Positions 1 through 64,000 of a DNA stretch of 64,000 bases are shown here, piece after piece. The stretch is from Escherichia coli (GTDB taxonomy: Bacteria; Pseudomonadota; Gammaproteobacteria; Enterobacterales; Enterobacteriaceae). Within the stretch, counting starts at the first letter, position 1. The number at the start of each line of letters is the position of its first letter. Under the pieces are notes generated by a model. That model was not told the DNA's origin. It worked only from the letters and a program-made list of their open reading frames with translations, and searched no databases. Both the position numbers and the translations under genes were made by a program. The stretch lies in the NCBI RefSeq assembly GCF_003790525.1, contig NZ_CP033635.1; one strand, 5' to 3'.

Positions 1-625
1 GCCGCAAGGTTTATTTTCTCTTGGTTCGCTGGAAAGCACCGCTGCGGTGCGCATTCCGGTCACGCTGGCGGAATTTAACCGTCGTTATCCCAAAATTCAG
101 TTTTCACTTTCCACCGGCCCTTCCGGCACTATGCTGGAAGGGGTGCTGGAGGGAAAACTGAATGCAGCGTTTATTGATGGGCCCATTAACCATACTGCCA
201 TTGACGGGATACCGGTGTACCGCGAGGAGCTGATGATCGTCACGCCACAAGGACATGCGCCAGTAACCCGCGCCAGTCAGGTAAATGGCAGTAACATTTA
301 TGCCTTCCGCGCCAATTGTTCGTATCGTCGCCACTTCGAGAGCTGGTTTCATGCTGATGGTGCCGCTCCGGGAACTATTCACGAGATGGAGTCGTATCAC
401 GGGATGTTGGCCTGTGTGGTCGCAGGAGCAGGTATTGCGCTTATTCCGCGCTCTATGCTGGAAAGTATGCCGGGGCATCACCAGGTTGAAGCGTGGCCGT
501 TAGCTGAGCAATGGCGTTGGTTAACAACCTGGCTGGTCTGGCGTCGCGGTGCGAAAACGCGTCCGCTCGAGGCATTTATTCAACTGCTGGATGTGCCTGA
601 CTCGGCAAAACAGGGTTACCAATGA
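1..625 (+). CDS. yneJ: LysR-family transcriptional regulator, C-terminal substrate-binding part (5' end outside window)
   Basis: ORF 47..625 continues open to window start; LysR effector-domain-like sequence; position upstream of yneK/sotB/marC. Confidence 0.6.
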
Positions 626-702
626 GCTATTTTTGATAGTTCTTGCGGCTAATATGCTCTATATAGTGATGTTCCGATGACTTATGACTATATGGAGCAA
701 AT

Positions 703-1819
703 ATGGTTACGCCAGTAAGCATCAGCAATTACATATCTCTTCCTGATGATTTTCCCGTACGTAATATTGCACCGCAGGTAAAAGAAGTTTTAAAGGATTT
801 CATTGATGCACTTAGTACAATAATATGTGATGAAGAATGGCGCACGTCTTTAAACATCAACTCAGCCACAAAAAAGATATTTAATAACCTTGACAACTTA
901 TCATATATTCAGAGGACTTCTTTTCGGGGGTAACGACACGCTATACAATGAAAAGGTTCAGTTTAAACTCACTTATCCCGTCAAGAATGGAAGACACAAA
1001 GAAAATATTGAATTTCAGGTAGTAATAAATTTAAGCCCTATTTATTTAGATAATTTCCGCCATGATGGGGAAATTAATATTTTTTGCGCTCCCAACCCAA
1101 AGCCTGTCACTATGGGGCGCGTATTTCAGACCGGCGTCGAGCGTGTGCTCTTTCTTTTTCTGAATGACTTTATAGAACAATTTCCAATAATCAACCCTGG
1201 CGTTCCTATCAAAAGAGCGCATACGCCACATATTGAACCCCTGCATCCGGATCACCATACCGCTGCAGATTACATACGCCAGTTTGATTTGCTTGTCCTG
1301 AATTTTATCTCTCGCGGTAATTTTGTCATACTCCCCCGATTATGGAATAACTCTGAGGTTCACAGATGGTTCGGGAATAAAGAACCTAACTTGCTCACCG
1401 CTATTCTCGACATAACGGACAGCGAATTAAAAGAGGATTTATTGCAAAGTCTGATGGATTCACTAGGTTCTAACAAACATGTACTACCCGAAGTCTGCAT
1501 CTGCTTTTTATCCCTTTTAGCAGAACAAGATTTTCCACATTTTCAGGAGTTGTTTTTATTTTTCGCCAATATGTTATTGCACTATCACCAATTTATGAAT
1601 CCCAATGAAAGTGATTTGATTGACGTGTTGATGCCAGCATCATTAAGTGATGATAAAATTATCAAACATATGGCGCGCAAGACCCTCAAACTTTTTGTAA
1701 AAAATGAAACGCCGCCAAAAGTTACTCATGAAGACCTGGTGAAAAACAGGCCTCGCTCCCCTGTCAGACCACCTATACCCGCAACTGCCAAAACGCCAGA
1801 CCTCCCTGAACGTCATTAA
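703..1819 (+). pseudogene. yneK: YneK-like protein split by a +1 frameshift in a G5 run near 926-930 (or sequencing error)
   Basis: ORFs 703..933 and 890..1819 overlap in different frames; removing one G joins ...RTSFRG to NDTLYNEK... Confidence 0.5.
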
Positions 1820-1968
1820 ACCGTGATGTGAACGACTCTCTGACGCGTGAAAGAATCAGCGTCAGAGAAACGGAAAACGCGATCCAGATCACAAATGCAT
1901 TGTATTCACATCATTAACCGTTTTAAGATCATTTCATCACTTTTTCGCAACTCACCCGATAATCTGTT

Positions 1969-3159
1969 ATGACAACAAACACTGTTTCCCGCAAAGTGGC
2001 GTGGCTACGGGTCGTTACGCTGGCAGTCGCCGCCTTCATCTTCAACACCACCGAATTTGTCCCAGTTGGCCTGCTCTCTGACATTGCGCAAAGTTTTCAC
2101 ATGCAAACCGCTCAGGTCGGCATTATGTTGACCATTTACGCATGGGTAGTAGCGCTAATGTCATTGCCTTTTATGTTAATGACCAGCCAGGTTGAACGGC
2201 GCAAATTACTGATCTGCCTGTTTGTGGTGTTTATTGCCAGCCACGTACTGTCGTTTTTATCGTGGAGTTTTACCGTTCTGGTGATCAGTCGCATTGGTGT
2301 GGCTTTTGCACATGCGATTTTCTGGTCGATTACGGCGTCTCTGGCGATCCGTATGGCTCCGGCCGGGAAGCGAGCACAGGCATTGAGTTTAATTGCCACC
2401 GGTACTGCACTGGCGATGGTCTTAGGTTTACCTCTCGGGCGCATTGTGGGGCAGTATTTCGGTTGGCGAATGACCTTCTTCGCGATTGGTATCGGGGCGC
2501 TTATCACCCTTTTGTGCCTGATTAAGTTACTTCCCTTACTGCCCAGTGAGCATTCCGGTTCGCTGAAAAGCCTCCCGCTATTATTCCGCCGCCCGGCATT
2601 GATGAGCATTTATTTGTTAACTGTGGTAGTTGTCACCGCCCATTACACGGCATACAGCTATATCGAGCCTTTTGTGCAAAACATTGCGGGATTCAGCGCC
2701 AACTTTGCCACGGCATTACTGTTATTACTCGGTGGTGCGGGCATTATTGGCAGCGTGATTTTCGGTAAACTGGGTAATCAGTATGCGTCTACGCTGGTAA
2801 GTACGGCGATTGCGCTGTTGCTGGTGTGCCTGGCACTGCTGCTACCTGCGGCGAACAGTGAAATACACCTCGGGGTGCTGAGTATTTTCTGGGGGATCGC
2901 GATGATGATCATCGGGCTTGGTATGCAGGTTAAAGTGCTGGCGCTGGCACCAGATGCTACCGACGTCGCGATGGCGCTATTCTCCGGGATATTTAATATT
3001 GGAATCGGCGCGGGTGCGTTGGTAGGTAATCAGGTCAGTCTGCACTGGTCAATGTCGATGATTGGTTATGTGGGCGCGGTGCCTGCTTTTGCCGCGTTAA
3101 TATGGTCAATCATCATTTTCCGCCGCTGGCCAGTGACACTCGAAGAACAGACGCAATAG
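1969..3159 (+). CDS. sotB: MFS sugar efflux transporter
   Basis: 396 aa multi-TM MFS protein; recognised SotB/YdeA sequence and position next to marC. Confidence 0.85.
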
Positions 3160-3183
3160 TTGAAAGGCCCATTCGGGCCTTTT

Positions 3184-3849
3184 TTAGTGGTACGTTTTAA
3201 TGATTTCCAGGATGCCGTTAATAATAAACTGCACCCCCATACATACCAGCAGGAATCCCATCAGACGGGAGATCGCTTCAATGCCCCCCTTACCCACCAG
3301 CCGCATAATTGCGCCAGAGCTGCGTAGACTTCCCCACAAAATAACCGCCACCAGGAAAAAGATCAGCGGCGGCGCAACCATCAGTACCCAATCAGCAAAG
3401 GTTGAACTCTGACGCACTGTGGAGGCCGAGCTAATAATCATCGCTATGGTTCCCGGACCCGCGGTACTTGGCATTGCCAGTGGTACAAAAGCAATATTGG
3501 CGCTGGGTTCATCTTCCAGCTCTTTCGACTTGCTTTTCGCTTCCGGTGAATCAATCGCTTTCTGTTGCGGAAAGAGCATCCGAAAACCGATAAACGCGAC
3601 GATTAAGCCGCCTGCAATTCGCAGACCGGGAATCGAAATGCCAAATGTATCCATCACCAGTTGCCCGGCGTAATACGCCACCATCATGATGGCAAATACG
3701 TACACCGAGGCCATCAACGACTGACGATTACGTTCAGCACTGTTCATGTTGCCTGCCAGGCCAAGAAATAACGCGACAGTTGTTAATGGGTTAGCTAACG
3801 GTAGTAACACCACCAGCCCCAGGCCTATTGCTTTAAACAAATCTAACAT
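3184..3849 (-). CDS. marC: MarC-family inner membrane protein
   Basis: 221 aa membrane protein divergent from marRAB. Confidence 0.85.
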
Positions 3850-3961
3850 TGGTGGTTGTTATCCTGTGTATCTGGTTTATCAGCGAAAAGTATAAGGGGT
3901 AAACAACGATAAAGTGTCACTCTTTAGCTAACCTTGCATCGCATTGACCAAAACTTGAACC

Positions 3962-4058
3962 GATTTAGCAAAACGTGGCATCGGTCAATTCATTCATTTG
4001 ACTTATACTTGCCTGGGCAATATTATCCCCTGCAACTAATTACTTGCCAGGGCAACTA
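3962..4058 (+). promoter_or_regulatory. marO operator/promoter: marbox-like element, -35 TTGACT (3998-4003), MarR palindromic sites I (about 4006-4023) and II (about 4041-4055)
   Basis: two near-identical palindromes TACTTGCC(T/A)GGGCAA directly upstream of marR; GATTTAGCAAAACGTGGCAT marbox-like sequence. Confidence 0.8.
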
Positions 4059-4060
4059 AT

Positions 4061-4495
4061 GTGAAAAGTACCAGCGATCTGTTCAATGAAATTATTCCAT
4101 TGGGTCGCTTAATCCATATGGTTAATCAGAAGAAAGATCGCCTGCTTAACGAGTATCTGTCTCCGCTGGATATTACCGCGGCACAGTTTAAGGTGCTCTG
4201 CTCTATCCGCTGCGCGGCGTGTATTACTCCGGTTGAACTGAAAAAGGTATTGTCGGTCGACCTGGGGGCGCTGACCCGTATGCTGGATCGCCTGGTCTGT
4301 AAAGGCTGGGTGGAAAGGTTGCCGAACCCGAATGACAAGCGCGGCGTACTGGTAAAACTTACCACCAGCGGCGCGGCAATATGTGAACAATGCCATCAAT
4401 TAGTTGGCCAGGACCTGCATCAAGAATTAACAAAAAACCTGACGGCGGACGAAGTGGCAACACTTGAGCATTTGCTTAAGAAAGTCCTGCCGTAA
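4061..4495 (+). CDS. marR: multiple antibiotic resistance repressor MarR (GTG start)
   Basis: 144 aa wHTH protein; recognised MarR sequence. Confidence 0.93.
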
Positions 4496-4515
4496 ACAAA
4501 AAAAGAGGTATGACG

Positions 4516-4899
4516 ATGTCCAGACGCAATACTGACGCTATTACCATTCATAGCATTTTGGACTGGATCGAGGACAACCTGGAATCGCCACTGTCACTGG
4601 AGAAAGTGTCAGAGCGTTCGGGTTACTCCAAATGGCACCTGCAACGGATGTTTAAAAAAGAAACCGGTCATTCATTAGGCCAATACATCCGCAGCCGTAA
4701 GATGACGGAAATCGCGCAAAAGCTGAAGGAAAGTAACGAGCCGATACTCTATCTGGCAGAACGATATGGCTTCGAGTCGCAACAAACTCTGACCCGAACC
4801 TTCAAAAATTACTTTGATGTTCCGCCACATAAATACCGGATGACCAATATGCAGGGCGAATCGCGCTTTTTACATCCATTAAATCATTACAACAGCTAG
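4516..4899 (+). CDS. marA: AraC/XylS-family activator MarA
   Basis: 127 aa from [24 protein letters not shown]; recognised MarA. Confidence 0.93.
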
Positions 4900-4930
4900 T
4901 TGATAACGTGACAACGTCACTGAGGCAATC

Positions 4931-5149
4931 ATGAAACCACTTTTATCCGCAATTGCAGCTGCGCTTATTCTCTTTTCCACGCAGGGCATTGCGGAACAAA
5001 CCACGCAGCCGGTTGTTACTTCCTGTGCCAATGTCGTGGTTGTTCCCCCATCGCAGGAACAACCACCGTTTGATTTAAATCACATGGGTACTGGCAGTGA
5101 TAAGTCGGATGCGCTCGGCGTGCCCTATTATAATCAACACGCTATGTAG
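4931..5149 (+). CDS. marB: MarB periplasmic protein
   Basis: 72 aa with signal peptide, directly after marA. Confidence 0.85.
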   Translation: MKPLLSAIAAALILFSTQGIAEQTTQPVVTSCANVVVVPPSQEQPPFDLNHMGTGSDKSDALGVPYYNQHAM

Positions 5150-5205
5150 TTATTGTCAGGCTCTGATCACAGAGCCTGACATCTCCGTAATATCTTTTTG
5201 AAGTC

Positions 5206-8346
<3,141 letters not shown>

Positions 8347-8398
8347 TTATCCTTAAGAGTGTAATAATTTCCTCCAGCTATCGCACTGGAGGAAAAAA

Positions 8399-8716
8399 TC
8401 AGGCATGGAGCTCTTTTCTTAATGAAATGATTTCCCTGGCTAAATCCTGGCATAATATTGCATTCATCAAATGATCCTGTGCATGTACCAGAATGAGATT
8501 AACTTTTATTTTGCCACAGCCTTCATCCTGACTAATTAACGCGGTCTGAATCTTATGCGCCTGAAGACAGGCGGATTCAGAACTGGCCATTAGCTGAGTT
8601 GCGCCCTGCCAGTCTTTTTGCCCGGCACAACGTATGGCTTCCATCGCATCAGAACGGGCCTGTCCTGCGTTGACCAGTAACTCCATAACAAGTTCTTCAT
8701 CTGCAAACATCAACAT
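8399..8716 (-). CDS. PTS lactose/cellobiose-family EIIA component
   Basis: 105 aa; ...LILVHAQDHLMNA... resembles ChbA-type IIA. Confidence 0.8.
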   Translation of the reverse strand: MLMFADEELVMELLVNAGQARSDAMEAIRCAGQKDWQGATQLMASSESACLQAHKIQTALISQDEGCGKIKVNLILVHAQDHLMNAILCQDLAREIISLRKELHA

Positions 8717-8737
8717 CTCCTTCCTGTGTAAATGGCA

Positions 8738-10060
8738 TTATCCGTTAGTTGTTAAGTTATTGACCTTGTTGGCGGCAATAACAAAAGGTAAATAGATCAT
8801 TGTCGCCACACCTAAACATAAAAAACCCACCAGTAACGCCAGCCAGTTTCCCCCGGTTCCGAGGAAAGCAATTAAAGGTCCGGGCGTAGTCCAGGGCACG
8901 GCATAAGCAACCGGTGGAATAATTTCCATCGAAACAAAGAAGTAACCAATGGCACAGTTAACAATAGGAACCATAATAAACGGCACCATCATGATGGGGT
9001 TAAGTACAATAGGAAGGCCGAACATTATCGGTTCATTGATATTGAAAATACCGGGGATAAATGACATTTTTGCCAGATCACGGTATTCCGCACGCTTAGA
9101 AGCGATAAAAATAGCCAACAATAACCCCAACGTCATACCTGAACCGCCGCAGTTGGCGAATGCATCATTAATAGAAGTCCAGGTAATCGGATATGGCGCG
9201 CCCCAGGTAGTGCCGTGTTGAGCGGCCCAGGAGAGATTCTCCAGATTAGCCTCAGAAAAAACAGTTTCTCGAATTGCCGAGGTGGTATTAGGTCCGTGGA
9301 TCCCCAGCACCCACAGGAAATTACCCACAGCCCCCAGGATAATTACCGCAAAGATATTCGTTCCCATATGTTTGAGCGGCGTCTGGATTAATGTGTAAAT
9401 GAGGTCGTTTAATCCTGCCGGGGATATCAGTGTCAGGCAATAATTAAGTGCGGAAAAGAACACCATGACAAAAAATATTGGCAATAAAACTTTAAATGAA
9501 CGCGCTACCGCAGGAGGTACAGCTGCCGGCATCGTGATGGTGATTTTGGGGTTTCGAGCTAAGCGACAAAATATTTCACTGGTGATCAGTGCAACGATAA
9601 CAGCAACAAATAACCCCTGCGCGCCGAGATATTTGGTCGTCAGGAATGCTTGCCCATCTATCATCTGATATGGCGTATATACAATAAAAAATGCTCCTAT
9701 TGCCGTTAATCCGCATAAAAGATCATCTTGCTCATAGCTAATCGCCATATTCCTGGCGACCAGGAAAGCAATCATAATTGACATGATATTTACAGAACCA
9801 TTCATTACCGGAGTAAAAATAGCTTGTGCTTTTTCAAGGTTGGGGAAAACGCTGTTCAGATGCAGCAGCCCGGCAATAAAGCCGTCGGGCGATAATATGG
9901 CAAAGTTAATTAATATAATTAATGAGCTTGCCATGATAATTGGAAACGTAAAAACGAATCCATCTCTCACCGCTGCAACATGTTTTTGTGAGTTTAACTT
10001 GATAGCAACTGGAACAAGAAAACGTTCCATTCCACGTTCGAATGAGGCCATTAATCCCAT
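8738..10060 (-). CDS. PTS lactose/cellobiose-family EIIC permease
   Basis: 440 aa polytopic membrane protein, ChbC-like. Confidence 0.8.
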   Translation of the reverse strand: MGLMASFERGMERFLVPVAIKLNSQKHVAAVRDGFVFTFPIIMASSLIILINFAILSPDGFIAGLLHLNSVFPNLEKAQAIFTPVMNGSVNIMSIMIAFLVARNMAISYEQDDLLCGLTAIGAFFIVYTPYQMIDGQAFLTTKYLGAQGLFVAVIVALITSEIFCRLARNPKITITMPAAVPPAVARSFKVLLPIFFVMVFFSALNYCLTLISPAGLNDLIYTLIQTPLKHMGTNIFAVIILGAVGNFLWVLGIHGPNTTSAIRETVFSEANLENLSWAAQHGTTWGAPYPITWTSINDAFANCGGSGMTLGLLLAIFIASKRAEYRDLAKMSFIPGIFNINEPIMFGLPIVLNPIMMVPFIMVPIVNCAIGYFFVSMEIIPPVAYAVPWTTPGPLIAFLGTGGNWLALLVGFLCLGVATMIYLPFVIAANKVNNLTTNG

Positions 10061-10173
10061 TTTTTATACCTGTTGTTTTGGATATTTATACATCCCAATA
10101 AAGCATGTATGCCATATCCATTTTATGATGTGTGAAAAGTTAGTTCAGGTAATAGTTTAATAAAATTAGATTC

Positions 10174-10485
10174 TTACTGTTGCAGTAGTTTCATCGCAAA
10201 TTCAAGAACTGCCTGTCCGTTCATGGTGCCATAGTCTTTCATCTCGATAACAGCTACAGGCATTTTCCCCTGTGCAACAGCTTCAATCTCTGGTTTCTGA
10301 AAGCGAACTTGCGGGCCAAGTAAAACAACGTCAACTTCGTTATTTTTAATTTTCCCTTTAGCCTCTGCAATCGCCAATGCGGAAATATTAACTTCAAGTG
10401 AAATAGCGTTAGCATGATCAATCATACGTTTAACCAGCATACTGGTTGACATGCCCGCAGCGCAAACTAACAATATCTTTTTCAT
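10174..10485 (-). CDS. PTS lactose/cellobiose-family EIIB component
   Basis: 103 aa, MKKILLVCAAGMSTSMLV active-site Cys motif. Confidence 0.85.
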   Translation of the reverse strand: MKKILLVCAAGMSTSMLVKRMIDHANAISLEVNISALAIAEAKGKIKNNEVDVVLLGPQVRFQKPEIEAVAQGKMPVAVIEMKDYGTMNGQAVLEFAMKLLQQ

Positions 10486-10683
10486 ATTTTCCCTTACTGG
10501 TATATAACAGATTACATTGTGTAAATATCATATCCCGCAGTAGCTATACGTCCTGGTACATTGATCACAGTAATACAGCACTAAAGTTGTTCAACATCAG
10601 GGTGATAATTAAACGACTCGGCCATAGGATAAACCAATCAGGACTCAACTCCTTGTTTTCAATGGCTCTTAAAAGGTGCAAAA

Positions 10684-11382
10684 GTGATTTTTCAAAAGAT
10701 TGCCCGCTTACTTAAATCCGAGATCAATGGCTATTCATGGCATGTTGGTGATTTGTTGCCGTCAGAAGCTGAACTCGCTGTTCGTTATAATGTTTCGCGT
10801 AATACCCTGCGTAAGGCATTATCCTTGCTGGAAGGCGAAGGAATTATTCATAGAAAGCATGGTTCAGGAACATACATTCAAAAAAAGAATTTTGTTGCAC
10901 ACATTGATCACATGAACAGTTTCAGTGAAATTGCGCATAAAAGCGGCAAAGAGGCAGGGAGTCAGATTATGAAATTTGAAGTGCAGGATGCTTCTCCCCC
11001 TATTGCGACTGAGCTGAATTTAGTGACTGGTGAGCAGGTTTATTACATAAAGAGACTGCGATTCATTGAGGATAATGCAGCACAATTAGAAGAAACGTGG
11101 ATGTCAGTGGCACGTTTTCCTGATTTAACCGTAGCACATATGCAAAAATCCAAATTTTCGTATATTGAGAACGAATGCGGGATCAAAATCATTGGCACCT
11201 TTGAAACTTTCTCCCCGACTTTTCCTACCCCAGAAATCGCCAGTATTTTACGGATCAGCCCACGGGATCCCATACTTAAAATTCAGACCCAGGCTGTGGA
11301 CAGTAACTCTATTCCGCTGGATTATTCGTTACTTTACAGCAATATTTTCGAGTTCCAGGTAAAGTACTTTTTCCCGCGATAA
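10684..11382 (+). CDS. GntR-family (HutC/UTRA-type) transcriptional regulator, probable GTG start
   Basis: N-terminal GntR wHTH (SEAELAVRYNVSRNTLRKAL) and UTRA-like C-terminus; divergent from the PTS genes. Confidence 0.75.
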   Translation: MIFQKIARLLKSEINGYSWHVGDLLPSEAELAVRYNVSRNTLRKALSLLEGEGIIHRKHGSGTYIQKKNFVAHIDHMNSFSEIAHKSGKEAGSQIMKFEVQDASPPIATELNLVTGEQVYYIKRLRFIEDNAAQLEETWMSVARFPDLTVAHMQKSKFSYIENECGIKIIGTFETFSPTFPTPEIASILRISPRDPILKIQTQAVDSNSIPLDYSLLYSNIFEFQVKYFFPR

Positions 11383-11426
11383 AAGCAGACGCACAGAGTG
11401 CTGGCATCACATTCTGTGCGTATGGT

Positions 11427-12326
11427 TTAGCCTCTAACCTTTACCGCTTTACGCCACCGCAAGCCAAATACATTGATATACAGCCCGGTCATAATGAGCA
11501 CCGCACCGAAAAATTGCAGGCCCGTTAAGCGTTCATCCAGCAATAGTGCCGCACTTGCCAGTCCAACTACAGGCACCAGTAACGATAACGGTGCAACCCG
11601 CCAGGTTTCATAGCGTCCCAGTAACGTCCCCCAGATCCCATAACCAACAATTGTCGCCACAAACGCCAGATACATCAGAGACAAGATGGTGGTCATATCG
11701 ATAGTAACCAGACTGTGAATCATGGTTGCGGAACCATCGAGAATCAGCGAGGCAACAAAGAAGGGAATGATTGGGATTAATGCGCTCCAGATTACCAGCG
11801 ACATCACCGCCGGACGCGTTGCGTGCGACATGATCTTTTTATTGAAGATGTTGCCACACGCCCAACTAAATGCTGCCGCCAGGGTCAACATAAAGCCGAG
11901 CATCGCCACATGCTGACCGTTCAGACTATCTTCGATTAACACCAGTACGCCAAAAATCGCTAAGGCGATCCCCGCCAATTGTTTGCCATGCAGTCGCTCC
12001 CCGAAAGTAAACGCGCCAAGCACGATAGTAAAAAACGCCTGTGCCTGTAACACCAGCGAAGCCAGTCCAGCAGGCATACCAAAGTTAATGGCGCAGAACA
12101 GAAAGGCAAACTGCGCAAAACTGATGGTTAATCCATACCCCAGCAGCAAATTCAGTGGTACTTTCGGTCGTGCGACAAAAAAGATAGCCGGAAAAGCAAC
12201 CAGCATAAAGCGCAAACCGGCCAACATCAGCGGTGGCATGTTATGAAGCCCCACTTTGATGACCACAAAATTTAGCCCCCATACGACCACTACCAGTAGC
12301 GCCAACACCCCATCTTTTCGCGACAT
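11427..12326 (-). CDS. eamA: cysteine/O-acetylserine exporter EamA (DMT family)
   Basis: 299 aa DMT transporter from MSRKDGVLALL; recognised EamA/YdeD. Confidence 0.85.
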   Translation of the reverse strand: MSRKDGVLALLVVVVWGLNFVVIKVGLHNMPPLMLAGLRFMLVAFPAIFFVARPKVPLNLLLGYGLTISFAQFAFLFCAINFGMPAGLASLVLQAQAFFTIVLGAFTFGERLHGKQLAGIALAIFGVLVLIEDSLNGQHVAMLGFMLTLAAAFSWACGNIFNKKIMSHATRPAVMSLVIWSALIPIIPFFVASLILDGSATMIHSLVTIDMTTILSLMYLAFVATIVGYGIWGTLLGRYETWRVAPLSLLVPVVGLASAALLLDERLTGLQFFGAVLIMTGLYINVFGLRWRKAVKVRG

Positions 12327-12520
12327 TCTACCGCCTCTGAATTTCATCTTTTGTAAGCAATCAACTTAGCTGAATTTACTTTTCTTTAACAGTTGATTCG
12401 TTAGTCGCCGATTACGACGGCATTAATGCGCAAATAAGTCGCTATACTTCGGATTTTTGCCATGCTATTCCTTTACATCTCTAAAACAAAACATAACGAA
12501 ACGCACTGCCGGACAGACAA

Positions 12521-13708
12521 ATGAACTTATCCCTACGACGCTCTACCAGCGCCCTTCTTGCCTCGTCGTTGTTATTAACCATCGGACGCGGCGCTACGCT
12601 GCCGTTTATGACCATTTACTTGAGTCGCCAGTACAGCCTGAGTGTCGATCTAATCGGTTATGCGATGACAATTGCGCTCACTATTGGCGTCGTTTTTAGC
12701 CTCGGTTTTGGTATCCTGGCGGATAAGTTCGACAAGAAACGCTATATGTTACTGGCAATTACCGCCTTCGCCAGCGGTTTTATTGCCATTCCTTTAGTGA
12801 ATAACGTGACGCTGGTGGTGCTCTTTTTTGCCCTTATTAACTGCGCCTATTCCGTTTTTGCTACCGTGTTGAAAGCCTGGTTTGCCGACAATCTTTCGTC
12901 CACCAGCAAAACGAAAATCTTCTCAATCAACTACACCATGCTCAACATTGGCTGGACCATCGGTCCGCCGCTCGGCACGTTGTTGGTGATGCAGAGCATC
13001 AATCTGCCCTTTTGGCTGGCAGCTATCTGTTCCGCGTTTCCCATGCTTTTCATTCAAATTTGGGTAAAGCGCAGCGAGAAAATCATCGCCACGGAAACAG
13101 GCAGAGCCTGGTCGCCGAAAGTTTTATTACAAGATAAAGCACTGTTGTGGTTTACCTGCTCTGGTTTTCTGGCTTCCTTTGTTAGCGGCGCATTTGCCTC
13201 GTGCATTTCACAATATGTGATGGTGATTGCTGATGGGGATTTTGCCGAAAAGGTGGTCGCGGTTGTTCTTCCGGTGAATGCTGCCATGGTAGTTACGTTG
13301 CAATATTCCGTGGGCCGCCGCCTTAACCCGGCTAACATCCGCGCGCTGATGACAGCAGGCACCCTCTGTTTCGTCATCGGGCTGGTCGGTTTTATTTTTT
13401 CCGGCAACAGCCTGCTAATGTGGGGTATGTCAGCTGCGGTATTTACTGTCGGTGAAATCATTTATGCGCCGGGCGAGTATATGTTGATTGACCATATTGC
13501 GCCGCCAGGAATGAAAGCCAGCTATTTTTCCGCCCAGTCTTTAGGCTGGCTTGGTGCTGCGATTAACCCATTAGTGAGTGGCATAGTACTTACCAGTCTG
13601 CCGCCTTTCTCGCTGTTTATCATCTTAGCGTTGGTGATCGTTGCTGCGTGGGTGCTGATGTTAAAAGGAATTCGTGCAAGACCGTGGGGGCAGCCCGCGC
13701 TTTGTTGA
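12521..13708 (+). CDS. ydeE: MFS transporter YdeE
   Basis: 395 aa 12-TM MFS protein at the expected position. Confidence 0.8.
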   Translation: MNLSLRRSTSALLASSLLLTIGRGATLPFMTIYLSRQYSLSVDLIGYAMTIALTIGVVFSLGFGILADKFDKKRYMLLAITAFASGFIAIPLVNNVTLVVLFFALINCAYSVFATVLKAWFADNLSSTSKTKIFSINYTMLNIGWTIGPPLGTLLVMQSINLPFWLAAICSAFPMLFIQIWVKRSEKIIATETGRAWSPKVLLQDKALLWFTCSGFLASFVSGAFASCISQYVMVIADGDFAEKVVAVVLPVNAAMVVTLQYSVGRRLNPANIRALMTAGTLCFVIGLVGFIFSGNSLLMWGMSAAVFTVGEIIYAPGEYMLIDHIAPPGMKASYFSAQSLGWLGAAINPLVSGIVLTSLPPFSLFIILALVIVAAWVLMLKGIRARPWGQPALC

Positions 13709-13834
13709 TTTAAGTCGAACACAATAAAAATTTAATTCAGCCTTCGTTTAGGTTACCTCTGCTAATATCTTTCTCATTGAGATGAAAATTAAGGTAAGCG
13801 AGGAAACACACCACACCATAAACGGAGGCAAATA

Positions 13835-13930
13835 ATGCTGGGTAATATGAATGTTTTTATGGCCGTACTGGGAATAATTTTATTTTCTGGTTTTCTGGCC
13901 GCGTATTTCAGCCACAAATGGGATGACTAA
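13835..13930 (+). CDS. mgtS: small membrane protein MgtS (YneM), 31 aa
   Basis: MLGNMNVFMAVLGIILFSGFLAAYFSHKWDD with RBS GGAGG; followed by a hairpin terminator. Confidence 0.8.
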   Translation: MLGNMNVFMAVLGIILFSGFLAAYFSHKWDD

Positions 13931-13985
13931 TGAACGGAGATAATCCCTCACCTAACCGGCCCCTTGTTACAACTGTGTACAAGGG

Positions 13986-14100
13986 GCCTGATTTTTATGA
14001 CGGCGAAAAAAAACCGCCAGTAAACCGGCGGTGAATGCTTGCATGGATAGATTTGTGTTTTGCTTTTACGCTAACAGGCATTTTCCTGCACTGATAACGG
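13986..14100 (-). ncRNA. mgrR: probable PhoP-regulated sRNA MgrR (boundaries approximate)
   Basis: minus-strand intrinsic terminator (CCGCCGGTTTACTGGCGG + U8, about 13986-14012) and upstream PhoP-box-like direct repeat GTTTAA-N5-GTTTAA (14137-14154); known locus between mgtS and dgcZ. Confidence 0.45.
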
Positions 14101-14148
14101 ATCGTTGACACAGTAGCATCAGTTTTCTCAATGAATGTTAAACGGAGC

Positions 14149-15039
14149 TTAAACTCGGTGAATCACGTTTTGTTCGTCAATAAACATACAGCGATTTCTT
14201 CCGGTTTGCTTACCCTCATACATTGCCCGGTCCGCTCTTCCAATGACCACATCCAGAGGCTCTTCAGGAAATGCGCGACTCACACCTGCTGTCACGGTAA
14301 TGTTGATATGCCCTTCAGAATGTGTGATGGCATGGTTATCGACTAACTGGCAAATTCTGATACCTGCACGACATGCTTCTTCATCATTATCCGCTTTGAC
14401 AATAATGATAAATTCTTCGCCCCCGTAGCGATAAACCGTTTCGTAATCACGCGTCCAACTGGCTAAGTAAGTTGCCAGGGTGCGTAATACTACATCGCCG
14501 ATTAAATGCCCGTAGGTATCATTAACCAATTTAAATCGGTCAATATCCAACAACATTAAATAAAGATTCAGAGGCTCAGCGTTGCGTAACTGATGATCGA
14601 AGGATTCATCAAGAACCCGACGACCCGGCAATCCCGTCAAAACATCCATATTGCTACGGATCGTCAGTAAATAAATTTTGTAATCGGTTAATGCCGCAGT
14701 AAAAGAAAGCAACCCTTCCTGAAAAGCGTCGAAATGCGCGTCCTGCCAGTGATTTTCAACAATAGCCAACATTAATTCCCGACCACAGTTATGCATATGT
14801 TGATGGGCAGAATCCATTAGCCGAACGTAAGGTAATTCATCGTTATCGAGTGGCCCCAGATGATCAATCCACCGACCAAACTGGCACAGTCCATAAGAAT
14901 GGTTATCCGTTATTTCTGGCTTACTGGCATCTATCGCGACCACGCTGTGAAACATACTTACCAGCCACTGGTAGTGGGCATCGATAGCCTTATTGAGATT
15001 TAACAAGATGGCATCAATTTCCGTTGTCTTCTTGATCAT
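14149..15039 (-). CDS. dgcZ: zinc-sensing diguanylate cyclase DgcZ (CZB + GGDEF)
   Basis: 296 aa; GGEEF motif present; recognised DgcZ/YdeH sequence. Confidence 0.9.
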   Translation of the reverse strand: MIKKTTEIDAILLNLNKAIDAHYQWLVSMFHSVVAIDASKPEITDNHSYGLCQFGRWIDHLGPLDNDELPYVRLMDSAHQHMHNCGRELMLAIVENHWQDAHFDAFQEGLLSFTAALTDYKIYLLTIRSNMDVLTGLPGRRVLDESFDHQLRNAEPLNLYLMLLDIDRFKLVNDTYGHLIGDVVLRTLATYLASWTRDYETVYRYGGEEFIIIVKADNDEEACRAGIRICQLVDNHAITHSEGHINITVTAGVSRAFPEEPLDVVIGRADRAMYEGKQTGRNRCMFIDEQNVIHRV

Positions 15040-15293
15040 TGCCACTCCTTTTTCACAGTTCCTTGTGCGCGCTATTCTAACGGGAGAAAAGCAAAATTAC
15101 GTCAATATTTTCATAGAAATCCGAAGTTATGAGTCATCTCTGAGATAACATTGTGATTTGAAACAAAATCAGCAGATAAAAAAGTGTTTAATTCTGTAAA
15201 TTAACTCTGCATTATCGCAATTAAAAGGATGACAAATAGCATAACCCAATACCCTAATGGCCCAGTAGTTCAGGCCATCAGGCTAATTTATTT

Positions 15294-15686
15294 TTATTTC
15301 TGCAAATGAGTGACCCGAACGACGGCCGGAGCGCTTTTCTTATCCAGACTTCCGCTAATGTTGATCATCTGGTCCGGCTGAACTTCTCGTCCATCAAAGA
15401 CTGCCGCAGGAATAACAACATTAATTTCACCGCTCTTATCGCGAAAAACGTAACGGTCTTCTCCTTTGTGAGAAATCAAATTACCGCGCAGTGAAACCGA
15501 AGCGCCATCATGCATGGTTTTTGCGAAATCAACGGTCATTTTTTTTGCATCATCGGTTCCGCGATAGCCATCTTCTATTGCATGAGGCGGCGGTGGCGCT
15601 GCATCCTGTTTTAATCCGCCCTGGTCATCTGCCAACGCATAAGGCATGACAAGAAAACTTGCTAATACAATGGCCTGAAATTTCAT
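15294..15686 (-). CDS. ydeI: periplasmic OB-fold (BOF/YgiW family) protein YdeI
   Basis: 130 aa with signal peptide. Confidence 0.8.
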
Positions 15687-15925
15687 ACTGACTCCTTAAT
15701 TGCGTTTGGTTTGACTTATTAAGTCTGGTTGCTATTTTTATAATTGCCAAATAAGAATACTGCCAATTGTTATAAGGCATTTAAAATCAGGCTACTAGAT
15801 GTCAAATATTCAGAGAATTTAACTCACTAAAGTTAAGAAGATTGAAGAGTCTTAAACATATTTCAGAACAATCAGATTTATAAATTTGAAAATTATTATA
15901 ACGGAAGAGTATACAAAAAAGTAAT

Positions 15926-16003
15926 TTTGCTGGCGACTGCGAAACGGCATTCGCATTAGCGGTGAAGTTTGCCCTCGCCCAGCTGCTGCAATTACTGCTA
16001 TAA
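15926..16003 (+). pseudogene. ydeJ: 3' remnant of ydeJ (CinA/PncC C-terminal-domain paralog); 5' part replaced by AT-rich sequence
   Basis: short in-frame tail FAGDCETAFALAVKFALAQLLQLLL* matching a CinA-like C-terminus; only about 360 bp between ydeI and dcp. Confidence 0.45.
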
Positions 16004-16047
16004 CGAGGCTGGTCTGGCGATAAATCCAGGCCAGCCATTGGTGGTGT

Positions 16048-18093
16048 TTATACGTTCAAGCCACGATGTTGCAGCATCGGCATAATCTGAGGTGCCTTAC
16101 CGCGCCATTGTCGATACAGGCGTTCCAGATCCTCGCTGTTACCTCTGGAAAGGATCGCCTCGCGAAAACGCAGCCCATTTTCACGCGTTAATCCGCCCTG
16201 CTCAACAAACCACTGATAACCATCATCGGCCAACATTTGCGTCCACAGATAAGCGTAATAACCCGCGGCATATCCGCCACCAAAAATATGGGCGAAATAA
16301 CTGCTGCGATAGCGTGGCGGTATAGCGGGAAGATCCATATTTTCCGCCACCAGCGCCCGCAATTCAAAATCATCGACATCCTGCATTGCTTCGTTTTCTT
16401 CCAGGCAATGCCAGCGCATATCGAGAAGTGCGGCGCTAAGCAGTTCGCTCATCTCATACCCTTTGTTGAACAGGCTGGCATTACGCATTTTCTGTTGCAG
16501 TTCGTCAGGCATTGCTGCCCCGCTCTGATAATGCCGGGCGTAGCGAGCGAATACCTGCGGATGTGTTGCCCAGTGTTCGTTGATTTGCGACGGAAATTCG
16601 ACAAAATCACGCGGCGTGTTGGTGCCGGAAAGCGTGGCATAACGCTGGCGGGCAAAAAGGCCGTGCAGCGTATGACCAAATTCATGGAATAAGGTTATTA
16701 CATCATCCCAGAGTAACAACGCAGGCTCACCGGCAGCGGGTTTCTGATAATTGCAGACGTTATAAATTACCGGATGCGTTTCATTAAGCGTTGATTGCTC
16801 AACAAAATTGCCCATCCATGCACCGCCGCTTTTTGAATCACGGGCGAAGAAATCACCGTAAAATAACGCCAGCCCCACGCCATTATGATCAAAAATTTCC
16901 CACACCCGAACGTCAGGATGGTAGACAGGAATATCAAAACGTTCGACAAACTTAATACCGAAGAGCTGATTCGCGGTCCAGAATACACCTTCATTCAACA
17001 CCGTGTTTAATTCAAAATATGGCTTGAGCTGCGATTCATCGAGATCGAATTTCTCACGTCTTACCTGCTCGGCATAAAATGCCCAGTCCCACGGCTGCGC
17101 GCTAAACCCGCCCTGCTGCTTATCAATAATCGCCTGTATGGAGGCTAACTCATCGCTCGCACGTTGACGCGCCGCTGGAACAATTTCCCGCATAAAGTTG
17201 AGCGCTGCTTCTGGCGTTTTTGCCATCTGATCGGCGATTTTCCATGCGGCATAATGAGGAAAACCAAGCAGTTTCGCCTGCTGCGCGCGGATCTCCACCA
17301 GACGTTGAATGATAGCGCGGGTGTCATTGGCATCATTTTTTTCCGCTCGCATCCAGCCCGCAGTAAACAGTTTTTCACGCGTCGCGCGATCGCACAGTTC
17401 AGCAAGCGCTGGTTGTTGGGTGGTATTCAGCAGCGGAATCAGCCATTTGTTATACAGACCTTTCTCGCGAGCCGCCTCTGCCGCCAGCACAATCTCTTGC
17501 TCACTCATTCCTGCCAGCTGCGCGATATCGTTCACAACCAGACCGCCGGATTTATTTGCTGCCAGTAACCGCTGGTTAAACTGGCTGGTCAGGGTCGCAG
17601 CTTCTGTATTCAGTACTTTTAATTTTGCTTTATCAGCTTGCTTAAGTTTGGCTCCGGCAAGGACAAAACGTTGATGAATCACCTCCACCAGGCGGATGGA
17701 TTCACTATCAAGCCCCAGGGATTCACGGCGCTGCCAGACAGCATCTACCCGCGCGAATAATTCCCCGTTCAGATAGATATCATTCGCAAGTTCCGCCAGT
17801 TCAGCGGAAAACTGTTCATCAAGACGCTGTAATTCATCATTGGTATGCGCCGCAGTCATCGCAAAAAAGACGCTGGTAACGCGGGTAAGTAATTCTCCGC
17901 TTTGTTCCAGTGCCAGAATAGTATTGTTGAAATCAGGTGTTTGCGGGTTAAGCGCGATGGCAGCAATTTCTGCCCGCTTTTGCTGCATTCCCTCATCGAA
18001 TGCCGGGCGATAGTGATGATTGGCAATTTGATCAAAATGGGGAGCCAGATACGGCAGTGTGCTTTGCACAAGGAAAGGATTCATTGTTGTCAT
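16048..18093 (-). CDS. dcp: dipeptidyl carboxypeptidase II (M3 family)
   Basis: 681 aa from MTTMNPFLVQS; HEFGH zinc motif. Confidence 0.92.
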   Translation of the reverse strand: MTTMNPFLVQSTLPYLAPHFDQIANHHYRPAFDEGMQQKRAEIAAIALNPQTPDFNNTILALEQSGELLTRVTSVFFAMTAAHTNDELQRLDEQFSAELAELANDIYLNGELFARVDAVWQRRESLGLDSESIRLVEVIHQRFVLAGAKLKQADKAKLKVLNTEAATLTSQFNQRLLAANKSGGLVVNDIAQLAGMSEQEIVLAAEAAREKGLYNKWLIPLLNTTQQPALAELCDRATREKLFTAGWMRAEKNDANDTRAIIQRLVEIRAQQAKLLGFPHYAAWKIADQMAKTPEAALNFMREIVPAARQRASDELASIQAIIDKQQGGFSAQPWDWAFYAEQVRREKFDLDESQLKPYFELNTVLNEGVFWTANQLFGIKFVERFDIPVYHPDVRVWEIFDHNGVGLALFYGDFFARDSKSGGAWMGNFVEQSTLNETHPVIYNVCNYQKPAAGEPALLLWDDVITLFHEFGHTLHGLFARQRYATLSGTNTPRDFVEFPSQINEHWATHPQVFARYARHYQSGAAMPDELQQKMRNASLFNKGYEMSELLSAALLDMRWHCLEENEAMQDVDDFELRALVAENMDLPAIPPRYRSSYFAHIFGGGYAAGYYAYLWTQMLADDGYQWFVEQGGLTRENGLRFREAILSRGNSEDLERLYRQWRGKAPQIMPMLQHRGLNV

Positions 18094-18229
18094 TTTCTTC
18101 TCCTGAACGCGAGGTGTTCCATAGCGTAGGCTTACTGATAACGGAGTGCAATCTTGCAAACCAGTATTACCCGCTCTTAAGCATCACGTGCTATGTTATT
18201 GACACACAAAAGCGTTGAGGAACAGTGAG

Positions 18230-18976
18230 ATGATCGTTTTAGTAACTGGAGCAACGGCAGGTTTTGGTGAATGCATTACTCGTCGTTTTATTCAACAAGG
18301 GCATAAAGTTATCGCCACTGGCCGTCGCCAGGAGCGGTTGCAGGAGTTAAAAGACGAACTGGGAGATAATCTGTATATCGCCCAACTGGACGTTCGCAAC
18401 CGCGCCGCTATTGAAGAGATGCTGGCATCGCTTCCTGCCGAGTGGTGCAATATTGATATCCTGGTAAATAATGCCGGTCTGGCGTTGGGCATGGAGCCTG
18501 CGCATAAAGCCAGCGTTGAAGACTGGGAAACGATGATTGATACCAACAACAAAGGCCTGGTATATATGACGCGCGCCGTCTTACCGGGTATGGTTGAACG
18601 TAATTATGGTCATATTATTAACATTGGCTCAACGGCAGGCAGCTGGCCGTATGCCGGTGGTAACGTTTACGGTGCGACGAAAGCGTTTGTTCGTCAGTTT
18701 AGCCTGAATCTGCGTACGGACCTGCATGGTACGGCGGTGCGCGTCACCGACATCGAACCGGGTCTGGTGGGTGGCACCGAGTTTTCCAATGTCCGCTTTA
18801 AAGGCGATGACGGTAAAGCGGAAAAAACCTATCAAAATACCGTTGCATTGACGCCAGAAGATGTCAGCGAAGCCGTCTGGTGGGTGTCAACGCTGCCTGC
18901 TCACGTCAATATCAATACCCTGGAAATGATGCCGGTTACCCAAAGCTATGCCGGACTGAATGTCCACCGTCAGTAA
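18230..18976 (+). CDS. ydfG: NADP-dependent 3-hydroxy acid dehydrogenase (SDR)
   Basis: 248 aa, TGATAGFG Rossmann motif. Confidence 0.9.
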   Translation: MIVLVTGATAGFGECITRRFIQQGHKVIATGRRQERLQELKDELGDNLYIAQLDVRNRAAIEEMLASLPAEWCNIDILVNNAGLALGMEPAHKASVEDWETMIDTNNKGLVYMTRAVLPGMVERNYGHIINIGSTAGSWPYAGGNVYGATKAFVRQFSLNLRTDLHGTAVRVTDIEPGLVGGTEFSNVRFKGDDGKAEKTYQNTVALTPEDVSEAVWWVSTLPAHVNINTLEMMPVTQSYAGLNVHRQ

Positions 18977-19064
18977 TTTTTATACCCGGCGTAACTGCCG
19001 GGTTATTGCTTGTCACAAAAAAGTGGTAGACTCATGCAGTTAACTCACTCACAAGCAAGAACGA

Positions 19065-19751
19065 ATGACCGTCGAAACGCAACTTAATCCCACACAGCCT
19101 GTCAATCAGCAGATTTATCGTATTCTTCGTCGCGACATTGTCCATTGCCTGATTGCTCCAGGCACACCGTTGTCGGAAAAAGAAGTTTCTGTTCGTTTCA
19201 ATGTGTCACGCCAGCCGGTTCGTGAAGCCTTTATTAAACTGGCGGAAAACGGCCTGATTCAAATTCGTCCGCAGCGTGGCAGCTACGTCAACAAAATTTC
19301 CATGGCCCAGGTGCGCAACGGCAGTTTTATCCGTCAGGCCATTGAGTGCGCGGTGGCGCGTCGGGCGGCGAGCATGATTACCGAAAGCCAGTGCTACCAA
19401 CTGGAACAAAATCTTCACCAGCAACGCATTGCCATTGAGCGCAAGCAACTGGATGATTTTTTTGAACTTGATGACAACTTCCATCAACTCCTGACCCAGA
19501 TTGCCGACTGTCAACTGGCGTGGGATACCATTGAGAACCTGAAAGCGACCGTTGATCGCGTGCGCTATATGAGTTTCGACCACGTTTCTCCACCAGAAAT
19601 GCTGTTACGCCAGCATCTTGAGATTTTCTCTGCCCTGCAAAAACGTGATGGCGATGCGGTAGAACGTGCAATGACGCAACATTTGCAGGAAATCAGCGAA
19701 TCCGTGCGCCAGATCCGTCAGGAAAACAGCGACTGGTTTAGCGAAGAGTAA
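19065..19751 (+). CDS. rspR: GntR/FadR-family regulator RspR (YdfH)
   Basis: 228 aa, GntR HTH + FCD domain. Confidence 0.85.
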
Positions 19752-19927
19752 TTCATTTCCTCTCATCCCATCCGGGGTGAGAGTTTTTCCCTCCGTCATA
19801 TGGCTCATGCATGCATCAAAAAAGATGTGAGCTTGATCAAAAACAAAAAATATTTCACTCGACAGGAGTATTTATATTGCGCCCGTTACGTGGGCTTCGA
19901 CTGTAAATCAGAAAGGAGAAAACACCT

Positions 19928-20131
19928 ATGACGACCTACGATCGTAACCGTAACGCAATCACCACTGGCAGCCGTGTTATGGTTAGCGGCACCGGTCACA
20001 CTGGCAAGATCCTGTCGATTGATACTGAAGGTCTGACCGCTGAGCAAATCCGTCGCGGAAAAACCGTAGTTGTTGAAGGTTGTGAAGAGAAACTGGCACC
20101 TCTGGACCTGATTCGTCTCGGCATGAACTAA
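19928..20131 (+). CDS. ydfZ: small protein YdfZ
   Basis: 67 aa with good RBS. Confidence 0.8.
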
Positions 20132-20166
20132 GCGTGTGAATGCCGCCGATGGCGGCATTGCTTTTT

Positions 20167-21627
20167 TTACTTCACGGAATATTTCGCCACGGTCGCTTTC
20201 GCACCATGCGCTAATAAAGACAAGTACGCTTCCGTCACTTTTGCAGTAAACAAGCTATTGTCTGGCAAATCATCACCAAAGATCGCCTTAATCGCCAGCA
20301 ATGACTGGACGCGCGCTTTCCCTTCGGCACTACTTTGTACAGCCTTCTGAATAACAGGTAACAGTGGATCACTGATTTCAATCGGATTTCCCTGTTCATC
20401 AACACCACCGACATAGCGCATCCAACCCGCGACGCCCAGCGCCAGCAGATCGAACTTGCTGTCATGCGCCAGATGCCAGCGAACAGAATCCAACATCCGC
20501 TGTGGCAATTTCTGGCTGCCATCCATCGCAATCTGCCAGGTTCGGTGACGTAGCGCCGGGTTGCTATAGCGTTCAATTAATCGGTTAGCGTAATCTTGCA
20601 AATCAACGCCCTGCACTTTCAACGTCGGCGCTTGTTCCTGCAACATCAAGGCATACGCTGCATGACGATAATGTTCATCTTCCATGCAGTCATTAATGTG
20701 CTGATATCCGGCAAGATAACCCAGATACGCCAGGAATGAATGACTGCCGTTGAGCATGCGCAACTTCATCTCTTCATAAGGCAGCACATCACTAACCAGT
20801 TCGGCTCCCGCTTTTTCCCATTCCGGACGTCCGGCAACAAAGTTATCTTCTATTACCCACTGGCGGAAAGGTTCACAGGCAACGCCAGCAGGATCGCGCA
20901 CACCGGTAAGTTGTTCGATTTTCGCCAGCGTATCCTCTGTCACTGCGGGCACAATACGGTCCACCATTGTTGATGGGAAAGTCACGTTTTCTTCGATCCA
21001 TTGTGCCAGTTTTACATCAACAGCTTGCGCGTAGGAAGTGACAACGTCACGCATAACATGACCGTTTTCTGGCATGTTGTCACATGACATGACGGTAAAT
21101 GCGGGAAGTCCTGCCGCTTTACGGCGAGCCAGCGCCTCGACAATCACCCCTGTTGCAGTTTTCGGCTGGTGGGGATTTTGTACGTCGGCAACGACCATCG
21201 GGTGATCGAGCATTAACTGTCCGGTCGCCGGAGAGTGGAAATACCCTTTTTCGGTGATTGTCAGAGAGACAATCGCGATTTGCGGTTCACACATCGCAGC
21301 CAACACGGTTTCTAAGCCATCAATCTGTACGTGCAAGGCTTTTTTAACGACGCCAACGACGCGAGCCGTCCACGCATCGGCCGACATTTCCGCAACGGTA
21401 TAAAGATTATCTTGCTGTTGTAAATCGGCAATTTGCTGTTCGCCGCCGATTAAATTGACCTCATAATATCCCCAGTCACTGAAATGTTCCGTAGCAAGAA
21501 TATCGGCATACACACCCTGATGCGCACGGTGAAATGCACCAAAGCCTAAATGAACAATTCTTGGGGCCAGGTTATTACGATCATAAACAGGGAGCGTCGC
21601 TTTTGCTGATAACAAATTATTTCCCAT
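20167..21627 (-). CDS. ydfI: mannitol-dehydrogenase-family oxidoreductase YdfI
   Basis: 486 aa, long-chain mannitol/mannonate dehydrogenase family. Confidence 0.85.
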
Positions 21628-21715
21628 AACAATTCCTTAAATATAAATATGGCAAGCTACATGTTTTGTTATATGAATAAAAATCCCCTCTCCGGTAAGA
21701 GAAGGGATGGAGGAT

Positions 21716-23083
21716 TTAAAGACTTCTGGAAGGTTGCGCAGCTCTGACAACATGCGGTTGATCTTCCGCAGCGTCTTCCAGCGCACTTAAATCACGGTCT
21801 TTCACTTCTGGCATTTTCAGCGCAGAAATTAAACCAATCACTGAATATGCCATGATCATAATTGCGATCGGATACCAGGATTCCGTCATGGTGCAGAAAA
21901 TACCCGCCAGGATAGGACCAAAACCGGAAGCGATAAGACCACCAATTTCTTTAGAAATGGCCATCCGGGTAAAGCGGTTTTTACAGCCGAACATTTCTGC
22001 CATGGTAATGTTTTCCAGAGCAAATAATCCCAGCACCGCACAGTTATGAATCACAATCAGTGCAACCATAATGGTGCTCGGGGCATAGCTTTTATCTACG
22101 ATGATAGAAAGCATTGGCCATGCCAGCACAATCGCAGAGGTATTCATAATAATATACGGGATCCGGCGACCAATTTTATCGGATAACCAACCAAGGAACG
22201 GAATGGTCATAAAGCCGAGAATCGAACTGATCATCAATGCATCTGTTGGAATTGCTTTGTTAAACAATAACGTCTGCACTAAATAGCCTGCAAGGAAAGT
22301 CTGAATTAAACCTGAGTTACCAGCCTGACCAAAACGCAGCCCTGTTGCCAGCCAGAAGGATTTGCTCTGGAACATGCTACCAGCAGGTGCAGGTTTTGCT
22401 GTAGGTTGGTTGCTGTCGTTAACCTTCTCAAAGACCGGGCTTTCTTTCAGATTCATACGCAACCAGATAGCAAAGACCATCACGACAACGCTCGCCAGGA
22501 ACGGTATACGCCATCCCCACGCCAACAGTTCCTCTTTACTGAGAATGAAGAACATAAAGGCCCAGATTGCCGTTGCGCTCAAGGTTCCGCAGTTAGTCCC
22601 CATAGCAACAAATGAGGAGATAATTCCGCGCTTACCTTTTGGCGCATATTCCGCCAGCATCGTACCGGCACCGGAAATTTCCGCGCCTGCCCCCAGCCCC
22701 TGAATAATACGCAGCGTCACCAGCAAAATTGGCGCAAACACACCAATTTGTGCATAGGTCGGCAGCACACCAATTAAGGTGGTACAGATCCCCATCATAG
22801 TTATGGTAATAAAGAGCACTTTTTTACGCCCGATTCTGTCGCCCATTTTGCCGAAAATAAATGCTCCGACAATACGCGCCACATAACCTGCACCGTAGGT
22901 TCCCATTGCCAGAATTAACGCCATTGCCGTTGATGATTCAGGAAAAAATATTTCATGAAACACTAACGCTGCGCCGAGCGAATATAACTGGAAATCCATA
23001 AATTCAAGCGCAGTGCCCAGCCATCCCGATACTGCTGCTTTCACCAAATCCTTAGTGCTTCTTTCGTGTTTTTCTATTGTCAT
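21716..23083 (-). CDS. ydfJ: MFS metabolite:H+ symporter YdfJ (intact)
   Basis: 455 aa ProP-like MFS transporter, uninterrupted. Confidence 0.8.
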   Translation of the reverse strand: MTIEKHERSTKDLVKAAVSGWLGTALEFMDFQLYSLGAALVFHEIFFPESSTAMALILAMGTYGAGYVARIVGAFIFGKMGDRIGRKKVLFITITMMGICTTLIGVLPTYAQIGVFAPILLVTLRIIQGLGAGAEISGAGTMLAEYAPKGKRGIISSFVAMGTNCGTLSATAIWAFMFFILSKEELLAWGWRIPFLASVVVMVFAIWLRMNLKESPVFEKVNDSNQPTAKPAPAGSMFQSKSFWLATGLRFGQAGNSGLIQTFLAGYLVQTLLFNKAIPTDALMISSILGFMTIPFLGWLSDKIGRRIPYIIMNTSAIVLAWPMLSIIVDKSYAPSTIMVALIVIHNCAVLGLFALENITMAEMFGCKNRFTRMAISKEIGGLIASGFGPILAGIFCTMTESWYPIAIMIMAYSVIGLISALKMPEVKDRDLSALEDAAEDQPHVVRAAQPSRSL

Positions 23084-23140
23084 AATGGTTATCTCTAAAA
23101 AAGAGGTAAGATGCGTACTACTTACTCGCCGTTATTGGTA

Positions 23141-24160
23141 TTATTCAGAAAAAGTGAGTAAGACTTTGCAGCAATGCTTTTGATCCTGTTCAAATAAACT
23201 AATGGCATCAGCAACATGCTGGAAATCAAACGTATGGGTAATTAGTTTTTCTGGTTTAATTAACCCTTTACTTAACCAGTCGATAACGACCGGGAATTTA
23301 TTTGCATTTAAGCGTGAAGAGAAAATAGAGAGTTCTTTTCCGGTAATTCCTTGCTGAATCACTTCAGACGGTTCACTGGAGAAGCCCATCAATACAATAC
23401 GTGCCGCTGGAGAAGCCAGCGTTACGGCTTCTTTCAGGATTGAAGGATGACAAGCCGCATCGATAATTAATGTCGGCTTGATGCCTTTTTCAGCGAAACT
23501 CTCGCTAAGCGGTGTCTGGCTGTTATTAATCGCCCAGTCTGCCCCGCTCTCTTTCGCTTTTTCCAGTCGTTCATCAATGCGATCGGCAACAATCACATTC
23601 TTAACGTTATAGACGCCTTTTAATACCTGAACGATCGTCAGGCCGATTGGACCTGCACCGTAAACCAGAACGGTATCATTTTCAGTCGGTTGACCATGAC
23701 CGGTAACGTTAGCCGCAATGGTAAAAGGTTCAATCATCACCGCATATTGATCGGCCACTGCTTCAGGAATTTTCCACGCATTTTTTGCCGGCACCACGGC
23801 ATATTCACTGAAACCACCGTCAGCGTGCACACCTAATACAGCCAGTGTCGTACAAACGTTCGGCTTACCTATAGAGCACGGATAGCAATGCCCACAGCTG
23901 ACCACCGGATCGACAGCAACGCGTTCACCGACTCTGTCGCTTTCCACGCCTTCACCCACTGCATCAATGACGCCAAAGAATTCATGTCCAATGACGCGCG
24001 GATATTTCGCAAAAGGATTATGCCCACGATAAATATGGCTATCTGAACCACAAATTCCGGCAAGTTTCACTTTTACTCGTACTTCACCCGCTGACGGGGT
24101 GGGTATTTCGCGTTCGATAATTGCCAGTTGATTCGGTTTTTCAATTAAAATGCTTTTCAT
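23141..24160 (-). CDS. rspB: starvation-sensing zinc-dependent dehydrogenase RspB
   Basis: 339 aa MDR/ADH family from MKSILIEKPN. Confidence 0.88.
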   Translation of the reverse strand: MKSILIEKPNQLAIIEREIPTPSAGEVRVKVKLAGICGSDSHIYRGHNPFAKYPRVIGHEFFGVIDAVGEGVESDRVGERVAVDPVVSCGHCYPCSIGKPNVCTTLAVLGVHADGGFSEYAVVPAKNAWKIPEAVADQYAVMIEPFTIAANVTGHGQPTENDTVLVYGAGPIGLTIVQVLKGVYNVKNVIVADRIDERLEKAKESGADWAINNSQTPLSESFAEKGIKPTLIIDAACHPSILKEAVTLASPAARIVLMGFSSEPSEVIQQGITGKELSIFSSRLNANKFPVVIDWLSKGLIKPEKLITHTFDFQHVADAISLFEQDQKHCCKVLLTFSE

Positions 24161-24171
24161 TATCTTACTCC

Positions 24172-25386
24172 TTACCAGTTCCACAGCGTGCCATCTTCCA
24201 GACGTGCGACTGGCAGATAAGCAGGTTCATAGGGATATTTCGCCGCCAGCTTTTCATCGAATTCGATGCCAAGACCCGGTTTGTCTCCCGGATGCATATA
24301 GCCGTTATCGAAAGTCCAGTTGTGCGGGAAGACTTCAAGCATTTGTTCGGAATAACCCATGTATTCCTGGACACCGAAATTGGGGACCCACAGATCAAAG
24401 TGCAGCGCCGCAGCCATGCAGACTGGCGACAAATCGGAAGGACCGTGTGAGCCAGTACGTACCTGATACAGCGAAGCAAAATCGGCAATCCGGCGCATAC
24501 CGGTAATCCCCCCCGCGTGAGTCAGCGTGGTGCGGATATAGTCGATGAGTTGTTCTTCAATCAGCTGTTTGCAGTCCCAGATGCTGTTGAAGACTTCACC
24601 CACTGCAATTGGCGTGACGGTGTGTTGGCGAATCAGGCGGAAACACTCCTGGTTTTCCGCAGGCGTCGGGTCTTCCATCCAGAACATGCGATAATCTTCA
24701 ATGCTTTTACCAAAGCGCGCCGCTTCAATAGGCGTTAAGCGATGGTGCATGTCATGAAGCAAATGTTCATTAAAACCAAACTTGTTACGTACCGCGTCAA
24801 ACAATTTCGGCATGAAATCGAGGTATTTCTCCGTCGACCACAGCTGCTCTTCCGGCCACTGTCCTTTGGTTGCGGGTTCATAAGCCAGACCTTTACCTTT
24901 CGACATGCCATAGGTGGTTTTCATACCAGGGATTCCGCACTGCACGCGGATGGCTTTGAATCCCAGCTCCTGATGACGGGCATAATCATCCAGAGCTTCA
25001 TCAATACTGTGACCGGTGGTATGGCAATAAACCATCACCCCTTCACGAGACGCGCCGCCGAGTAACTGGTAAAGCGGCATGTCGGCAGCTTTGGCTTTAA
25101 TATCCCACAGCGCCATATCAACCGCTGAAATGGCCGACATCGTAACCGGACCGCGACGCCAGTAAGCACCTTTATAGAAAAACTGCCAGATATCTTCGAT
25201 ACGGTGTGCATCGCGACCAATAAGCTGCGGACAAAGGTGATCCTGCAAATAAGAGGCCACGGAAAGCTCACGTCCATTTAGGGTGGCATCCCCAAGGCCC
25301 GTAATACCGTCCTCAGTGGTGATTTTTAATGTGACGAAATTACGCCCCGGACAGGTAACAAAAACTTCAGCCTTTACGATCTTCAT
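24172..25386 (-). CDS. rspA: starvation-sensing enolase-superfamily protein RspA
   Basis: 404 aa mannonate-dehydratase-like enolase from [10 protein letters not shown]. Confidence 0.88.
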
Positions 25387-25591
25387 GTTCGATTCCTTGC
25401 ATCGCTTGTCGTGATGCATGAAATTTACGCAACTGAGCTACTACCATACAAGTATGAAGATCAAAAAAAGCCGGAGTGATCACAAAAAAAGGCGTATATT
25501 TGCGCCGTGAATGGTTGACAAAAGATGAAATAGAATACCTTTTGTCAGCTGACACTTCCTCGTATCTTATTGATAAAATGAATTTATGTTC

Positions 25592-25918
25592 CTACGTGCG
25601 CCCCCAGCCCGCTACAATGATCAACATGCCGCAAAGCGCAATCAACGCCCCCGTCCAGTCATAAAGACTCAGTTTCACGCCATCCACAACGCGTAGCCAA
25701 ATCAACGCCGTGCAGACATAAACGCCACCATAAGCCGCGTAAACACGCCCACTCGCCGCAGGATGCAACGTTAACAACCAGACAAACAGCGCCAGTGAAA
25801 TCCCTGCCGGAAGCAACAGCCAGATACTGGCGTTTCGCTTCAACCACAGCCAGGGCAAAAAGCACCCAATAATTTCACACAGCGCAGTAGCAAAAAATAG
25901 TAACGTTGTTTTAATCAT
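25592..25918 (-). CDS. ynfA: UPF0060 inner membrane protein YnfA
   Basis: 108 aa 4-TM protein. Confidence 0.8.
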
Positions 25919-26052
25919 CTTTGTCACTTATTGACATCATGTATAGTTATAGGACGACATAATATCAGCAATATAAACACCCTCCTTGAACGTTTTGCGT
26001 TCGCAGTGGATGGTGTAGAATCAGCTTTAATCATTCATACAGGGAATGAATT

Positions 26053-26394
26053 ATGAAAATCACTCTCAGCAAACGAATCGGCCTGCTCGCTTTTCTGCTG
26101 CCTTGCGCACTGGCATTGAGCACAACTGTTCATGCCGAAACTAACAAACTGGTGATTGAGTCTGGCGACAGTGCACAAAGCCGCCAGCACGCCGCTATGG
26201 AAAAAGAGCAATGGAATGACACGCGCAATCTGCGCCAGAAAGTGAATAAACGCACTGAAAAAGAGTGGGATAAAGCCGACGCCGCTTTTGATAACCGCGA
26301 TAAATGTGAGCAAAGCGCCAACATCAATGCCTACTGGGAGCCAAATACTTTGCGCTGCCTGGACCGTCGAACTGGTCGCGTTATTACCCCCTAA
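26053..26394 (+). CDS. ynfB: secreted UPF0482 protein YnfB
   Basis: 113 aa with signal peptide. Confidence 0.8.
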
Positions 26395-26428
26395 CCTGTT
26401 ATTGATTTAAGGAATGTAAGGACACGTT

Positions 26429-26989
26429 ATGCCAAGCGCCCACAGTGTTAAGCTACGCCCGCTGGAGCGTGAAGATTTACGCTATGTACATCAACTCGAC
26501 AATAACGCCAGTGTGATGCGTTACTGGTTTGAGGAACCCTACGAAGCCTTTGTTGAACTCTCTGATCTGTACGATAAGCATATTCACGATCAGAGCGAAC
26601 GGCGCTTTGTGGTGGAATGTGACGGCGAAAAAGCCGGTCTGGTGGAGCTGGTGGAAATTAACCATGTTCATCGCCGCGCAGAATTTCAGATAATTATCTC
26701 CCCGGAATATCAGGGGAAAGGTCTGGCAACGCGTGCCGCAAAATTAGCAATGGACTATGGCTTCACCGTTCTCAATCTCTATAAGCTGTATCTGATCGTC
26801 GATAAAGAGAATGAAAAAGCGATTCACATTTACCGCAAGCTTGGCTTTACGGTTGAAGGTGAATTGATGCATGAGTTCTTTATTAATGGTCAATATCGGA
26901 ATGCCATTCGTATGTGCATATTCCAGCATCAGTATCTGGCAGAGCACAAAACACCGGGTCAGACTCTCCTGAAGCCGACCGCACAATAG
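26429..26989 (+). CDS. speG: spermidine N1-acetyltransferase
   Basis: 186 aa GNAT; recognised SpeG. Confidence 0.92.
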
Positions 26990-26991
26990 CA

Positions 26992-27702
26992 TTAATAATA
27001 ATCGATAGTATTTTTGATGGTGTAAACCCGTTCGACGGCGGGTTTTACTCCTTCATCAACAATGATTAGCTGACAGTCTACCGGATTGGCGTGACTGTCA
27101 TATTCACAGCTCTGTTTTACATTACCAACCCGTTGATTATTCAGTAAAGTAACCGCGGTGTAATCTAATTTTTTGATCGGATCCGTTGATGGCGTGGCGC
27201 TGACAGATAATGTTTTGTCGTTACTTTTCGTAGTTTTACCCAGCGGATACCCCTGATCATCATAGCGATATTCCATCTGCATCTGTTTGCTGCTGGCTTT
27301 AATCACAAAGCCATTATCATCGGTTTCCCAACTCACCCCGGCAGAAGGTAATTCTGCTAGCTGGCATTTTCCCTGCAAACGAACTCTTTTCTCCAGTGTC
27401 TGGGCATCACGGTAATAATTGGCGTCCAGTACCAGGGCAACCACGGTATTATTTTCCAGATCCAGTAATTCGAGAGAATCAAAACAGCCTTCTTCCGACA
27501 AAGTCCCCGAAACACGTTTCGTCACTTCACCTTGCTCATCCATTAATGTCTGAGTGAAATCTTTTACGGGACCACGCAGCGGATCAAAATCGAATTCATT
27601 AGAGAAACTGGCCATCTCCGGGGTAAATGAAAGTGTTACCTCTGTGCGGTCACATCCTGTGAGGAATATCGCGAGTAAGCATGGCAGTAATTTGTATTTC
27701 AC
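26992..27702 (-). CDS. ynfC: UPF0257 lipoprotein YnfC (start uncertain, possibly GTG)
   Basis: lipobox LTGC near N-terminus. Confidence 0.75.
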   Translation of the reverse strand: MKYKLLPCLLAIFLTGCDRTEVTLSFTPEMASFSNEFDFDPLRGPVKDFTQTLMDEQGEVTKRVSGTLSEEGCFDSLELLDLENNTVVALVLDANYYRDAQTLEKRVRLQGKCQLAELPSAGVSWETDDNGFVIKASSKQMQMEYRYDDQGYPLGKTTKSNDKTLSVSATPSTDPIKKLDYTAVTLLNNQRVGNVKQSCEYDSHANPVDCQLIIVDEGVKPAVERVYTIKNTIDYY

Positions 27703-27806
27703 AACAGTCACCTGAGAGTAGAGATGATTCTCAATCATAGTAGCAAATACAGTACTTTACACGTTAAATGCTATGCTTAAAGAAGTTATCTTCGCGTAAG
27801 GAGCTT

Positions 27807-28115
27807 ATGATGAAACTCTCAACCTGCTGTGCCGCGCTTCTGCTCGCCCTCGCCTCACCCGCGGTACTCGCCGCGCCGGGATCCTGTGAGCGCATACAGA
27901 GCGATATATCACAGCGCATTATCAATAATGGCGTACCCGAAAGCAGCTTCACGTTAAGTATTGTACCCAATGACCAGGTTGATCAGCCTGATTCCCAGGT
28001 CGTCGGGCATTGCGCTAATGATACGCATAAAATTCTCTACACCCGCACCACCAGCGGTAACGTCTCTGCTCCCGCGCAGTCTACCCAGGATGGCGCGCCT
28101 GCCGAACCGCAGTAA
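27807..28115 (+). CDS. ynfD: secreted DUF1161-type protein YnfD
   Basis: about 102 aa with signal peptide. Confidence 0.75.
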   Translation: MMKLSTCCAALLLALASPAVLAAPGSCERIQSDISQRIINNGVPESSFTLSIVPNDQVDQPDSQVVGHCANDTHKILYTRTTSGNVSAPAQSTQDGAPAEPQ

Positions 28116-28313
28116 CACATTATCGACTGAACGCCGGATACGACACATCCGGCGATTTGAACATACAACATAATCCCACCTTATTACTCATACCCTTCTA
28201 TTGATATGGATTAATAATTCTTAACCCAAAATGGGTAGACTCCCTCTATTGTTAGCGCGCTAAATATTCAATATATAAACTTTTATATAACGATAAAGAA
28301 CAGGGAGTGAGTT

Positions 28314-30740
28314 ATGTCCAAAAATGAACAAATGGTGGGCATCAGCCGCAGAACACTCGTTAAATCTACCGCGATAGGTTCTCTGGCGCTGGCTGCAGGC
28401 GGTTTTTCTTTACCGTTCACCCTGCGCAGTTCAGCGGCAGCGGTACAACAGGCCAGCGAAAAAGTGGTCTGGGGTGCCTGTTCCGTCAACTGTGGTAGCC
28501 GCTGTGCACTTCGTCTACATGTTAAAGATAATGAAGTCACTTGGGTGGAAACTGACAACACCGGCAACGACGAGTATGGCAATCAACAAGTACGCGCCTG
28601 TTTGCGCGGTCGGTCCATCCGTCGACGTATTAATCATCCCGATCGCTTGAATTACCCAATGAAACGCGTGGGCAAACGTGGCGAAGGCAAATTCGAACGG
28701 ATTAGCTGGGATGAAGCCCTGGATACTATCGCCAGTAGCCTGAAAAAAACCGTCGAACAATATGGCAATGAGGCTGTATATATTCAGTACTCTTCAGGGA
28801 TCGTTGGCGGCAATATGACCCGCTCTTCACCATCAGCCTCGGCGGTCAAACGCCTGATGAACTGCTACGGCGGTTCACTCAATCAGTATGGCTCCTACAG
28901 CACCGCGCAAATTTCCTGTGCCATGCCCTACACCTACGGCAGTAATGATGGCAACAGCACCACGGATATTGAAAACAGCAAGCTGGTCGTGATGTTTGGT
29001 AACAACCCGGCAGAAACCCGCATGAGCGGCGGTGGCATCACTTATCTTCTTGAAAAAGCACGCGAGAAATCGAACGCAAAAATGATTGTTATCGATCCGC
29101 GATATACCGATACGGCTGCTGGTCGTGAAGACGAATGGTTACCTATTCGCCCGGGCACCGATGCCGCGCTGGTTGCGGGTATTGCCTGGGTATTGATTAA
29201 CGAAAATCTCGTTGATCAACCTTTTCTCGATAAATACTGCGTCGGCTATGACGAAAAAACCTTACCCGCAGATGCACCAAAAAATGGTCACTATAAAGCC
29301 TATATTCTTGGTGAAGGTGATGATAAAACAGCGAAAACGCCGCAGTGGGCTTCGCAAATTACCGGTATCCCGGTGGACCGTATCATCAAGCTGGCTCGTG
29401 AAATTGGCACAGCAAAACCCGCTTATATCTGCCAGGGCTGGGGGCCGCAACGCCAGGCAAACGGTGAGCTGACCGCACGCGCTATTGCTATGTTGCCTAT
29501 TTTGACGGGCAATGTCGGCATCAGCGGCGGAAATAGTGGTGCGCGTGAATCGACCTATACCATTACCATAGAACGCCTACCGGTGCTGGATAATCCGGTC
29601 AAAACGTCAATCTCTTGCTTCAGCTGGACGGATGCTATCGATCATGGCCCGCAAATGACGGCAATCCGCGACGGTGTCCGGGGCAAAGATAAACTGGATG
29701 TGCCCATTAAGTTCATCTGGAACTACGCGGGAAATACCCTCGTTAATCAGCATTCTGACATCAACAAAACGCATGAAATTCTGCAGGACGAATCGAAATG
29801 CGAAATGATTGTGGTCATCGAAAACTTTATGACCTCATCGGCAAAATATGCCGACATTCTGCTGCCAGACCTGATGACCGTTGAGCAGGAAGATATTATT
29901 CCTAACGACTACGCCGGTAACATGGGATATCTCATTTTCCTTCAGCCAGTCACCAGCGAAAAATTCGAACGCAAACCGATTTACTGGATCCTGAGTGAAG
30001 TCGCGAAACGTCTTGGACCTGACGTCTATCAAAAGTTCACTGAAGGTCGCACTCAGGAACAATGGTTACAACATCTGTACGCCAAAATGCTTGCCAAAGA
30101 TCCGGCGTTACCGTCTTACGACGAACTGAAAAAAATGGGTATCTATAAGCGTAAAGATCCCAATGGTCATTTTGTCGCCTACAAAGCATTTCGTGAGGAC
30201 CCCGAGGCAAATCCACTTAAAACGCCTTCCGGTAAGATTGAAATTTATTCCAACAGGCTGGCGGAAATTGCCCGTACCTGGGAACTGGAAAAAGATGAAG
30301 TGATAAGCCCATTGCCAGTTTATGCCTCAACCTTTGAAGGCTGGGACTCCCCTGAACGTAGAACCTTCCCACTGCAACTGTTTGGTTTCCATTACAAATC
30401 CCGTACTCACTCGACCTACGGCAACATTGATGTCCTGAAGGCAGCCTGCCGTCAGGAGGTGTGGATCAACCCTATAGATGCACAGAAACGTGGGATTGCC
30501 AACGGCGATATGGTGCGGGTGTTTAACCATCGTGGCGAAGTTCGGCTACCAGCCAAAGTGACACCACGCATTCTCCCTGGAGTTAGTGCTATGGGCCAGG
30601 GAGCCTGGCACGAGGCCAATATGTCTGGCGATAAAATCGACCATGGCGGCTGTGTGAATACGCTAACCACTCTGCGCCCTTCACCACTGGCGAAGGGAAA
30701 CCCGCAGCACACTAATCTGGTCGAGATCGAAAAAATATAA
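28314..30740 (+). CDS. ynfE: Tat-exported molybdopterin oxidoreductase catalytic subunit (DmsA paralog)
   Basis: 808 aa, twin-arginine signal (SRRTLVK), Cys cluster CSVNCGSRC. Confidence 0.9.
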   Translation: MSKNEQMVGISRRTLVKSTAIGSLALAAGGFSLPFTLRSSAAAVQQASEKVVWGACSVNCGSRCALRLHVKDNEVTWVETDNTGNDEYGNQQVRACLRGRSIRRRINHPDRLNYPMKRVGKRGEGKFERISWDEALDTIASSLKKTVEQYGNEAVYIQYSSGIVGGNMTRSSPSASAVKRLMNCYGGSLNQYGSYSTAQISCAMPYTYGSNDGNSTTDIENSKLVVMFGNNPAETRMSGGGITYLLEKAREKSNAKMIVIDPRYTDTAAGREDEWLPIRPGTDAALVAGIAWVLINENLVDQPFLDKYCVGYDEKTLPADAPKNGHYKAYILGEGDDKTAKTPQWASQITGIPVDRIIKLAREIGTAKPAYICQGWGPQRQANGELTARAIAMLPILTGNVGISGGNSGARESTYTITIERLPVLDNPVKTSISCFSWTDAIDHGPQMTAIRDGVRGKDKLDVPIKFIWNYAGNTLVNQHSDINKTHEILQDESKCEMIVVIENFMTSSAKYADILLPDLMTVEQEDIIPNDYAGNMGYLIFLQPVTSEKFERKPIYWILSEVAKRLGPDVYQKFTEGRTQEQWLQHLYAKMLAKDPALPSYDELKKMGIYKRKDPNGHFVAYKAFREDPEANPLKTPSGKIEIYSNRLAEIARTWELEKDEVISPLPVYASTFEGWDSPERRTFPLQLFGFHYKSRTHSTYGNIDVLKAACRQEVWINPIDAQKRGIANGDMVRVFNHRGEVRLPAKVTPRILPGVSAMGQGAWHEANMSGDKIDHGGCVNTLTTLRPSPLAKGNPQHTNLVEIEKI

Positions 30741-30797
30741 CCCTCTACGACCATAAATTTTGACATGACATTTTGTTTGAAAAGCAATAAGTGAGTA

Positions 30798-33223
30798 ATG
30801 ATGAAAATCCATACCACAGAGGCGCTCATGAAGGCTGAAATCAGCCGTAGAAGTCTGATGAAAACCTCCGCACTTGGCAGTCTTGCGCTGGCAAGCAGTG
30901 CTTTCACTCTGCCATTTTCCCAAATGGTCCGAGCGGCAGAGACACCGGTAGAAGAGAAAGCGGTCTGGAGTTCCTGCACCGTTAACTGCGGGAGCCGCTG
31001 TCTGTTACGTTTGCATGTGAAAGATGACACCGTGTACTGGGTGGAGTCTGATACGACAGGTGACGACGTCTACGGTAATCATCAGGTTCGAGCGTGTTTA
31101 CGCGGGCGCTCTATCCGTCGACGGATGAATCATCCTGACAGGTTGAAATATCCCATGAAGCGCGTCGGCAAGCGCGGTGAAGGTAAATTTGAACGGATAA
31201 GTTGGGATGAAGCCCTGGATACCATCAGTGATAATCTTCGGCGGATCCTGAAAGATTACGGCAATGAGGCTGTACATGTCCTGTACGGAACAGGCGTAGA
31301 TGGCGGAAACATCACCAACTCGAACGTCCCGTACCGTCTGATGAACTCTTGCGGTGGTTTTCTCAGTCGCTATGGCAGCTACAGTACCGCACAGATCAGT
31401 GCCGCGATGAGTTATATGTTCGGTGCCAATGATGGCAACAGCCCGGATGATATCGCCAATACGAAACTGGTCGTTATGTTCGGAAATAACCCGGCAGAAA
31501 CCCGGATGAGCGGCGGTGGTGTCACTTACTACGTCGAGCAAGCCCGCGAACGTTCAAACGCACGCATGATCGTCATTGATCCACGTTATAACGACACTGC
31601 TGCCGGCGTGAAGATGAATGGCTGCCCATTCGCCCTGGCACCGATGGCGCACTGGCCTGTGCGATTGCCTGGGTACTGATTACTGAAAACATGGTCGATC
31701 AGCCATTTCTCGACAAATATTGTGTTGGTTACGATGAAAAAACGCTGCCCGCCAACGCACCACGTAACGCGCATTATAAAGCCTATATTCTGGGCGAAGG
31801 GCCTGACGGCATAGCTAAAACGCCGGAATGGGCAGCAAAAATCACCAGCATCCCGGCAGAAAAAATTATCCAGTTGGCACGAGAGATCGGTTCAGCAAAA
31901 CCGGCTTATATTTGTCAGGGTTGGGGGCCACAACGACATTCCAACGGCGAGCAAACATCCCGCGCTATTGCCATGCTTTCCGTTCTCACCGGTAACGTCG
32001 GCATAAACGGCGGCAACTCAGGTGTACGCGAAGGTAGCTGGGATCTGGGAGTAGAATGGTTCCCGATGCTCGAGAATCCTGTTAAAACGCAGATTTCCGT
32101 CTTTACATGGACAGATGCCATCGACCATGGTACGGAAATGACCGCGACCCGTGATGGTGTTCGTGGAAAAGAAAAACTGGATGTCCCCATCAAGTTTTTA
32201 TGGTGCTACGCCAGTAACACATTGATCAATCAACATGGCGACATCAATCACACCCATGAGGTGCTTCAGGATGACAGCAAGTGCGAGATGATTGTTGGCA
32301 TTGACCACTTCATGACTGCCTCGGCTAAGTATTGCGATATCCTGTTGCCCGACCTGATGCCAACAGAGCAAGAAGACCTTATCTCTCACGAATCTGCCGG
32401 GAATATGGGCTATGTGATCCTCGCCCAACCCGCAACCTCAGCAAAATTTGAACGCAAACCCATCTACTGGATTCTGAGTGAAGTTGCCAAACGCTTAGGA
32501 CCAGACGTTTATCAAACCTTTACTGAAGGTCGCAGTCAGCATGAATGGATCAAATATCTCCATGCGAAAACGAAGGAACGTAACCCTGAGATGCCCGACT
32601 ACGAGGAGATGAAAACGACCGGGATCTTTAAGAAAAAATGCCCGGAAGAACACTACGTCGCTTTCCGCGCATTCCGTGAAGATCCACAGGCAAACCCGTT
32701 GAAAACACCTTCGGGGAAAATCGAAATTTATTCTGAACGACTGGCGACGATTGCGGATACCTGGGAATTGAAAAAAGATGAAATTATTCATCCCCTTCCT
32801 GCATATACCCCAGGTTTTGATGGCTGGGACGATCCCCTGCGGAAAACCTATCCACTGCAGCTAACGGGCTTCCACTACAAAGCACGTACCCACTCCAGCT
32901 ACGGCAATATTGATGTGTTACAGCAGGCCTGCCCACAAGAGGTGTGGATCAACCCCATTGATGCTCAGGCACGCGGTATCCGTCATGGCGATACCGTGCG
33001 GGTATTTAACACTAATGGAGAAATGCTGATTGCCGCAAAAGTGACTCCGCGTATTCTGCCTGGCGTTACCGCCATCGGGCAAGGTGCGTGGCTTAAAGCG
33101 GATATGTTTGGTGACCGGGTCGATCACGGCGGCAGTATCAATATTCTGACCTCTCACCGCCCTTCACCGCTGGCAAAGGGAAACCCGTCGCACAGCAATC
33201 TAGTCCAGATCGAAAAGGTTTAA
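30798..33223 (+). pseudogene. ynfF: YnfF (second DmsA paralog) disrupted by an apparent 1-nt deletion near 31605-31610 (or sequencing error)
   Basis: ORFs 30798..31679 and 31691..33223 together match YnfE end-to-end but are in different frames; frame-A tail after DPRYNDTAAG is nonsense. Confidence 0.6.
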
Positions 33224-33233
33224 GGAGTAGCCC

Positions 33234-33851
33234 ATGACCACACAATATGGATTTTTTATCGATTCCAGCCGCTGTACTGGCTGTAAAACCTGCGAACTGG
33301 CGTGCAAAGATTTTAAAGATCTTGGCCCGGAAGTCAGTTTCCGCCGTATTTATGAATATGCTGGCGGCGACTGGCAGGAAGATAATGGCGTCTGGCACCA
33401 GAACGTGTTCGCTTATTATCTCTCCATCTCCTGTAACCATTGCGATGACCCCGCATGTACAAAAGTCTGCCCCAGCGGCGCAATGCATAAGCGTGAAGAT
33501 GGCTTTGTGGTGGTTGATGAAGATGTTTGTATCGGCTGCCGCTACTGCCACATGGCTTGTCCGTACGGCGCACCACAGTACAATGCTGAAAAAGGGCACA
33601 TGACGAAGTGCGATGGTTGTTATTCGCGCGTCGCCGAGGGGAAACAACCCATATGTGTCGAATCCTGCCCGCTGCGTGCACTTGAATTCGGTCCAATTGA
33701 AGAGCTGCGCCAGAAGCACGGCACTCTGGCTGCCGTTGCGCCACTGCCGCGCGCGCATTTCACAAAACCCAATATCGTTATCAAACCTAACGCCAACAGC
33801 CGCCCGACCGGCGATACCACTGGTTATCTGGCTAATCCGGAGGAAGTGTAA
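33234..33851 (+). CDS. ynfG: 4Fe-4S ferredoxin-type electron-transfer subunit (DmsB paralog)
   Basis: 205 aa with four CxxCxxCxxxCP clusters. Confidence 0.9.
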   Translation: MTTQYGFFIDSSRCTGCKTCELACKDFKDLGPEVSFRRIYEYAGGDWQEDNGVWHQNVFAYYLSISCNHCDDPACTKVCPSGAMHKREDGFVVVDEDVCIGCRYCHMACPYGAPQYNAEKGHMTKCDGCYSRVAEGKQPICVESCPLRALEFGPIEELRQKHGTLAAVAPLPRAHFTKPNIVIKPNANSRPTGDTTGYLANPEEV

Positions 33852-33852
33852 A

Positions 33853-34707
33853 ATGGGAAATGGATGGCATGAATGGCCACTGGTTATCTTTACCGTATTG
33901 GGTCAATGCGTAGTAGGCGCGCTGATTGTTAGCGGAATTGGCTGGTTCGCCGCCAAAAATGACGCAGACCGTCAGCGTATTGTCCGTGGCATGTTTTTCC
34001 TCTGGCTGTTGATGGGCATCGGGTTTATTGCCTCTGTCATGCACCTGGGGTCGCCACTGCGGGCGTTTAACTCGCTGAATCGAATCGGAGATTCTGGTCT
34101 GAGTAACGAGATTGCTGCCGGTTCCATATTTTTTGCCGTTGGCGGATTATGGTGGCTGGTGGCAGTCATCGGTAAAATGCCGCAAGCGTTGGGGAAACTC
34201 TGGTTACTTGTCAGCATGGCGCTCGGCGTCATTTTCGTCTGGATGATGACCTGCGTGTATCAAATCGACACAGTGCCAACCTGGCATAACGGTTACACTA
34301 CGCTGGCTTTCTTCCTGACAGTATTGTTGAGCGGTCCAATACTTGCTGCCGCAATTCTGCGGGCAGCCCGCGTTACATTTAATACCACACCATTTGCCAT
34401 CATTAGCGTTCTGGCGCTGATCGCTTGTGCCGGGGTGATTGTGCTGCAAGGTTTGTCTCTGGCGTCTATTCACTCATCCGTACAACAAGCCAGCGCACTG
34501 GTACCAGATTACGCCTCCTTACAGGTCTGGCGTGTGGTATTGTTATGCGCAGGTCTAGGATGCTGGCTTTGTCCGCTCATTCGTCGCCGTGAACCTCACG
34601 TTGCCGGACTTGTTCTGGGGTTAATCCTCATTCTTGGCGGTGAAATGATCGGGCGTGTGCTCTTTTATGGCCTGCACATGACGGTAGGAATGGCTATTGC
34701 AGGTTAA
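33853..34707 (+). CDS. ynfH: membrane anchor subunit (DmsC paralog)
   Basis: 284 aa polytopic protein from MGNGWHEW, overlapping the ynfG stop. Confidence 0.85.
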   Translation: MGNGWHEWPLVIFTVLGQCVVGALIVSGIGWFAAKNDADRQRIVRGMFFLWLLMGIGFIASVMHLGSPLRAFNSLNRIGDSGLSNEIAAGSIFFAVGGLWWLVAVIGKMPQALGKLWLLVSMALGVIFVWMMTCVYQIDTVPTWHNGYTTLAFFLTVLLSGPILAAAILRAARVTFNTTPFAIISVLALIACAGVIVLQGLSLASIHSSVQQASALVPDYASLQVWRVVLLCAGLGCWLCPLIRRREPHVAGLVLGLILILGGEMIGRVLFYGLHMTVGMAIAG

Positions 34708-34749
34708 CAAATTGGTGCGGGGCAACCCGCACATTTCAGGATGTTAGGA

Positions 34750-35364
34750 ATGACCCATTTTTCACAGCAAGATAATTTTTCTGTTGCGGCGCGCGTGTTG
34801 GGCGCGCTGTTTTATTACGCTCCAGAGAGTGCGGAAGCCGCCCCCCTGGTTGCGGCACTCACCCGTGACGGCTGGGAAACTCAGTGGCCTCTACCAGAAG
34901 AGTCATTAGCGCCGCTGGTGACTGCTTTTCAGACACAGAGTGAAGAGACTCACGCCCAGGCTTGGCAGCGTTTGTTTGTCGGCCCGTGGGCACTGCCGTC
35001 ACCGCCGTGGGGATCGGTCTGGCTGGATCGCGAATCTGTGCTGTTTGGCGATTCAACATTGGCACTTCGTCAGTGGATGCGCGAGAAAGGCATTCAGTTT
35101 GAAATGCAGCAAAACGAACCGGAAGATCATTTTGGTTCACTGCTGTTGATGGCTGCGTGGTTGGCGGAGAATGGTCGCCAGACAGAATGCGAAGAATTGC
35201 TGGCATGGCACCTTTTTCCGTGGTCAACACGTTTTCTTGACGTTTTTATCGAAAAAGCAGAACACCCTTTCTACTGTGCACTGGGTGAACTGGCTCGCTT
35301 AACGCTGGCGCAATGGCAATCACAACTGTTGATTCCTGTCGCGGTTAAACCACTCTTTCGATAG
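34750..35364 (+). CDS. dmsD: Tat proofreading chaperone DmsD
   Basis: 204 aa from MTHFSQQDNF, TorD family. Confidence 0.88.
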   Translation: MTHFSQQDNFSVAARVLGALFYYAPESAEAAPLVAALTRDGWETQWPLPEESLAPLVTAFQTQSEETHAQAWQRLFVGPWALPSPPWGSVWLDRESVLFGDSTLALRQWMREKGIQFEMQQNEPEDHFGSLLLMAAWLAENGRQTECEELLAWHLFPWSTRFLDVFIEKAEHPFYCALGELARLTLAQWQSQLLIPVAVKPLFR

Positions 35365-35558
35365 GATCACCGTAATATTGCCGGATGGTGACGATTACGC
35401 GCGATTCGGCAATAATACGTTACAGTGTCACGTTTTTTTATCTCTTAAAGCACGCACTGCTTTTGCGGCTGGCCTCTTTTGCCGCAAAATAGTCGCCCGT
35501 GTTTCATTGCCCATTTCTGCTCATGCATCATCTACACATCTATCCGGATCTGAGCACT

Positions 35559-36815
35559 ATGTTCCGCCGTCTGCTTATCGCAACAGTCGTCGGTATTCTT
35601 GCGGCCTTTGCCGTTGCCGGGTTTCGTCATGCAATGCTGCTACTGGAGTGGTTGTTCCTCAATAATGACTCCGGCAGTCTGGTCAATGCAGCGACAAATC
35701 TTTCCCCATGGCGACGGTTGCTAACTCCGGCGCTCGGCGGACTGGCGGCGGGTTTGTTGCTGATGGGCTGGCAGAAATTTACCCAGCAACGCCCTCATGC
35801 GCCGACCGATTACATGGAAGCGTTGCAAACCGATGGTCAGTTCGATTACGCAGCAAGCCTGGTTAAATCGCTTGCCTCTCTGCTGGTAGTAACCAGCGGC
35901 AGTGCAATTGGTCGCGAAGGTGCGATGATTCTTTTAGCTGCCCTTGCCGCCTCCTGTTTTGCCCAACGTTTTACGCCACGCCAGGAGTGGAAATTATGGA
36001 TCGCCTGTGGAGCTGCGGCGGGAATGGCTGCGGCCTATCGAGCCCCGCTTGCTGGCAGTTTATTTATAGCCGAAGTGCTGTTTGGCACTATGATGTTGGC
36101 CTCTCTCGGCCCGGTGATTATTTCCGCCGTCGTGGCGTTGCTGGTTAGCAATCTGATTAATCATAGCGACGCGTTACTCTACAGCGTACAACTCTCAGTG
36201 ACGGTTCAGGCTCGTGACTATGCGCTGATTATCAGTACAGGTGTGCTGGCAGGTCTGTGCGGACCACTGTTGTTAACGTTAATGAACGCCTGTCATCGTG
36301 GATTTGTAAGTCTCAAACTTGCGCCGCCCTGGCAACTGGCACTGGGCGGGTTGATCGTGGGTCTGCTTTCCCTGTTCACACCTGCAGTGTGGGGCAACGG
36401 CTATAGCACCGTACAATCCTTTTTAACCGCCCCGCCACTGTTAATGATCATTGCCGGGATCTTCCTCTGTAAACTGTTTGCCGTGCTGGCGAGTAGTGGT
36501 TCTGGCGCGCCCGGTGGTGTCTTTACACCGACGCTATTTATCGGTCTTGCCATTGGCATGTTGTATGGTCGTAGCCTGGGATTATGGTTCCCTGATGGCG
36601 AAGAAATTACGCTTTTACTCGGATTGACCGGGATGGCGACACTATTGGCGGCAACCACGCACGCGCCGATTATGTCGACGTTGATGATATGTGAAATGAC
36701 CGGGGAGTATCAGCTACTCCCCGGTTTATTGATTGCCTGCGTAATTGCGTCGGTAATTTCGCGGACGTTACACCGTGACTCTATCTACCGCCAGCACACT
36801 GCGAAGCATAGCTAA
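35559..36815 (+). CDS. clcB: ClC-type voltage-gated chloride channel ClcB
   Basis: 418 aa from [11 protein letters not shown]; GREG and GxFxP motifs. Confidence 0.85.
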
Positions 36816-37463
36816 GCGGATGTATTGCCCCAGTTCACGCTGTTCGGCGCGCGGCAGATAAGGCAGTTCACCAATGAGCGGTGCCGGAAGTTTTTTACCG
36901 AGCACATCAATGATTTCCGCATAATGCGCAAGTCCTGGGTTGATTCGGTTAGCCACCCAGCCAATGAGCGGCAGCCCGTCGTTGGCAATCGCCTGAGCTG
37001 TTAGCAGTGCATGGTTAATGCAACCTTCCTGAATACCGACAACCATCAACACCGGCAGTTGTTCCTGCACCACCCATTCAGAGAGCGGACGCAAATCATT
37101 CATCAGACTGCGCCAGCCGCCAGTCCCTTCTACCACGACATGATCGACTTTATCGGTCAGGTTTGCCAGGCCGTTTGAAATGAGGGTGTAATTGATTGGG
37201 CAACTGTGCGCCACGCTACTTTCTTCTTCGCTTAACGCGATAGGATTAACTGCTTCATAAGGCAGTTCGATGGTTGAAACACTCTGCAACACCAGGGCAT
37301 CTTTATTACGCAGCCCTTCGGGTGTCTCTTTGCTCCCCTTCGCTACGGGTTTATATCCCGCAACCGTTTTTCCCTGGGAGGCTAACGCTTGTAGCAATGC
37401 GCGGGAAACCACCGTTTTCCCTACAGAAGTGTCTGTACCGGTAATAAAGAAACGCTTCAGCAT
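36768..37463 (-). CDS. bioD2: dethiobiotin synthetase paralog BioD2 (YnfK)
   Basis: 231 aa with P-loop GTDTSVGKT. Confidence 0.85.
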
Positions 37464-37587
37464 CACTAACTCCACCGTTATGCTTCACAAATATAAACCA
37501 GGAAAATAATTAACCTTGAAAGTCTAAGTTATGCTTTCCTGGCCCAAATTGAGATAGCGCAAATTTTGGTAGAACAGTTAAAAAATG

Positions 37588-38808
37588 TTAACCCTGCAAC
37601 AGACGAATCAACAAAGAACCGTTATACATCGCGTCTTTTACTAGCGCAGCCCCTGCCATCGTACCCTGGTTAGAAAATTGAGTACTCTCAACGCTAATGT
37701 GCTGACTATACGCAGGAAGGGCCTGCTGACGGATGCTGTCCGAGATGACCGGGAAGAGGATATCTGCCGCTTTACTTAACGGTGAGCCAATCAGTATTTT
37801 TTGTGGGTTAAATAAATTCACCATGATGGCAAGAATGCGCCCGACATGCGCGCCCACCCCGGTAATGATGTCTTTTGCCAGTAGATCGCCGCGCAATGCC
37901 GCCTGACACAATGAGTCCACGGTTAACGGCTGTCCATGTAACATCGAGCTCATGGATTGATTGAGACGCAGCTGTGCCAGCTCAAGAATACTGTCCACAC
38001 TGGCGATGGTTTCGAGGCAGCCGTGATTCCCGCAATAACAGCGTTTCCCATACGGGTCGACCTGCGTGTGACCTATTTCCACGAGGCTACTGCTGCCGGC
38101 GTGTAGCAGATGACCATCGGTAATGACGCCCGCCCCCACGTTGTGATCGATAACCACCTGAATCACATCGCGCGCCCCGCGTGAGGCACCAAACAAGGCC
38201 TCTGCCATCGTCCATGCGCTGATATCATGCTGGATATAAACCGGTACGCCGGTATGCTGCTCCAGCGCCTCGCCGAGCGGCATCTCTTTTACATCCTCGT
38301 AGAACGGCATGCGATGTACAATGCCATTTTCCGTATCAATAATTCCCGGCAAGGTTATGGCAATCGAAGTTAGACGCTCAAGTTTTTTCTGGTGGCGGAT
38401 AAAAAACTGATCGATATGGGAAATGATACGATCCAGCAATGGTGAGTCATCTTTTAACGCCAGTTCCTGCGCCTCCTCCACCACCAGTTTGCTGCTCAGA
38501 TCGCGCAGAGCAAGGAAAATCTCCCCGCGACTAATGCGCAGAGAAAGATAGTGCCAGGCTTCAGTTTCAACCACCAGCCCCACCGCCGGACGGCCACGGT
38601 TCCCCGCTTCTTTGATTTCCAGCTCTTGCACCAGGTGTGCTTCGAGCATCTCACGGACAATTTTAGTGATACTGGCAGGAGCCAGTTGCGCCAGACGGGA
38701 AAGATCGATACGCGAGACTGGACCAAGCTGATCAATCAGGCGATATACCGCGCCCGCGTTGGTCTGCTTTATTTGATCAATGTGCCCAGGCTGGTTTTCA
38801 GCAACCAC
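37588..38808 (-). CDS. mlc: ROK-family global regulator Mlc (DgsA)
   Basis: 406 aa ROK protein with N-terminal HTH. Confidence 0.9.
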   Translation of the reverse strand: MVAENQPGHIDQIKQTNAGAVYRLIDQLGPVSRIDLSRLAQLAPASITKIVREMLEAHLVQELEIKEAGNRGRPAVGLVVETEAWHYLSLRISRGEIFLALRDLSSKLVVEEAQELALKDDSPLLDRIISHIDQFFIRHQKKLERLTSIAITLPGIIDTENGIVHRMPFYEDVKEMPLGEALEQHTGVPVYIQHDISAWTMAEALFGASRGARDVIQVVIDHNVGAGVITDGHLLHAGSSSLVEIGHTQVDPYGKRCYCGNHGCLETIASVDSILELAQLRLNQSMSSMLHGQPLTVDSLCQAALRGDLLAKDIITGVGAHVGRILAIMVNLFNPQKILIGSPLSKAADILFPVISDSIRQQALPAYSQHISVESTQFSNQGTMAGAALVKDAMYNGSLLIRLLQG

Positions 38809-38942
38809 CGCATACTCCCTATATTTTCGCGCTCCGAAATAATCTGTAGGCTATGGTGAAGCACTTCAATACGTGTCGTCAAATTTTTACTTAGGCATGT
38901 GATTAACAGCACATTTTTCGGGCTTTTTCGCTGAAATTTCCC

Positions 38943-39836
38943 TCACCTGAGAGCATTCAGCAGATGAATACGAAAGTTTCGCGCAGCTGGACTTTGTTCA
39001 TGATGTTTCGGCCAGACCAACCACATTTCAGAAACCGCATCCTCTTCAGCAATCGGCACCCAGCGCATTTCGTTGAGCTGAACACGTTTAAATGACGCAG
39101 GCAAAATTGAAACGCCCAGACCAGCGGAAACCAGACCGATGATGGTCATTGCCTCACCCACCTCCTGAGTGATGACGGGCGTCAAATGGTAACGTCGCAT
39201 CAGTCCGAGAATATCGTCATACAGCCCTGTCCCGACGTGCGGATCAAAAAAGACAAAGGGTTCTTTCGCCAGTTCAGCCAGCGTTACACTCGGGTTATTT
39301 GCCAGGGGATGATCGTGCGGGATCATCGCCATAAGCGGTTCATGGACGATGACTGCGTGTTCAAGCGTCTCCGGTAACGCTGTGTTACGCAGCAATCCCA
39401 TATCCAGCGTTCCTTCAATGAGCGGAGCGATTTGCTCGCGAGTGTTCATTTCGCGGGTTTGTAAATGGACATCGGGATAATCACGGCGAAACAGCGATAA
39501 CGTATCAGACACCGCCCGAATAAAAGGAGCGGACGAAGTAAAACCAATACGCAACTCCCCCGCTTCACCCTGATGCAGTCTTTCAGCGCGAGCGGCAGCG
39601 TCATCCACCATAGACAGGATTTGCCGACTATCTGCAAGAAACTGTTTTCCTGCTGCCGTCAGAAATACACTGCGATTGGTTCGTGCCAGCAGTCGGGCAC
39701 CAATTTGTTGCTCCAGCGCCTGAATCTGCTGGCTTAGCGGCGGTTGCGAAATATTCAGGCGGGCAGCGGCGCGCCCGAAATGCAGCTCTTCTGCAACCGC
39801 AACAAAGTAACGCAGATGACGAAGTTCAATATTCAT
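38943..39836 (-). CDS. ynfL: LysR-family transcriptional regulator YnfL
   Basis: 297 aa, LysR HTH MNIELRHLRYFVAVAEELHFGRAA. Confidence 0.85.
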   Translation of the reverse strand: MNIELRHLRYFVAVAEELHFGRAAARLNISQPPLSQQIQALEQQIGARLLARTNRSVFLTAAGKQFLADSRQILSMVDDAAARAERLHQGEAGELRIGFTSSAPFIRAVSDTLSLFRRDYPDVHLQTREMNTREQIAPLIEGTLDMGLLRNTALPETLEHAVIVHEPLMAMIPHDHPLANNPSVTLAELAKEPFVFFDPHVGTGLYDDILGLMRRYHLTPVITQEVGEAMTIIGLVSAGLGVSILPASFKRVQLNEMRWVPIAEEDAVSEMWLVWPKHHEQSPAARNFRIHLLNALR

Positions 39837-39942
39837 ATTTAAAACATCTTATTTGAGATTATTAATATATTAGACAGAACAATTCGATTTTCCTAATCTA
39901 TCCATAAGCCTGATCCACAGGCATATTTAGCAAGGATTTCAA

Positions 39943-41196
39943 GTGAGCCGTACTACAACTGTTGATGGCGCTCCGGCAAGCGACACTGACAAGCAAAGCA
40001 TTTCTCAGCCAAATCAATTTATTAAACGCGGTACGCCGCAATTTATGCGCGTCACCCTGGCGCTGTTCTCTGCCGGACTGGCAACCTTCGCACTTCTCTA
40101 TTGTGTGCAACCTATCCTTCCGGTGCTTTCGCAGGAGTTTGGCTTAACGCCCGCGAACAGTAGTATTTCACTGTCCATTTCCACGGCGATGTTGGCTATC
40201 GGTTTGCTGTTTACTGGCCCGTTATCCGATGCCATTGGTCGCAAACCAGTGATGGTCACGGCGCTACTGTTGGCCTCCATTTGTACGTTACTTTCGACAA
40301 TGATGACCAGCTGGCACGGCATTTTGATTATGCGCGCCTTGATTGGGCTTTCGTTAAGTGGCGTAGCAGCTGTTGGCATGACTTATCTTAGCGAGGAAAT
40401 CCACCCCAGTTTCGTGGCCTTTTCGATGGGGTTGTATATCAGCGGCAACTCAATTGGCGGCATGAGCGGACGCTTAATTAGCGGTGTCTTCACGGACTTT
40501 TTCAACTGGCGAATTGCGCTGGCGGCAATCGGTTGTGTCGCGCTGGCCTCGGCGTTAATGTTCTGGAAAATCCTCCCTGAATCACGCCATTTTCGCCCGA
40601 CTTCGCTGCGACCTAAGACGTTGTTTATCAACTTTCGTCTGCACTGGCGTGACCGGGGATTACCGTTATTGTTCGCAGAAGGCTTTTTGCTGATGGGGTC
40701 GTTCGTCACGCTGTTTAATTACATCGGCTATCGGTTGATGCTCTCCCCCTGGCATGTCAGTCAGGCTGTGGTTGGCTTATTATCGCTGGCCTATTTGACC
40801 GGTACATGGAGCTCACCCAAAGCCGGAACCATGACCACCCGCTATGGGCGCGGTCCGGTGATGTTGTTTTCGACGGGGGTTATGCTGTTTGGTTTACTGA
40901 TGACCTTATTCAGCTCGCTGTGGCTGATCTTTGCCGGAATGTTACTCTTCTCAGCCGGATTCTTCGCAGCCCACTCCGTTGCCAGCAGCTGGATCGGCCC
41001 CCGCGCAAAACGCGCTAAAGGCCAGGCCTCCTCGCTGTATCTGTTCAGTTACTATCTGGGGTCGAGTATTGCCGGGACGCTGGGTGGTGTTTTCTGGCAT
41101 AACTATGGCTGGAACGGCGTCGGCGCATTTATTGCTCTGATGCTGGTCATTGCTCTGCTGGTCGGGACGCGTTTGCATCATCGTCTGCACGCCTGA
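39943..41196 (+). CDS. ynfM: MFS transporter YnfM
   Basis: 417 aa MFS, divergent from ynfL. Confidence 0.85.
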   Translation: MSRTTTVDGAPASDTDKQSISQPNQFIKRGTPQFMRVTLALFSAGLATFALLYCVQPILPVLSQEFGLTPANSSISLSISTAMLAIGLLFTGPLSDAIGRKPVMVTALLLASICTLLSTMMTSWHGILIMRALIGLSLSGVAAVGMTYLSEEIHPSFVAFSMGLYISGNSIGGMSGRLISGVFTDFFNWRIALAAIGCVALASALMFWKILPESRHFRPTSLRPKTLFINFRLHWRDRGLPLLFAEGFLLMGSFVTLFNYIGYRLMLSPWHVSQAVVGLLSLAYLTGTWSSPKAGTMTTRYGRGPVMLFSTGVMLFGLLMTLFSSLWLIFAGMLLFSAGFFAAHSVASSWIGPRAKRAKGQASSLYLFSYYLGSSIAGTLGGVFWHNYGWNGVGAFIALMLVIALLVGTRLHHRLHA

Positions 41197-41620
41197 AAAA
41201 ATAAGTCCGGACTGAGGTAAATACCCGTCCGGACTTATTGCCTGCTCAAACCAACGTTAATAGCCATCCTAAAATAGACGAAGCGCCAGCCAATTCCCGC
41301 AGCGCATCTAGCGTCATCAGGATTATAAGTACCCAAATAAACGGATTCATTTTGCTGTGTGTCATTTATTACTGATGCGCAGTTATTCTACCGCTTTGTG
41401 GGTAGTAAAATAGTTAACCCGATCAAGACTACTATTATTGGTAGCTAAATTTCCCTTAAGTCACAATACGTTATTATCAACGCTGTAATTTATTCAGCGT
41501 TTGTACATATCGTTACACGCTGAAACCAACCACTCACGGAAGTCTGCCATTCCCAGGGATATAGTTATTTCAACGGCCCCGCAGTGGGGTTAAATGAAAA
41601 AACAAATTGAGGGTATGACA

Positions 41621-41929
41621 ATGAAAAAAGTATTAGCTCTGGTTGTTGCCGCTGCTATGGGTCTGTCTTCTGCCGCCTTTGCTGCAGAAACTGCGACCAC
41701 ACCTGCTCCGACTGCGACGACCACCAAAGCAGCGCCGGCGAAAACTACACATCATAAAAAACAGCATAAAGCAGCACCTGCCCAGAAAGCGCAGGCGGCT
41801 AAAAAGCATCATAAAAATGCGAAAGCTGAACAGAAAGCTCCTGAACAAAAAGCGCAGGCAGCGAAGAAACACGCCAAGAAACACAGCCATCAGCAACCGG
41901 CAAAACCTGCTGCACAACCCGCAGCGTAA
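41621..41929 (+). CDS. asr: acid shock protein Asr (Lys/Ala/His-rich periplasmic protein)
   Basis: 102 aa from [21 protein letters not shown] with KKHxK repeats. Confidence 0.88.
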
Positions 41930-42021
41930 GTTTTCAACAGTAATGCTGGCGCGCCCCCTCGCGCCTGAAAATTACGGTGCTAAGCGGTTAACGTTTAGCA
42001 CCGCCTTTAGCGGAGGGTAGT

Positions 42022-42105
42022 ATGGTGGGCCGTTATCGCTTTGAGTTCATTCTTATCATCCTTATTTTATGCGCACTGATTGCCGCCCGTTTTTATCTTT
42101 CCTGA
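42022..42105 (+). CDS. ydgU: small membrane protein YdgU (27 aa)
   Basis: MVGRYRFEFILIILILCALIAARFYLS, single TM helix. Confidence 0.5.
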   Translation: MVGRYRFEFILIILILCALIAARFYLS

Positions 42106-42204
42106 TCGTAGTTATCTGATTTTACTCCCACTTTCATCCCGTCCCGTCTATAGTATTTATGAGGGTTTGCTTTTAATAATCATAATTACCCACCAGAGTG
42201 TGAT

Positions 42205-43026
42205 ATGCGTACAACCATTGCTGTAGTGTTGGGTGCAATTAGTTTGACGTCTGCTTTTGTGTTTGCAGATAAACCAGACGTTGCCAAATCGGCAAACGAT
42301 GAGGTCAGCACCCTGTTTTTTGGTCATGATGATCGTGTGCCAGTAAATGACACGACCCAATCACCGTGGGATGCGGTTGGGCAACTGGAAACGGCCAGCG
42401 GCAATTTATGTACGGCTACGCTGATTGCACCCAATCTGGCATTAACGGCAGGACACTGTTTATTGACGCCGCCAAAGGGTAAAGCCGATAAAGCGGTAGC
42501 GCTGCGTTTCGTGTCAAATAAAGGTCTTTGGCGCTATGAGATCCACGACATAGAAGGCCGCGTTGACCCGACACTAGGAAAGCGGTTAAAAGCAGATGGG
42601 GATGGCTGGATTGTACCTCCCGCAGCTGCGCCGTGGGACTTCGGTTTGATTGTGCTACGTAATCCCCCTTCTGGCATTACACCGTTGCCGTTATTTGAGG
42701 GAGATAAAGCCGCGCTTACCGCCGCATTAAAAGCAGCTGGTCGTAAAGTGACTCAGGCGGGCTACCCTGAAGATCATCTCGATACGTTGTACAGTCATCA
42801 AAACTGTGAAGTGACTGGCTGGGCGCAAACGTCGGTGATGTCGCATCAGTGCGATACCTTGCCGGGAGACAGCGGTTCGCCTCTGATGTTGCATACCGAT
42901 GACGGCTGGCAATTAATTGGGGTACAAAGCTCGGCTCCTGCCGCGAAAGATCGCTGGCGCGCCGATAACCGGGCCATTTCTGTTACCGGTATTCGCGACA
43001 AGCTGGATCAACTGTCGCAAAAATAA
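42205..43026 (+). CDS. ydgD: secreted trypsin-like serine protease YdgD
   Basis: 273 aa, signal peptide, TAGHC and GDSGSP motifs. Confidence 0.85.
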
Positions 43027-43064
43027 TGTTCAAACGCTGCCCGACAGTGCGGGCAGCGTGTTCA

Positions 43065-43394
43065 TCAGGCAAGTTTCACCATGATCATTCCAGCCAACAG
43101 CAAGACCAGGCCAATCCAGCCTTTACGATTTAACCGTTGACCAAACAAGATCCAACCTGCGGCTAACGTGGCGGCAATACCAAACCCGCCCCACAATGCA
43201 TAAGCGACAGACAAGTCGATCCCTTTAACGGCCTGAGAAAGCGCACTAAAGGCAGCCAGCACCGCCGCCAGGGAGAGCAAGCCAAATATTTTGCGACGAA
43301 AGCCGTCAGAAAATTTCAAAAAGACGTTAGCAACGATTTCCAGCACGATTGCCAATGCCAGCCAGGCGGCGTGAACCCATTCAAACTGCGCCAT
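43065..43394 (-). CDS. mdtI: SMR-family spermidine exporter subunit MdtI
   Basis: 109 aa 4-TM SMR protein. Confidence 0.88.
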
Positions 43395-43746
43395 GGTTCA
43401 CCTCCAGTTCAGGTTTACGCGCTTTACGAGTACCTGATTTGATCAACACAATCCCGGCGACCAGGGTGGTTAACCCGGCAATTTTCATCAGCGATAAACT
43501 TTCGTCGAATAACAAAACGCTAAACAAGGTAATAAATAAAATACCGATACCTTCCCACAGCGCATAAGCCACGCCTAAGGCGATCTTTTTAACGGCGAAA
43601 GAGAGAAATATATACGACAGAGAAATCATCACCAGCATTAAAATAAAGCCGCCATTTCCCTCACTGACGCTCGCCCATTTCATAGACAGCGTACCGGTAA
43701 TTTCTGTAGCAATAGCCAGACCTAATAAAATCCAATAAATATACAT
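43381..43746 (-). CDS. mdtJ: SMR-family spermidine exporter subunit MdtJ
   Basis: 121 aa 4-TM SMR protein overlapping mdtI. Confidence 0.88.
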
Positions 43747-44157
43747 TGTCCTTCTCCTGCAAGAGAATTATTTTAATTTTCGCTTAATTCAGCGAAACCA
43801 AAGTAAAGTGGTCAAGCCCCGCGCATAGCGCAAGCTTAAGCAGGAGAAAGGACTAAAGCGCGTTGCGCCAGTGCTGCTCACCTACGAGCAAGATAGTGGA
43901 TGAGGTACGAAGATGGGTAAATGTAGAAAATAACGTCCTGAACAAATTGTCCATAATATTACAATTATCCGCAGTGTTGCTTCTCGTCATCGCGGATGAT
44001 AATTGTCCTCGGTAGTTGAACACGCCTGATTTGTATCATAGCTTAAGAATTAACTCAAAATATTTTCACTTCTTTACCTGAGCGGTTTGATTTTCGTTAT
44101 GATGACGGAGCGAAAAAGACATTATTATTAGCAAAGGAAGAAAAAACGGGGACAAGC

Positions 44158-44322
44158 ATGGCAAAGCCGATCATCACGCTCAATGGCCTAAAAATCGTCA
44201 TTATGTTGGGAATGCTGGTCATTATTCTCTGCGGTATCCGTTTTGCCGCCGAGATCATCGTGCCGTTTATTCTCGCATTATTTATTGCTGTTATATATAA
44301 CTTATTTCGCTTAACTAATTGA
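44158..44322 (+). pseudogene. tqsA: tqsA 5' fragment (first ~45 codons, then foreign tail and stop) cut by the inserted element
   Basis: [45 protein letters not shown] then IYNLFRLTN*; the rest of the gene resumes at 55720. Confidence 0.85.
44286..44294 (+). repeat. left copy of 9-bp junction direct repeat TGCTGTTAT (candidate att core/overlap)
   Basis: identical 9-mer at 55720-55728; flanking bases differ on both sides. Confidence 0.6.
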
Positions 44323-44365
44323 TTTAATTAAATAATTTGCACTACAAAAAGTGCCAAAAATCGCA

Positions 44366-44391
44366 AATTAACTACACCATTAACTACACCG
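44366..44391 (+). repeat. left copy of 26-bp direct repeat AATTAACTACACCATTAACTACACCG (tandem 12-mer; candidate integrase arm-type sites)
   Basis: exact copy at 55567-55592; followed in both copies by a related ACAACGTG(G/A)AACAA motif. Confidence 0.6.
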
Positions 44392-45466
44392 TTCGGCGCA
44401 CTGTATGAAACAACGTGGAACAAATAGACACAAGCGGCAGGCTATACCGTTATCATTTTTCAGCTATCCGTCATGAAGCTGGTGGATGATCACGGATAAC
44501 CAGGCATCTACAGCGCCTTAAAAAGCTGAACCCGACAAACATTTCTGCTTATCGGGTCCGATCGCTCTTTCTACTCGTGGCAGATGAGTTTACTAGGAAG
44601 GGGGGAACATTGTATCAGGCTATCCCCTTTCTGTGCTGATTCGGCTGGTGAATGATCTACTTGGGGCACTACACTTTTCGGATAGTGCGGGTATCCGGTT
44701 TTCTGCCTCATCGAATTTTAAGCCTTCTGACGGCCTGTATATCATTTCCTGTGGAGTTGCCGCCCTGATAGCGAATACTGCGGCAGCATGTGATTTACCC
44801 CCCGTTCTGTTGATGTTTGATGTGGCTGGTTGATGTGCTGCCATGTTTTCCGCCAATGGTGGAAAAGCCCACCAGCGCAACGCAGGACGCATAAAACCAT
44901 TGCGATGACTCTGGACGCAAAACCACGTTTAACGATGTTTTGCACTGAACCAGAATACTGTTCGTTTTTGTCTCGATGTCCGTACGTATTACGTCCGCAC
45001 CTAATCCGGCATCATGCCCACCAGCGTAACGCATTTTTTTAATTTCGTGGCTGTGCGTCCACCAGCTACGCCGGAATGGGGTATTCCGTTTCAACGGAAC
45101 AGGTATGACGAACATAATCGCACCTTCTCCCGAAAACGGTGCGACCTGCATCATCGAAATGGTGATTCAGCTACTCGGCGATTTTCACCATTCAGAATCT
45201 GGCGGGTGAGTTATCCAGCTTCCACCAATGGGGGATTCTGGAACAATCAACGGGTTACGCCTTATCAGCAAAAAAGCACATCAACTGTAAAGGAAATCGT
45301 TATGGTTGCTGGTGGGCTGCGTCACCATCATGGTGATGATGCTGTCCAGTCAGCCGGAACGGTTGAACAGGGTGGCTATGGGTCACTCTGTTGTGCGTTA
45401 TTTGCGTGATCCTGGTACGGGGTGACTATCTTTCAGATAGTCGGTTGCCTGGTTACACGAAAAAAT

Positions 45467-45769
45467 TTACTTCCTGCGTTTATCCTGCTTTGTATGCCCG
45501 TGCTGAATGCCCCGCAGTGGATCTTCTTTTTTCAGGTCGATCCCCATGTCCGTTAGTGTTTTTGTGGCGGCGGTTCTTATGGCACAAATCAGGTCTCTTT
45601 CCGGTTCCCGGGTTATGGTTGCCTTCCGGATGCATGCCGTTCGTCGTTCCGTTACATACTGACGCGCTTCATCACTTGCCGCCTGTTTCAGTAACTCACC
45701 CCAGCGATTAGCCGCCCGTCGCCATAAACCTTTCGCTTCCAGTTCTTCCGCTTTGTCATCATGCACCAT
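45467..45769 (-). CDS. ANR-like small regulator, paralog 2 (start at MVHDD.. assumed)
   Basis: MVHDDKAEELEAKGLWRRAANRWGELL... parallels the protein at 49352-49624. Confidence 0.55.
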   Translation of the reverse strand: MVHDDKAEELEAKGLWRRAANRWGELLKQAASDEARQYVTERRTACIRKATITREPERDLICAIRTAATKTLTDMGIDLKKEDPLRGIQHGHTKQDKRRK

Positions 45770-45883
45770 AAGCATAATCCCATTGATACCTGTTAACTCT
45801 GAATGGTTGGTTTCTGTTCTTTTGATAATTTCCCGCATAGCTTATTGTATGACAGTACTGTCCCACAATAAGGAGTTGCACGC

Positions 45884-46174
45884 ATGAGAATGACTAGGCA
45901 CAAAAAACAGATTCTTGAACTCTACAAACCTGAGTATCGCGATTGGGTGCGGGTGGAGGCCGGAGATCCGCCTTTTGATGTTCGTGGTGTGACAGTGCTG
46001 CTCTATGGTTCCGAATATCGGCGATATCACATAGAGGCAACACGAAGGACGCTAAACGCTATGGTTCGTGATAAGTTGCTGGAGCGTGTGAAAGTCCGTG
46101 AGCCACGTTTTGATGTGCGTATTGGTGGCGATGGTGCGCATTGCACGGTAATCCGCTATGGCCTGGTAAGGTAA
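45884..46174 (+). CDS. hypothetical protein (96 aa), divergent from the ANR-like gene
   Basis: ORF with upstream AGGAG-like RBS; no recognisable family. Confidence 0.4.
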   Translation: MRMTRHKKQILELYKPEYRDWVRVEAGDPPFDVRGVTVLLYGSEYRRYHIEATRRTLNAMVRDKLLERVKVREPRFDVRIGGDGAHCTVIRYGLVR

Positions 46175-46276
46175 GCCATCGGGTAAATCAGATGATTAAA
46201 TCACCAGAATGTAAATTTACATTCTGCCAGCCACCAGCTACCCTCCTCAAAATTGAGGACCCTTTTTATCAACTGG

Positions 46277-46558
46277 TTACCGCCGCAACCGTTCCGGCTT
46301 CTTCCACTGATAAGTGTTTTTCGCGCTCTCCTGATACATCGCCACGCGTCGACGGTATGCCAGCAACTCTAGTACTCTGATTCGTATGTCGCGCATATCC
46401 ACGCCGTTAAGCTCAATACCATCACGGCGCATTACATCAGCAACAACACGCACATAATTTTCGGCGGTCACGCTGTCCGGCTGCGTGGCCTGTTCGTCAT
46501 GCTGCTGGCTGATTCCGGTAACGCGGCGGATTAATCCCAGTAGTTCGACTTCTGTCAT
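46277..46558 (-). CDS. hypothetical protein (93 aa) adjacent to cos copy A; start taken at internal Met
   Basis: MTEVELLGLIRRVTGI...; the longer ORF 46277..46756 would read through the cos site and is judged an artefact. Confidence 0.4.
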   Translation of the reverse strand: MTEVELLGLIRRVTGISQQHDEQATQPDSVTAENYVRVVADVMRRDGIELNGVDMRDIRIRVLELLAYRRRVAMYQESAKNTYQWKKPERLRR

Positions 46559-46570
46559 TGTGCCCCCATC

Positions 46571-46648
46571 GCTCTGATAGTCTGGTGTCGTCGGGTCCTT
46601 TCCGGCATGTGGACCCGTTACGGGGCGTCGACCTCGCGCGTTTTCACT
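46571..46648 (+). other. lambda-like cos site copy A (cosQ-cosN-left-arm homology); cosN-like 12-mer GGGCGTCGACCT at 46602-46613
   Basis: GGGTCCTTTCCGG...GTTACG GGGCGTCGACCT CGCGCGTTTTCACTATTTATGAAAATTTTTCGG closely matches the recalled lambda cos junction (lambda cosN GGGCGGCGACCT). Confidence 0.75.
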
Positions 46649-46664
46649 ATTTATGAAAATTTTT

Positions 46665-46775
46665 CGGGATCCATGTCCGGTTTCTCTGCAAGTTAACCAT
46701 ATGAAAAATATAAAAACATGCTTTCCATGAACCGGACATGCGCAAAAAACAGACACTAAAACCGGACATCGAACC
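46665..46775. repeat. three CCGGACAT motifs in alternating orientation next to cos copy A (candidate cosB-like terminase-docking sites)
   Basis: ATGTCCGG near 46671, CCGGACATG near 46729, CCGGACATC near 46763. Confidence 0.45.
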
Positions 46776-46837
46776 AGTTAACCGAAAGTGTGCACAAATC
46801 ACATTCATTGCTGCGAGTGATTAACAAGTTATCGGCT

Positions 46838-47272
46838 TTACTGTTCTGTATCGGCTGATTGCTCCATGCTGGCACGGCGAACGCTTACGGCATGACGCCA
46901 CCCAGCCAGAAAGCCAGCCATTTTATTTCGTGCCTTGCTCACATCTTCCGGTGAATAGCCGTAAATATGCAAACCTTCATCAAATCGATGTTCTGTTTCT
47001 TCACTGGAGTACTCGTCACGCTCAGATGAAAGCAGCCTCGCAAACATAATTTTTTCCAGCGCACTGGTTTCTACGTGATATCCGATGGTCTGAAGATGGC
47101 TTTTACCTGAATACCAAAGCAATGTATGCCCGATGTGATAACCGCCAGACTTTCCGCGATCCGCATTAAGATACGGCATCCCCTGTTTGGTCCATGCGCG
47201 AATAGTGGTTCTGTTAACCTTGAAATGTTCAGCTATTTCCTGCTGACTTACAAAACAAGCTTTATCAATCAT
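46838..47272 (-). CDS. Nu1-like small terminase-type DNA-binding protein (wHTH N-terminus, divergent C-terminus); possibly a packaging-redirection factor
   Basis: VSQQEIAEHFKVNRTTIRAWTKQGMPYL aligns with lambda Nu1 VNKKQLADIFGASIRTIQNWQEQGMPVL; 144 aa versus 181 aa for Nu1. Confidence 0.65.
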   Translation of the reverse strand: MIDKACFVSQQEIAEHFKVNRTTIRAWTKQGMPYLNADRGKSGGYHIGHTLLWYSGKSHLQTIGYHVETSALEKIMFARLLSSERDEYSSEETEHRFDEGLHIYGYSPEDVSKARNKMAGFLAGWRHAVSVRRASMEQSADTEQ

Positions 47273-47334
47273 AATGTTACCTTAACTGCATGGTTAAATA
47301 TCAATCAAGTGGTGGTGGTGTCACCTTCACGGAA

Positions 47335-47405
47335 AAACGTCATAAATAGCGAAAACGTGCGAGGTCGACGCCCCGTAACGGGTCCACATGCCGGAAAGGA
47401 CCCGC
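47335..47405 (-). other. lambda-like cos site copy B, inverted relative to copy A; cosN-like 12-mer (reverse complement) at 47362-47373
   Basis: reverse complement reads GGGTCCTTTCCGGCATGTGGACCCGTTACG GGGCGTCGACCT CGCACGTTTTCGCTATTTATGA; lies about 70 bp upstream of the terS-like start in the lambda cosN-to-Nu1 orientation. Confidence 0.7.
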
Positions 47406-47428
47406 AAAAAAAGCCGGATTTCTCCGGC
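47406..47428 (-). terminator. intrinsic terminator after the capsid/decoration genes
   Basis: minus strand GCCGGAGAAATCCGGC followed by U7. Confidence 0.65.
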
Positions 47429-47502
47429 CTTGTCTCAGATGGTTTTCAGTATGCGATAGATGTCGCCGTCATCGCCCTGGTTTGTGCCATCGTTCCCCCT
47501 GC

Positions 47503-47838
47503 TTATCGGGCCAGCGGCTGAACGGATACGCCGGAACCCGCAAAGGCGGCGCATTTTTTCGCATCGGTGTCGACGCTCTCAGGCCAGTTAACGGCGGCAA
47601 TATTGAATATCCCCGTCTTGTAACACTGTGCTGATTTCTGCTTTGACGTGTCCACAGGGTACGAGGTCAGATAAACAGCCTTGCCAGATTCCTTACCATC
47701 CCACGCCTTAAACTCGCCATTGTCTGCCAGCATCAGCGGGGTAAATTCCTGAATAACGCCAGCATCAGCGGCAAAATGTACCAGCGTCGTGGATACCTGT
47801 TGGCTGCCTGAAAATAACTCAATGTATGGAGCGTCCAT
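47503..47838 (-). CDS. lambda gpD-like head decoration protein
   Basis: TPLMLADNGEFKAWDG and AFAGSGVSV match lambda gpD TPLMLDTSSRKLVAWDG and AFAGTAISIV; 111 aa. Confidence 0.8.
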   Translation of the reverse strand: MDAPYIELFSGSQQVSTTLVHFAADAGVIQEFTPLMLADNGEFKAWDGKESGKAVYLTSYPVDTSKQKSAQCYKTGIFNIAAVNWPESVDTDAKKCAAFAGSGVSVQPLAR

Positions 47839-47849
47839 AGAATCCCCCG

Positions 47850-48905
47850 TTAAGCAATTTTGACGGTAACAAATTTGCGAATATCTGCCGGTACAGGCTG
47901 CGGTGCGCTGTGCGTCTGCACGTACTCAATCGCCGGATCGCCGTCCTCAATCCAGTTTTTCGGGTAGTACATGTTTTGCGTTGCGCCCGTTCTTACCGCT
48001 TCCTGATCCATAATCGCACCATATGCCACCAGCCCTTTATTGTTGGTGTTACCCAGGACCAGCAAATCAGGCTCAAGGAAATATTTTTCGGTCCCGTCGC
48101 TGTCAGTGTATTTGCCGGAATAGACGATAAGGGCCAGATCACCAAGATAGCCTTTAAAGCTCACCACTTCGCCCAGGTTTTTACAGGCCAGCTCGGCGGC
48201 GGATTCTGATCCACGGGAAAGATCGTACAGTTCACGGAATTTTTTAAAGCTGCGTAATGTGCGCCATACCTCACCGCCCATAATCATGACGTTGGCGGGG
48301 CAACCTGCCTGATCAGCATAAAGCTCGATGTCATAGATTGGGTCGTGCATGTCTTTATCCTGCTGGGACCATTTTTTACCACTGGCCTGCTGTATGATGC
48401 AGTTTTCCGGTATTTTCCAGTCGATTTCATAGCGTTCTATGCCTTCGCCCTCAATGATGTTTTTTCCGGTCGTTACCGCATTCACCGCCAGCCATTCCAC
48501 GCGCGCCTTAATGGCGTTTATCTGGCGGCGCATGTTGCCAGTAATCAGGCGCATACGGCGGTAAGTTGGATCGTTAAGCTGTGCCGGATCTTCTCCATCC
48601 ATGCGCATGATGGTCTTTGTTGGATCGATTTCGTGCTTTGGCTTCATGTAGCCTGGTTTAATCGTGCTGGTTTCGTACCCTTTATCGCGCTGGACCTGAC
48701 TACCCACCATAGGAGAACAGAACGCTGACATCGTAACCTCTTCAATGTCCAGGGTGTCCAGCATGATGTTTTGGGTGTTGAAGGTCGCCACGTTCGGGAA
48801 AAACAGCGTGGTAAACAGCGGACTAAATTTATATTCCGAAATATCCCCGCGATTCAGGTACGCGAAAAGCTGGTTAGTTGTAAGTGCCTTTGCTTTGCCT
48901 GTCAT
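47850..48905 (-). CDS. lambda gpE-like major capsid protein
   Basis: 351 aa; KPGYMKPKHEIDPTKT, DPTYRRMRLITGNMRR and YPKNWIEDGDPA...SAP...FVTVKIA align with lambda gpE along the whole length. Confidence 0.85.
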   Translation of the reverse strand: MTGKAKALTTNQLFAYLNRGDISEYKFSPLFTTLFFPNVATFNTQNIMLDTLDIEEVTMSAFCSPMVGSQVQRDKGYETSTIKPGYMKPKHEIDPTKTIMRMDGEDPAQLNDPTYRRMRLITGNMRRQINAIKARVEWLAVNAVTTGKNIIEGEGIERYEIDWKIPENCIIQQASGKKWSQQDKDMHDPIYDIELYADQAGCPANVMIMGGEVWRTLRSFKKFRELYDLSRGSESAAELACKNLGEVVSFKGYLGDLALIVYSGKYTDSDGTEKYFLEPDLLVLGNTNNKGLVAYGAIMDQEAVRTGATQNMYYPKNWIEDGDPAIEYVQTHSAPQPVPADIRKFVTVKIA

Positions 48906-49111
48906 TATTCACCTCCGTGAACCTGATTGATACCCAGCGCCGCACGCAAATAGGTGCGCACCTGCCAGCCTGTTGACGGCTCAACCATCGCCAGCGGATC
49001 AAGTCCTGCCGCAATGCCTGCTTTTACATTCTGCTGGTGGCGTTCCTTGAGCGCCTCCACGATGTCGGGGCTTATGTAGACCGTCACCCCGCCTTTTTTC
49101 TCTTCTGCCAT
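48905..49111 (-). CDS. hypothetical 68-aa protein translationally coupled (TAATG) to the capsid gene
   Basis: stop overlaps the gpE-like ATG; first gene of the capsid operon. Confidence 0.5.
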   Translation of the reverse strand: MAEEKKGGVTVYISPDIVEALKERHQQNVKAGIAAGLDPLAMVEPSTGWQVRTYLRAALGINQVHGGE

Positions 49112-49145
49112 AGTCAGAAATTCCTCTTTGACTTAAAAAATCATA

Positions 49146-49163
49146 ACTGGATGTTCATCCAGT
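49146..49163. promoter_or_regulatory. perfect palindrome ACTGGATG-TT-CATCCAGT upstream of the capsid operon (candidate operator/activator site)
   Basis: 8-bp arms with 2-bp spacer, about 35 bp upstream of the first operon ATG (49111). Confidence 0.4.
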
Positions 49164-49322
49164 CCTGATTATAATCATGATTGCATTTTGCGCAACAATA
49201 TTGAGTTACGTTGCAAATTATGAAATGATTATCCCGATCATGTGTGTCAGTTCACCATAAAAAACCTCGTATACAAAAGCCCCATAAGCCCCCTGTGACC
49301 TTATCGGGCTTTTTTTAGGCGT

Positions 49323-49344
49323 AAAAAAGCCGGATTGCTCCGGC
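49323..49344 (-). terminator. intrinsic terminator after the ANR-like gene (same stem family as 47406-47428)
   Basis: minus strand GCCGGAGCAATCCGGC followed by U6. Confidence 0.6.
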
Positions 49345-49351
49345 TGTGTGC

Positions 49352-49624
49352 TCACTTCTGCGGGTAGTTGCGCCATATTGCTTTGCCAATACCAGCTATC
49401 CCCATTTGTTTTTCAGTGCGATTAACTGACCTTTTCAGAGCGCCTAAATCATCCGGCGGCTCCGGTGGCCTCTGTGCCTTACGGATACATTCCGCGCGAC
49501 GCATTGCCACCTGTTCGCGCTCCTTGTCTGTCTCCACCAGCCTCATAACTTCACCCCATCGCGCCGCCGCCCTCCGGTAAAAGCCTTTTGCCTCGAGTTC
49601 CTCCGCTATGCGGTCATGTACCAT
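49352..49624 (-). CDS. ANR-like small regulator, paralog 1 (start at MVHDR.. assumed)
   Basis: MVHDRIAEELEAKGFYRRAAARWGEVM...; longer ORF start would overlap ssb. Confidence 0.55.
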   Translation of the reverse strand: MVHDRIAEELEAKGFYRRAAARWGEVMRLVETDKEREQVAMRRAECIRKAQRPPEPPDDLGALKRSVNRTEKQMGIAGIGKAIWRNYPQK

Positions 49625-49634
49625 CGTCACCCCC

Positions 49635-50045
49635 TCAGAACGGAATATCATCACCGTAAGGGTCATCGCCTCCCGCTGGTGGCTGATTACCCTGTGTGCC
49701 TGTGGTTTTGCGTCTGTTCCCGCCAGGACGTGCCGCACGGGCACTGATTACGCTGTCTGCAATAACCTGCCAGCCCTGCCGCGTTTCCCCGTTCTGTCCG
49801 GTCCACTGGCTGACCTGCATCGTGCCGGATACGCTGGCAACGTCGCCTTTTTGATGTTTAGCCAGAAAGTCGGCCTGTTTGCCAAATGCGATGACCGATA
49901 ACCATAACGTCGCCTGTCCGTCCTGTGCCTGGCCGCATGGTAAAGATACCGCCATACGCGCCAGCGTCATCGGTGTACCCTTACTGGTCTGTTTTACCTG
50001 CGGGTCGTCCACCAGCCGCCCGTAAGCTGCTATCTGTGCTGTCAT
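49635..50045 (-). CDS. single-stranded DNA-binding protein (SSB-like OB fold with acidic DDIPF tail)
   Basis: 136 aa; C-terminal ...DPYGDDIPF typical of SSB; Gly/Pro-rich linker. Confidence 0.75.
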   Translation of the reverse strand: MTAQIAAYGRLVDDPQVKQTSKGTPMTLARMAVSLPCGQAQDGQATLWLSVIAFGKQADFLAKHQKGDVASVSGTMQVSQWTGQNGETRQGWQVIADSVISARAARPGGNRRKTTGTQGNQPPAGGDDPYGDDIPF

Positions 50046-50284
50046 GCTGTCTGCTCTCCGGTTTTAACGTTGATGGTTGTTACCTGTTCTGCTTCGGCAA
50101 TATCCCGCTCTGTCAGCGTGGCAAAGTTTGCCGCCGTCGTTGTCATGAATGCGCTTATCAGTTCGGGATGTGCTTTCGCGTATCCTTCCCCTGTGTTGCG
50201 GTCGATGATTTTTATCGCCACCCTCAGCCAGTGCTCTGTAAGGTCAATGGCGCGGTGATCTGTCTTTTTGTGGCTTACCTTCAT
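50042..50284 (-). CDS. hypothetical protein (80 aa)
   Basis: ORF overlapping the ssb start (coupled); no recognisable family. Confidence 0.45.
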   Translation of the reverse strand: MKVSHKKTDHRAIDLTEHWLRVAIKIIDRNTGEGYAKAHPELISAFMTTTAANFATLTERDIAEAEQVTTINVKTGEQTA

Positions 50285-50287
50285 GAT

Positions 50288-50611
50288 TTACTCCAGAGTA
50301 CCGCTATTGCTGCTGTCGTTAACCGGATACCAGGCAAATACCATCGATTCACCACAGTGAACAAACTTCTTATCCGGCAGATAAAGGCACTCGCACATTC
50401 CCTCATCAGGACTATGCGGACTCATGCCCAGCTCACTGGTCAGCACGGGTAAGATTTCGCGGCAGGTGTTCCCCGCACCGAAATAATCAACCTCACAAAG
50501 CGCCCATGCAGCAATCGGGCTGTACCATTCCGTGCCGTCGTCGTCTTTGAACTTAGCCCACCAGCCAGGAAGGGCAGTTGATATGCTCAGTGTTTCAATT
50601 TCAGTGTTCAT
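50288..50611 (-). CDS. hypothetical protein (about 107 aa; start uncertain)
   Basis: ORF 50288..50656 with internal Met; Cys-rich, no recognisable family. Confidence 0.45.
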   Translation of the reverse strand: MNTEIETLSISTALPGWWAKFKDDDGTEWYSPIAAWALCEVDYFGAGNTCREILPVLTSELGMSPHSPDEGMCECLYLPDKKFVHCGESMVFAWYPVNDSSNSGTLE

Positions 50612-50659
50612 AAATTTACCTTCGGTATTTTGTCCTGCTGTTCGATTTTTATTCATTGC

Positions 50660-50870
50660 TCACCATCTCTCACTTTTACTACTCACTTTTTAAAGCGTCT
50701 CGCTTCGTCTCACTTGAGATTTTTGTGTTTTGTATGTGCATGTTTCATAAGTGTTTTTTCACTGCTCACTTTTGAGCATGTATACAGGTGAGAAAGTGAG
50801 TAATTGTGTTAATATTTTGTAAAAACCTCACCATTACTCACTTTTACTACTCACTTTTTACAGTGGTCCT
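50660..50870. repeat. iteron array (CTCACTT heptamers, two 24-bp direct repeats) - candidate replication origin of the element
   Basis: at least 6 direct and 2 inverted CTCACTT copies between 50669 and 50856; CTCACTTTTACTACTCACTTTTTA at 50669 and 50839; directly 3' of the primase-helicase gene. Confidence 0.6.
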
Positions 50871-52264
50871 ACATCATCACCATCAATGTAAATCACGGCG
50901 TCTTTTTCCAGTTTGGCTAACCATCGCCGCATATTTTTCACGTCATACCCAAGCCGTTTCATGTCATCACGTAACAGCGGGATCGTGCACTTGTCGCCGT
51001 TCTGTGTGCGTGAACGGATGCACCCCCATAGCGCGGTATGGTTTTCCGTCTTGTTGCCTGCCTCCTCGATGCGCTCCAGTTCAGCAGGGGCGCGGGGAAC
51101 GTCAATCACCACCATGGACACAATTTCTTCGCCATCTGTATCGGTGAACACCTCCACGCTTTTAAGGTCGTATGCACTCTCTTTTGGCTCCTCTGCGTCC
51201 TTCATCTTCGTACACGCCGCAACCAGTGCTGTAACGTCTGAATTTTCCCTGCTGATTCGGTACTCTGCATCAAGCGCGGCACGGAATGCACTGGAACCAC
51301 GCGCCCCCTTTGTTTCATCCTTGCCGGAATGGTGAACCACCAGCACCGTGGCCCCTGTGGCCTGCTTTATCGCGTCACACCCCTGGATAAATGCGCCCAT
51401 ATCACGGGAATCATTTTCATCATTCCCACCAAAGCAACGGGCCAGCGTGTCGATCACAATCAGCCGCACATTTTCGCCCGTTCTGCTCTTAACAAGTCCG
51501 GCAGTCCTGATAACCTGCTCCACATAGTCAGGCGATGCAGGGAAAACAGGCGCGTTAATGATGCACAAATCTGTAACCACCTTGTCGTGGGTTATCTCCC
51601 ACGCCTTAACGCGGCGTTTTACGCCCATGCTGCCTTCACCAGCGATATAGATAACCGCACCCTTACTTACCCTGCGGCCTCCCCATGCCATACCTGTGGC
51701 AACATGGCACGACCAGGAAATGGCGAGGAACGATTTATAAGAACCGCTGGCCCCGTAGGTGCTGCATAATGACTCAGCCGGAATAAGCCCCTTAATGACG
51801 TAGCTTTGCTGCGCATCGAATCCCTCAGAACCCCATGAGATGGGAAGTGTGATTTTTCGCTTTCCGCCATTCATGACCAGGCTTTCCCCTCTCTCCCATG
51901 TTTCCCGTAGTCGTGGTAGCTGGTCGCTCCAGTCCTCCAGCAGTTCGAAATTTTCAGAAAGTAGCCGCGCCTCCTGGACTCCGGCGATCGCCAGTTTTGT
52001 GGCAATGGTCAGCATCTGCATATCGTCCAGGTTTCCGGCGCGTATGACCTTTACCCTGTATCGTCCTTCATCAACAATCTGTAAGTTGTCCAGTTCGCTT
52101 AACTGATAACGGCCCAGATAAACCGGAGGGATGGGATCGCCTGCTTTTTTGGCCTGTGCAATCATGTAATGTTCTGCAAAGGAGTGAGCATTATCACCCG
52201 CAAAAATAACCGCCTCAGTGTGTTTATCTTTCGGTAACAGTTTTACGTTCGGTGCAAGTTTCAT
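50858..52264 (-). CDS. replication initiator: primase-associated N-domain + RecA-like/AAA helicase (pri-rep type)
   Basis: 468 aa; Walker A GASGSYKS, Walker B LIVIDTL, VLVVHHSGKD; C-terminal wH-like tail. Confidence 0.8.
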   Translation of the reverse strand: MKLAPNVKLLPKDKHTEAVIFAGDNAHSFAEHYMIAQAKKAGDPIPPVYLGRYQLSELDNLQIVDEGRYRVKVIRAGNLDDMQMLTIATKLAIAGVQEARLLSENFELLEDWSDQLPRLRETWERGESLVMNGGKRKITLPISWGSEGFDAQQSYVIKGLIPAESLCSTYGASGSYKSFLAISWSCHVATGMAWGGRRVSKGAVIYIAGEGSMGVKRRVKAWEITHDKVVTDLCIINAPVFPASPDYVEQVIRTAGLVKSRTGENVRLIVIDTLARCFGGNDENDSRDMGAFIQGCDAIKQATGATVLVVHHSGKDETKGARGSSAFRAALDAEYRISRENSDVTALVAACTKMKDAEEPKESAYDLKSVEVFTDTDGEEIVSMVVIDVPRAPAELERIEEAGNKTENHTALWGCIRSRTQNGDKCTIPLLRDDMKRLGYDVKNMRRWLAKLEKDAVIYIDGDDVGPL

Positions 52265-52548
52265 TTCTTACCCCCTGCGACCAGCATTTCACGGATTTTG
52301 CGGATATAACTTGCAGCACGTTTCTGATTAACGGCTTTACGATGGCCCACCAGCGTGAAATCACGCCGGAACTGATAAACAGGCATAACGCAGTCATATT
52401 CGTAGCCTTCACGGCGGTAAGTGATGCGACGTTCCTCCACGCCCTTAATCATTACCGTGCCGCCGTAGTTATCACGGAAAATATCGCCGGGACGGATTTC
52501 AGGACGAGCGGGGCCGCTGGCATTAACGCCAGAATTTTTATTTTTCAT
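52261..52548 (-). CDS. hypothetical protein (95 aa) translationally coupled to the replication gene
   Basis: stop overlaps the downstream start; basic protein. Confidence 0.45.
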   Translation of the reverse strand: MKNKNSGVNASGPARPEIRPGDIFRDNYGGTVMIKGVEERRITYRREGYEYDCVMPVYQFRRDFTLVGHRKAVNQKRAASYIRKIREMLVAGGKK

Positions 52549-52553
52549 GTTTT

Positions 52554-52781
52554 TTATTCTCCGGTGTGCTGTTCTTTATATCTGTCGTGAATTGCCATCA
52601 CTGTATTTAATTCATTAATAACAGCCGTTAATAGCGTACGCACGGCAGAAAACATCATTGAATCAGATTCATCGCCACTTTCCTGCACATCAATTAAATT
52701 AAGTAGTAATGCGTCCATTTCCTTTGCGCGGATTAATGCCTTTTCACAATGAAAAATAACACCAAAGGGTATTTTATTCAT
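52554..52781 (-). CDS. hypothetical protein (about 75 aa)
   Basis: ORF with internal Met start; first gene after the divergent operator region. Confidence 0.4.
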   Translation of the reverse strand: MNKIPFGVIFHCEKALIRAKEMDALLLNLIDVQESGDESDSMMFSAVRTLLTAVINELNTVMAIHDRYKEQHTGE

Positions 52782-53056
52782 GACTCCCCTCCTGACGGAT
52801 ACGGGCGGCGAATACAGCGACACAACCGGACGGGCAACGGTTACGCGCTTCGCGTTCCGTCCAGGCGGTCACGTGGATAATTTGAGATTCTCCGGCACTC
52901 AGTGCCAGAAAACGCCACACAAAGGCGGTTTGTGTGTGCGCTAGTCGTGGGGTATGCTGTGTTCCAGCCATAATCGTTACTCCTGTTAACGGTTTGGTTA
53001 GACGCCCTGCATGTGTTACAGCACTGCGGGGCGTTGTCTTTTTAACGGCTTTCGTG

Positions 53057-53104
53057 ATAGGGTGTACACCTATCAAGCAAAAACATAACGCTATAGGTGT
53101 ACAC
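53057..53104. promoter_or_regulatory. two TAGG(G)TGTACAC palindromic operator-like sites immediately upstream of the RHH gene
   Basis: ATAGGGTGTACACCTAT at 53057-53073 and ATAGGTGTACAC at 53093-53104, ending at the ATG. Confidence 0.6.
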
Positions 53105-53299
53105 ATGTCAACAGTTATTAAGCGAGATAAAAAACCAAAGGGAACAGGAAAAGCCCCCCCATTCCATATGCGAATAGCTCCAGAACTGAAAGAGCAGTTT
53201 GATAATGAGGCCAGCAATGATGGGGTAAGCCTAGCCAACTGGCTTAAAGAGTTGGGGCGCGCCGAACTAAAGCGACGCGGCATTGAACCTAAAGGCTGA
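53105..53299 (+). CDS. ribbon-helix-helix (CopG/Arc-like) DNA-binding protein, 64 aa
   Basis: beta-strand/helix pattern PFHMRIAPELKEQF...SLANWLKELGRAEL typical of RHH regulators/antitoxins. Confidence 0.6.
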   Translation: MSTVIKRDKKPKGTGKAPPFHMRIAPELKEQFDNEASNDGVSLANWLKELGRAELKRRGIEPKG

Positions 53300-53302
53300 T
53301 GT

Positions 53303-53428
53303 ATGACTGAAAAGCAGACCGATAACAAACTTTCTCTACCAGAGAATAAACCAGCAGGCTTCTTACCAAGAAAAATCCTTGATGAGATCAAACGCCGCCA
53401 GCGCCGCAAGGCCAAAGAGCAGGAATAG
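53303..53428 (+). CDS. small basic ORF (41 aa) immediately downstream of the RHH gene
   Basis: ATG 4 nt after the RHH stop; product MTEKQTDNKLSLPENKPAGFLPRKILDEIKRRQRRKAKEQE. Confidence 0.3.
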   Translation: MTEKQTDNKLSLPENKPAGFLPRKILDEIKRRQRRKAKEQE

Positions 53429-53752
53429 CCCACCAGCAAGCCAGCACACTGATCACATTGGCCACCGTGACAGGTGGCCTTTTCTTTGCCCGTTATCCGG
53501 CAATTGTGGCGCTTCGCCACACGGTTGATATAATTCCCCTGCTCAGATTCATTTTTTGCGCGGCAGGTAAATTGTTCAGAAAGGCGGCTCCTTATCGGGG
53601 CCGCTTTTTTTATGTCTGAAAAACCGCGATTTTGTTGTTTTTCAGTTTCACCAGGCCGAACGAAGCCCCGCCCATGTTCGGGCGTATATCCAGTCTTCAT
53701 GGTTAAATCTCTGTATTAGTGGATGGGTGGCGGCTGTGTGCCGCCAGTCTTT

Positions 53753-53941
53753 TTAGTGAACTGCCTCGCAGCTTTCCTTCCATGCCAGAACTTCGGATAA
53801 AGACCAGCCAACGGAACGACCGCCCAGCTTACGCCGTGATGGGAATTGTCCGGCCTTTTCCAGGCGGTAGCGGCATGAGCGGCTAAGGCCTGTTAGCTTT
53901 TCGCATTCTTTTTCACGTATAAAGCGATCAGTGCTTAACAC
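53753..53941 (-). CDS. alpA: AlpA/Vis-family phage regulatory protein (excisionase-like)
   Basis: 62 aa; ...IREKECEKLTGLSRSCRYRLEKAGQFPSRRKLGGRSVGW... typical AlpA fold signature. Confidence 0.8.
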   Translation of the reverse strand: MLSTDRFIREKECEKLTGLSRSCRYRLEKAGQFPSRRKLGGRSVGWSLSEVLAWKESCEAVH

Positions 53942-54315
53942 TATTGCCCCCTTTCGTTTCTTAAAGAGTTATTTCGTGTTCTATTGCGTTGGGATGTGTC
54001 TGATTGTGTCAGGGTGATTCAGAGTTGGCAAATGTTGGTGGCGGGTATTTTACAGAAACGGGGTGATTTTAATAAAAATCATTTTAATTCAGTATTATGC
54101 AAAGGCATAAAATCTCGTTTTATGCCTTTTTTCTCACTATTTAAAGCGTTATTCGCTAATGTATAAAAAACCAGTTGAGCATTAAAAATCAGCAACTTAT
54201 AAATCTGTATACTTTTTGACCTCTTGTTCGTGGTTGTTTCACGTTGTTGTGTATTGTTGCACGTTGTATCTGTGCACTTATCCAGTATGCGCATACTGAA
54301 AAAACACGAAAAAAA

Positions 54316-55566
54316 TTATTTTCTTCTGGCTACTGGTAGCGTGGTTACGTTTTCATGTGCTCCCGCCAGTATCTCCAACCGCTCCACCCACATATCCAGC
54401 GCATTGCGTTTCGCATCCAGATAACGGGAATGATTATAAACTCGCTGCATTCCTGGCATCTGGTGGCCTGTAAGCTGCTCCACGACGTGAGGATCCACGC
54501 CTAAATCGTTCAGCATCGTTGTAAAGGTGCGCCGGATGTCATGCAGTGACCATTGAGGGTGTTTTAGCCTCCTGTGCGCTAATCTGCCGTACTGCGATAC
54601 GCTGGCCTCCTGTTTCACTTCCCCCAGTAATAAGCCCGTGTGCCTGTTCTGCTCCACCAGCCGCGTGACGAACGGCAGGATCGCTTCCGGTATGGGCCGG
54701 AATATTGCGACCTTCGTTTTGCTGTGCTCCTTCGGAACGGTCCAGAGCATTTCCGTGAAATCCCACTCCCCGATCTCCGATAACCTCAGTTCTACCGTCC
54801 TGGCTCCGAAGACAATCAGGAGGCGGATTAGTGCGACGTAGTAAGGGGAAAATATTTTTTTGTCCAGTGCCTGCAATAATTCGCCCAGTTCTTTGGTGCT
54901 TAAGACACGTTCGCTTATATCCGGTTTTTTCCCAACGTCCGCCACGTTCAGATCGTCCAGAACGTTGCTGATTGCATAGCGCCGCCTCCGGCAAAACTTA
55001 AGCGCCTGTTTGCACGCCTGTAGCACGAATCCGGCAGTAACAGGCGTTCGCTTTGCCACCCGATCAAAACAGGCCAGCCAGTGCCGTAGCTCGCATTTAT
55101 CCAGCGGCATAGCACCAATGTGCTGTATTACGTGATTATTAAGTCGCCTTTTCAGGGCGATATAATCCACGCGGTTTTCCTTTACGTAAGACTCAAGCCA
55201 GTAGGTGAGCGCATCTCCAACCGTTACAGGCTTTAACGCTTCCTGCATGGTGTAATTCATCTCATGACGTGGATTTTTCCCCTCAGCCAGCCATGCGCGA
55301 CACTGGGCGGCTTTTTCCCTGGCTGATTTCAGGCTCAGATCAGGATAATTTCCCAGCTTAATACGTTCCGGTCGTGTCTCTCTTCCCGTTCCGGCCCTGT
55401 AAGTGAAATACCAGGTTAAAAGGCCGCTGGTTGAATGCCTGACGCTCAGATTTCCACCGTCATTAAGAAAGGCTGTTTTTTGGGCGGGTGTGCCGTTGAT
55501 TTTCCTTAGCTGTGTATCGCTCAGCTTGTTAAGTGCTCTGGTCATAATTTTGAATCCGGTCATCAC
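54316..55566 (-). CDS. int: tyrosine site-specific integrase (P4-type)
   Basis: 416 aa; C-terminal catalytic region with ...HDIRRTF... and ...LTGHQMPGMQRVYNH... (R..H..R..Y). Confidence 0.88.
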   Translation of the reverse strand: MMTGFKIMTRALNKLSDTQLRKINGTPAQKTAFLNDGGNLSVRHSTSGLLTWYFTYRAGTGRETRPERIKLGNYPDLSLKSAREKAAQCRAWLAEGKNPRHEMNYTMQEALKPVTVGDALTYWLESYVKENRVDYIALKRRLNNHVIQHIGAMPLDKCELRHWLACFDRVAKRTPVTAGFVLQACKQALKFCRRRRYAISNVLDDLNVADVGKKPDISERVLSTKELGELLQALDKKIFSPYYVALIRLLIVFGARTVELRLSEIGEWDFTEMLWTVPKEHSKTKVAIFRPIPEAILPFVTRLVEQNRHTGLLLGEVKQEASVSQYGRLAHRRLKHPQWSLHDIRRTFTTMLNDLGVDPHVVEQLTGHQMPGMQRVYNHSRYLDAKRNALDMWVERLEILAGAHENVTTLPVARRK

Positions 55567-55592
55567 AATTAACTACACCATTAACTACACCG
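55567..55592 (+). repeat. right copy of the 26-bp direct repeat AATTAACTACACCATTAACTACACCG
   Basis: exact copy of 44366-44391, directly upstream of the int start codon. Confidence 0.6.
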
Positions 55593-55719
55593 ATCGTTGC
55601 ACAAAGGGCTACAACGTGAAACAAGCTGGAACAAGAAAAATCACAAATTTGTTTATAATCAAAAACATAATGCACAACCTGAAACATTATGAAACGGCAA
55701 AAAACACTAATTGATAAAG

Positions 55720-56626
55720 TGCTGTTATTCTTAACCCGCTGGTGCAACACATGGTCCGCTGGCGAGTGCCGCGTGTACTGGCGGTGTCGATTTTGATGAC
55801 CATCATCGTGATGGCGATGGTGTTGCTGTTAGCTTATCTGGGTTCCGCGCTCAACGAGTTGACGCGGACGTTACCGCAATATCGCAACTCTATTATGACG
55901 CCGCTGCAAGCGATTGAACCGTTGTTGCAACGCGTAGGGATTGATGTCTCAGTTGACCAACTGGCGCATTACATTGATCCGAACGCGGCAATGACGTTGC
56001 TCACCAACTTATTGACGCAGTTATCTAATGCCATGTCATCAATCTTTTTATTGCTGCTGACGGTGCTGTTTATGTTGCTCGAAGTGCCACAATTGCCCGG
56101 AAAATTTCAGCAAATGATGGTGCGTCCGGTTGAAGGGATGGCGGCGATTCAGCGTGCGATTGACAGTGTGTCTCATTATCTGGTGCTGAAAACAGCCATC
56201 AGCATCATCACCGGCCTGGTCGCCTGGGCGATGCTCGCCGCACTCGATGTTCGCTTCGCTTTTGTCTGGGGATTGCTGGCCTTTGCGCTTAATTACATCC
56301 CTAATATTGGTTCAGTTCTCGCGGCAATCCCCCCTATCGCTCAGGTACTGGTGTTTAATGGCTTCTACGAAGCGTTGCTGGTGCTGGCGGGATATCTGCT
56401 AATTAATCTGGTCTTCGGCAATATTCTGGAGCCGCGCATCATGGGACGTGGGCTGGGGCTTTCCACATTGGTGGTATTTTTGTCGTTGATTTTTTGGGGA
56501 TGGTTGTTAGGACCGGTGGGTATGCTGCTTTCCGTGCCGTTAACAATTATTGTCAAAATTGCGCTTGAACAAACAACGGGAGGTCAAAGCATCGCCGTTC
56601 TGTTAAGCGATCTCAACAAAGAGTGA
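55720..56626 (+). pseudogene. tqsA: tqsA 3' fragment (about 300 codons) downstream of the inserted element
   Basis: in-frame continuation ...[26 protein letters not shown]... after a stop codon at 55715. Confidence 0.85.
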
Positions 56627-56650
56627 CGGCCTCCGCAGAGGCCGTCAGGG

Positions 56651-58042
<1,392 letters not shown>

Positions 58043-58049
58043 TTACCCC

Positions 58050-59645
<1,596 letters not shown>

Positions 59646-60106
59646 TCATGTACGAGCTAAATGTTACTCCGTTAAAATAAATTAGTAACAAACGCCCTAT
59701 AACGTACTGAAAATTATGCCTGTGATCTAGCGCCAAAAATCAGTATTTCGGCGTGAACTCGCAAAATATTAACGATTCAGCCGTGATAGTGGGATAAACA
59801 CCTTAGAACGCTGGATAAAGACTGATAATTGTCTTCGACGGTCGGGTAAAACGAGACATCGCCCCGGTACGAATCACTACTTAACATTAAATTAACTTAT
59901 ACAATTCAGTTGATTCAGTAGTATTGATGCTGATACGGCTGTTTTTTTAAGCATAGACGGTCATTTGAGCAGGATTAAAATTGGCTTAAGGAATGTGATA
60001 TGAAAAATGACGCAGACAGTTACACCGTTTAAATGCAATAATCAGCCACGTTTCTCGTTAATAACAATACCAGTACTTGGTTTGCGCAAGGCGAAGGATT
60101 ATTTTT

Positions 60107-61051
60107 ATGAAGCTTAAGAACACCCTCCTGGCGTCGGCACTGCTTTCTGCTACGGCATTCTCCGTTAACGCAGCAACAGAACTGACACCGGAGCAAGCGG
60201 CAGCGGTTAAACCTTTTGACCGTGTAGTGGTTACCGGTCGTTTTAATGCTATTGGCGAAGCGGTGAAAGCCGTTTCTCGTCGCGCAGATAAAGAAGGTGC
60301 CGCCTCTTTTTATGTTGTCGACACTTCTGATTTTGGTAACAGCGGTAACTGGCGTGTGGTCGCTGACCTCTATAAAGCCGATGCTGAAAAAGCAGAAGAA
60401 ACAAGTAATCGCGTAATTAACGGTGTTGTCGAACTGCCGAAAGATCAGGCTGTTCTGATTGAACCGTTTGACACGGTCACCGTCCAGGGCTTCTATCGTA
60501 GCCAGCCAGAAGTCAATGATGCCATCACCAAAGCAGCAAAAGCGAAAGGTGCCTACTCTTTCTACATCGTTCGTCAAATCGATGCCAACCAGGGCGGCAA
60601 CCAGCGTATTACTGCATTCATCTATAAAAAAGATGCTAAGAAACGTATCGTCCAGAGCCCGGATGTGATCCCGGCAGATTCCGAAGCAGGACGTGCAGCT
60701 CTGGCTGCCGGTGGCGAAGCTGCGAAGAAAGTTGAGATCCCGGGGGTTGCGACTACCGCATCACCAAGTTCTGAAGTCGGTCGCTTCTTTGAAACCCAGT
60801 CATCAAAAGGCGGGCGTTACACCGTCACGCTCCCGGATGGCACTAAAGTCGAAGAACTGAACAAAGCGACCGCAGCGATGATGGTCCCGTTCGACAGCAT
60901 CAAATTCTCTGGCAACTACGGCAACATGACCGAAGTCTCCTATCAGGTTGCGAAACGTGCCGCGAAGAAAGGTGCTAAGTATTACCACATCACCCGCCAG
61001 TGGCAGGAACGTGGTAATAACCTGACCGTCAGCGCAGATCTGTATAAATAA
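60107..61051 (+). CDS. ydgH: periplasmic DUF1471-repeat protein YdgH
   Basis: 314 aa from MKLKNTLLASALL with signal peptide and three repeated domains. Confidence 0.85.
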   Translation: MKLKNTLLASALLSATAFSVNAATELTPEQAAAVKPFDRVVVTGRFNAIGEAVKAVSRRADKEGAASFYVVDTSDFGNSGNWRVVADLYKADAEKAEETSNRVINGVVELPKDQAVLIEPFDTVTVQGFYRSQPEVNDAITKAAKAKGAYSFYIVRQIDANQGGNQRITAFIYKKDAKKRIVQSPDVIPADSEAGRAALAAGGEAAKKVEIPGVATTASPSSEVGRFFETQSSKGGRYTVTLPDGTKVEELNKATAAMMVPFDSIKFSGNYGNMTEVSYQVAKRAAKKGAKYYHITRQWQERGNNLTVSADLYK

Positions 61052-61236
61052 CTATTCAGTTACTCCTATAAGGCGGCTTGATGCCGCCTTTCGCATTTTT
61101 AGTCACAAATTTCCCCGCGACCATTGCATGCAGACACATCTCTTCGTAAAATCCCGCGCTTCAGTGGCAAACTCCATTTTTATGCGTTTTGCCCTAATAT
61201 TTATTCTTCTTATCACGTTTTAATCACTGGATATCG

Positions 61237-62619
61237 ATGGAAAAGAAACTGGGACTGAGCGCACTCACCGCGCTGGTATTAAGCTCAATGCTGGGCGCGG
61301 GTGTTTTCAGTCTGCCGCAAAATATGGCGGCAGTTGCCAGCCCGGCAGCACTGCTCATCGGCTGGGGTATTACTGGCGCTGGCATTTTATTGCTGGCCTT
61401 TGCCATGCTGATCCTCACGCGCATTCGTCCCGAACTTGACGGCGGTATCTTTACCTATGCCCGCGAAGGGTTTGGCGAGCTAATCGGCTTTTGTTCCGCA
61501 TGGGGATACTGGCTGTGCGCAGTCATCGCCAACGTCTCCTATCTGGTGATCGTTTTTTCCGCGTTAAGCTTTTTTACGGACACGCCGGAATTGCGCCTGT
61601 TTGGCGATGGTAATACCTGGCAATCGATAGTCGGTGCATCGGCTTTATTGTGGATTGTTCACTTTTTGATCCTGCGCGGGGTGCAAACCGCTGCCAGCAT
61701 TAACCTGGTGGCAACACTGGCAAAACTGTTGCCGCTGGGTCTGTTTGTTGTGCTGGCGATGATGATGTTCAAACTGGATACCTTCAAGCTCGACTTCACC
61801 GGACTTGCACTTGGCGTACCCGTTTGGGAACAGGTGAAAAACACCATGCTGATCACCCTGTGGGTTTTCATTGGTGTGGAAGGTGCCGTGGTTGTTTCTG
61901 CGCGTGCGCGTAATAAACGTGATGTTGGCAAAGCGACACTGCTGGCGGTTCTCTCCGCTCTGGGCGTTTACTTGCTGGTAACGCTGCTTTCGCTGGGTGT
62001 GGTGGCACGTCCTGAACTGGCTGAAATTCGTAACCCGTCAATGGCCGGTCTGATGGTGGAAATGATGGGACCATGGGGCGAAATCATCATCGCAGCCGGT
62101 TTGATCGTTTCCGTTTGCGGCGCGTACTTAAGCTGGACCATCATGGCGGCAGAAGTTCCGTTCCTGGCCGCCACTCATAAAGCATTCCCGCGCATTTTTG
62201 CGCGCCAGAACGCACAAGCTGCGCCATCCGCCTCACTGTGGTTGACCAACATCTGCGTGCAAATTTGTCTGGTGCTCATCTGGCTGACCGGTTCCGATTA
62301 CAACACATTGCTGACCATCGCCTCAGAAATGATTCTGGTGCCCTATTTCCTGGTCGGCGCGTTCTTGCTAAAAATCGCAACCCGTCCACTGCATAAAGCG
62401 GTAGGTGTCGGTGCCTGCATTTATGGCTTATGGTTATTGTACGCCTCTGGTCCAATGCACTTGCTGTTATCCGTTGTTCTGTATGCACCGGGGCTGCTGG
62501 TTTTCCTGTACGCGCGTAAAACGCATACCCATGATAATGTACTGAATCGTCAGGAAATGGTGCTGATTGGCATGCTGTTAATTGCCTCAGTTCCGGCGAC
62601 CTGGATGCTGGTGGGATAA
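61237..62619 (+). CDS. ydgI: APC-family arginine:ornithine antiporter-like transporter
   Basis: 460 aa 12-13 TM APC-family protein. Confidence 0.85.
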   Translation: MEKKLGLSALTALVLSSMLGAGVFSLPQNMAAVASPAALLIGWGITGAGILLLAFAMLILTRIRPELDGGIFTYAREGFGELIGFCSAWGYWLCAVIANVSYLVIVFSALSFFTDTPELRLFGDGNTWQSIVGASALLWIVHFLILRGVQTAASINLVATLAKLLPLGLFVVLAMMMFKLDTFKLDFTGLALGVPVWEQVKNTMLITLWVFIGVEGAVVVSARARNKRDVGKATLLAVLSALGVYLLVTLLSLGVVARPELAEIRNPSMAGLMVEMMGPWGEIIIAAGLIVSVCGAYLSWTIMAAEVPFLAATHKAFPRIFARQNAQAAPSASLWLTNICVQICLVLIWLTGSDYNTLLTIASEMILVPYFLVGAFLLKIATRPLHKAVGVGACIYGLWLLYASGPMHLLLSVVLYAPGLLVFLYARKTHTHDNVLNRQEMVLIGMLLIASVPATWMLVG

Positions 62620-62655
62620 CGTTCATCCCATCGTTGGATAGCAAAGGAGATAACG

Positions 62656-63378
62656 ATGGGTAAAGCCCAACCCTTGCCAATATTAATTACTGGCGGTGGT
62701 CGTCGCATCGGCCTCGCCCTCGCATGGCATTTCATTAATCAAAAGCAACCGGTGATTATCAGCTATCGGACGCACTATCCCGCCATTGATGGACTTATTA
62801 ACGCAGGTGCGCAGTGTATTCAGGCTGATTTTTCGACCAACGACGGTGTGATGGCGTTTGCCGATGAAGTACTAAAAAGCACCCATGGCCTGCGTGCTAT
62901 TTTGCATAACGCCAGCGCGTGGATGGCAGAAAAACCAGGTACATCACTGACCGACGTACTGGCTTGCATGATGCAGATCCACGTTAATACCCCATACCTA
63001 CTCAACCATGCACTGGAAAGATTACTGCGTGGGCACGGACACGCCGCCAGCGATATCATTCACTTTACCGATTATGTGGTGGAGCGCGGTAGCGACAAAC
63101 ATATTGCCTATGCTGCAAGCAAAGCGGCACTGGATAATATGACCCGCTCGTTTGCCCGCAAGCTGGCACCGGAAGTGAAAGTGAATTCTATTGCGCCATC
63201 GCTAATCCTGTTTAATGAACATGATGATGCCGAATATCGACAACAGGCGCTGAATAAATCACTGATGAAAACCGCGCCTGGCGAGAAAGAAGTGATCGAC
63301 CTGGTCGATTACTTACTTACCAGCTGCTTTGTCACCGGACGCAGTTTCCCTCTTGATGGCGGTCGTCATCTGCGTTAA
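62656..63378 (+). CDS. folM: dihydromonapterin reductase (SDR)
   Basis: 240 aa, ITGGGRRIG cofactor motif. Confidence 0.88.
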   Translation: MGKAQPLPILITGGGRRIGLALAWHFINQKQPVIISYRTHYPAIDGLINAGAQCIQADFSTNDGVMAFADEVLKSTHGLRAILHNASAWMAEKPGTSLTDVLACMMQIHVNTPYLLNHALERLLRGHGHAASDIIHFTDYVVERGSDKHIAYAASKAALDNMTRSFARKLAPEVKVNSIAPSLILFNEHDDAEYRQQALNKSLMKTAPGEKEVIDLVDYLLTSCFVTGRSFPLDGGRHLR

Positions 63379-63710
63379 TGCAGCTTTATCCAGCATATAA
63401 TCAACACCCATGCGCTTATCCCCCAACACGCAACAGAACCAACAAAAGCGGCGGGCAAGCGCATCATTCCGGTGAAATACCACAGCGACGCCAGGTAAAC
63501 AAAATAGGGAATAATCGACCACATACTAAAAATGATGGTTGCGCGTAAGGCTTCAATGCCGCGTTCGCTGGCAACAATATAATGCGCGATAAGCGCAAAG
63601 GTCGGGAAAAGTGGAATCAGCCCGGCGATATAATAATTTTTCGTTTTTGCTAAAACACCAATCAACAGCACTACCAGCGCACCGAGCGCGGCTTTGATTA
63701 CCAGCCCCAT
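63375..63710 (-). CDS. ydgC: GlpM-family inner membrane protein YdgC
   Basis: 111 aa 3-4 TM protein. Confidence 0.8.
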   Translation of the reverse strand: MGLVIKAALGALVVLLIGVLAKTKNYYIAGLIPLFPTFALIAHYIVASERGIEALRATIIFSMWSIIPYFVYLASLWYFTGMMRLPAAFVGSVACWGISAWVLIICWIKLH

Positions 63711-63838
63711 CTTTTTACCTTAACACTTCCATAACAAGTCATCAGTAGAATACCTGATGAAACCTTGTTTAGAAACGATTGATAGTAAGTAAAAACAGTG
63801 CGGTGTATTGTGACGTTTTTATATCTACCGTGAATGTT

Positions 63839-64000
63839 ATGAACACTATCGTATTTGTGGAAGATGATGCGGAAGTCGGTGCACTGATTGCCGCATACCT
63901 GGCAAAACATGATATGCAGGTTACCGTAGAGCCGCGCGGCGACCGGGCCGAAGAAACTATTCTGCGAGAAAATCCGGATTTGGTGTTACTCGACATCATG
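63839..64000 (+). CDS. rstA: response regulator RstA, N-terminal receiver domain (3' end outside window)
   Basis: MNTIVFVEDDAEVGALIAAYLAKHDMQV...LLDIM, open to window end. Confidence 0.8.
   Translation, partial: MNTIVFVEDDAEVGALIAAYLAKHDMQVTVEPRGDRAEETILRENPDLVLLDIM

Follow-up and report, generated by a model that had tools for sequence, protein, structure and literature searches.

The closest described systems to the locus analysed here are the classical Gram-negative PICIs, for which EcCICFT073 is the prototype. Helper-dependent induction, packaging, and high-frequency transfer have been shown for this island, and a 2018 paper (PMC6092414) reported its two head genes, c1499 for the capsid and c1500 for head decoration. 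Capsid genes are common in this group, being found in 21 of the 29 reference Gram-negative PICIs (PMC10111431), and “capsid morphogenesis” is among the five components that SatelliteFinder treats as core for PICIs, noted as more frequent in Proteobacteria. In EcCICFT073, RppA binds the small terminase of the helper, which is thereby redirected to the PICI cos site, and the island DNA goes into full-size helper heads, all packaged DNA being phage-sized. Deletion of c1499 or c1500 leaves transfer by the resident prophages as well as interference with lambda unaltered (PMC6092414). The authors report no phenotype for c1499, which served as a neutral marker site. A literature search returned no later study that assigns a function to genes of the c1499/c1500 type. 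Apart from these classical islands, capsid-forming PICIs (cf-PICIs) have been described, which build their own small capsids.

The window, i.e., the whole stretch of 64,000 nucleotides of Escherichia coli DNA that was analysed, contains an island of 11,434 bp (~44295-55728) between 9-bp direct repeats (TGCTGTTAT). This length agrees with the ~11 kb that a first-pass annotation, made from the sequence alone, had given for a satellite at this position. The island splits tqsA, the AI-2 exporter gene, and a 99% identical copy is present in strain CM2, where RefSeq annotates the same tqsA split. The attachment site is not a tRNA, since the window contains no tRNA gene. All recognisable island genes lie on the minus strand, in the order integrase, AlpA-type regulator, small ORFs (one of them DUF4222), RepA-family helicase/primase, single-stranded DNA-binding protein (SSB), PerC-family regulator, the block of 68-aa, capsid, and decoration genes (68aa-E-D), a 144-aa gene, a 93-aa gene, and a second PerC-like gene. 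Borders and backbone of the island are as follows:

44286..44294, no strand: attL core TGCTGTTAT inside tqsA, where the tqsA reading frame breaks
45467..45769, minus strand: second PerC-family regulator (PHROG 994, 2.6e-25; CM2 annotation)
46277..46558, minus strand: 93-aa conserved PICI protein of unknown function (PHROG 1561, 7.5e-54)
49352..49624, minus strand: PerC-family regulator (PHROG 994, 9e-42; limits from the CM2 annotation)
49635..50045, minus strand: single-stranded DNA-binding protein (PHROG 44, 4e-41)
50659..50863, no strand: direct repeat pair of 37 nt each (repeat family D3, 92% identity, 168-nt distance), at the 3' terminus of the helicase gene
50858..52264, minus strand: RepA-family helicase/primase-type replication protein (PHROG 2850, 3.8e-188; PHROG 906 DNA polymerase/primase, 2e-52)
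53753..53941, minus strand: AlpA-type excisionase/regulator (PHROG 2790, 1.3e-17)
54316..55566, minus strand: tyrosine integrase (PHROG 1 integrase, 2.3e-73)
55720..55728, no strand: attR core TGCTGTTAT, beyond which tqsA resumes

The replication gene is annotated as “helicase RepA family” in CM2. We infer that the 37-nt repeat pair at its 3' end is a candidate replication origin, and its position fits the published PICI rule “ori 3' of pri”. The gene of the 93-aa protein follows rpp or terS in all relatives examined. PHROG scans of the 20 island ORFs detected no portal, protease, large terminase, tail, or lysis genes, as the first-pass annotation had observed for all but the last of these. 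Prohead protease, head-tail adaptor/connector, TerL, and HNH were likewise not found in the island by these scans, and assignment to the capsid-forming PICIs was rejected. Moreover, no island ORF matched PHROG families annotated as the Psu-Delta-Sid operon or alpha primase of P4-like satellites, ten island proteins had no match among the PADLOC defence models, and Rfam gave no match across the island.

At the centre of the island are three ORFs on the minus strand. The first-pass annotation had placed them correctly, and the homology to gpE and gpD that it had proposed for two of them is borne out by Pfam, PHROG, and structure matches:

47503..47838, minus strand: head decoration gene of the gpD/SHP family (111 aa), ortholog of EcCICFT073 c1500
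47850..48905, minus strand: major capsid gene of the gpE family (351 aa), ortholog of EcCICFT073 c1499 and PDB 3BQW
48905..49111, minus strand: gene of a 68-aa protein (PHROG 3255, unknown function), overlapping the capsid gene start

For the 351-aa protein, Pfam Phage_cap_E (PF03864) gives a match at 2.3e-49 that covers positions 14-328 of the 329 in the profile, and PHROG 29 “major head protein” gives one at 1.7e-108. The protein shares 43% identity with lambda gpE over 343 residues, and matches the lambda gpE structure 7VI9 at 4e-81 and PDB 3BQW, a “putative capsid protein of prophage”, at 4.8e-229. By these profile and structure matches, it belongs to the lambda gpE capsid family over its full length. 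Analogously, the 111-aa protein is assigned to the gpD/SHP decoration family by its matches to Pfam HDPD (PF02924; 5e-17), to PHROG 49 “head decoration”, to gpD itself (37% identity over 76 residues), and to the phage 21 SHP structures (7.5e-13); among the solved gpD/SHP structures matched are 1TD0 (7.5e-13) and 1C5E (8e-10). The order of the block, 68aa-E-D, is opposite to the D-E order of lambda, as the first-pass annotation had noted.

The capsid, decoration, and 68-aa ORFs are intact in all copies examined. In pairwise comparisons, dN/dS is 0.08-0.13 for the capsid gene and 0.06-0.40 for the decoration gene (~0.1 against its most divergent relative). The 68-aa gene is more variable than both, with values mostly between 0.11 and 0.44 and a single near-identical pair at 0.76. 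These ratios indicate that purifying selection acts on the protein function of the E-D pair. Thus, with dN/dS around 0.1, the E and D genes of the island are probably functional, and the inactivating mutations that the first-pass annotation had named as a refutation of its reading are not present in these intact ORFs.

Of 5426 complete E. coli genomes, 597 contain the whole 1,609-nt block, mostly in copies of 90-95% identity. Islands that carry it are inserted at phoQ/roxA, at a tRNA-Pro near yejM, between allC and allE, and in tqsA; one lies inside a P2-like prophage. One of the more distant capsid relatives (L011) interrupts the E gene of a lambda-like prophage, and such a helper-embedded configuration has been described before (PMC10111431). 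In the loci examined, the compact layout is preserved among relatives at six different insertion sites, and distant clades add further sites. The island is thus not a decayed prophage, the deletion derivative that the first-pass annotation had named as a refutation of its reading. More distant capsid relatives share 68% identity (a Salmonella clade) or 63% and 55% identity (E. coli clades) with the window protein, and all of them lie in an int, alpA, DUF4222, primase, SSB, E, D, Nu1/Rpp layout. The E-D-only module that the first-pass annotation had suggested looking for in related elements is thus widespread, from the 597 E. coli genomes down to relatives at 55% identity. The decoration gene accompanies the capsid gene in every PICI context examined. 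Among 50,697 phage records, in contrast to these PICI relatives, no capsid protein exceeds 47.5% identity to that of the window, and the best phage decoration match reaches ~44%. Since all relatives are found in PICI contexts and no close phage relative exists among these records, we conclude from the sequence comparisons that the E-D pair is an old, satellite-specific, co-inherited lineage, which was not captured recently from a helper and is not left over from a prophage.

In relatives, D is followed by an additional 137-aa gene, which is absent from the window island. A scaffold or connector assignment for it was rejected, as it shows no similarity to lambda gpC/Nu3, no Pfam match, and no solved relative. 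The one signal obtained comes from PHROG, where a head-protease family is matched in its C-terminal part at 1e-8.

Downstream of the decoration gene, the island carries a TerS-like Rpp protein and two cos sites. These neighbours of the E-D genes had been left out of the first-pass annotation:

46592..46669, plus strand: second cos copy, inverted, with the 12-mer at 46623-46634
46838..47272, minus strand: Rpp (redirecting phage packaging) protein, 144 aa (match to RppC, PDB 6HLK, 4.3e-32)
47327..47404, minus strand: cos site upstream of rpp, with the cosN-like 12-mer GGGCGTCGACCT at 47362-47373

The window Rpp shares 95.9% identity with its 144-aa counterpart at the rppA position of CFT073 and retains R21-T22, a pair that the RppA study found to be needed for cos recognition. 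The gene is flanked by a 78-nt inverted repeat with 91% complementary arms, each of which contains a lambda-type cosN 12-mer with one mismatch. This mismatch, a G-to-T change from the canonical lambda sequence, is present in both copies, and it is therefore not certain that lambda itself would package the island. An identically arranged pair of inverted cos sites surrounds rppA in CFT073 and corresponds to the published cos1 and cos2. Beyond the island, the window contains no matching cos or prophage. The length of the island is about a quarter of the lambda genome, and four units amount to 45.7 kb (4 × 11,434), compared with 48.5 kb for lambda. By analogy, the island length fits packaging of multimers in full-size heads, as reported for EcCICFT073.

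Direct comparison with CFT073 establishes what the E-D genes belong to. The window capsid protein is identical to CFT073 C_RS07010 at 334 of 351 positions, and C_RS07010, which occupies the c1499 position of EcCICFT073, is in turn identical to the PDB 3BQW sequence over all 351 residues. In CFT073, the genes follow the order PerC, 68-aa, capsid, decoration, 137-aa, 144-aa, and 93-aa, and adjoin phoQ. Further, the window island displays the features of a classical PICI: it falls within 10-20 kb and is bounded by att repeats; it has unidirectional int, alpA, and primase genes together with a Phage_cap_E gene; and it encodes Rpp and two cos-like sites, no other phage structural or lysis genes having been found. 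On this gene content and homology, we assign the E-D pair to a classical Gram-negative PICI of the EcCICFT073/Rpp type that has integrated in tqsA, and take it to be the “capsid morphogenesis” module of that island.

Island type, gene pair, and even a crystal structure of the capsid protein were thus known before, and the island represents no new satellite class. The first-pass annotation had stated that satellites come with a complete head module or without any capsid gene; this is contradicted by c1499/c1500 of EcCICFT073 (PMC6092414) and by the capsid genes of 21 of 29 PICIs (PMC10111431). Consequently, the intermediate class that it had proposed dissolves into the known EcCICFT073 family. 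Its interpretation was right in part, on the anatomy, its claim of novelty was wrong, and its mechanism is disfavoured by the published work on a 95%-identical ortholog.

The block may have a control region of its own. The following elements surround it:

47407..47433, minus strand: intrinsic terminator-like hairpin and T-run 3' of the decoration gene (GCCGGAGAAATCCGGC then TTTTTTT; repeat family D8)
49112..49349, minus strand: putative regulatory region ahead of the capsid operon (terminator-like sites, fold, conservation)

Terminator-like hairpins thus bracket the 68aa-E-D operon on both sides. The upstream region starts with terminator hairpins, followed by a conserved part that contains dyad symmetries (TTGCAAC/GTTGCGCAA, TGATTATAATCA) as well as a hairpin with U-run, the hairpin folding at -19 kcal/mol (z = -3.2). 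Across six PICIs, the 120 nt preceding the 68-aa start codon are strongly conserved. From these features, the region looks like a dedicated control region of the capsid operon. A copied phage late promoter was considered and rejected, as blastn against the 50,697 phage records gave chance-level matches (E ≥ 0.2).

The first gene of this operon, whose stop overlaps the start of the capsid gene, resisted the profile and structure searches that the first-pass annotation had proposed for the three operon proteins: these placed E and D in their families and left the 68-aa protein without a significant Pfam or structural match. Its AF2 model is a short coil-helix-helix (pLDDT 74) for which Foldseek returned nothing below E = 3 in the PDB, and the best Pfam match, at 0.36, is BrnA. 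The weak Foldseek matches include the ribbon-helix-helix proteins CopG, TacA2, and VapB; a ribbon-helix-helix DNA-binding role is suggested by this model as a lead, not a result. A role as Nu3-like scaffold was rejected, the profile comparison with lambda Nu3 giving a probability of 0.2%. The protein had no tblastn match in the 50,697 phage records and forms just 31 clusters in a large protein collection, every named one of them enterobacterial.

We have good confidence, by analogy, that the mechanism of the island as a whole carries over from the prototype. A lambdoid helper would induce the island, which would excise and replicate; Rpp would bind the small terminase of the helper, and the resulting complex would recognise the PICI cos and not the phage cos. 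The window island would then spread as a concatemer of ~4 units. For the E-D pair, we propose that both proteins are produced once the island is induced and become part of heads for which the helper provides portal, scaffold, and protease. There, the PICI E protein would mix with the helper capsid protein or replace it, and PICI D would cement the lattice formed by PICI E. This contribution would depend on the helper or host, and the laboratory pairs tried so far would do without it. From lambda gpD biology, a decoration protein is expected only if E forms part of an expanded shell. Since D is always kept with E in the PICI contexts examined, a structural role in such a shell is suggested, while a decoy or poison appears less apt, because neither would need its own cement protein. 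Taken as a whole, the explanation of the pair as the capsid module of an EcCICFT073-type PICI is highly probable. Within it, conditional co-assembly of E and D into helper-nucleated heads is our best guess, and a tentative one.

Other roles have to be weighed against co-assembly. One is that proposed by the first-pass annotation, in which the PICI capsid homolog, with or without the helper capsid protein, makes small 11-kb heads on helper portal and terminase. Small capsids are indeed tied to capsid homologs elsewhere, as in Ccm of SaPIbov5 and as proposed for PmCI172, and the E-D module is conserved under selection. EcCICFT073, with its 95% identical capsid protein, packaged phage-sized DNA only, however, and loss of either gene altered neither transfer nor interference. 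Moreover, at about a quarter of the lambda genome, the island fits as a multimer into full-size heads. For the prototype, small capsids thus do not stand. The published tests were limited to the CFT073 resident prophages, lambda, and phi80, and the natural helper of the window island may differ; for this island, we consider such size redirection quite unlikely. A backup function, in which the satellite E and D stand in when the helper copies are unavailable, was proposed by the authors of PMC10111431. Such a situation could arise if a PICI sits inside the helper E gene, or if the capsid is targeted by defences or another satellite, and module-bearing PICIs that interrupt a lambda-like E gene (L011) or lie within a P2-like prophage are in line with it. 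The window island and most of its relatives reside in chromosomal genes and not in helpers, however; at 43-47% identity to phage E, substitution is only a supposition, and this redundancy was termed non-essential (PMC10111431). We therefore regard a backup function as unlikely.

A different role for the pair, poisoning helper head assembly or acting in defence or counter-defence, would not make the proteins parts of the satellite particle itself. PICIs commonly interfere with their helpers, and capsid proteins are known to set off immune systems of bacteria, which is the general ground for considering it. Interference with lambda was not relieved by deletion of c1499 or c1500, however, and is accounted for by RppA; the PADLOC models gave no match that would speak for defence, and a decoy has no need for a co-conserved decoration protein. 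Interference or a decoy is therefore very improbable. The E and D genes do belong to lambda-type families, as would be expected if the island were a deletion derivative of a lambdoid prophage with E and D as functionless leftovers. Their intact ORFs with dN/dS around 0.1, the same compact block in 597 genomes at several insertion sites, the lack of a close phage relative, and a gene order and neighbourhood specific for PICIs effectively refute a remnant. We thus retain conditional co-assembly with helper heads as the preferred reading.

A capsid and decoration pair that is specific to satellites and under selection is present in about one in nine complete E. coli genomes. That this pair is kept by selection and yet has no deletion phenotype in the prototype is a real puzzle, and its function, once found, would shed light on the way in which lambdoid phages are exploited by the commonest satellites of E. 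coli. A broader proposal is that classical enterobacterial PICIs are partial capsid-formers, supplying shell and cement with their natural helpers, possibly with altered head size or stability. We give this proposal a modest chance of being right. If true, these islands would be intermediate between cf-PICIs and satellites that remodel capsids, relying on the helper for portal, scaffold/protease, terminase, and tail, and such a role would have been missed by laboratory knockouts with CFT073 prophages and lambda.

One of the closest known systems is EcCICFT073 (Fillol-Salom et al. 2018, 2019). It and the window island share the 68aa-capsid-decoration block (capsid 95%), RppA (96%), the inverted cos pair around rpp, and the int-alpA-replication-SSB-PerC order. 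They differ in location, EcCICFT073 being next to phoQ and the window island in tqsA, and EcCICFT073 has an extra 137-aa gene at the c1501 position, between the decoration gene and rpp, which the window island lacks. The window island is further set apart by the G-to-T change in cosN, the second PerC-like gene, and uncharacterised cargo at its left end. The PICI of E. coli 042 (O42 in Fillol-Salom 2018) occupies the same tqsA site with the same module order and ~89% nucleotide identity over 70% of the length, while retaining the 137-aa gene. cf-PICIs such as EcCIEDL933 have the int, alpA, rep backbone and a capsid protein in common with the window island; in contrast, they also encode portal, protease, head-tail connectors, HNH, TerS, and TerL, none of which was found in the window island. 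Ccm of SaPIbov5 and the capsid homolog of PmCI172 are likewise lone capsid homologs without portal or protease. Their elements make small capsids, whereas EcCICFT073 does not with lambda as helper, and Ccm has no paired decoration protein, whereas the window island has one. Finally, lambda gpE/gpD and phage 21 SHP belong to the same families at 43% (E) and 37-43% (D) identity; the lambda D-E order is reversed in the window island, without neighbouring portal, protease/scaffold, or FI/FII genes, and the E-D satellite lineage of the window is distinct from all sequenced phages.

The 68-aa gene that opens the E-D module of the island (the PICI in tqsA) overlaps the start of the capsid gene and follows a conserved upstream region:

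window 48905-49111, minus strand: gene of the 68-aa protein
window 49112-49260: conserved region upstream of the 68-aa gene

The 68-aa protein occurs in enterobacterial PICIs only. Its AF2 model has two helices after a short strand-like segment, and structure and Pfam searches return weak matches to CopG, TacA2, VapB, and BrnA. Because of this layout and these matches, there is a hint of a ribbon-helix-helix DNA-binding protein. The upstream region is strongly conserved in five of the six PICIs compared, and blastn against 50,697 phage records gave no phage match above chance level. It contains the inverted repeat TTGCAAC/GTTGCGCAA and the perfect palindrome TGATTATAATCA, which encloses TATAAT and is followed by a stable hairpin with a U-run immediately 5′ of the ribosome-binding site.

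The same E-D module is found in related PICIs residing within prophages. In one locus (L011), such a PICI interrupts a lambda-like prophage in its E gene (1511-1786 and 12309-13073), and in another (L004, 1-6069) it lies inside a prophage, adjoining P2-like tail genes.

The insertion interrupts the AI-2 exporter gene tqsA, and the island carries one copy of a 26-nt sequence, AATTAACTACACCATTAACTACACCG, just inside each end:

window 44158-44322 and 55729-56626: the two tqsA parts, at the two ends of the island
window 44366-44391 and 55567-55592: the two copies of AATTAACTACACCATTAACTACACCG

AATTAACTACACCATTAACTACACCG consists of ATTAACTACACC repeated in tandem, and its copies may represent arm-type integrase binding sites. 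Since tqsA is split and its N-terminal part stops after nine codons of reading into the island, the gene is probably inactive in this strain. The left-end segment at window 44300-45460, which yields no family match in PHROG, PADLOC, or Rfam, constitutes unexplained cargo of the island.

Downstream of the decoration gene, at window 47273-47502, the island lacks the 137-aa gene that occupies the c1501 position in EcCICFT073, the prototype PICI of strain CFT073. For comparison, this gene is located in two related loci as follows:

L005 2084-2497: 137-aa gene
L014 2219-2632: 137-aa gene

In CFT073, 042, Nissle, EC4115, and AR_0085, it follows the decoration gene. PGAP names it “head-tail connector” in one genome, and its sole family signal is a PHROG match (1e-8) to the C-terminal part of a head maturation protease family.

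Two further features of the island are a pair of direct repeats and the two cos copies:

window 50659-50695 and 50827-50863: two direct repeats of 37 nt (92% identity), where the helicase gene ends 3′
window 46623-46634: cos 12-mer, inverted second copy, GGGCGTCGACCT
window 47362-47373: cos 12-mer, copy upstream of rpp, GGGCGTCGACCT

The repeat pair is a candidate replication origin, in agreement with the origin described at such a position in PICIs. Both cos copies differ by one base from the canonical lambda cosN, GGGCGGCGACCT, which the PICI of CFT073 and its helper prophage both bear. The island may thus be matched to a helper whose cohesive end is likewise a variant.

Follow-up and report, generated by a model that had tools for sequence, protein, structure and literature searches.

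A 68-codon gene on the minus strand of the window (the whole 64,000-nucleotide stretch of Escherichia coli DNA analysed here) is the first of a three-gene capsid unit with terminators at both ends, and we tentatively propose that its product is a ribbon-helix-helix (RHH) autoregulator of this insulated operon, a reading that we favour and judge to fall just short of probable. The unit consists of homologues of c1498 (the leader gene), gpE (the major capsid protein) and gpD (a head decoration protein), and lies within an EcCICFT073-type phage-inducible chromosomal island (PICI). The features of the unit and of its flanks are listed in Table 1.

Table 1. Features of the capsid unit and its flanks, in window coordinates
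Feature	Position	Strand	Basis or remark
cosN-like site GGGCGTCGACCT	47362-47373		
Intrinsic terminator closing the unit, GCCGGA-GAAA-TCCGGC + T7	47406..47428	-	sequence reading
gpD-like head decoration protein homologue, 111 aa (c1500 homologue)	47503..47838	-	Pfam HDPD, E 4e-17
gpE-like major capsid protein homologue, 351 aa (c1499 homologue)	47850..48905	-	Pfam Phage_cap_E, E 2e-49; PDB 3BQW, E 5e-229
68-aa leader gene (c1498 family, phrog_3255), predicted RHH dimer	48905..49111	-	
Shine-Dalgarno GGAGG of the capsid gene, within leader codons G66-G67	48912..48916	-	sequence reading; 6 nt before the capsid ATG
Shine-Dalgarno AGAGGA of the 68-aa gene, within conserved GTCAAAGAGGAATTT	49122..49127	-	10 nt from the ATG
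T6 run directly adjoining the extended stem (resembles a terminator U-tract)	49135..49140	-	terminator scan, sequence reading
Extended inverted repeat AATCAGGACTGGATG-AA-CATCCAGTTATGATT; RNA hairpin of 13-14 bp	49139..49170	-	inverted-repeat search, folding
Palindrome ACTGGATG-TT-CATCCAGT (+ strand; -AA- on the coding strand), hairpin core	49146..49163	-	
Predicted -10 hexamer TATAAT (perfect)	49168..49173	-	
Dyad O1, GTTGCG-CAAAA-TGCAAT (TTGC-N7-GCAA), over -35/spacer	49180..49196	-	best candidate operator
Predicted -35 hexamer TTGCGC (3 of 6), 16-nt spacer	49190..49195	-	sequence reading
Conserved AT-rich box CATTTCATAATTTGCAAC, upstream of the promoter	49210..49227	-	E. coli lineages and L089, L093, L094
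Second terminator hairpin, bidirectional-looking, AAAAGCCC..GGGCTTTT, 14-nt arms	49275..49313	.	inverted-repeat search
Intrinsic terminator after the perC-like gene, AGCCGGAGCAATCCGGC + T-run	49323..49345	-	terminator scan

A leader gene coupled to the capsid gene

The sequence-only reading had described a small leader gene coupled to the capsid gene, and this gene is real and conserved. The encoded protein (MAEEKKGGVTVYISPDIVEALKERHQQNVKAGIAAGLDPLAMVEPSTGWQVRTYLRAALGINQVHGGE) is the orthologue of CFT073 c1498 (WP_000796960; ~94% identity), to which the published accounts that we found assign no function. Among homologues of 55–96% identity, G36, L37, L40, S46 and G48 are invariant, and the C-terminal GGE of the family is nearly so. 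The family is enterobacterial and tiny: an exhaustive profile search of 1.84 billion representatives matched 13 proteins, one of them spuriously (a eukaryote-like repeat protein), and the single match of a one-genome-per-species scan (AGIAAGLDP, in a TetR regulator from an Acidimicrobiales MAG) was rejected as due to chance. As a tblastn search with the 68-aa protein gave no match in 50,697 phage genomes, we consider the family to belong to satellites rather than to phages.

In all 85 gpE-type PICI loci examined, from four genera, a c1498-family gene lies immediately 5′ of the capsid gene and overlaps it. The leader stop codon (TAA, 48907–48905) and the capsid start codon (ATG, 48905–48903) have one A in common, and the resulting TAATG recurs in 83 of these loci, with ATGATG in the remaining two (both Salmonella). 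From this overlap the earlier reading had also deduced stoichiometric co-expression, which the translation signals do not bear out: the capsid gene has a strong Shine-Dalgarno sequence of its own, separate from that of the leader, so that coupling would not fix a 1:1 ratio. A hairpin (AGUCA..UGACU) that could sequester the Shine-Dalgarno sequence in the 5′ untranslated region of the window was discarded, as it is not conserved (TTACT in CFT073 and most loci).

A predicted ribbon-helix-helix dimer

AlphaFold models of the leader protein, built on 15–17 sequences, place a strand at residues 9–13 and helices at residues 15–34 and 47–59, in the monomer and the fused dimer alike. The models have the N-terminal β-strand followed by two helices that defines RHH proteins and, in the fused dimer, the strands paired into an antiparallel ribbon; this dimer matches tandem RHH DNA-binding proteins, best of all single-chain Arc, TraY and AvtR. 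Weak hints in the sequence all fall in the same register, namely sub-threshold profile scores over residues 4–23 (BrnA_antitoxin, E 0.017, and RHH_1, E 0.064, both below the gathering score) and an hhalign alignment with ten RHH proteins (P 0.007) that covers residues 5–27 (that is, the strand and helix A only).

The leader resembles the RHH autorepressors (P22 Arc and Mnt, pMV158 CopG, and RHH antitoxins such as ParD, RelB and BrnA) in being a short first gene whose stop codon overlaps the next gene, in the dyad symmetry that overlaps its own promoter, and in the predicted strand–helix–helix protein that dimerizes through its strand. It differs from them in that no match in the Pfam, NCBIfam or PDB profile searches reaches a curated RHH threshold, in that its strand has no basic residue (the outward-facing ones are T10, Y12 and S14) and the whole protein is close to neutral, and in that a 12-residue loop (GLDPL..EPS.GW) between the helices interrupts the canonical fold; moreover, its DNA binding is a prediction, and the gene that follows is a capsid gene rather than a toxin or replication gene. 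Because the loop is the most conserved part of the family, it may serve to contact another protein and not DNA. A type II toxin–antitoxin module, considered in view of the gene arrangement and the BrnA score, was rejected as an identification, given that the downstream gene encodes a full-length HK97-fold capsid homologue (Phage_cap_E, 3BQW) and not a toxin; PADLOC gave no match.

Predicted promoter, dyads and hairpin

Upstream of the leader, 59 distinct regions were parsed, of which 58 were usable (one was mis-parsed). The predicted −10 hexamer, TATAAT, is present in all 58, including those of Edwardsiella and L091, in which the palindrome has diverged. The predicted −35 hexamer is weak, with TTGC invariant in the alignment, and a promoter scan scored the predicted promoter under its threshold. 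Alternative promoters further upstream (GATAAT, CATAAT and AATATT) were set aside for poor conservation or poor −35 partners. Judging from the spacing to the −10 hexamer, transcription probably starts at about 49163–49160, within the 5′ arm of the palindrome.

Overlapping the −35 hexamer and the spacer, dyad O1 is exact in 53 of the 58 usable distinct regions and differs by a single base in the other five. All lineages inspected have it, even the distant relative L088, in which O1 and its spacing from the start codon are both preserved although the genes downstream differ. O1 has no further copy within the island; it lies 20 bp further upstream than the palindrome and is more deeply conserved.

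The perfect palindrome reported earlier about 35 bp ahead of the leader was confirmed (35 nt from the leader ATG, at 49111), and its core (CTGGAT..ATCCAG) is conserved in 49 of the 58 usable distinct regions. By itself the palindrome is not significant, because chance alone should yield roughly one perfect 8+8 inverted repeat of fixed 2-nt gap per 64 kb (an estimate), and the island (~11.3 kb) has 28 inverted repeats that are 8 nt or longer. It rises above chance on account of its 15-nt extended arms (49139–49153 and 49156–49170; 87% complementary), its folding relative to shuffles, its conservation, and changes that affect both arms. The hairpin has a free energy of −13.8 kcal/mol in the window (z −3.5 against shuffles) and −16.4 kcal/mol in CFT073 (z −4.9), and across loci, where a U-run accompanies the hairpin, the energies lie between about −9 and −22 kcal/mol. 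In the alignment, 94.7% of cells are paired and both arms have changed in 4 of 15 pairs, with a covariation score that none of 500 shuffles reached, although kinship among the sequences inflates such shuffle statistics. Among wobble pairs, those that fit sense RNA predominate (20 G-U versus 9 A-C). The outer stem, which has a G-A mismatch in 15 of the 39 sequences, is more variable in its 5′ arm than in its 3′ arm.

As a T-run follows the extended repeat (at least five T in 56 of the distinct upstream regions), the hairpin resembles an intrinsic terminator: a stable 13–14-bp stem with a 4-nt loop runs directly into U6 and was flagged by the terminator scan. It departs from the usual form in the stem base next to the U-tract, which is A/U-rich (AAUCA/UGAUU) rather than G+C-rich, with the G-C pairs in the core. 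The palindrome has been lost in Edwardsiella and rewritten in L091 with the strand residues of the protein unchanged; the Edwardsiella protein retains the strand GGVTVYIS next to a promoter that lacks the palindrome. No covariation of strand residues with variants of O1 or of the palindrome was seen, and no second copy of the palindrome was found in the island. The sequence-only reading had offered the palindrome as a site for an activator or repressor; a regulatory role is indeed plausible for a conserved element located at the promoter, but the palindrome covers the predicted +1, which is not the position of an activator, and it forms part of a terminator-like RNA hairpin.

Proposed model and alternatives

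In the model that we tentatively favour, the unit would comprise a promoter, the c1498-family gene, the gpE-like capsid homologue, the gpD-like decoration homologue and a terminator. For the leader protein, an RHH dimer as modelled is the most likely fold; by analogy with Arc, Mnt, CopG and the RHH antitoxins, this dimer would bind to dyad sequences in its own promoter, so that the unit would be autoregulated. As operator we consider the candidate (A/G)TTGC-N7-GCAAT, over the −35 hexamer and spacer, the most likely, and the palindrome may be a second binding site. The 32-bp inverted repeat begins inside the invariant TATAAT and spans the predicted +1: RNA reading through from perC may form the full 13–14-bp hairpin with U6 and be terminated there, at the third terminator in a row, whereas RNA from the embedded promoter would carry only a 7-bp hairpin at its 5′ end, too distant from the U-run for termination. 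The TAATG overlap would couple capsid translation to that of the leader, alongside initiation at the capsid gene's own strong Shine-Dalgarno sequence. A promoter placed within a terminator-like hairpin in this way would be a compact form of insulation from upstream read-through.

The palindrome could instead act purely as a DNA operator, bound over +1 by the 68-aa protein, AlpA, a PerC-like protein or a helper factor, with the RNA hairpin incidental. Relative to the predicted promoter it extends from −7 to about +25, a classic repressor position, its arm centres lie 10 bp apart, which would suit two RHH dimers, and together with O1 and TGATTATAATCA it makes up three dyads about 17 bp apart. 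We nevertheless consider this unlikely, given the preference of the wobble departures for sense RNA, the conserved U-run adjoining the stem, the loss or rewriting of the palindrome beside constant strand residues and its single copy in the island; several islands without PerC also keep the region. The converse, in which the hairpin acts as a leader terminator, would have transcription start further upstream (for example, at CATAAT, 49222–49217) and an RNA of ~75 nt end at the hairpin and U6, the capsid genes being switched on only by a helper Q-like antiterminator or by late-operon read-through, an override that has been proposed for helper-embedded PICIs. The hairpin abutting U6 has the canonical shape of a terminator, with compensatory changes; a 13-nt identity (GCAAAATGCAATC) links the region to lambda 44713–44725, immediately 5′ of the tR′ hairpin (AATC..GATT + TTTT); and related islands are inserted, in matching orientation, into late genes of helpers (the portal gene for L003 and terL for L005; PMC10111431). 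The lambda pR′–tR′ late leader (6S RNA) likewise has such a promoter-proximal hairpin ahead of morphogenetic genes, but in the PICI the hairpin overlaps the −10 hexamer, the island has no Q gene, and the likeness is confined to those 13 nt, with no further homology in any phage late region and no Rfam family. Furthermore, TATAAT is invariant even in lineages in which the hairpin or U-run has decayed (L091 and L003), which suits a −10 hexamer better than a stem flank; the candidate upstream hexamers (GATAAT, GATAAA and GATCAT) are poorly conserved. The present island sits in tqsA rather than in a prophage, and c1498–c1501 are expressed in CFT073 without phage induction and are reported as co-upregulated at 37 °C (PMC12890032). 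Antitermination of this kind is, in our view, very unlikely.

The earlier reading had instead pointed to a scaffold or a determinant of capsid size, and a protein of this kind (that is, a mini-scaffold, a CpmB-like competitor of the helper scaffold, a chaperone or a size determinant) would explain the absolute linkage to the capsid gene equally well. Even the distant relative L088 heads an operon with a major head protein, and the helix–loop–helix portion with its invariant GLDPL..EPS.GW loop could bind a protein. Small proteins or capsid homologues that redirect capsid size are found in the packaging modules of other satellites (SaPI1 CpmB, P4 Sid and SaPIbov5 Ccm), and CpmB is a small helical dimer comparable in size to the 68-aa protein; however, we found neither sequence nor fold similarity to any of the three. 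The analogy with the genes upstream of the lambda capsid gene is loose, as D sits just upstream of lambda E, and similarity to lambda-type gpC/Nu3 is absent (hhalign probability 0.09). The modelled dimer of the leader protein resembles DNA-binding RHH proteins, with no match to a scaffold or capsid-associated fold in the PDB or BFVD, and the head protein of L088 belongs to another family, is encoded two genes away and is not adjacent to the leader. EcCICFT073 is packaged in phage-sized capsids and forms no small capsids with lambda or phi80, and deletion of c1499 or c1500 does not relieve interference (PMC6092414); when post-ori genes were expressed singly, only c1503 (Rpp) blocked lambda (PMC6739421). 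A capsid-assembly factor seems quite unlikely. A combination of both functions can be envisioned, in which the RHH body represses the capsid promoter and the GLDPL..EPS.GW loop binds the island capsid homologue or the helper procapsid. We regard this dual role as a long shot. If true, free capsid protein would set the expression of the capsid genes, an antitoxin-style conditional autoregulation of a structural gene, which would give the dispensable PICI capsid module a sensing and feedback logic and would explain the unbroken coupling of the two genes.

The island and its capsid module

The leader gene and its unit belong to an island of ~11.2 kb inserted in tqsA, with 26-bp direct repeats (the att repeats) spaced 11,201 bp apart and the gene order int, alpA, replicase, ssb, perC, (68-aa gene, E, D), rpp. 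Gram-negative PICIs are defined by int, alpA, a replicase with an ori, unidirectional genes, cos and rpp, a length of ~10–15 kb, an att site of their own and the lack of lysis and tail genes; domain matches, annotated twins, the att repeats, the cosN-like site and Rpp (PDB 6HLK, E 4e-32) place the whole element among them. The element is of a known kind, and the present results leave its classification unchanged. From 44 to 56 kb, Rfam recognized no family (its sole match, symR, was by chance). An identification of c1498 with RgdR was rejected, as RgdR is c1493, a 99-aa DUF4222 protein with a counterpart in the window at 52261–52548.

Capsid-protein homologues are carried by 21 of 29 reference Gram-negative PICIs (PMC10111431). 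In these islands the homologue is dispensable for transfer and for interference with lambda; in the window it has at most 47% identity to any phage capsid protein. Our analysis sets the capsid module apart as a separately insulated transcription unit that has an RHH-like leader protein dedicated to it, an invariant predicted promoter and dyads that are conserved, and the retention of the capsid genes becomes testable through the timing of the promoter, the factor that binds it and the response of the leader to a helper.

The island locus is 100% identical to that of E. coli PKF11 and 94.8% identical to the CFT073 island. In EcCICFT073, c1498 occupies the same place ahead of c1499 and c1500 and shares the promoter, the palindrome and the TAATG junction; that island differs in lying next to phoQ rather than in tqsA, in encoding a primase rather than a RepA-type helicase, in having a 137-aa fourth gene that the window island lacks, and in its outer stem, which in the window has two imperfect positions. 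The terminator that closes the unit in the window is a near-duplicate of the one that follows perC.

Host island and leader gene family

The element that carries the leader gene is a satellite of a known kind. Its 2.6-kb leader region shows 100% identity to E. coli PKF11 and PKF4 and 94.8% to the CFT073 sequence at 1.385 Mb, the site of EcCICFT073, the prototype Gram-negative phage-inducible chromosomal island (PICI); this region gave no DNA-level match to phage genomes. The 26-bp direct repeats AATTAACTACACCATTAACTACACCG (44366-44391 and 55567-55592), which split tqsA, are the island att sites, and their spacing of 11,201 bp gives it a length of about 11.2 kb. The CFT073 names are c1498 for the 68-aa gene, c1499 and c1500 for the capsid and decoration homologues, and c1503 for Rpp. 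Interference with lambda persists after deletion of c1499 or c1500, and EcCICFT073 is packaged in phage-sized capsids (PMC6092414); among post-ori genes expressed singly, c1503 alone blocks lambda (PMC6739421), and c1498-c1501 rise jointly at 37 C (PMC12890032).

Features of the island and of the leader control region. Control-region features are listed in coding-strand reading.
Feature	Coordinates	Strand	Remarks
Island	44366 to about 55592		~11.2 kb; flanked by 26-bp direct repeats
Integrase gene	54316-55566		First in island order
alpA	53753-53941
DUF4222 gene	52261-52548		Counterpart of RgdR/c1493
RepA-type helicase gene	50858-52264
SSB gene			Between RepA-type helicase and PerC-like genes
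PerC-like gene	49352-49744		Ahead of leader-capsid-decoration trio
First terminator after perC	49345-49323
Second terminator after perC	49313-49275
Conserved AT-rich box	49227-49210
Dyad O1, GTTGCG-CAAAA-TGCAAT	49196-49180
TATAAT, perfect	49173-49168		16 nt after TTGCGC
Inverted repeat AATCAGGACTGGATG-AA-CATCCAGTTATGATT	49170-49139		Runs straight into T6
Palindrome ACTGGATG-NN-CATCCAGT	49146..49163		35 nt upstream of start codon; core of 49170-49139 repeat
T6	49140-49135		Abuts inverted repeat
GTCAAAGAGGAATTT, then leader ATG			Downstream of T6
Leader ORF, 68 aa	48905..49111	-	TAA shares one base with ATG of capsid ORF
Capsid ORF, 351 aa	47850..48905	-	Pfam Phage_cap_E, E 2e-49; PHROG 'major head protein'
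Lambda gpD-type decoration protein gene	47503..47838	-	Next after capsid gene
Terminator closing trio	47428-47406		75 nt after gpD-like gene; near-copy of perC terminator
cosN-like site	47362-47373		After trio
Rpp homologue	46838-47272		PDB 6HLK, E 4e-32

The island has two PerC-family genes (45467-45838 and 49352-49744) and, just downstream of the helicase gene, 37-nt direct repeats (CTCACCAT..CTCACTTTTACTACTCACTTTTTA) with nested inverted repeats (50659-50863), which are probably a replication origin with iterons. PDB 3BQW ('putative capsid protein of prophage') is essentially identical to the capsid homologue (E 5e-229), so the structure of this PICI protein has already been solved by crystallography; its identity to any capsid protein in the phage collection searched is at most 47%. 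In CFT073 the unit has a fourth gene, of 137 aa, which the annotation of some strains calls a head-tail connector; it is missing from the window's island (47272-47503 versus 9473-10062 of L001, the comparison locus with that unit), where a terminator directly follows the decoration gene.

The leader gene is genuine and belongs to a narrow family. E. coli, Salmonella and Edwardsiella carry homologues of the leader protein that share 55-96% identity. Searched exhaustively with a profile, 1.84 billion representatives yielded 13 proteins, and none of 50,697 phage genomes gave a tblastn match; Pfam, NCBIfam and PADLOC list no family for the protein, and its PHROGs entry (phrog_3255) is labelled 'unknown'. 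Our literature search found no paper that gives c1498 a function; RgdR, which is reported to regulate type III secretion and motility, was ruled out as its identity, being a different gene (c1493). One database protein (P0040) is a natural hybrid in which a PerC-like N-terminus joins the leader's C-terminal 26 residues at ..PPEPS.., implying that some strains have deleted the whole promoter and palindrome region; another (P0035) carries a leader-type C-terminal half behind an unrelated N-terminus.

Leader-capsid junction

The overlap of the 68-aa gene with the capsid gene, described in the sequence-only reading, holds; it lies on the minus strand, with TAA and ATG sharing one base. A gpE-type gene directly follows the leader gene in all loci (85 from IMG/VR and public assemblies), and the junction is TAATG in 83 of the 85 and ATGATG in two, both from Salmonella. 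Within GGAGGTGAA, which encodes the leader's conserved C-terminal G-G-E, lies a strong Shine-Dalgarno sequence 6 nt from the capsid ATG; that of the leader (AGAGGA) is 10 nt from its ATG. The coupling is genuine, yet it need not yield a constant 1:1 output, and the stoichiometric co-expression claimed from the overlap is not justified given the capsid gene's own strong Shine-Dalgarno sequence.

Conservation of the control region

The palindrome placed by that reading about 35 bp upstream is indeed there. As RNA, the surrounding repeat forms a 13-14-bp hairpin (-13.8 kcal/mol, z -3.5 in the window; -16.4 kcal/mol, z -4.9 in CFT073), which a terminator scan flagged as terminator-like. Salmonella contributed one and E. 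coli-type loci 38 of the 39 distinct upstream sequences aligned; 94.7% of their stem cells pair, falling to 24-46% when partner columns were slid. Changes on both arms are seen at four stem pairs (CAT/ATG to CAC/GTG, TAT/ATA or CAGGAC/GTCCTG, for instance), and the covariation score was reached by none of 500 shuffles, kinship among the sequences making these statistics indicative only. Non-Watson-Crick cells comprise 20 G-U (sense orientation), 9 A-C and 18 G-A.

Among 58 usable distinct upstream regions (59 parsed, one mis-parsed), TATAAT is present in all, exact O1 (TTGC-N7-GCAA) in 53, with single-base variants in the remaining five, and the palindrome core in 49. The palindrome varies among distant lineages: its core is kept in L089 and L094 (ACTGGAT-GAAA-ATCCAGT) but damaged in L093 and rewritten to CACTGTAT..ATTCAGTTG, with no U-run, in L091, and it is absent from Edwardsiella. 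O1 also occurs, at a similar distance to the start codon, in a related satellite on a 4.5-kb Logan contig (L088; ERR11525680), where a 65-aa distant leader relative follows the tail of a RepA-type helicase of the window's type. The operon behind this relative comprises two small ORFs, a phrog_617 major head protein (a different family from the window's gpE-type capsid protein) and a 644-aa tailspike/tail fibre. Centred on the -10 is a further perfect palindrome of 12 bp, TGATTATAATCA (49166-49177); O1, this one and the 49146..49163 palindrome are three dyads spaced about 17 bp centre to centre.

Predicted fold of the leader protein

Because its strand-helix-helix pattern suggested a ribbon-helix-helix (RHH) fold, we linked two leader copies through 25 residues and modelled the fusion from a paired alignment. 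The model predicts one strand per copy (9-13 and 102-106) and no others, so that in it these two must pair together; pLDDT is 80-87 in structured parts. The best BFVD match of the leader model (probability 0.90) is a 91-aa lipothrixvirus protein, which we take to be an AvtR homologue, and VirC2, TraM and omega are among the lower-ranked structural matches. Sequence evidence for RHH is weak and consistent in register: BrnA_antitoxin (E 0.017) and RHH_1 (E 0.064) both match residues 4-23, and hhalign against ten RHH proteins places residues 5-27 onto the strand and helix A (P 0.007). The most conserved residues form a 12-residue insertion between the helices (GLDPL..EPS.GW) that canonical RHH proteins lack. 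The leader protein is probably an uncharacterised RHH-type regulator of a known kind.

Proposed regulation and alternatives

Arc, Mnt, CopG and antitoxin-type autoregulators share a standard layout (that is, a small RHH gene that comes first, overlaps the next gene and lies behind dyads over its own promoter), and the leader gene is arranged likewise; from this likeness we propose that the leader protein would bind the control region upstream of its own gene. Of the candidate sites, O1 is the stronger: wherever the protein family occurs O1 accompanies it, even when the cargo genes differ. The palindrome may act as a second site, as an RNA element or as both. The suggestion that the palindrome serves an activator or repressor is plausible as to a regulatory role; O1 is better conserved (53/58 versus 49/58). 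The simplest reading of the invariant TATAAT and the TTGC 16 nt before it is a predicted sigma-70 promoter, which would place the transcription start at about 49163-49160, inside the repeat's 5' arm. Transcripts from this embedded promoter would carry at their 5' end only the 7-bp core hairpin (-7.5 kcal/mol), five nucleotides short of the U-run, and should not terminate; in read-through transcripts from perC the full stem would fold right up against U6, and these should terminate. Taken together, the terminators around the trio suggest that the leader, capsid and decoration genes form an insulated transcription unit. Interest would be higher if the leader protein turned out to link capsid-protein levels to transcription.

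That the leader protein is instead a scaffold or capsid-size determinant, as first suggested, keeps some probability, given the absolute linkage of its gene to the capsid gene and a conserved GLDPL..EPS.GW loop that could bind a protein. Nothing positive supports this role, however: comparison with the lambda-type gpC/Nu3 protease-scaffold revealed no similarity, and what has been published on the prototype's phenotypes speaks against such a role with lambda or phi80. The terminator shape of the hairpin has also suggested a leader terminator requiring helper antitermination, as has a 13-nt identity, GCAAAATGCAATC, between window positions 49179-49191 and phage lambda 44713-44725 (914-926 of the lambda stretch L096), just 5' of tR', whose hairpin follows immediately 3' and has the form AATC..GATT then TTTT, as in the island. 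This model is at odds with a TATAAT that is invariant, with promoter candidates further upstream that are poorly conserved and with homology that does not extend beyond the 13 nt; the identity itself may be chance or a trace of shared ancestry with a lambdoid late leader. A palindrome acting purely as a DNA operator is possible, yet accords less well with the bias towards G-U and with the U-run next to it.

Related islands in prophages

Islands with the leader-E-D trio also lie inside lambdoid prophage late genes, in the portal gene in Edwardsiella (L003; GCA_053360915.1) and in terL in Salmonella (L005); islands of this type are the helper-embedded PICIs of PMC10111431. In L003, E and D of the island thereby lie within 5 kb of those of the helper.

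Follow-up and report, generated by a model that had tools for sequence, protein, structure and literature searches.

Two PerC-family genes in separate slots of a PICI-type satellite of Escherichia coli

PerC, Pch and ANR proteins and their satellite carriers

In pathogenic E. coli, adhesion, motility and type III secretion are governed by regulators of the PerC/Pch family, and satellites that carry their genes between strains can rewire virulence regulation. PerC of EPEC pEAF and PchA, PchB and PchC (group 1) of EHEC are LEE1 activators and H-NS anti-silencers. Group 1 proteins activate LEE1, whereas groups 2 and 3 (PchD and PchE, respectively) had little effect on LEE. The sole mechanistic model available for the family comes from PchA, which relieves silencing of LEE1 by H-NS, StpA and Hha and is ineffective when these three are absent (PMC4764244); H-NS was not co-precipitated with PchA by Fukui et al.

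PchE is the product of ECs_1588 in Sp7 (O-island 51, CP-933C) of E. coli O157:H7. Its over-expression raised fliC and flhDC and repressed csgD and curli, and the gene shows a basal expression that falls upon SOS induction (PMC7369912, PMC6265319). RACE mapped the 5' end of its transcript to a site 10 nt ahead of ECs1586, at a distance of approximately 675-700 nt from pchE on its upstream side, indicating co-transcription as a polycistronic ECs1586-ssb-pchE RNA (PMC7369912). A further member of the family, EcCIMP1_025 of the PICI EcCIMP1 (ISME J 2025), silences LEE1; a weak similarity to ANR was noted in the same study, which proposed an ANR-like action (PMC11773190). ANR proteins are defined as being smaller than 10 kDa, with three helices across the whole protein and the signature residues A10, E14, A22, W26, A29, W43, R47 (and C51) (PMC4983702). 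Among the satellites, EcCICFT073 has genes for capsid and head decoration proteins and AlpA as its activator; its induction, replication and high-frequency transfer were shown with lambda and phi80 helpers, and in PICIs the origin is found 3' of the gene for the replication initiator (PMC6092414). None of the published work that we found on PchE or EcCIMP1_025 measured island transfer.

The presence of PerC genes in E. coli PICIs, that of PchE in OI-51 and the resemblance between PerC and ANR are thus already known. Here we describe an island with two such genes in a 64,000-nucleotide stretch of E. coli contig NZ_CP033635.1 (hereafter, the window). Both genes are labelled in existing annotation, and the observation that we followed up, made in an earlier note on the same DNA, was correct and largely ordinary. 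The additions made here are incremental: a recurrent arrangement of two slots, the status of one of the two genes as a separate lineage, with DNA of its region in roughly a fifth of complete E. coli genomes, and the finding that the PerC and ANR models overlap directly. We did not find any of these described in the literature.

The tqsA island and its two PerC proteins

The two genes lie within an insertion of approximately 11.2 kb that splits tqsA and is bounded by direct repeats at 44366-44391 and 55567-55592. Fragments of tqsA also flank the island in E. coli CM2 and 042 and in TUM1886, the island of 042 being a related one at the same site, and from capsid to ssb (47503-50045) the sequence matches that of E. 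coli PKF11 at 100.0% identity. The features of the island were as follows.

44366-44391, no strand: integrase-distal att repeat, AATTAACTACACCATTAACTACACCG, inside the split tqsA (repeat D1 with 55567-55635, first 26 nt identical)
44795-45115, minus strand: 106-aa hypothetical gene of the accessory region (CDS in CM2; no Pfam, PHROG or PADLOC match)
45206-45409, plus strand: 67-aa hypothetical gene of the accessory region (CDS in CM2; no PHROG or PADLOC match)
45467-45769, minus strand: PerC-2, 100 aa, in the accessory slot (PF06069, 81.8 bits; phrog_994; identical to WP_021558663.1)
45844-45869, no strand: 26-bp imperfect palindrome ATTGTATGACAGTACTGTCCCACAAT, candidate operator (read from the sequence)
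45884-46174, plus strand: 96-aa conserved hypothetical gene, divergent from PerC-2 (linked to it in 10 of 10 contexts)
46277-46558, minus strand: 93-aa phrog_1561 protein, conserved terminal gene (E 1.4e-54)
46838-47272, minus strand: 144-aa packaging-related protein, Nu1/TerS-like HTH at the N-terminus (terminase small subunit phrog_57, E 1.1e-8)
47503-47838, minus strand: head decoration protein, lambda gpD-like (PF02924, E 4e-17; annotated in CM2)
47850-48905, minus strand: major capsid protein (RefSeq annotation in CM2, 042 and TUM1886)
48905-49111, minus strand: 68-aa gene, first of the capsid operon (phrog_3255)
49328-49345, minus strand: intrinsic-terminator hairpin AGCCGGAGCAATCCGGCT followed by TTTTTT, 6 nt past the PerC-1 stop (terminator scan)
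49352-49624, minus strand: PerC-1, 90 aa, last cistron of the ssb operon (PF06069, 134.6 bits; 76% identity to Sakai PchE)
49635-50045, minus strand: single-stranded DNA-binding protein, ssb (annotation; PF00436 in relatives)
50042-50284, minus strand: 80-aa phrog_1231 gene upstream of ssb (in the position of Sakai ECs1586)
50659-50863, no strand: probable origin of replication beside the helicase gene, with a stretch of 36% GC between two 37-nt iterons (repeat family D2; GC dip)
50858-52264, minus strand: RepA-family helicase, the replication initiator (annotation; PF13481 AAA_25 in relatives)
52261-52548, minus strand: DUF4222 protein (PF13973, E 3.5e-25)
53753-53941, minus strand: AlpA-family regulator (PF05930, E 5e-18)
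54316-55566, minus strand: tyrosine integrase (open reading frame as listed; 409 aa in CM2 according to RefSeq)
55567-55592, no strand: att repeat adjoining the integrase (direct repeat)

The island has each of the features listed for Gram-negative PICIs (PMC6092414), namely an integrase with att sites, AlpA, a replication initiator with adjacent iterons, a size of about 10-15 kb and packaging genes, and it has no tail or lysis genes. It is a PICI-type satellite similar to EcCI042 and to the type with capsid and decoration genes known from EcCICFT073, with which it shares int, AlpA, initiator and iterons, ssb, capsid and decoration genes and a Nu1-like gene, a length of about 11 kb and att repeats. 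It differs from these types in an extra accessory region of approximately 1.8 kb with PerC-2, and from the islands of 042, TUM1886 and Nissle in being without a head-tail-connector-like gene of about 414 nt. In the accessory region the 96-aa (plus strand), PerC-2 (minus), 67-aa (plus) and 106-aa (minus) genes alternate in direction; all other genes of the island are on the minus strand. Sp7 has the same order of int, AlpA, DUF4222 (RgdR), primase/helicase and ssb genes, followed by perC and then by a packaging module; a small gene stands between its primase and ssb genes. The packaging module of Sp7 is of the HK97 type (capsid, protease, portal and terminase), the element adjoins phoQ and there is no PerC-2, whereas the capsid genes of the island studied here are lambda gpE/gpD-like and its site is tqsA.

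The coordinates of PerC-1 (10.5 kDa) and PerC-2 (11.6 kDa) coincide with those of two CDSs annotated by RefSeq as PerC family transcriptional regulators in the near-identical island of E. coli CM2. The earlier note had described the pair as paralogues in a single element that share a core and diverge afterwards, and pairwise alignment bore this out. BLASTP aligned the two proteins with 39 of 77 identities (51%, E 2e-23), and their Smith-Waterman score was 178, compared to 29.1 +/- 5.4 in 2000 shuffles (z 27.7). Identity was highest in residues 1-50 (30/50, 60%), which include MVHD..AEELEAKG..RRAA.RWGE, while the parts beyond residue 50 were, on their own, only marginally similar (z 3.1, a score reached by 1.2% of shuffles), so that a shared core with later divergence is an accurate description. 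The places given for the two genes were also correct: both are in one satellite together with ssb and the capsid operon, PerC-1 upstream of the capsid genes with its start 10 nt beyond the stop of ssb, PerC-2 in the integrase-distal arm. No third PerC homologue was found by tblastn in the 64 kb window.

Profile searches, which the same note had proposed for family assignment, placed both proteins in Pfam PerC (PF06069), with 134.6 bits over model positions 1-89 of 90 for PerC-1 and 81.8 bits over positions 1-82 of 90 for PerC-2 (gathering cut-off 22.6). Both also matched phrog_994 and several PHROGs labelled "transcriptional activator". As they fit the Pfam model end to end, their similarity is not one of low complexity. 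Both reading frames are intact and full length relative to that model. In an alignment of 16 family sequences including the pair, homology was full-length with 19 invariant columns, and the core D-x2-AE-x-LE-x2-G-x2-RRAA-x-RW ... RR-x2-C was invariant throughout.

The term "ANR-like" in the earlier note holds at the level of a superfamily and not as membership of ANR. NCBIfam ANR (NF033650) gave 16.6 and 19.0 bits for the pair against a cut-off of 32, and at 10.5 and 11.6 kDa both proteins are above the size limit of ANR. Like ANR proteins such as Aar of EAEC 042, they have a three-helix N-terminal core and most of the signature residues: the equivalents A7, E11, A19, W23, R42 and C46 are present in both, and the pattern A-x3-E-x7-A-x3-W ... 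R-x3-C is kept, with V or L at the equivalent of A29 and, at that of W43, Q in PerC-1 and Y in PerC-2. Unlike ANR, they extend beyond this core by about 40 residues at the C-terminus, and there is no AraC/XylS gene annotated within the island. The proteins of the window are, in short, an ANR-like core with a C-terminal extension of about 40 residues; by curated thresholds they are PerC.

The two models themselves overlap. Among 1.84 billion representative proteins, a PerC profile matched only 295 clusters at E <= 0.001, and these included short proteins of 64-82 aa, two of which pass the ANR cut-off (P0188, 33.8 bits; P0162, 32.3 bits). All six of the short intermediates that were checked pass the Pfam PerC threshold, at model positions 2-55. 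The overlap suggests care with annotation and with the functional expectation, activator or anti-activator, that a family name brings.

Two lineages in two optional slots

PerC-1 is the positional orthologue of O157:H7 PchE (group 3 Pch): PerC-1 and Sakai PchE, both of 90 aa, are 76% identical over 88 aa and occupy the same place right after ssb. The spacer of 10 nt between the ssb stop and the PerC-1 ATG holds GGGGGTGA. A GC-rich hairpin of 7 bp with a T-run begins 6 nt beyond the PerC-1 stop, and this terminator parts PerC-1 from the capsid operon, which has an upstream region of its own (240 bp, 43% GC). By analogy with pchE, PerC-1 would share a transcript with ssb, and the 80-aa phrog_1231 gene is, from its position, presumably the equivalent of ECs1586, which comes first in the transcript mapped for pchE. 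Orthologues of PerC-1 had dN/dS values of 0.23-0.53.

In the island of Nissle 1917 the ssb stop is followed, after 16 nt, by the very same terminator hairpin. Since this hairpin directly trails ssb in an island without PerC, PerC-1 is a gene-sized presence/absence cassette of about 290 bp between the ssb stop and the operon terminator. The slot is at the junction of the replication and packaging modules in islands with a lambda-type capsid, in HK97 capsid-forming islands and in those of the Rpp/Nu1 type.

PerC-2 has a basic C-terminal tail (HGHTKQDKRRK) and was 51% identical to PchE (78 aa), 37% to PchD and 40% to EcCIMP1_025. With identities of only 36-51% to the characterised Pch and PerC proteins compared, it falls outside these groups and is a lineage distinct from every Pch group compared (groups 2 and 3), which makes it a candidate regulator worth testing. 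The PchE group is recognized by high identity together with synteny, and PerC-2, with 51% identity, an integrase-distal slot and a putative divergent promoter, does not belong to it. Identity of 37% ruled it out as an orthologue of PchD (group 2), which is 36-37% identical to PerC-1 and PerC-2 alike, and identity of 40% ruled it out as the EcCIMP1_025 protein. EcCIMP1_025 is like PerC-2 in being a PICI-encoded PerC-family protein of the integrase-distal arm, but it belongs to a third lineage (51% to PerC-1, 40% to PerC-2), and its LEE1-silencing phenotype is not transferable to either protein of the window. EcCIMP1 also differs from the window island in having one PerC copy and no ssb-adjacent slot.

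The exact PerC-2 protein was indexed in 3367 collection blocks, and its look-up gave 10 non-redundant genomic contexts. In all 10 it comes last before the junction with the chromosome, and the genes ahead of it, with constant spacing, are the divergent 96-aa one and that of the phrog_1561 protein; the latter is also found where PerC-2 is absent (042, TUM1886, Sakai Sp7 and Nissle). Packaging modules of three kinds occur among the contexts, namely HK97 capsid-forming, lambda-type and Rpp/Nu1-type, the last with a DUF927 primase and DUF1441, and the islands are spread over five or more insertion sites. Of 5426 complete E. coli genomes, 1101 (about one in five) had DNA of the accessory region. 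Among 50,697 deposited phage genomes, tblastn gave two weak matches to PerC-2 only, at 37-44% identity. The dN of 0 across the 10 contexts is so by construction, because they were retrieved by exact protein match; constraint is informed only by two loci selected on DNA similarity (L004 and L005), in which all four differences in the PerC-2 CDS were synonymous.

The intergenic region between PerC-2 and the 96-aa gene is 114 bp (45770-45883) and holds the 26-bp palindrome, whose 12-bp core GACAGTACTGTC was present in 13 of 13 fetched loci that bear the cassette and absent from loci without it. PerC-2 appears to have its own candidate promoter region here, common to the 96-aa gene and centred on the palindrome, although a simple sigma-70 scan gave no convincing promoter for PerC-2. 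The 96-aa gene had a dN of 0.005 and a dS of 0.075. Its product had no family match in Pfam, PHROG or PADLOC, its AF2 model was unusable (pLDDT 45), and a DNA-binding, winged-helix nature is a guess from the order of its secondary structure elements.

The occupancy of the two slots varied among related islands. Both are filled in the window, in CM2, PKF11/PKF4 and STEC316, and in nine of the 10 distinct PerC-2 contexts; 042, TUM1886 and Sakai Sp7 have the ssb slot only, one locus (L012) the accessory slot only, and the island of Nissle 1917, which is of the same capsid type, has neither. The two-slot arrangement thus recurs in many genomes. The ssb-adjacent copies of all loci were 68-96% identical to PerC-1 and 42-51% to PerC-2. 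An identity of 51% between PerC-1 and PerC-2 implies that they split long before the island was assembled. The "duplicated regulator" of the earlier note is misleading: the two genes are paralogues, but they belong to two lineages in two optional slots, each filled or empty independently, and are not a recent duplication within the island.

Proposed action and rival explanations

The AF2 model of PerC-1 (pLDDT 83) has five helices, of which helices 4 and 5 are outside the ANR-like core. PerC-1 and PerC-2 are basic proteins of about 10-11.5 kDa, predicted to be all-helical, with a TPR-like three-helix N-terminal core in common with ANR and no HTH. A search of solved structures with the PerC profile gave nothing meaningful (the best hit was a designed coiled coil, E 2.8), and Foldseek found no match at E <= 0.001 in the PDB or among viral models. 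Given a TPR-like core and no HTH, PerC-1 and PerC-2 are most likely not classical operator-binding factors, and the published data on their homologues favour adaptor-type regulators.

Beyond the identity, synteny, slots and fold class described above, what we propose for targets, partners and regulation draws on analogy with these homologues. We consider the two genes to be old PerC/Pch paralogues in optional PICI slots whose products remodel complexes and have mainly host targets, a reading to which we would assign a probability of roughly 0.55. PerC-1 and PerC-2 would join or disrupt nucleoprotein or transcription-factor complexes, either through anti-silencing of H-NS, StpA and Hha, as in PchA, or by binding a partner regulator in the manner of ANR, and their differing C-terminal halves may confer different partner or locus specificity. 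Their main targets would be promoters of the host and of other horizontally acquired DNA (flagella, curli and LEE-type loci) rather than steps essential to the satellite's own cycle. The output of PerC-1 would be tied to the ssb operon and that of PerC-2 would be independent of it. The island itself is about 50% GC, and as it is not markedly AT-rich, its own silencing by H-NS is not predicted.

The earlier note had suggested instead that the two copies divide between helper sensing and the satellite's own late genes. We found no support for this split, and a life-cycle role in which PerC-1 switches on the capsid/packaging operon and PerC-2 senses or acts on the helper seems unlikely to us. AlpA is the published helper-responsive master activator, as demonstrated in EcCICFT073 (PMC6092414), and the nearest characterised homologues, PchE, EcCIMP1_025 and PchA, regulate host genes (PMC7369912, PMC6265319, PMC11773190, PMC4764244). 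It is true that the PerC-1 slot is always at the replication/packaging junction, in three island types, and this fixed position would fit a late-gene role as well; a terminator sets PerC-1 apart from the capsid operon, which has its own upstream region, and most islands with PerC-2 keep both copies. Yet the Nissle island has the same capsid operon and upstream region with no PerC at all (it may simply be defective), other islands carry one copy only, and expression of pchE needs no induction and declines, rather than rising, upon SOS induction. PerC-2, for its part, is at the place of accessory cargo in PICIs, with a divergent control region of its own.

A role as true ANR anti-activators, binding and inactivating a host AraC/XylS activator (and H-NS) and so damping virulence or acid-resistance regulons, is very doubtful. 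Bit scores of about half the curated cut-off, masses above 10 kDa, the extra C-terminal part of about 40 aa and an island without an AraC/XylS gene all count against it, and the closest characterised relatives, PchA and PchE, are activators or anti-silencers. What speaks for it is the ANR spacing of A7, E11, A19 and W23 up to the Trp, followed by R42 and C46, the weak ANR matches, the overlap of the models through short intermediates, and the repression of LEE1 by EcCIMP1_025, for which an ANR-like action was proposed (PMC11773190). A strict ANR role thus does not agree with the membership results, but the mode of action may be similar. The constant linkage of PerC-2 and the divergent 96-aa gene (10/10 contexts), the palindrome core kept in all 13 cassette-bearing loci and the purifying selection on both genes would agree with a small local switch formed by the two proteins across the 26-bp palindrome. 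This switch would control the accessory cassette, PerC-2 being a co- or anti-regulator of the 96-aa protein, a role to which its TPR-like/ANR-like fold, suited to protein-protein regulation, would lend itself. We rate this as quite improbable, as the 96-aa protein is without a family or a usable model, its DNA-binding nature is a guess, and the relative of its gene in EcCIMP1 does not adjoin the PerC gene there. The least credible explanation, to which we give hardly any weight, is that one copy is a redundant and decaying remnant of a duplication. Islands with one copy or none do exist, but both frames are intact and full length, the differences in PerC-2 at the DNA-selected loci are all synonymous, the PerC-1 orthologues have dN/dS values below one, and the 51% identity places the split before island assembly; pseudogenisation is essentially excluded.

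We also speculate, with low expectation, that the two slots form a functional pair, PerC-1 and PerC-2 hetero-oligomerising through the three-helix core or competing for nucleoid complexes, with PerC-2 possibly acting alongside the divergent 96-aa protein. In this reading PerC and ANR would be one superfamily of TPR-like mini-regulators, with PICIs as a main vehicle for them in E. coli. If this speculation is correct, the satellite would tune host motility, adhesion and virulence differently when quiescent and when induced.

Several other features of the island were recorded. Rfam models gave no match over the island at a permissive E-value threshold, and PADLOC defence models gave none for both PerC proteins and four neighbours, a weak mads_1 match being seen for the Nu1-like protein only. 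In this 144-aa protein the Phage_Nu1 and HTH matches were sub-threshold. A second copy of the AGCCGGAGCAATCCGGCT terminator is present at 47407-47433, after the decoration gene. The remaining contents are an Icd-like and other small genes near AlpA and two small genes between the iterons and ssb. Finally, the slot of the DUF4222 gene, directly upstream of the replication initiator, is that of RgdR (ECs1581) before the primase in Sakai Sp7, and RgdR is a T3S regulator of OI-51 (PMC3378721).

Termination of the ssb and capsid operons

A terminator hairpin, AAAAAAGCCGGATT[G/T]CTCCGGC, was found in two copies, one 3' of PerC-1, the PerC gene that follows ssb (window 49323-49349), and the other 3' of the decoration gene (window 47407-47433). 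The predicted hairpins close one operon each, that of ssb and that of the capsid genes. The PICI of E. coli Nissle 1917 (L018, NZ_CP171242 1695533-1706222) carries the same capsid/decoration module as the window, and a PerC gene was absent from the whole of this island. Its ssb gene was followed directly by the terminator that lies 3' of PerC-1 in the window.

Assignment of the small regulators

Six short proteins of 64-82 aa retrieved by the PerC profile search (P0188, P0162, P0150, P0196, P0204, and P0165) all scored above the Pfam PerC gathering score, with the match limited to the N-terminal 55 positions, and two of the six also passed the NCBIfam ANR cut-off. As judged by these profile scores, the curated families PerC and ANR overlap, and the annotation of a protein can therefore flip between "activator" and "negative regulator". 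Upstream of the helicase, a DUF4222 gene (window 52261-52548) matches in position RgdR (ECs1581) of O157, which is published as controlling type III secretion and motility there (PMC3378721). On this positional match, the small "virulence regulator" genes of the island would number three: an RgdR-like gene and the two PerC genes.

The intergenic palindrome and the 96-aa gene family

Centred in the intergenic region between PerC-2, in the accessory slot, and the divergent 96-aa gene is a 26-bp imperfect palindrome, ATTGT-nn-GACAGTACTGTC-nn-ACAAT (window 45844-45869), whose core was kept in all the cassette-bearing loci fetched. It is likely an operator for a dimeric binder. EcCIMP1, the island of E. 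coli MP1, has DNA 74% identical to the 5' part of the 96-aa gene and the sequence upstream of it (L017 8920-9279). The exact 12-bp palindrome core was not present in this relative, which lies ~1.1 kb away from the EcCIMP1 PerC gene. The association of the 96-aa gene family with PerC may reach beyond the exact cassette.

Probable replication origin and differences among islands

Two 37-nt direct repeats, 92% identical (window 50659-50695 and 50827-50863), flank a stretch of 36% GC that directly adjoins the RepA-helicase gene; together these are probably an iteron-type replication origin of the island. In the 042, TUM1886, and Nissle islands the decoration gene and the Nu1-like gene are separated by a gene of ~414 nt, annotated in TUM1886 as a head-tail connector:

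L002 (a related island), 4419-4832: ~414-nt gene
L018 (Nissle 1917), 7575-7988: ~414-nt gene

This gene was missing from the window island (interval 47273-47502) and from the CM2 island (L001), and the packaging competence of the window island may differ from that of islands with the gene. The CM2 island was also ~296 bp longer than that of the window, at some point between the helicase and integrase genes (window 52264-54316). Small genes annotated on the plus strand (YlcI/HicB-like) overlap a long minus-strand ORF of 308 aa (52774-53700), which is probably not a true gene.

Follow-up and report, generated by a model that had tools for sequence, protein, structure and literature searches.

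The array of AAGTGAG heptamers that begins directly after rep, analysed here within a 64-kb window (the whole stretch of Escherichia coli DNA under study), is very probably the Rep-specific replication origin of an 11-kb EcCIO42/EcCICFT073-type PICI. A rep-dependent satellite origin had been suggested in the initial annotation of this DNA, and we found that reading to be supported, its position, form and context all matching the published PICI origin type. In that type the origin is the region immediately 3' of the initiator gene, and two iteron sets flank an AT-rich region (Fillol-Salom et al., 2018; PMC6092414). The rep-ori of EcCICFT073 keeps a thermosensitive plasmid at the restrictive temperature, with colony formation abolished by deletion of rep and significantly reduced by deletion of ori (Fillol-Salom et al., 2018). 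Because the element tested in that work, EcCICFT073, has a different Rep allele and unrelated iterons, function is assigned here by analogy of position and form. The array is what would be expected as the origin of an already described satellite type, and the allele is closely related to those of published islands. A search of the later literature on Gram-negative PICI origins yielded no account more specific than that of 2018, and neither the iteron sequence nor the terms 'helicase/RepA' were found in the supplements of that paper.

Architecture of the heptamer array

The 201-bp gap between rep and the next gene (50657-50857) contains seven exact copies of CTCACTT, six on the plus strand (starting at 50669, 50682, 50709, 50765, 50837 and 50850) and one on the minus strand (50794-50800), as compared to five in the remaining 63.8 kb of the window. 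At the rate of the rest of the window 0.016 copies would be expected in 201 bp (Poisson P ~5e-17), and no other 200-bp stretch of the window is as rich in repeats of a 7-mer, with six copies here versus two in most stretches of this size. The six direct copies claimed initially were therefore confirmed as exact, whereas of the two inverted copies claimed only that at 50794-50800 is exact, the other (AGGTGAG, 50786-50792) carrying one mismatch. Together with three degenerate direct heptamers (CTCACCA at 50659 and 50827, CTCGCTT at 50699) this gives 11 iteron-like sites, seven exact and four degenerate. The pair of 24-bp direct repeats previously placed about 170 bp apart is exact (50669-50692 and 50837-50860) with a spacing of 168 bp, and is nested in a 37-nt repeat of 92% identity. 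No second AAGTGAG/CTCACTT cluster was identified in the 64-kb window.

The array lies at lower coordinates than rep and yet is truly 3' of it because rep is on the minus strand; its first iteron is found one base past the rep TAA, in agreement with the original placement directly after the replication gene. It is also AT-rich as described, with a GC fraction of 0.32-0.37 versus 0.50-0.61 in the flanks (about 55%). The duplex-stability prediction that had been proposed as a check points the same way: the 40-bp duplex of lowest stability in the 4-kb neighbourhood (49-53 kb) is 50810-50849, inside the array and among the top 1.1% of the window by nearest-neighbour free energy.

Read in the sense of rep, the origin can be divided into five blocks (Table 1). 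The rep-proximal triad has the pattern AAGTGAG-N6-AAGTGAG-N3-TGGTGAG, with spacings of 13 and 10 bp, and the last three iterons of the rep-distal array are a second copy of it 168 bp away, a distance that would correspond to about 16 helical turns. The triad and the five-copy distal array bracket 110 bp made up of the two AT-rich spacers and the dyad core, in which a perfect palindrome, TGTATACA, occupies 50779-50786 between the inverted iterons and the direct AAGTGAG. Spacer 2 is a candidate unwinding region. Spacer 1 is the weaker candidate because it is GC-richer, not AT-rich, in the O157/EcCIO42 allele, and the melting site is thus ambiguous.

Table 1. Coordinates of the candidate origin, of rep and of associated features of the island (window positions).
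Feature	Coordinates	Strand	Description
Candidate origin	50659..50860	-	11 heptamers (AAGTGAG in rep sense) from the rep stop codon to the next gene; architecture common to 50+ related loci
Rep-proximal triad	50827..50856	-	AAGTGAG 50850-56, AAGTGAG 50837-43, TGGTGAG 50827-33
AT-rich spacer 1 (26 bp)	50801..50826	.	Within the least stable duplex of 49-53 kb (nearest-neighbour free energy)
Dyad core	50765..50800	.	Inverted iterons 50794-50800 (exact) and 50786-50792 (degenerate), palindrome, direct iteron 50765-50771
A/T-rich spacer 2 (49 bp)	50716..50764	.	A-rich in rep sense; good conservation across E. coli alleles
Rep-distal array	50659..50715	-	AAGTGAG 50709-15, AAGCGAG 50699-705, AAGTGAG 50682-88, AAGTGAG 50669-75, TGGTGAG 50659-65
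rep (468 aa)	50858..52264	-	ORF; TAA stop at 50858-50860
Rep domains			N-terminal domain 1-135, no family assignment; RepA/AAA_25 RecA-type helicase ~146-390; C-terminal winged-helix-like domain ~405-468
Coding region of Rep C-terminal domain (residues 392-468)	50861..51091	-	Predicted helix-helix-helix-strand-strand
Codon of Asn444	50933-50935		In predicted recognition helix 442-454 (VKNMRRWLAKLEK)
DUF4222 gene	52261..52548	-	Overlaps rep start by 4 nt
First gene 3' of origin, hypothetical	50288..50656	-	Longest ORF from 50656, 122 aa; RefSeq start 50611, 107 aa
SSB gene, replication module	49635..50045	-	PHROG 44, E 4e-41; RefSeq annotation
Tyrosine integrase	54316..55566	-	PHROG 1, E 2e-73; RefSeq length 1230 nt
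Left 26-bp direct repeat (AATTAACTACACCATTAACTACACCG)	44366..44391	+	Bounds island inside tqsA
Right 26-bp direct repeat	55567..55592	+	Bounds island inside tqsA

Rep, its relatives and predicted iteron recognition

The product of rep is named 'helicase RepA family protein' in RefSeq, and AAA_25 (residues 146-317, E 6e-42) is the only Pfam family found in it. Among solved structures the sole sequence match is the hexameric helicase RepA of RSF1010 (1g8y; hmmsearch with a profile of 35 homologues, E 4e-12), which is also the best Foldseek superposition of the AlphaFold (AF2) model of Rep (pLDDT 84.6; TM 0.71). The whole model matched RecA-fold ATPases only, with no hit on the N-terminal domain, for which NCBIfam likewise returned nothing above cut-off. 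Rep had been labelled a primase-helicase; AAA_25 and the RSF1010 RepA match bear out the helicase part, whereas Pfam, NCBIfam and PDB searches detected no primase domain in Rep. The N-terminal module of the EcCICFT073 protein, 47% identical to that of the window's Rep, also lies outside the D5_N/helicase domains of that protein, which leaves the primase label possible but unsupported here. Relatives in other genera differ in their N-termini, from forms of ~680-700 aa that are probably primase-bearing to forms of ~350 aa almost without an extension, and the compound label is apt for some members of the family.

The C-terminal domain of Rep is predicted to be a winged-helix DNA-binding domain, three helices and a hairpin making up the last 60 residues of the protein. 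Modelled separately, it matches winged-helix DNA-binding domains only (CzrA, MepR, an ORC winged helix on DNA, Fur and BlaI), with weak Foldseek E values of 0.07-0.3 and probabilities of up to 0.98.

A scan of one genome per species recovered 73 loci with genes related to rep in the helicase and C-terminal domain, and arrays were compared in 69 further loci, drawn from Enterobacterales and one Oceanospirillaceae MAG. On average, 3.4 copies of the AAGTG core per locus lie in the 300 bp past the stop codon versus 0.5 per 300 bp elsewhere in the same loci, and at least five copies of some 9-mer were found within 320 bp after rep in 50 of the 69 loci as compared to one of 118 control segments. Copy positions are nearly fixed across loci (approximately 0+, 12+, (22+), 55-, 83+, 141+, 168+ and 180+), with the first iteron at an offset of 0-2 from the rep stop and an equivalent of the proximal triad at offsets of ~0, 12 and 22. 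After the stop codon, the recurring layout opens with three direct iterons and a spacer, continues with an inverted and then a direct iteron on either side of a TATATA core, and closes, beyond an A/T-rich spacer, with three to five direct iterons. A TATATA-type core separates the inverted from the next direct iteron in 50 of 52 related arrays and is virtually absent elsewhere in these loci. About a quarter of the related loci have no clear array after rep, indicating either that the layout rule is not universal or that those elements have decayed. A circular Klebsiella record of 16,971 bp (int, rep, capsid, adaptor and terminase) displays the same origin layout and is suggestive, though no proof, of autonomous replication for this type of origin.

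The tail of the iteron varies by lineage, changing in concert at every copy. It reads AAGTGAG in E. coli and the Oceanospirillaceae MAG, AAGTGAGGA in Xenorhabdus, AAGTGGGGGA in Serratia, Morganella, Pectobacterium, Erwinia and others, AAGTGCGGCA in Kosakonia, Enterobacter, Phytobacter and Klebsiella (including the circular record), and AAGTGCGC in Hafnia. Three E. coli alleles have AAGTGGG at all 10 of 10 AAGTGAG positions of the window, the inverted copy included. Binding sites that co-evolve with one protein would be expected to show just this behaviour, a change of all copies together on a fixed scaffold.

An alignment of the C-terminal domains indicates that residue 444 sorts with the base after AAGTG, iteron base 6. 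This residue is the third of the predicted recognition helix, three before the invariant Arg447-Trp448. Asn at this position goes with A, Lys or His with G, and Ser or Gly with C, preferences that agree with what is generally known of protein-DNA recognition. Of the 49 loci with clear arrays 48 conform to this association, a count that is partly confounded and inflated by shared descent; the one locus that departs from it (L053) looks like an artefact of motif calling. Two observations weigh against shared descent as the whole explanation, namely that Asn with A recurs in three distant lineages and that the switch within E. coli is independent. Our forecast that E. coli alleles with AAGTGGG iterons would be without Asn444 held in three of three cases, all having His, in C-terminal domains 74-88% identical to that of the window. 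These sequence patterns suggest, indirectly, that the AAGTGAG iterons may be the sites recognised by the cognate Rep.

The island and competing interpretations

The array belongs to an 11.2-kb island (about 44366-55592), which is a Gram-negative PICI inserted in tqsA, with fragments of that gene flanking it on both sides. Its genes, nearly all on one strand, encode an integrase, helix-turn-helix/AlpA-type and Icd-like proteins, DUF4222, Rep, two small proteins, SSB, PerC, a lambda-type major capsid protein and a decoration protein. Such a set of genes is typical of Gram-negative PICIs, elements of about 10-15 kb with an att site of their own, an integrase, an AlpA-type regulator and unidirectional genes, but with neither tail nor lysis genes. 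NCBIfam gave nothing above cut-off for ten small ORFs of the island, and the AlpA-type assignment is based on RefSeq annotation of near-identical islands. DUF4222 precedes rep in five E. coli PICI-type islands, those for which the full annotation was read.

About 12% of complete E. coli genomes contain similar DNA. Strain GF4 has identical DNA in an island at the phoQ-roxA site, the published island EcCIO42 of E. coli 042 occupies tqsA and is allelic to that of the window, and in O157:H7 a further allele (O-island 51 type) lies between phoQ and roxA. Islands of the EcCIO42/O157 type share with the window the gene order, the AAGTGAG positions and the TGTATACA core. Their Rep is likewise of the RepA family and is 63% identical to the window's overall, with 87% identity in the C-terminal domain, 69% in the helicase core and 42% in a variant N-terminal domain. 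The window's allele differs further in the first downstream gene and in spacer 1, AT-rich here and GC-rich there.

The main residual doubt concerns the activity of the window's copy and not its identity. PICI-type islands are usually annotated as defective prophages (Fillol-Salom et al., 2018), and some related loci have decayed arrays, as would be the case if the island were defective and the array an origin-like relic that no longer fires. We consider this improbable given that Rep is full length with every family-invariant residue kept, the two iteron triads are nearly identical, and the integrase and both att repeats are intact. Moreover, the rep-ori module is found in identical form at two attachment sites, in different strains, which points to recent spread.

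By sequence comparison, the array is linked to rep and not to the gene downstream of it, across both cargo and attachment sites. Other islands with the same rep-ori have different genes in place of the hypothetical gene at 50288-50656, and in strains ST130 and MS6198 the module is followed by another small gene and by a protease-capsid fusion module. In many E. coli genomes similarity to the window covers 50659 and upward (the array and the 3' end of rep, 94-97% identity) and ends exactly at the last iteron. This behaviour bears on a second interpretation, in which the heptamers would be operator or activator sites, together with a promoter, for the downstream operon and would be bound by PerC or AlpA rather than Rep. 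The array does lie directly upstream of the next gene, its last copy abuts a possible start codon, and plasmid iterons often double as regulatory sites. However, an operator role is highly improbable: replacement of the downstream gene leaves the array next to rep, and the array sequence co-varies with the C-terminal domain of Rep. Scans of 50400-51100 for sigma-70-like promoters and intrinsic terminators found neither consensus, so a plain promoter/terminator reading is unsupported, and Gram-negative PICIs are described as transcribed unidirectionally from upstream (Fillol-Salom et al., 2018). No Rfam family matched 50300-51200 at E up to 1.

A packaging (cos/pac) or partition site, read by a terminase small subunit or a partition protein, can be given next to no weight even though terminase- and ParB-binding sites are also arrays of short repeats and the island carries capsid genes, because two cosN-like sequences (GGGCGTCGACCT, one mismatch to the lambda cosN core) were located at 46623 and 47362, inside the island but 3.3-4 kb from the array, as with the two functional cos sites of EcCICFT073, while no ParA/ParB gene is present in the island annotation and the array accompanies rep across islands with quite different morphogenesis modules.

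Relation to known origins and a proposed initiation mechanism

Taken as a Rep-specific origin, the array can be set beside several known systems. EcCICFT073 has the same succession of DUF4222, rep, an iteron-rich gap, a hypothetical gene, SSB, PerC, capsid and decoration genes. Its 288-bp gap after rep, however, contains about a dozen TCTACC/GGTAGA repeats in both orientations that are unrelated to AAGTGAG, and its 584-aa Pri-Rep has only the first 126 aa in common with the window's Rep (47% identity), the remainder consisting of D5_N, a DUF5906 SF3-type helicase and a Pox_D5 C-terminus instead of RepA/AAA_25. The two origins are analogous in place and form, but not homologous, and since their iterons are unrelated the shared N-terminal domain cannot be the iteron reader.

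SaPI origins have 6-12 penta- or hexanucleotide iterons right after rep with an AT-rich centre and some iterons facing each other, and the SaPI Rep is a self-loading helicase whose C-terminal winged helix recognises the iterons (Qiao et al., 2022; PMC9371898). The window's origin resembles these in its location just downstream of rep and in the arrangement of its iterons, which form two sets on either side of an AT-rich centre with some copies opposed, the inverted copies at 50786-50800 facing the direct copy at 50765-50771 as stated for SaPIs. It differs in the conserved TATATA core between a head-to-head iteron pair. SaPI Reps are AAA+/SF3-like with 3'-5' polarity, whereas the window's Rep has a RecA-type RepA fold, and no sequence homology was seen between the two proteins. 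With AAA_25 as its only Pfam family and a RecA-type fold nearest to RSF1010 RepA, the window's Rep was not assigned to the SaPI/SF3 helicase family.

The IncQ plasmid RSF1010 encodes the RepA helicase, the RepB' primase and the iteron-binding initiator RepC, and has an oriV with ~20-bp iterons and dedicated ssi sites. Its oriV likewise combines direct iterons with an AT-rich region. The two systems are alike in their RepA helicase, but iteron binding resides in a separate RepC in RSF1010 and would reside in a C-terminal domain fused to the helicase in the window's Rep, and the iterons of the window measure 7-10 bp as compared to ~20 bp. No separate RepC or RepB' gene is present in the annotated island, and an IncQ replicon was rejected on these grounds in spite of the shared helicase type.

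The alpha protein of satellite P4 combines a primase and an SF3 helicase with a C-terminal domain that recognises short repeated octamers, and it needs a distant second cluster, crr. It is similar to the window's Rep in being a satellite-encoded multidomain helicase, and its origin binding via a C-terminal domain parallels that proposed for Rep; alpha with ori/crr has been cited as an analogue (Fillol-Salom et al., 2018). In the window's Rep neither a primase nor an SF3 domain was found, and the 64 kb hold a single heptamer cluster, so the alpha/ori-crr type was set aside. Classical iteron plasmids of the Rep_3 (WH1-WH2) type, such as pPS10, F and RK2, have iterons of 17-22 bp, DnaA boxes and a dimeric initiator that is not a helicase. 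This type was rejected as well, the window having heptamer iterons, a helicase as candidate initiator and no perfect DnaA box. Within 50600-50900 there are one-mismatch DnaA boxes only (in AT-rich DNA), no IHF consensus and no GATC, giving no sign of DnaA- or Dam-dependent control.

Based on these comparisons, a mechanism of initiation can be proposed. Upon induction by a helper phage and excision, the island would express Rep, envisaged as a RepA-type (RecA-fold, SF4-like) hexameric helicase with its own C-terminal winged-helix module for origin recognition. The C-terminal domain would bind the AAGTGAG iterons, with Asn444, at the start of the recognition helix, reading the base after AAGTG. 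The two triads and the central head-to-head pair may place Rep on either side of the TGTATACA core and the adjoining A/T-rich spacer. The duplex could then open at the core or at the adjoining A-rich spacer, and Rep would load itself without a separate loader. The SSB of the island would coat the strands, and host functions would prime and elongate, host priming being presumed because no primase domain is detectable in Rep. The repeats with their position, conservation and co-variation with Rep are observed; Rep binding, the melting site, self-loading and the source of the primer are features that we infer.

More broadly, we tentatively suggest that the array could represent a widespread and deeply conserved family of origins served by a self-initiating RepA-type (SF4-like) helicase, independent of and parallel to the SF3-type SaPI Reps. 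Such origins would have an invariant centre, two head-to-head iterons enclosing a TATATA melting core, with phased direct triads on its flanks, and their specificity would be largely re-programmed by residue 444. The dyad core, the scaffold shared across genera, the RepA-type instead of SF3-type helicase and the residue-444 rule were not found in the literature searched and are modest additions, none of which overturns current understanding.

The main yield is the recognition that the replication module in the window is intact and belongs to a known class of phage satellites, which carry PerC-family virulence regulators between E. coli strains. In practical terms, the analysis provides precise coordinates for the origin, a conserved dyad core as the place at which melting should be sought, and a simple, testable residue-to-base rule that could aid the classification of PICI replicons, the prediction of compatibility between co-resident satellites and the design of orthogonal mini-replicons. 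If reprogramming by one residue is true, related satellites could evolve orthogonal replicons by a single protein change accompanied by a concerted change of their iterons.

Rep N-terminal module and a shared origin spacer element

The N-terminal domain of the window's Rep (residues 1-135) is a shuffled module. It shares 47% identity with the Pri-Rep N-terminus of EcCICFT073, a Gram-negative PICI, and 47-59% identity with the N-termini of DUF927, DUF5906 and P4-family primase proteins of Klebsiella and Arsenophonus plasmids, in which this Rep-type module is joined to unrelated helicase cores. A search with the domain returned neither a family nor a function. An element of ~20 nt, CTGAAA(C/G)CC.CG(T/C)CA(T/C)TACTGG, occurs in several origins, where it lies in the spacer that separates the central iteron from the distal array. 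The origins that carry it differ in their iterons and include that of EcCICFT073, whose Rep is unrelated; the element, which may serve in priming or as a host-factor site, is absent from the window's origin.

Origins of related elements

Klebsiella pneumoniae 'plasmid' pKp_Goe_795-4 (CP018459.1; circular, 16,971 bp) gave no result in plasmid replicon typing. It encodes an integrase, a DNA-binding protein, a Rep of the window's family, a capsid, a head-tail adaptor and small and large terminases, and appears to be a capsid-forming PICI that was assembled as a free circle. The first array of Xenorhabdus beddingii, with AAGTGAGGA iterons, is directly followed by another origin-like unit, which has AAGTGGGGA iterons and a TATATA dyad of its own; judged from sequence, these would be two tandem origins differing in specificity.

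Boundaries and accessory features of the window's island

The island is bounded by a 26-bp direct repeat, AATTAACTACACCATTAACTACACCG, internally a tandem 12-mer, and separates tqsA into a short 5' fragment and a 3' part, the same integration site as that of EcCIO42. Two cosN-like sequences in mutually inverted orientation lie one on each side of a 144-aa HTH gene, a pair reminiscent of the two reported functional cos sites of EcCICFT073. Upstream of the early (Icd-like) genes is a perfect 12-bp inverted repeat, GTGTACACCTAT / ATAGGTGTACAC, with a gap of 19 nt and four copies of GTGTACA in the region. This repeat, which has the appearance of an operator, overlaps a short ORF on the opposite strand; in a near-identical island that ORF is a HicB-type antitoxin. 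The island also carries two PerC-family regulator genes, assigned from the RefSeq annotation of a near-identical island. For some strains, activation of the LEE pathogenicity island by PICI-encoded PerC homologues has been reported.

Positions of the features in the window and in compared loci
Feature	Locus	Position	Strand	Remark
~20-nt element	L018, L026, L042, L043, L044, L061	98-122		offsets after rep
~20-nt element	EcCICFT073 (L076)	~4176-4200
~20-nt element	pKp_Goe_795-4 (L081)	~4960-4985
ori	pKp_Goe_795-4 (L081)	4867-5080		L081 coordinates
Second origin-like unit	X. beddingii (L003)	~3745-3850		225-320 past rep stop
Rep N-terminal domain	window	51860-52264
Pri-Rep N-terminus	EcCICFT073 (L076)	2242-2620
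26-bp repeat	window	44366-44391; 55567-55592
tqsA 5' fragment	window	~44158-44322
tqsA 3' part	window	from 55742
cosN-like GGGCGTCGACCT	window	46623-46634	+	1 mismatch to lambda cosN core
cosN-like GGGCGTCGACCT	window	47362-47373	-	1 mismatch to lambda cosN core
HTH gene	window	46838-47272
PerC-family genes	window	45467-45838; 49352-49624
Inverted repeat	window	53061-53111

Follow-up and report, generated by a model that had tools for sequence, protein, structure and literature searches.

A candidate Arc-like repressor with paired operators at opposed promoters of an EcCICFT073-type phage satellite in Escherichia coli

Arc of phage P22, a ribbon-helix-helix (RHH) repressor, is encoded by the first gene of the operon that it represses and acts at overlapping opposed promoters; its base-contacting residues are Gln9 and Asn11. 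CopG of plasmid pMV158 and other first-gene RHH autorepressors are tiny proteins that bind a palindromic site and repress the operon they head. In Gram-positive phage-inducible chromosomal islands (PICIs), such as the SaPIs, the island repressor Stl/Rpr is transcribed against the replication/packaging operon and silences the island as long as no helper phage acts (PMC6092414). Gram-negative PICIs are viewed as being switched on by AlpA, their known activator, and whether any repressor exists in them is unclear (PMC6092414). The model island EcCICFT073, for which helper-phage induction and transfer are known, is induced by AlpA over-expression alone (PMC6092414).

Here we describe a small regulatory module in an E. 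coli island located in the window, that is, the whole 64-kb stretch of DNA that was analysed. The island (~44297-55731, 11.4 kb) splits tqsA, both halves of which are present, with the common core GCTGTTAT. Its genes, int, alpA, icd-like, DUF4222, RepA helicase, ssb, PerC, capsid and decoration, are the same as those of EcCICFT073, and by gene content, size and site-specific insertion the element is classified as an EcCICFT073-like PICI, a phage satellite. The protein genes to which the text refers most often are the following.

54316-55566, minus strand: tyrosine integrase, at the right end of the island
53753-53941, minus strand: alpA-family gene (PHROG 2790/66, excisionase and transcriptional regulator; RefSeq), convergent with the RHH operon
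53303-53428, plus strand: orf41, encoding a 41-aa basic microprotein (ATG 53303, TAG 53426-53428), 3 nt after the RHH stop
53105-53299, plus strand: RHH (Arc-like) regulator gene, 64 aa, from ORF and translation
52774-52971, minus strand: icd-like gene (host cell division inhibitor; NCBIfam NF033153, E 4.9e-18), the first gene of the leftward operon

According to the annotation of the near-identical island of E. coli CM2, icd-like is followed by orf89, DUF4222, the RepA-type helicase, ssb, PerC and capsid genes, and this leftward operon, from icd-like on, would be driven by the promoter P_L described below. The first-pass annotation had singled out the RHH gene as the only plus-strand gene of the regulatory core, which holds as far as protein genes are concerned: int, alpA, icd-like, DUF4222 and the helicase all lie on the minus strand.

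The RHH gene extends from ATG 53105 to TGA 53297-53299, and its start codon is backed by a conserved N-terminal MST and by an invariant (A/T)TGTCAA in 48 of 48 related upstream regions. Structure prediction agreed with the RHH assignment and produced an Arc-like strand-helix-helix fold (AF2, Foldseek), with a β-strand at residues 19-23 and helices at 26-38 and 43-57 (monomer pLDDT 80, core ~90). The single-chain dimer model shows strand-helix-helix twice (pTM 0.66); it contains no other strands than residues 19-23 of the two halves, which are paired (DSSP strand or bridge), and just ~7 residues extend beyond helix 2. The protein matches PHROG 228, 'Arc-like repressor' (E 6.9e-6). When the family profile was compared with the PDB, the best match was P22 Arc (E 1e-3, residues 12-59, aligning PxFxxR(I/W)), with Mnt and MazE7 as weaker matches, and the 18-residue N-terminal arm was aligned with the DNA-contacting arm of Arc. 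Arc, NikA, CopA, AmrZ, ParG and CopG occupy the top Foldseek ranks (probability up to 1.00), with E-values that are weak because the protein is tiny. By its modelled topology, strand-paired dimer and similarity to solved members, the 64-aa protein is thus of the ribbon-helix-helix type. RefSeq names it 'HicB family antitoxin', an over-extension that is misleading and is based on a weak match to a DNA-binding domain (Pfam PF05534, E 0.006, residues 20-48): the likeness is confined to the C-terminal RHH part of HicB, the 64-aa protein lacks the HicB N-terminal (RNase H-like fold) domain, and no hicA-like ORF was found in 50000-56500. In the O157:H7 island (strain 86-24), the RHH gene is unannotated, hidden under a spurious ORF on the opposite strand.

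The region upstream of and at the start of the RHH gene contains predicted regulatory elements, and a terminator closes the unit.

53055-53063, plus strand: predicted rightward promoter P_R, extended -10 type (TGaTAGGGT), inferred start near 53070
53059-53073: putative operator O1, with the core 10-bp palindrome GGTGTACACC at 53061-53070; position and inversion relative to O2 conserved
53082-53111, minus strand: predicted leftward promoter P_L (10 of 12 matches in the promoter scan), start near 53075
53093-53104: putative operator O2 (ATAGGTGTACAC), inside the 18-nt spacer of P_L and including the RHH Shine-Dalgarno AGGT
53460-53488, plus strand: intrinsic terminator at the end of the RHH-orf41 transcript (GGCCACC-GTGACA-GGTGGCC, then TTTTCTTTG)

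The motif GTGTACAC has just two occurrences in the 64 kb of the window, 53062-53069 and 53097-53104, against an expected count of 0.64 for the whole window (dinucleotide shuffle). Extended outwards, the two copies form a perfect inverted repeat of 12 nt, GTGTACACCTAT / ATAGGTGTACAC, the arms being separated by 19 nt; copy 1 is itself the perfect 10-bp palindrome, and copy 2 adjoins the RHH start codon. The ORF, its translation and the positions of these sites bear out the earlier claim of a 64-aa RHH gene preceded by two GTGTACAC-centred palindromes. P_L consists of a -35 element TTGACA (53111-53106), an 18-nt spacer and a -10 element TATGTT (53087-53082), and the -35 is composed of the RHH start codon and codons 2-3. 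On P_R, O1 overlaps the end of the -10; relative to P_L, it occupies positions of about +2 to +13. The predicted starts of the two promoters are face-to-face (near 53070 and 53075). The terminator stem has 7 pairs, 6 of them G-C (terminator scan), and is conserved in three related loci (L006, L008, L066); a minus-strand terminator-like fold within RHH codons 4-23 yielded no consistent structure across loci.

The module is conserved from E. coli to Pectobacterium, Yersinia and Xenorhabdus, and the comparison set comprised 49 RHH loci from about 20 enterobacterial genera, loci that share ancestry, so that counts overstate the number of independent events. TGTCAA is invariant in 48 of 48, synonymous positions included, Ser always being encoded by TCA. 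The T/A/T positions of the P_L -10, TAnnnT, placed 18 nt from the -35, are retained in 77-88% of the loci, and in 44-46 of 46 non-identical loci (anchored on O1), the letters T, G, T, A, G, T of the P_R motif TGnTAnnGT do not vary. For the operators, an 11-nt site at -41 to -43 was compared with the one at -11 to -1 in reverse complement; the two differ at no more than 3 of 11 positions in 47 of the 49 loci, compared to ~5 mismatches for the best match of random 11-mers, and therefore, at the level of sequence, their pairing is not due to chance. The conserved letters of O2 are AGGT (-10 to -7) and AC (-2 to -1); the 4 nt at its centre vary. Thus, as predicted from the alignments, the architecture is fixed over the 49 loci: P_R overlaps O1, O2 fills the spacer of P_L, and the -35 is formed by RHH codons. 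Operators placed on conserved elements of P_L and P_R, both promoters being predicted, are what would be expected of a repressor. Further operator matches with 3 mismatches occur in the island at 48951, 49970 and 51141, all within coding regions.

The central tetranucleotide of the operator covaries one-to-one with RHH residues 19 and 21, without exception in the 49 loci. The pairs are PH with GTAC; QR with GACC/GGTC; QK and HK with GGCC, the HK type showing symmetric flank changes as well; TQ with ACGT; AQ with ACAC; IS with CCAT; LN with CTAT; MP with ATAT; and PQ with AATT. In the motif P-x-F-x-x-R, these two varying residues align with Gln9 and Asn11 of Arc. The Q19/R21 form should accordingly prefer GTGACCAC.

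Taken together, the Arc-like fold, the operators on two opposed promoter cores and the covariation of residues with operator bases suggest that RHH is an Arc-like repressor and cis-acting switch protein of an EcCICFT073-type PICI, a reading to which we assign a probability of roughly 0.6; the suggestion of the first-pass annotation that this could be the repressor of the element thus gains strong support from sequence comparison. We infer operator-specific repression of RHH's own promoter and of the icd/replication operon. RHH dimers would bind two 10-bp sites, GGT-NNNN-ACC, by inserting a two-stranded β-ribbon into the major groove, and residues 19 and 21, along with the invariant Arg23, would read the central bases. 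O1 would cover the extended -10 end and the start point of P_R, and O2 would fill the spacer of P_L, whose -35 is embedded in the RHH start. Because P_R and P_L are predicted to be head-on across ~5 bp, RNA polymerase would occupy only one of them at a time. Occupied operators would shut both promoters: with P_R shut, RHH would be held at a low, autoregulated level, and with P_L shut, the icd-like/DUF4222/helicase/ssb/capsid operon would be silent in the integrated state. Helper-phage-induced AlpA would then have to override or bypass the block, through activation or read-through from the alpA promoter, the latter past the terminators at 53612-53585 and 53488-53460, and orf41 would be co-transcribed and carried in the RHH maintenance transcript. 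Given that AlpA over-expression alone induces EcCICFT073, any repression by RHH must be overridable, and RHH may not be the master control.

Among the described systems, Arc, encoded in immI of P22, is the best profile and fold match; the two proteins are comparable in size, each has a basic N-terminal arm, and both are dimers, in the case of RHH by modelling. The RHH protein is likewise proposed to head the operon it represses and to act where opposed promoters overlap. However, the two share only ~25% identity, and Arc is bound as a tetramer to one 21-bp operator, whereas RHH would have two separate 10-bp palindromic sites. The centres of O1 and O2 are 35 bp apart, ~3.3 helical turns, so that Arc-style side-by-side tetramer cooperativity cannot apply. 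Further differences from Arc are that the RHH start codon supplies the -35 of the promoter facing it, that the element carrying the gene is a phage satellite, and that one family includes at least 10 operator specificities. CopG, which is among the Foldseek matches, controls plasmid copy number via one promoter, in contrast to the two opposed promoters and the satellite life-cycle operon seen here. The similarity to Stl/Rpr is functional only, with no homology: Stl is a large helix-turn-helix protein inactivated by binding helper proteins, whereas here the candidate is a 64-aa RHH protein and AlpA is the known activator.

Comparison with near-identical islands delineates the module as a unit of exchange.

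53037-53383: exchangeable regulatory cassette, which takes in the two promoters and two operators, the RHH gene and codons 1-27 of orf41

Between the window and E. coli PKF11, identity is ~98% at 52400-53036 and 53384-54000, but the stretch in the middle is unrelated. In both PKF11 and EcCICFT073, the same slot is occupied by a non-homologous RHH protein of the YlcI/YnfO type (DUF3950), found in prophages and PICIs, with repeats of its own around the same leftward promoter. In PKF11, inspected by eye, the leftward promoter, TTGACG-18-TATAGT, has one repeat in its spacer and another just past its -10, which, as far as sequence can tell, is the same geometry as in the RHH cassette. YlcI/YnfO has no detectable homology to the N-terminal RHH part of the protein in the window; it comes with three direct repeat copies rather than an inverted pair, and with a fused basic tail that in the window is separate, its last 14 codons being common with orf41. 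Across 53384-53466, the window is 91-100% identical to the 3' end of YlcI/YnfO genes.

The gap between the RHH stop and the ATG of orf41 is 3 nt (TGT), not 4 nt as first annotated, the ORF itself (ATG 53303-TAG 53428) standing as described. Both genes are in the same frame, and a possible, well-spaced Shine-Dalgarno sequence of orf41, AAAGG, is located at 53291-53295. The 3-nt in-frame junction is found in 11 of 11 loci, one of which, a distant one, has TAG as the stop, and orf41 is always located directly behind a small RHH gene or the 3' end of one. Homologs occur in Citrobacter, Salmonella and others, with the ORF kept down to <50% identity and dN/dS of 0.07-0.59 (against 6 homologs), and judging from these comparisons orf41 encodes a real microprotein under purifying selection. 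A dead remnant of a displaced YlcI/YnfO gene was considered as its origin and rejected on these same two observations. The product is hydrophilic and net basic, and no family, toxin, defence or structure match was found in PADLOC, NCBIfam, Pfam, PHROG or PDB. In a single comparison, the tail of orf41 matched the arginine-rich motif of λ N with E 0.09; this is a lead only. The gene is probably translationally coupled to RHH and is most likely an accessory partner of RHH regulators or independent cargo.

Upstream of P_R, a conserved candidate RNA lies opposite the start of the leftward operon.

52930-53044, plus strand: candidate antisense sRNA, ending just upstream of P_R and complementary to the icd-like Shine-Dalgarno sequence and start codon

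It has a -35-like TTGTGT (52930-35) and a -10 TATGCT (52953-58); transcription is predicted to begin near 52966, and a T-run follows a hairpin at 53002-53034. In 42 of 43 loci, the -10 TAnnnT is retained; the hairpin is more stable as a plus-strand RNA in 43 of 43 (per-sequence folding of both strands), and the anti-SD hairpin covaries; RNAalifold applied to a plain MAFFT alignment missed the main hairpin, the stems being too divergent to align. The region 52966-53038 gives a weak, full-length match to SymR (24.7 bits, below the gathering score). Like SymR, the candidate would be a plus-strand RNA of ~79 nt whose 5' end faces the start codon of a gene that may be toxic; it would cover the Shine-Dalgarno sequence of that gene and end in a terminator; however, the score is far below the Rfam threshold and the target, icd-like, is unrelated to SymE. 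No known RNA family reached threshold in 52700-54300, just STnc560 doing so elsewhere in the window, and the P4-type C4/isrK immunity RNAs are absent here, though found in a related island (L006).

The first-pass annotation had also raised an antitoxin-toxin-like pair that stabilises the island, with RHH as antitoxin and autorepressor and orf41 as a 41-aa basic toxin. Gene order, the 3-nt coupling and an autoregulatory operator do resemble type II modules, the RefSeq name points the same way, and orf41 keeps its place behind RHH genes. However, orf41 follows RHH in only 5 of the 49 RHH loci, the remaining 44 having unrelated cargo or nothing at that position, and the absence of the small ORF from so many related elements is a result on which the pair hypothesis fails. 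Nor does the modelled RHH protein have a toxin-binding extension past helix 2; there is no HicA, the HicB match covers the DNA-binding part only, and the hydrophilic peptide matched no toxin family in the databases named above. Moreover, in many genomes, the C-terminal tail of orf41 is fused in frame to the alternative, YlcI/YnfO-type regulator, which is hard to reconcile with a toxin role, and we regard an addiction pair as very improbable. The same fusion would favour a different reading, namely, that RHH and orf41 are a single gene, interrupted by a TGA nonsense codon or read through to give a 106-residue RHH protein ending in a basic tail: in the other RHH type (59-aa and 101-aa YlcI/YnfO-type proteins), EIKRRQRRKAKEQE is covalently attached as the tail, and a single codon separates stop and ATG, in the same frame, in all 11 loci. 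A recent nonsense mutation splitting one gene was rejected because the stop is present in every locus and the RHH family end is identical everywhere; it reads ...EPKG in the 44 loci with unrelated downstream DNA, followed by TAA, TGA or TAG, and the distant orf41 locus uses TAG. Given also that orf41 has its own ATG and Shine-Dalgarno sequence at a good distance, and that UGA followed by U is a non-leaky stop context in E. coli, a single gene is improbable.

A reading that touches the main proposal more directly is that RHH is a local autoregulator of a small accessory ('moron' or defence) unit, one that keeps the level of the downstream cargo (orf41 in this case) steady while the island is integrated, with no say in the replication/packaging operon. 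The slot downstream of RHH is highly variable and in other genera contains PDC-S31, TIR, a 2TM effector or a SWIM protein, with SIR2 nearby, and immune systems have been reported at the 5' end of PICIs (PMC11364771). In four loci (L022, L026, L054, L057), RHH adjoins defence cargo and a 176-aa leftward gene, and no replication genes were recognisable in the fetched flanks; there, the module may regulate local cargo only. For annotating distant loci, tblastn with the island proteins of the window was too insensitive. For the island in the window, we consider this reading unlikely, albeit worth keeping in view: a pure autoregulator would need O1 only, whereas O2 sits in the spacer of P_L, the -35 of which is invariant even at synonymous sites, O1 lies at the P_L start point, and the regulator and both promoters swap as one cassette while the leftward genes stay. 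Repression of both promoters by RHH could also be part of something larger, although we hold this extension to be rather doubtful. Under it, the RHH cassette and the antisense RNA would be the missing maintenance/immunity switch of Gram-negative PICIs, and, just as tentatively, at least 10 hetero-specific operator types would be swapped as cassettes between otherwise identical islands. Equally speculative is a role for orf41 as a dedicated co-regulator that supplies, in trans or by read-through, the basic C-terminal helix present in cis in YlcI/YnfO-type proteins; it might, for example, bridge the sites 35 bp apart or couple the switch to AlpA or the helper phage.

In the literature searched, which included few subscription journals, there was no description of RHH, of YlcI/YnfO function or of the antisense RNA. 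Judged by its sequence features, RHH most likely silences the island that encodes it, and no such component has so far been described for Gram-negative islands of this kind. Should the repressor reading be wrong, the module would still be a well-defined autoregulated cargo promoter in satellites, and the database name 'HicB antitoxin' is corrected in either case. The residue-base covariation amounts to a recognition code for mutagenesis and could yield orthogonal repressor-operator pairs. With a non-homologous regulator in the same geometry occupying the same slot of the model island EcCICFT073, RHH would provide a concrete, directly testable repressor candidate for Gram-negative PICIs.

The layout described in the first-pass annotation at 53057-53428, a ribbon-helix-helix (RHH) gene preceded by a duplicated palindrome and trailed by a 41-aa ORF (orf41), is present in the sequence. 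The RHH ORF runs from ATG at 53105 to TGA at 53297-53299 (product MSTVIKRDKKPKGTGKAPPFHMRIAPELKEQFDNEASNDGVSLANWLKELGRAELKRRGIEPKG), and orf41 from ATG at 53303 to TAG at 53426-53428 (product MTEKQTDNKLSLPENKPAGFLPRKILDEIKRRQRRKAKEQE; hypothetical protein WP_000136964.1 in RefSeq). The gene order was given correctly, whereas the distance is 3 nt (TGT), not 4, and both ORFs share one frame. The 64-kb window has just two instances of GTGTACAC (0.64 expected), at 53062 and 53097. With their flanking bases, the pair forms a perfect 12-nt inverted repeat, GTGTACACCTAT/ATAGGTGTACAC.

Features of the locus (window coordinates, strand where assigned)
52930-53044, plus: unit of a candidate cis-antisense sRNA, ~79 nt, against the Shine-Dalgarno sequence and start codon of the icd-like gene
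53055-53063, plus: predicted RHH promoter, P_R
53059-53073: operator O1 (site 1)
53082-53111, minus: predicted leftward promoter, P_L
53093-53104: operator O2 (site 2)
53105-53299, plus: RHH gene
53303-53428, plus: orf41
53460-53488: intrinsic terminator 3' of orf41

An 11.4-kb island interrupting tqsA houses the locus; its att core, GCTGTTAT, is found at both junctions, within tqsA. The gene set is that of EcCICFT073, the model Gram-negative phage-inducible chromosomal island (PICI), recovered here from the CFT073 genome. The genes for int, AlpA, the icd-like protein, orf89, DUF4222, the RepA-type helicase, Ssb, PerC, major capsid and head decoration proteins are on the minus strand; the plus strand carries only RHH and orf41. 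A 26-nt direct repeat, AATTAACTACACCATTAACTACACCG, just inside both island ends (44366-44391 and 55567-55592) may represent integrase arm-type sites.

RefSeq names the 64-aa protein 'toxin-antitoxin system HicB family antitoxin'. The Pfam match to HicB is weak (residues 20-48, E 0.006), NCBIfam and PADLOC yielded no significant match, and the protein lacks both the HicB N-terminal domain and a hicA neighbour. The PHROGs match is to 'Arc-like repressor' (E 6.9e-6), and among solved structures a profile built from 23 family members matched P22 Arc best (E 1e-3), aligning kGtGkaPaFkiRispeL with KGMSKMPQFNLRWPREV. AlphaFold predicted helices at 26-38 and 43-57 in the monomer (pLDDT 80) and an extra strand at 19-23 in either half of a single-chain dimer (pTM 0.66); in Foldseek searches, Arc structures ranked top, followed by other RHH proteins. 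Together, these results identify the protein as an Arc-type RHH protein with an 18-residue basic N-terminal arm. Arc-like RHH autorepressors are an already known kind of protein.

A one-genome-per-species scan yielded 52 loci. After loci from E. coli, Citrobacter and Salmonella had been included, the analysis covered 49 RHH genes from ~20 genera. They share a fixed plan in the 70 nt upstream of the RHH start codon. When the sequences are aligned on site 1, an invariant TGnTAnnGT emerges, each of its six positions being kept in 44-46 of 46 non-identical sequences. It is the predicted extended -10 of the RHH gene, at 53055-53063 in the window, and site 1 begins with its final two bases. The hexamer TGTCAA is invariant in 48 of 48 sequences. 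It starts with the last two bases of the start codon (ATG or TTG), continues through a Ser codon that is TCA in every case, and ends on the first base of codon 3. Such fixation of synonymous positions points to a function at the DNA level, namely, as a leftward promoter: on the opposite strand TGTCAA reads TTGACA, with TAnnnT 18 nt beyond (its three key positions 77-88% conserved). The window version is TTGACA-18-TATGTT (53111-53082), which a promoter scan also returned. Site 2 lies within its spacer, abutting the RHH start codon, and site 1 just downstream of its -10. The predicted transcription starts are at about 53070 (rightward) and about 53075 (leftward), and P_R and P_L would therefore fire head-on, overlapping completely.

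The RHH homolog of E. coli O157:H7 strain 86-24 (locus L004, 1566-1757), with a TTG start and the QR/GTGACCAC allele and operators, is absent from the RefSeq annotation, being covered by a 744-nt opposite-strand 'hypothetical protein' that is spurious; the same frame recurs in the window as a 308-aa ORF (52774-53700, minus strand). In four loci spread over several genera (L022, L026, L054, L057), the first leftward gene is not icd-like but encodes a conserved 176-aa protein (MANTNSTT...PRF(V/I)RTDGGL) with no PHROG or PADLOC family match.

Comparison among loci supports recognition of both sites by the protein. The sites share the frame GGT-NNNN-ACC, and in 47 of the 49 loci site 1 matches site 2 in reverse complement, at a fixed distance and with at most 3 mismatches in 11 positions (the best match of random 11-mers has ~5). 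The central tetranucleotide varies from locus to locus and follows residues 19 and 21 of the protein without exception, and both sites always change along with the protein.

Residues 19 and 21 of the RHH protein and the operator centre in 49 loci
P, H: GTAC, 5 loci
Q, R: GACC/GGTC, 6 loci
Q, K: GGCC, 6 loci
H, K: GGCC, with flanks symmetrically altered to GGG...CCC, 3 loci
T, Q: ACGT, 21 loci
A, Q: ACAC/ACAT, 4 loci
I, S: CCAT, 1 locus
L, N: CTAT, 1 locus
M, P: ATAT, 1 locus
P, Q: AATT, 1 locus

In the Arc alignment, residues 19 and 21 correspond to Gln9 and Asn11, and the invariant Arg23 to Arg13, the base-contacting residues in the Arc-operator complex. Shared descent of the loci puts the count of independent switches closer to ten than to 49. 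Three further matches to the idealised operator TAGGTGTACACCTA, each with 3 mismatches (48951-48964, 49970-49983 and 51141-51154), are all inside island coding regions and probably due to chance, with 1.2 expected in the whole window.

The island of E. coli PKF11 is ~98% identical on both sides, with 53037-53383 replaced by 261 bp that encode a 59-aa RHH-like protein of the YlcI/YnfO type (WP_000190587.1, also found in EcCICFT073) and carry their own repeats. By eye, one copy of GTGGGCCACACC lies in the spacer of a leftward promoter, TTGACG-18-TATAGT, and another directly after the -10. The two cassettes share repeat and promoter geometry and are unrelated in sequence. Regulator, operators and both promoters thus move as a unit, and the regulated genes stay.

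The first-pass annotation offered a repressor or an antitoxin-toxin-like pair. The 41-aa orf41 is a real gene, with no match in the protein-family or structure libraries searched: homologs of 40-48 aa occur in E. coli, Citrobacter, Salmonella and metagenomes (just 8 representative clusters among 1.84 billion proteins), with a conserved core, N-K-x-x-G-F-L-P-x-K-x-L-x-E-x-K/R-x-R-Q-R, and pairwise dN/dS of 0.07-0.59 at dS up to saturation. When related elements were checked, the small ORF was absent behind 44 of the 49 RHH genes, which are followed by nothing or by unrelated cargo, some of it defence-type. The last 14 codons of orf41 share 91-100% DNA identity with YlcI/YnfO-type regulator genes, in which this tail is fused to the RHH domain, whereas orf41 is a separate ORF. 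On this combined evidence, a toxin-antitoxin pair and a decaying remnant were both rejected; the remaining readings of orf41 are an optional partner of RHH regulators or independent cargo in the maintenance transcript.

In all 11 loci examined for an orf41-type gene, its start lies exactly 3 nt after the stop codon of an upstream small gene, in frame (TGA in 10, TAG in one). The upstream gene encodes an RHH protein in 8 of the 11, Arc-like in the window, L005, L007, L061, L062, L068 and L070, and DUF3950 in L069; in the other three (L006, L008, L064) it is another small ORF that acquired the last codons of RHH, ...(E/Q)(P/K)KG. The simplest account of the constant spacer is translational coupling via AAAGG in the last RHH codons; stop-codon read-through is less likely, given the TAG stop of one locus.

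The slot downstream of RHH looks like the 5' accessory hotspot of PICIs. Defence-type cargo to the right of RHH in other genera (L016, L022, L026, L057, L003) includes PDC-S31, a 2TM effector, a TIR-domain protein, SIR2 with a HerA-like ATPase, and a SWIM protein. Two small arginine-rich families, orf60 (L004, L005, L006, L008; SPARKRRRRK...ERFAPCAF) and orf55 (L061-L064; MPKLKDFLA...GRRSRKSSP), occur in varied order in the rightward operon, both matching PHROG 21027 (unknown function). Downstream of the cassette in L002, L004, L006 and L008, a conserved promoter-like block, TTGCCCACCAGCC-N-TATnAT, is followed after ~70 nt by a GGCCACC...GGTGGCC terminator; the window keeps just the terminator, the rest missing at about 53455-53465, apparently through deletion between similar sequences.

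A hairpin with many compensatory changes directly adjoins the RHH promoter on its left in every locus (53002-53034 in the window) and is followed by a T-run in most. The plus-strand RNA is the stabler in 43 of 43 comparisons (mean difference 5.5 kcal/mol). A plus-strand TAnnnT is conserved in 42 of 43 loci inside differing coding sequences (TATGCT at 52953-52958 in the window); it precedes the start-codon complement of the first leftward gene by 11-16 nt. The predicted sRNA start, an invariant A at 52966, is also where a full-length SymR match begins, one that is weak (24.7 bits) and below threshold. We infer an RNA of ~79 nt complementary to the icd-like gene at its Shine-Dalgarno sequence and start codon; around the anti-SD, a small hairpin shows covariation. 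This suggests a putative second, post-transcriptional lock on the leftward operon.

Other RNA elements were also found. A perfect extended -10, TGATATAAT, at 53526-53534 (plus strand) is followed ~50 nt on by a strong terminator hairpin (53585-53608) and a T7 run; the 53526-53612 block (plus strand; fold z-score -3.9), conserved in L006, L008 and L066, might represent either a bidirectional alpA terminator or a second small RNA that converges with alpA. Locus L006, a related island with an ash-family pseudogene, encodes the P4 CI-type immunity RNAs C4 (80.9 bits) and isrK (59.6 bits) at 1477-1665 (minus strand), between icd and a YlcI-type regulator; none were detected in the window. Outside the island, the Hfq-binding sRNA STnc560 lies at 13924-14137 (minus strand, 280 bits).

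The repressor half of the earlier proposal draws support from the comparison of loci: the mechanism with most support is an Arc-like, operator-specific repressor. Bound at O1 and O2, it would silence both its own promoter (autoregulation) and the one reading leftward into the icd-like/replication/late operon. AlpA might override the block through alpA-promoter transcripts that read across the convergent RHH unit or, alternatively, by directly activating the leftward promoter. Some caveats apply: AlpA alone is enough to induce EcCICFT073 (PMC6092414), the 35-bp site spacing is a non-integral number of helical turns, and several distant loci look like cargo-associated remnants. A later survey described the alpA-to-replication-gene zone as dynamic and as containing Bro-network genes and immunity RNAs of the P4 type, and does not mention this RHH (PMC10111431). 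The searched literature contains no description of a swappable, multi-specificity RHH switch on head-on promoters in Gram-negative phage satellites, nor of the orf41 microprotein or the antisense RNA candidate. The reading of RHH as a repressor fits the published picture of Gram-negative PICIs, in which AlpA acts as an activator and no global repressor has been identified (PMC6092414).
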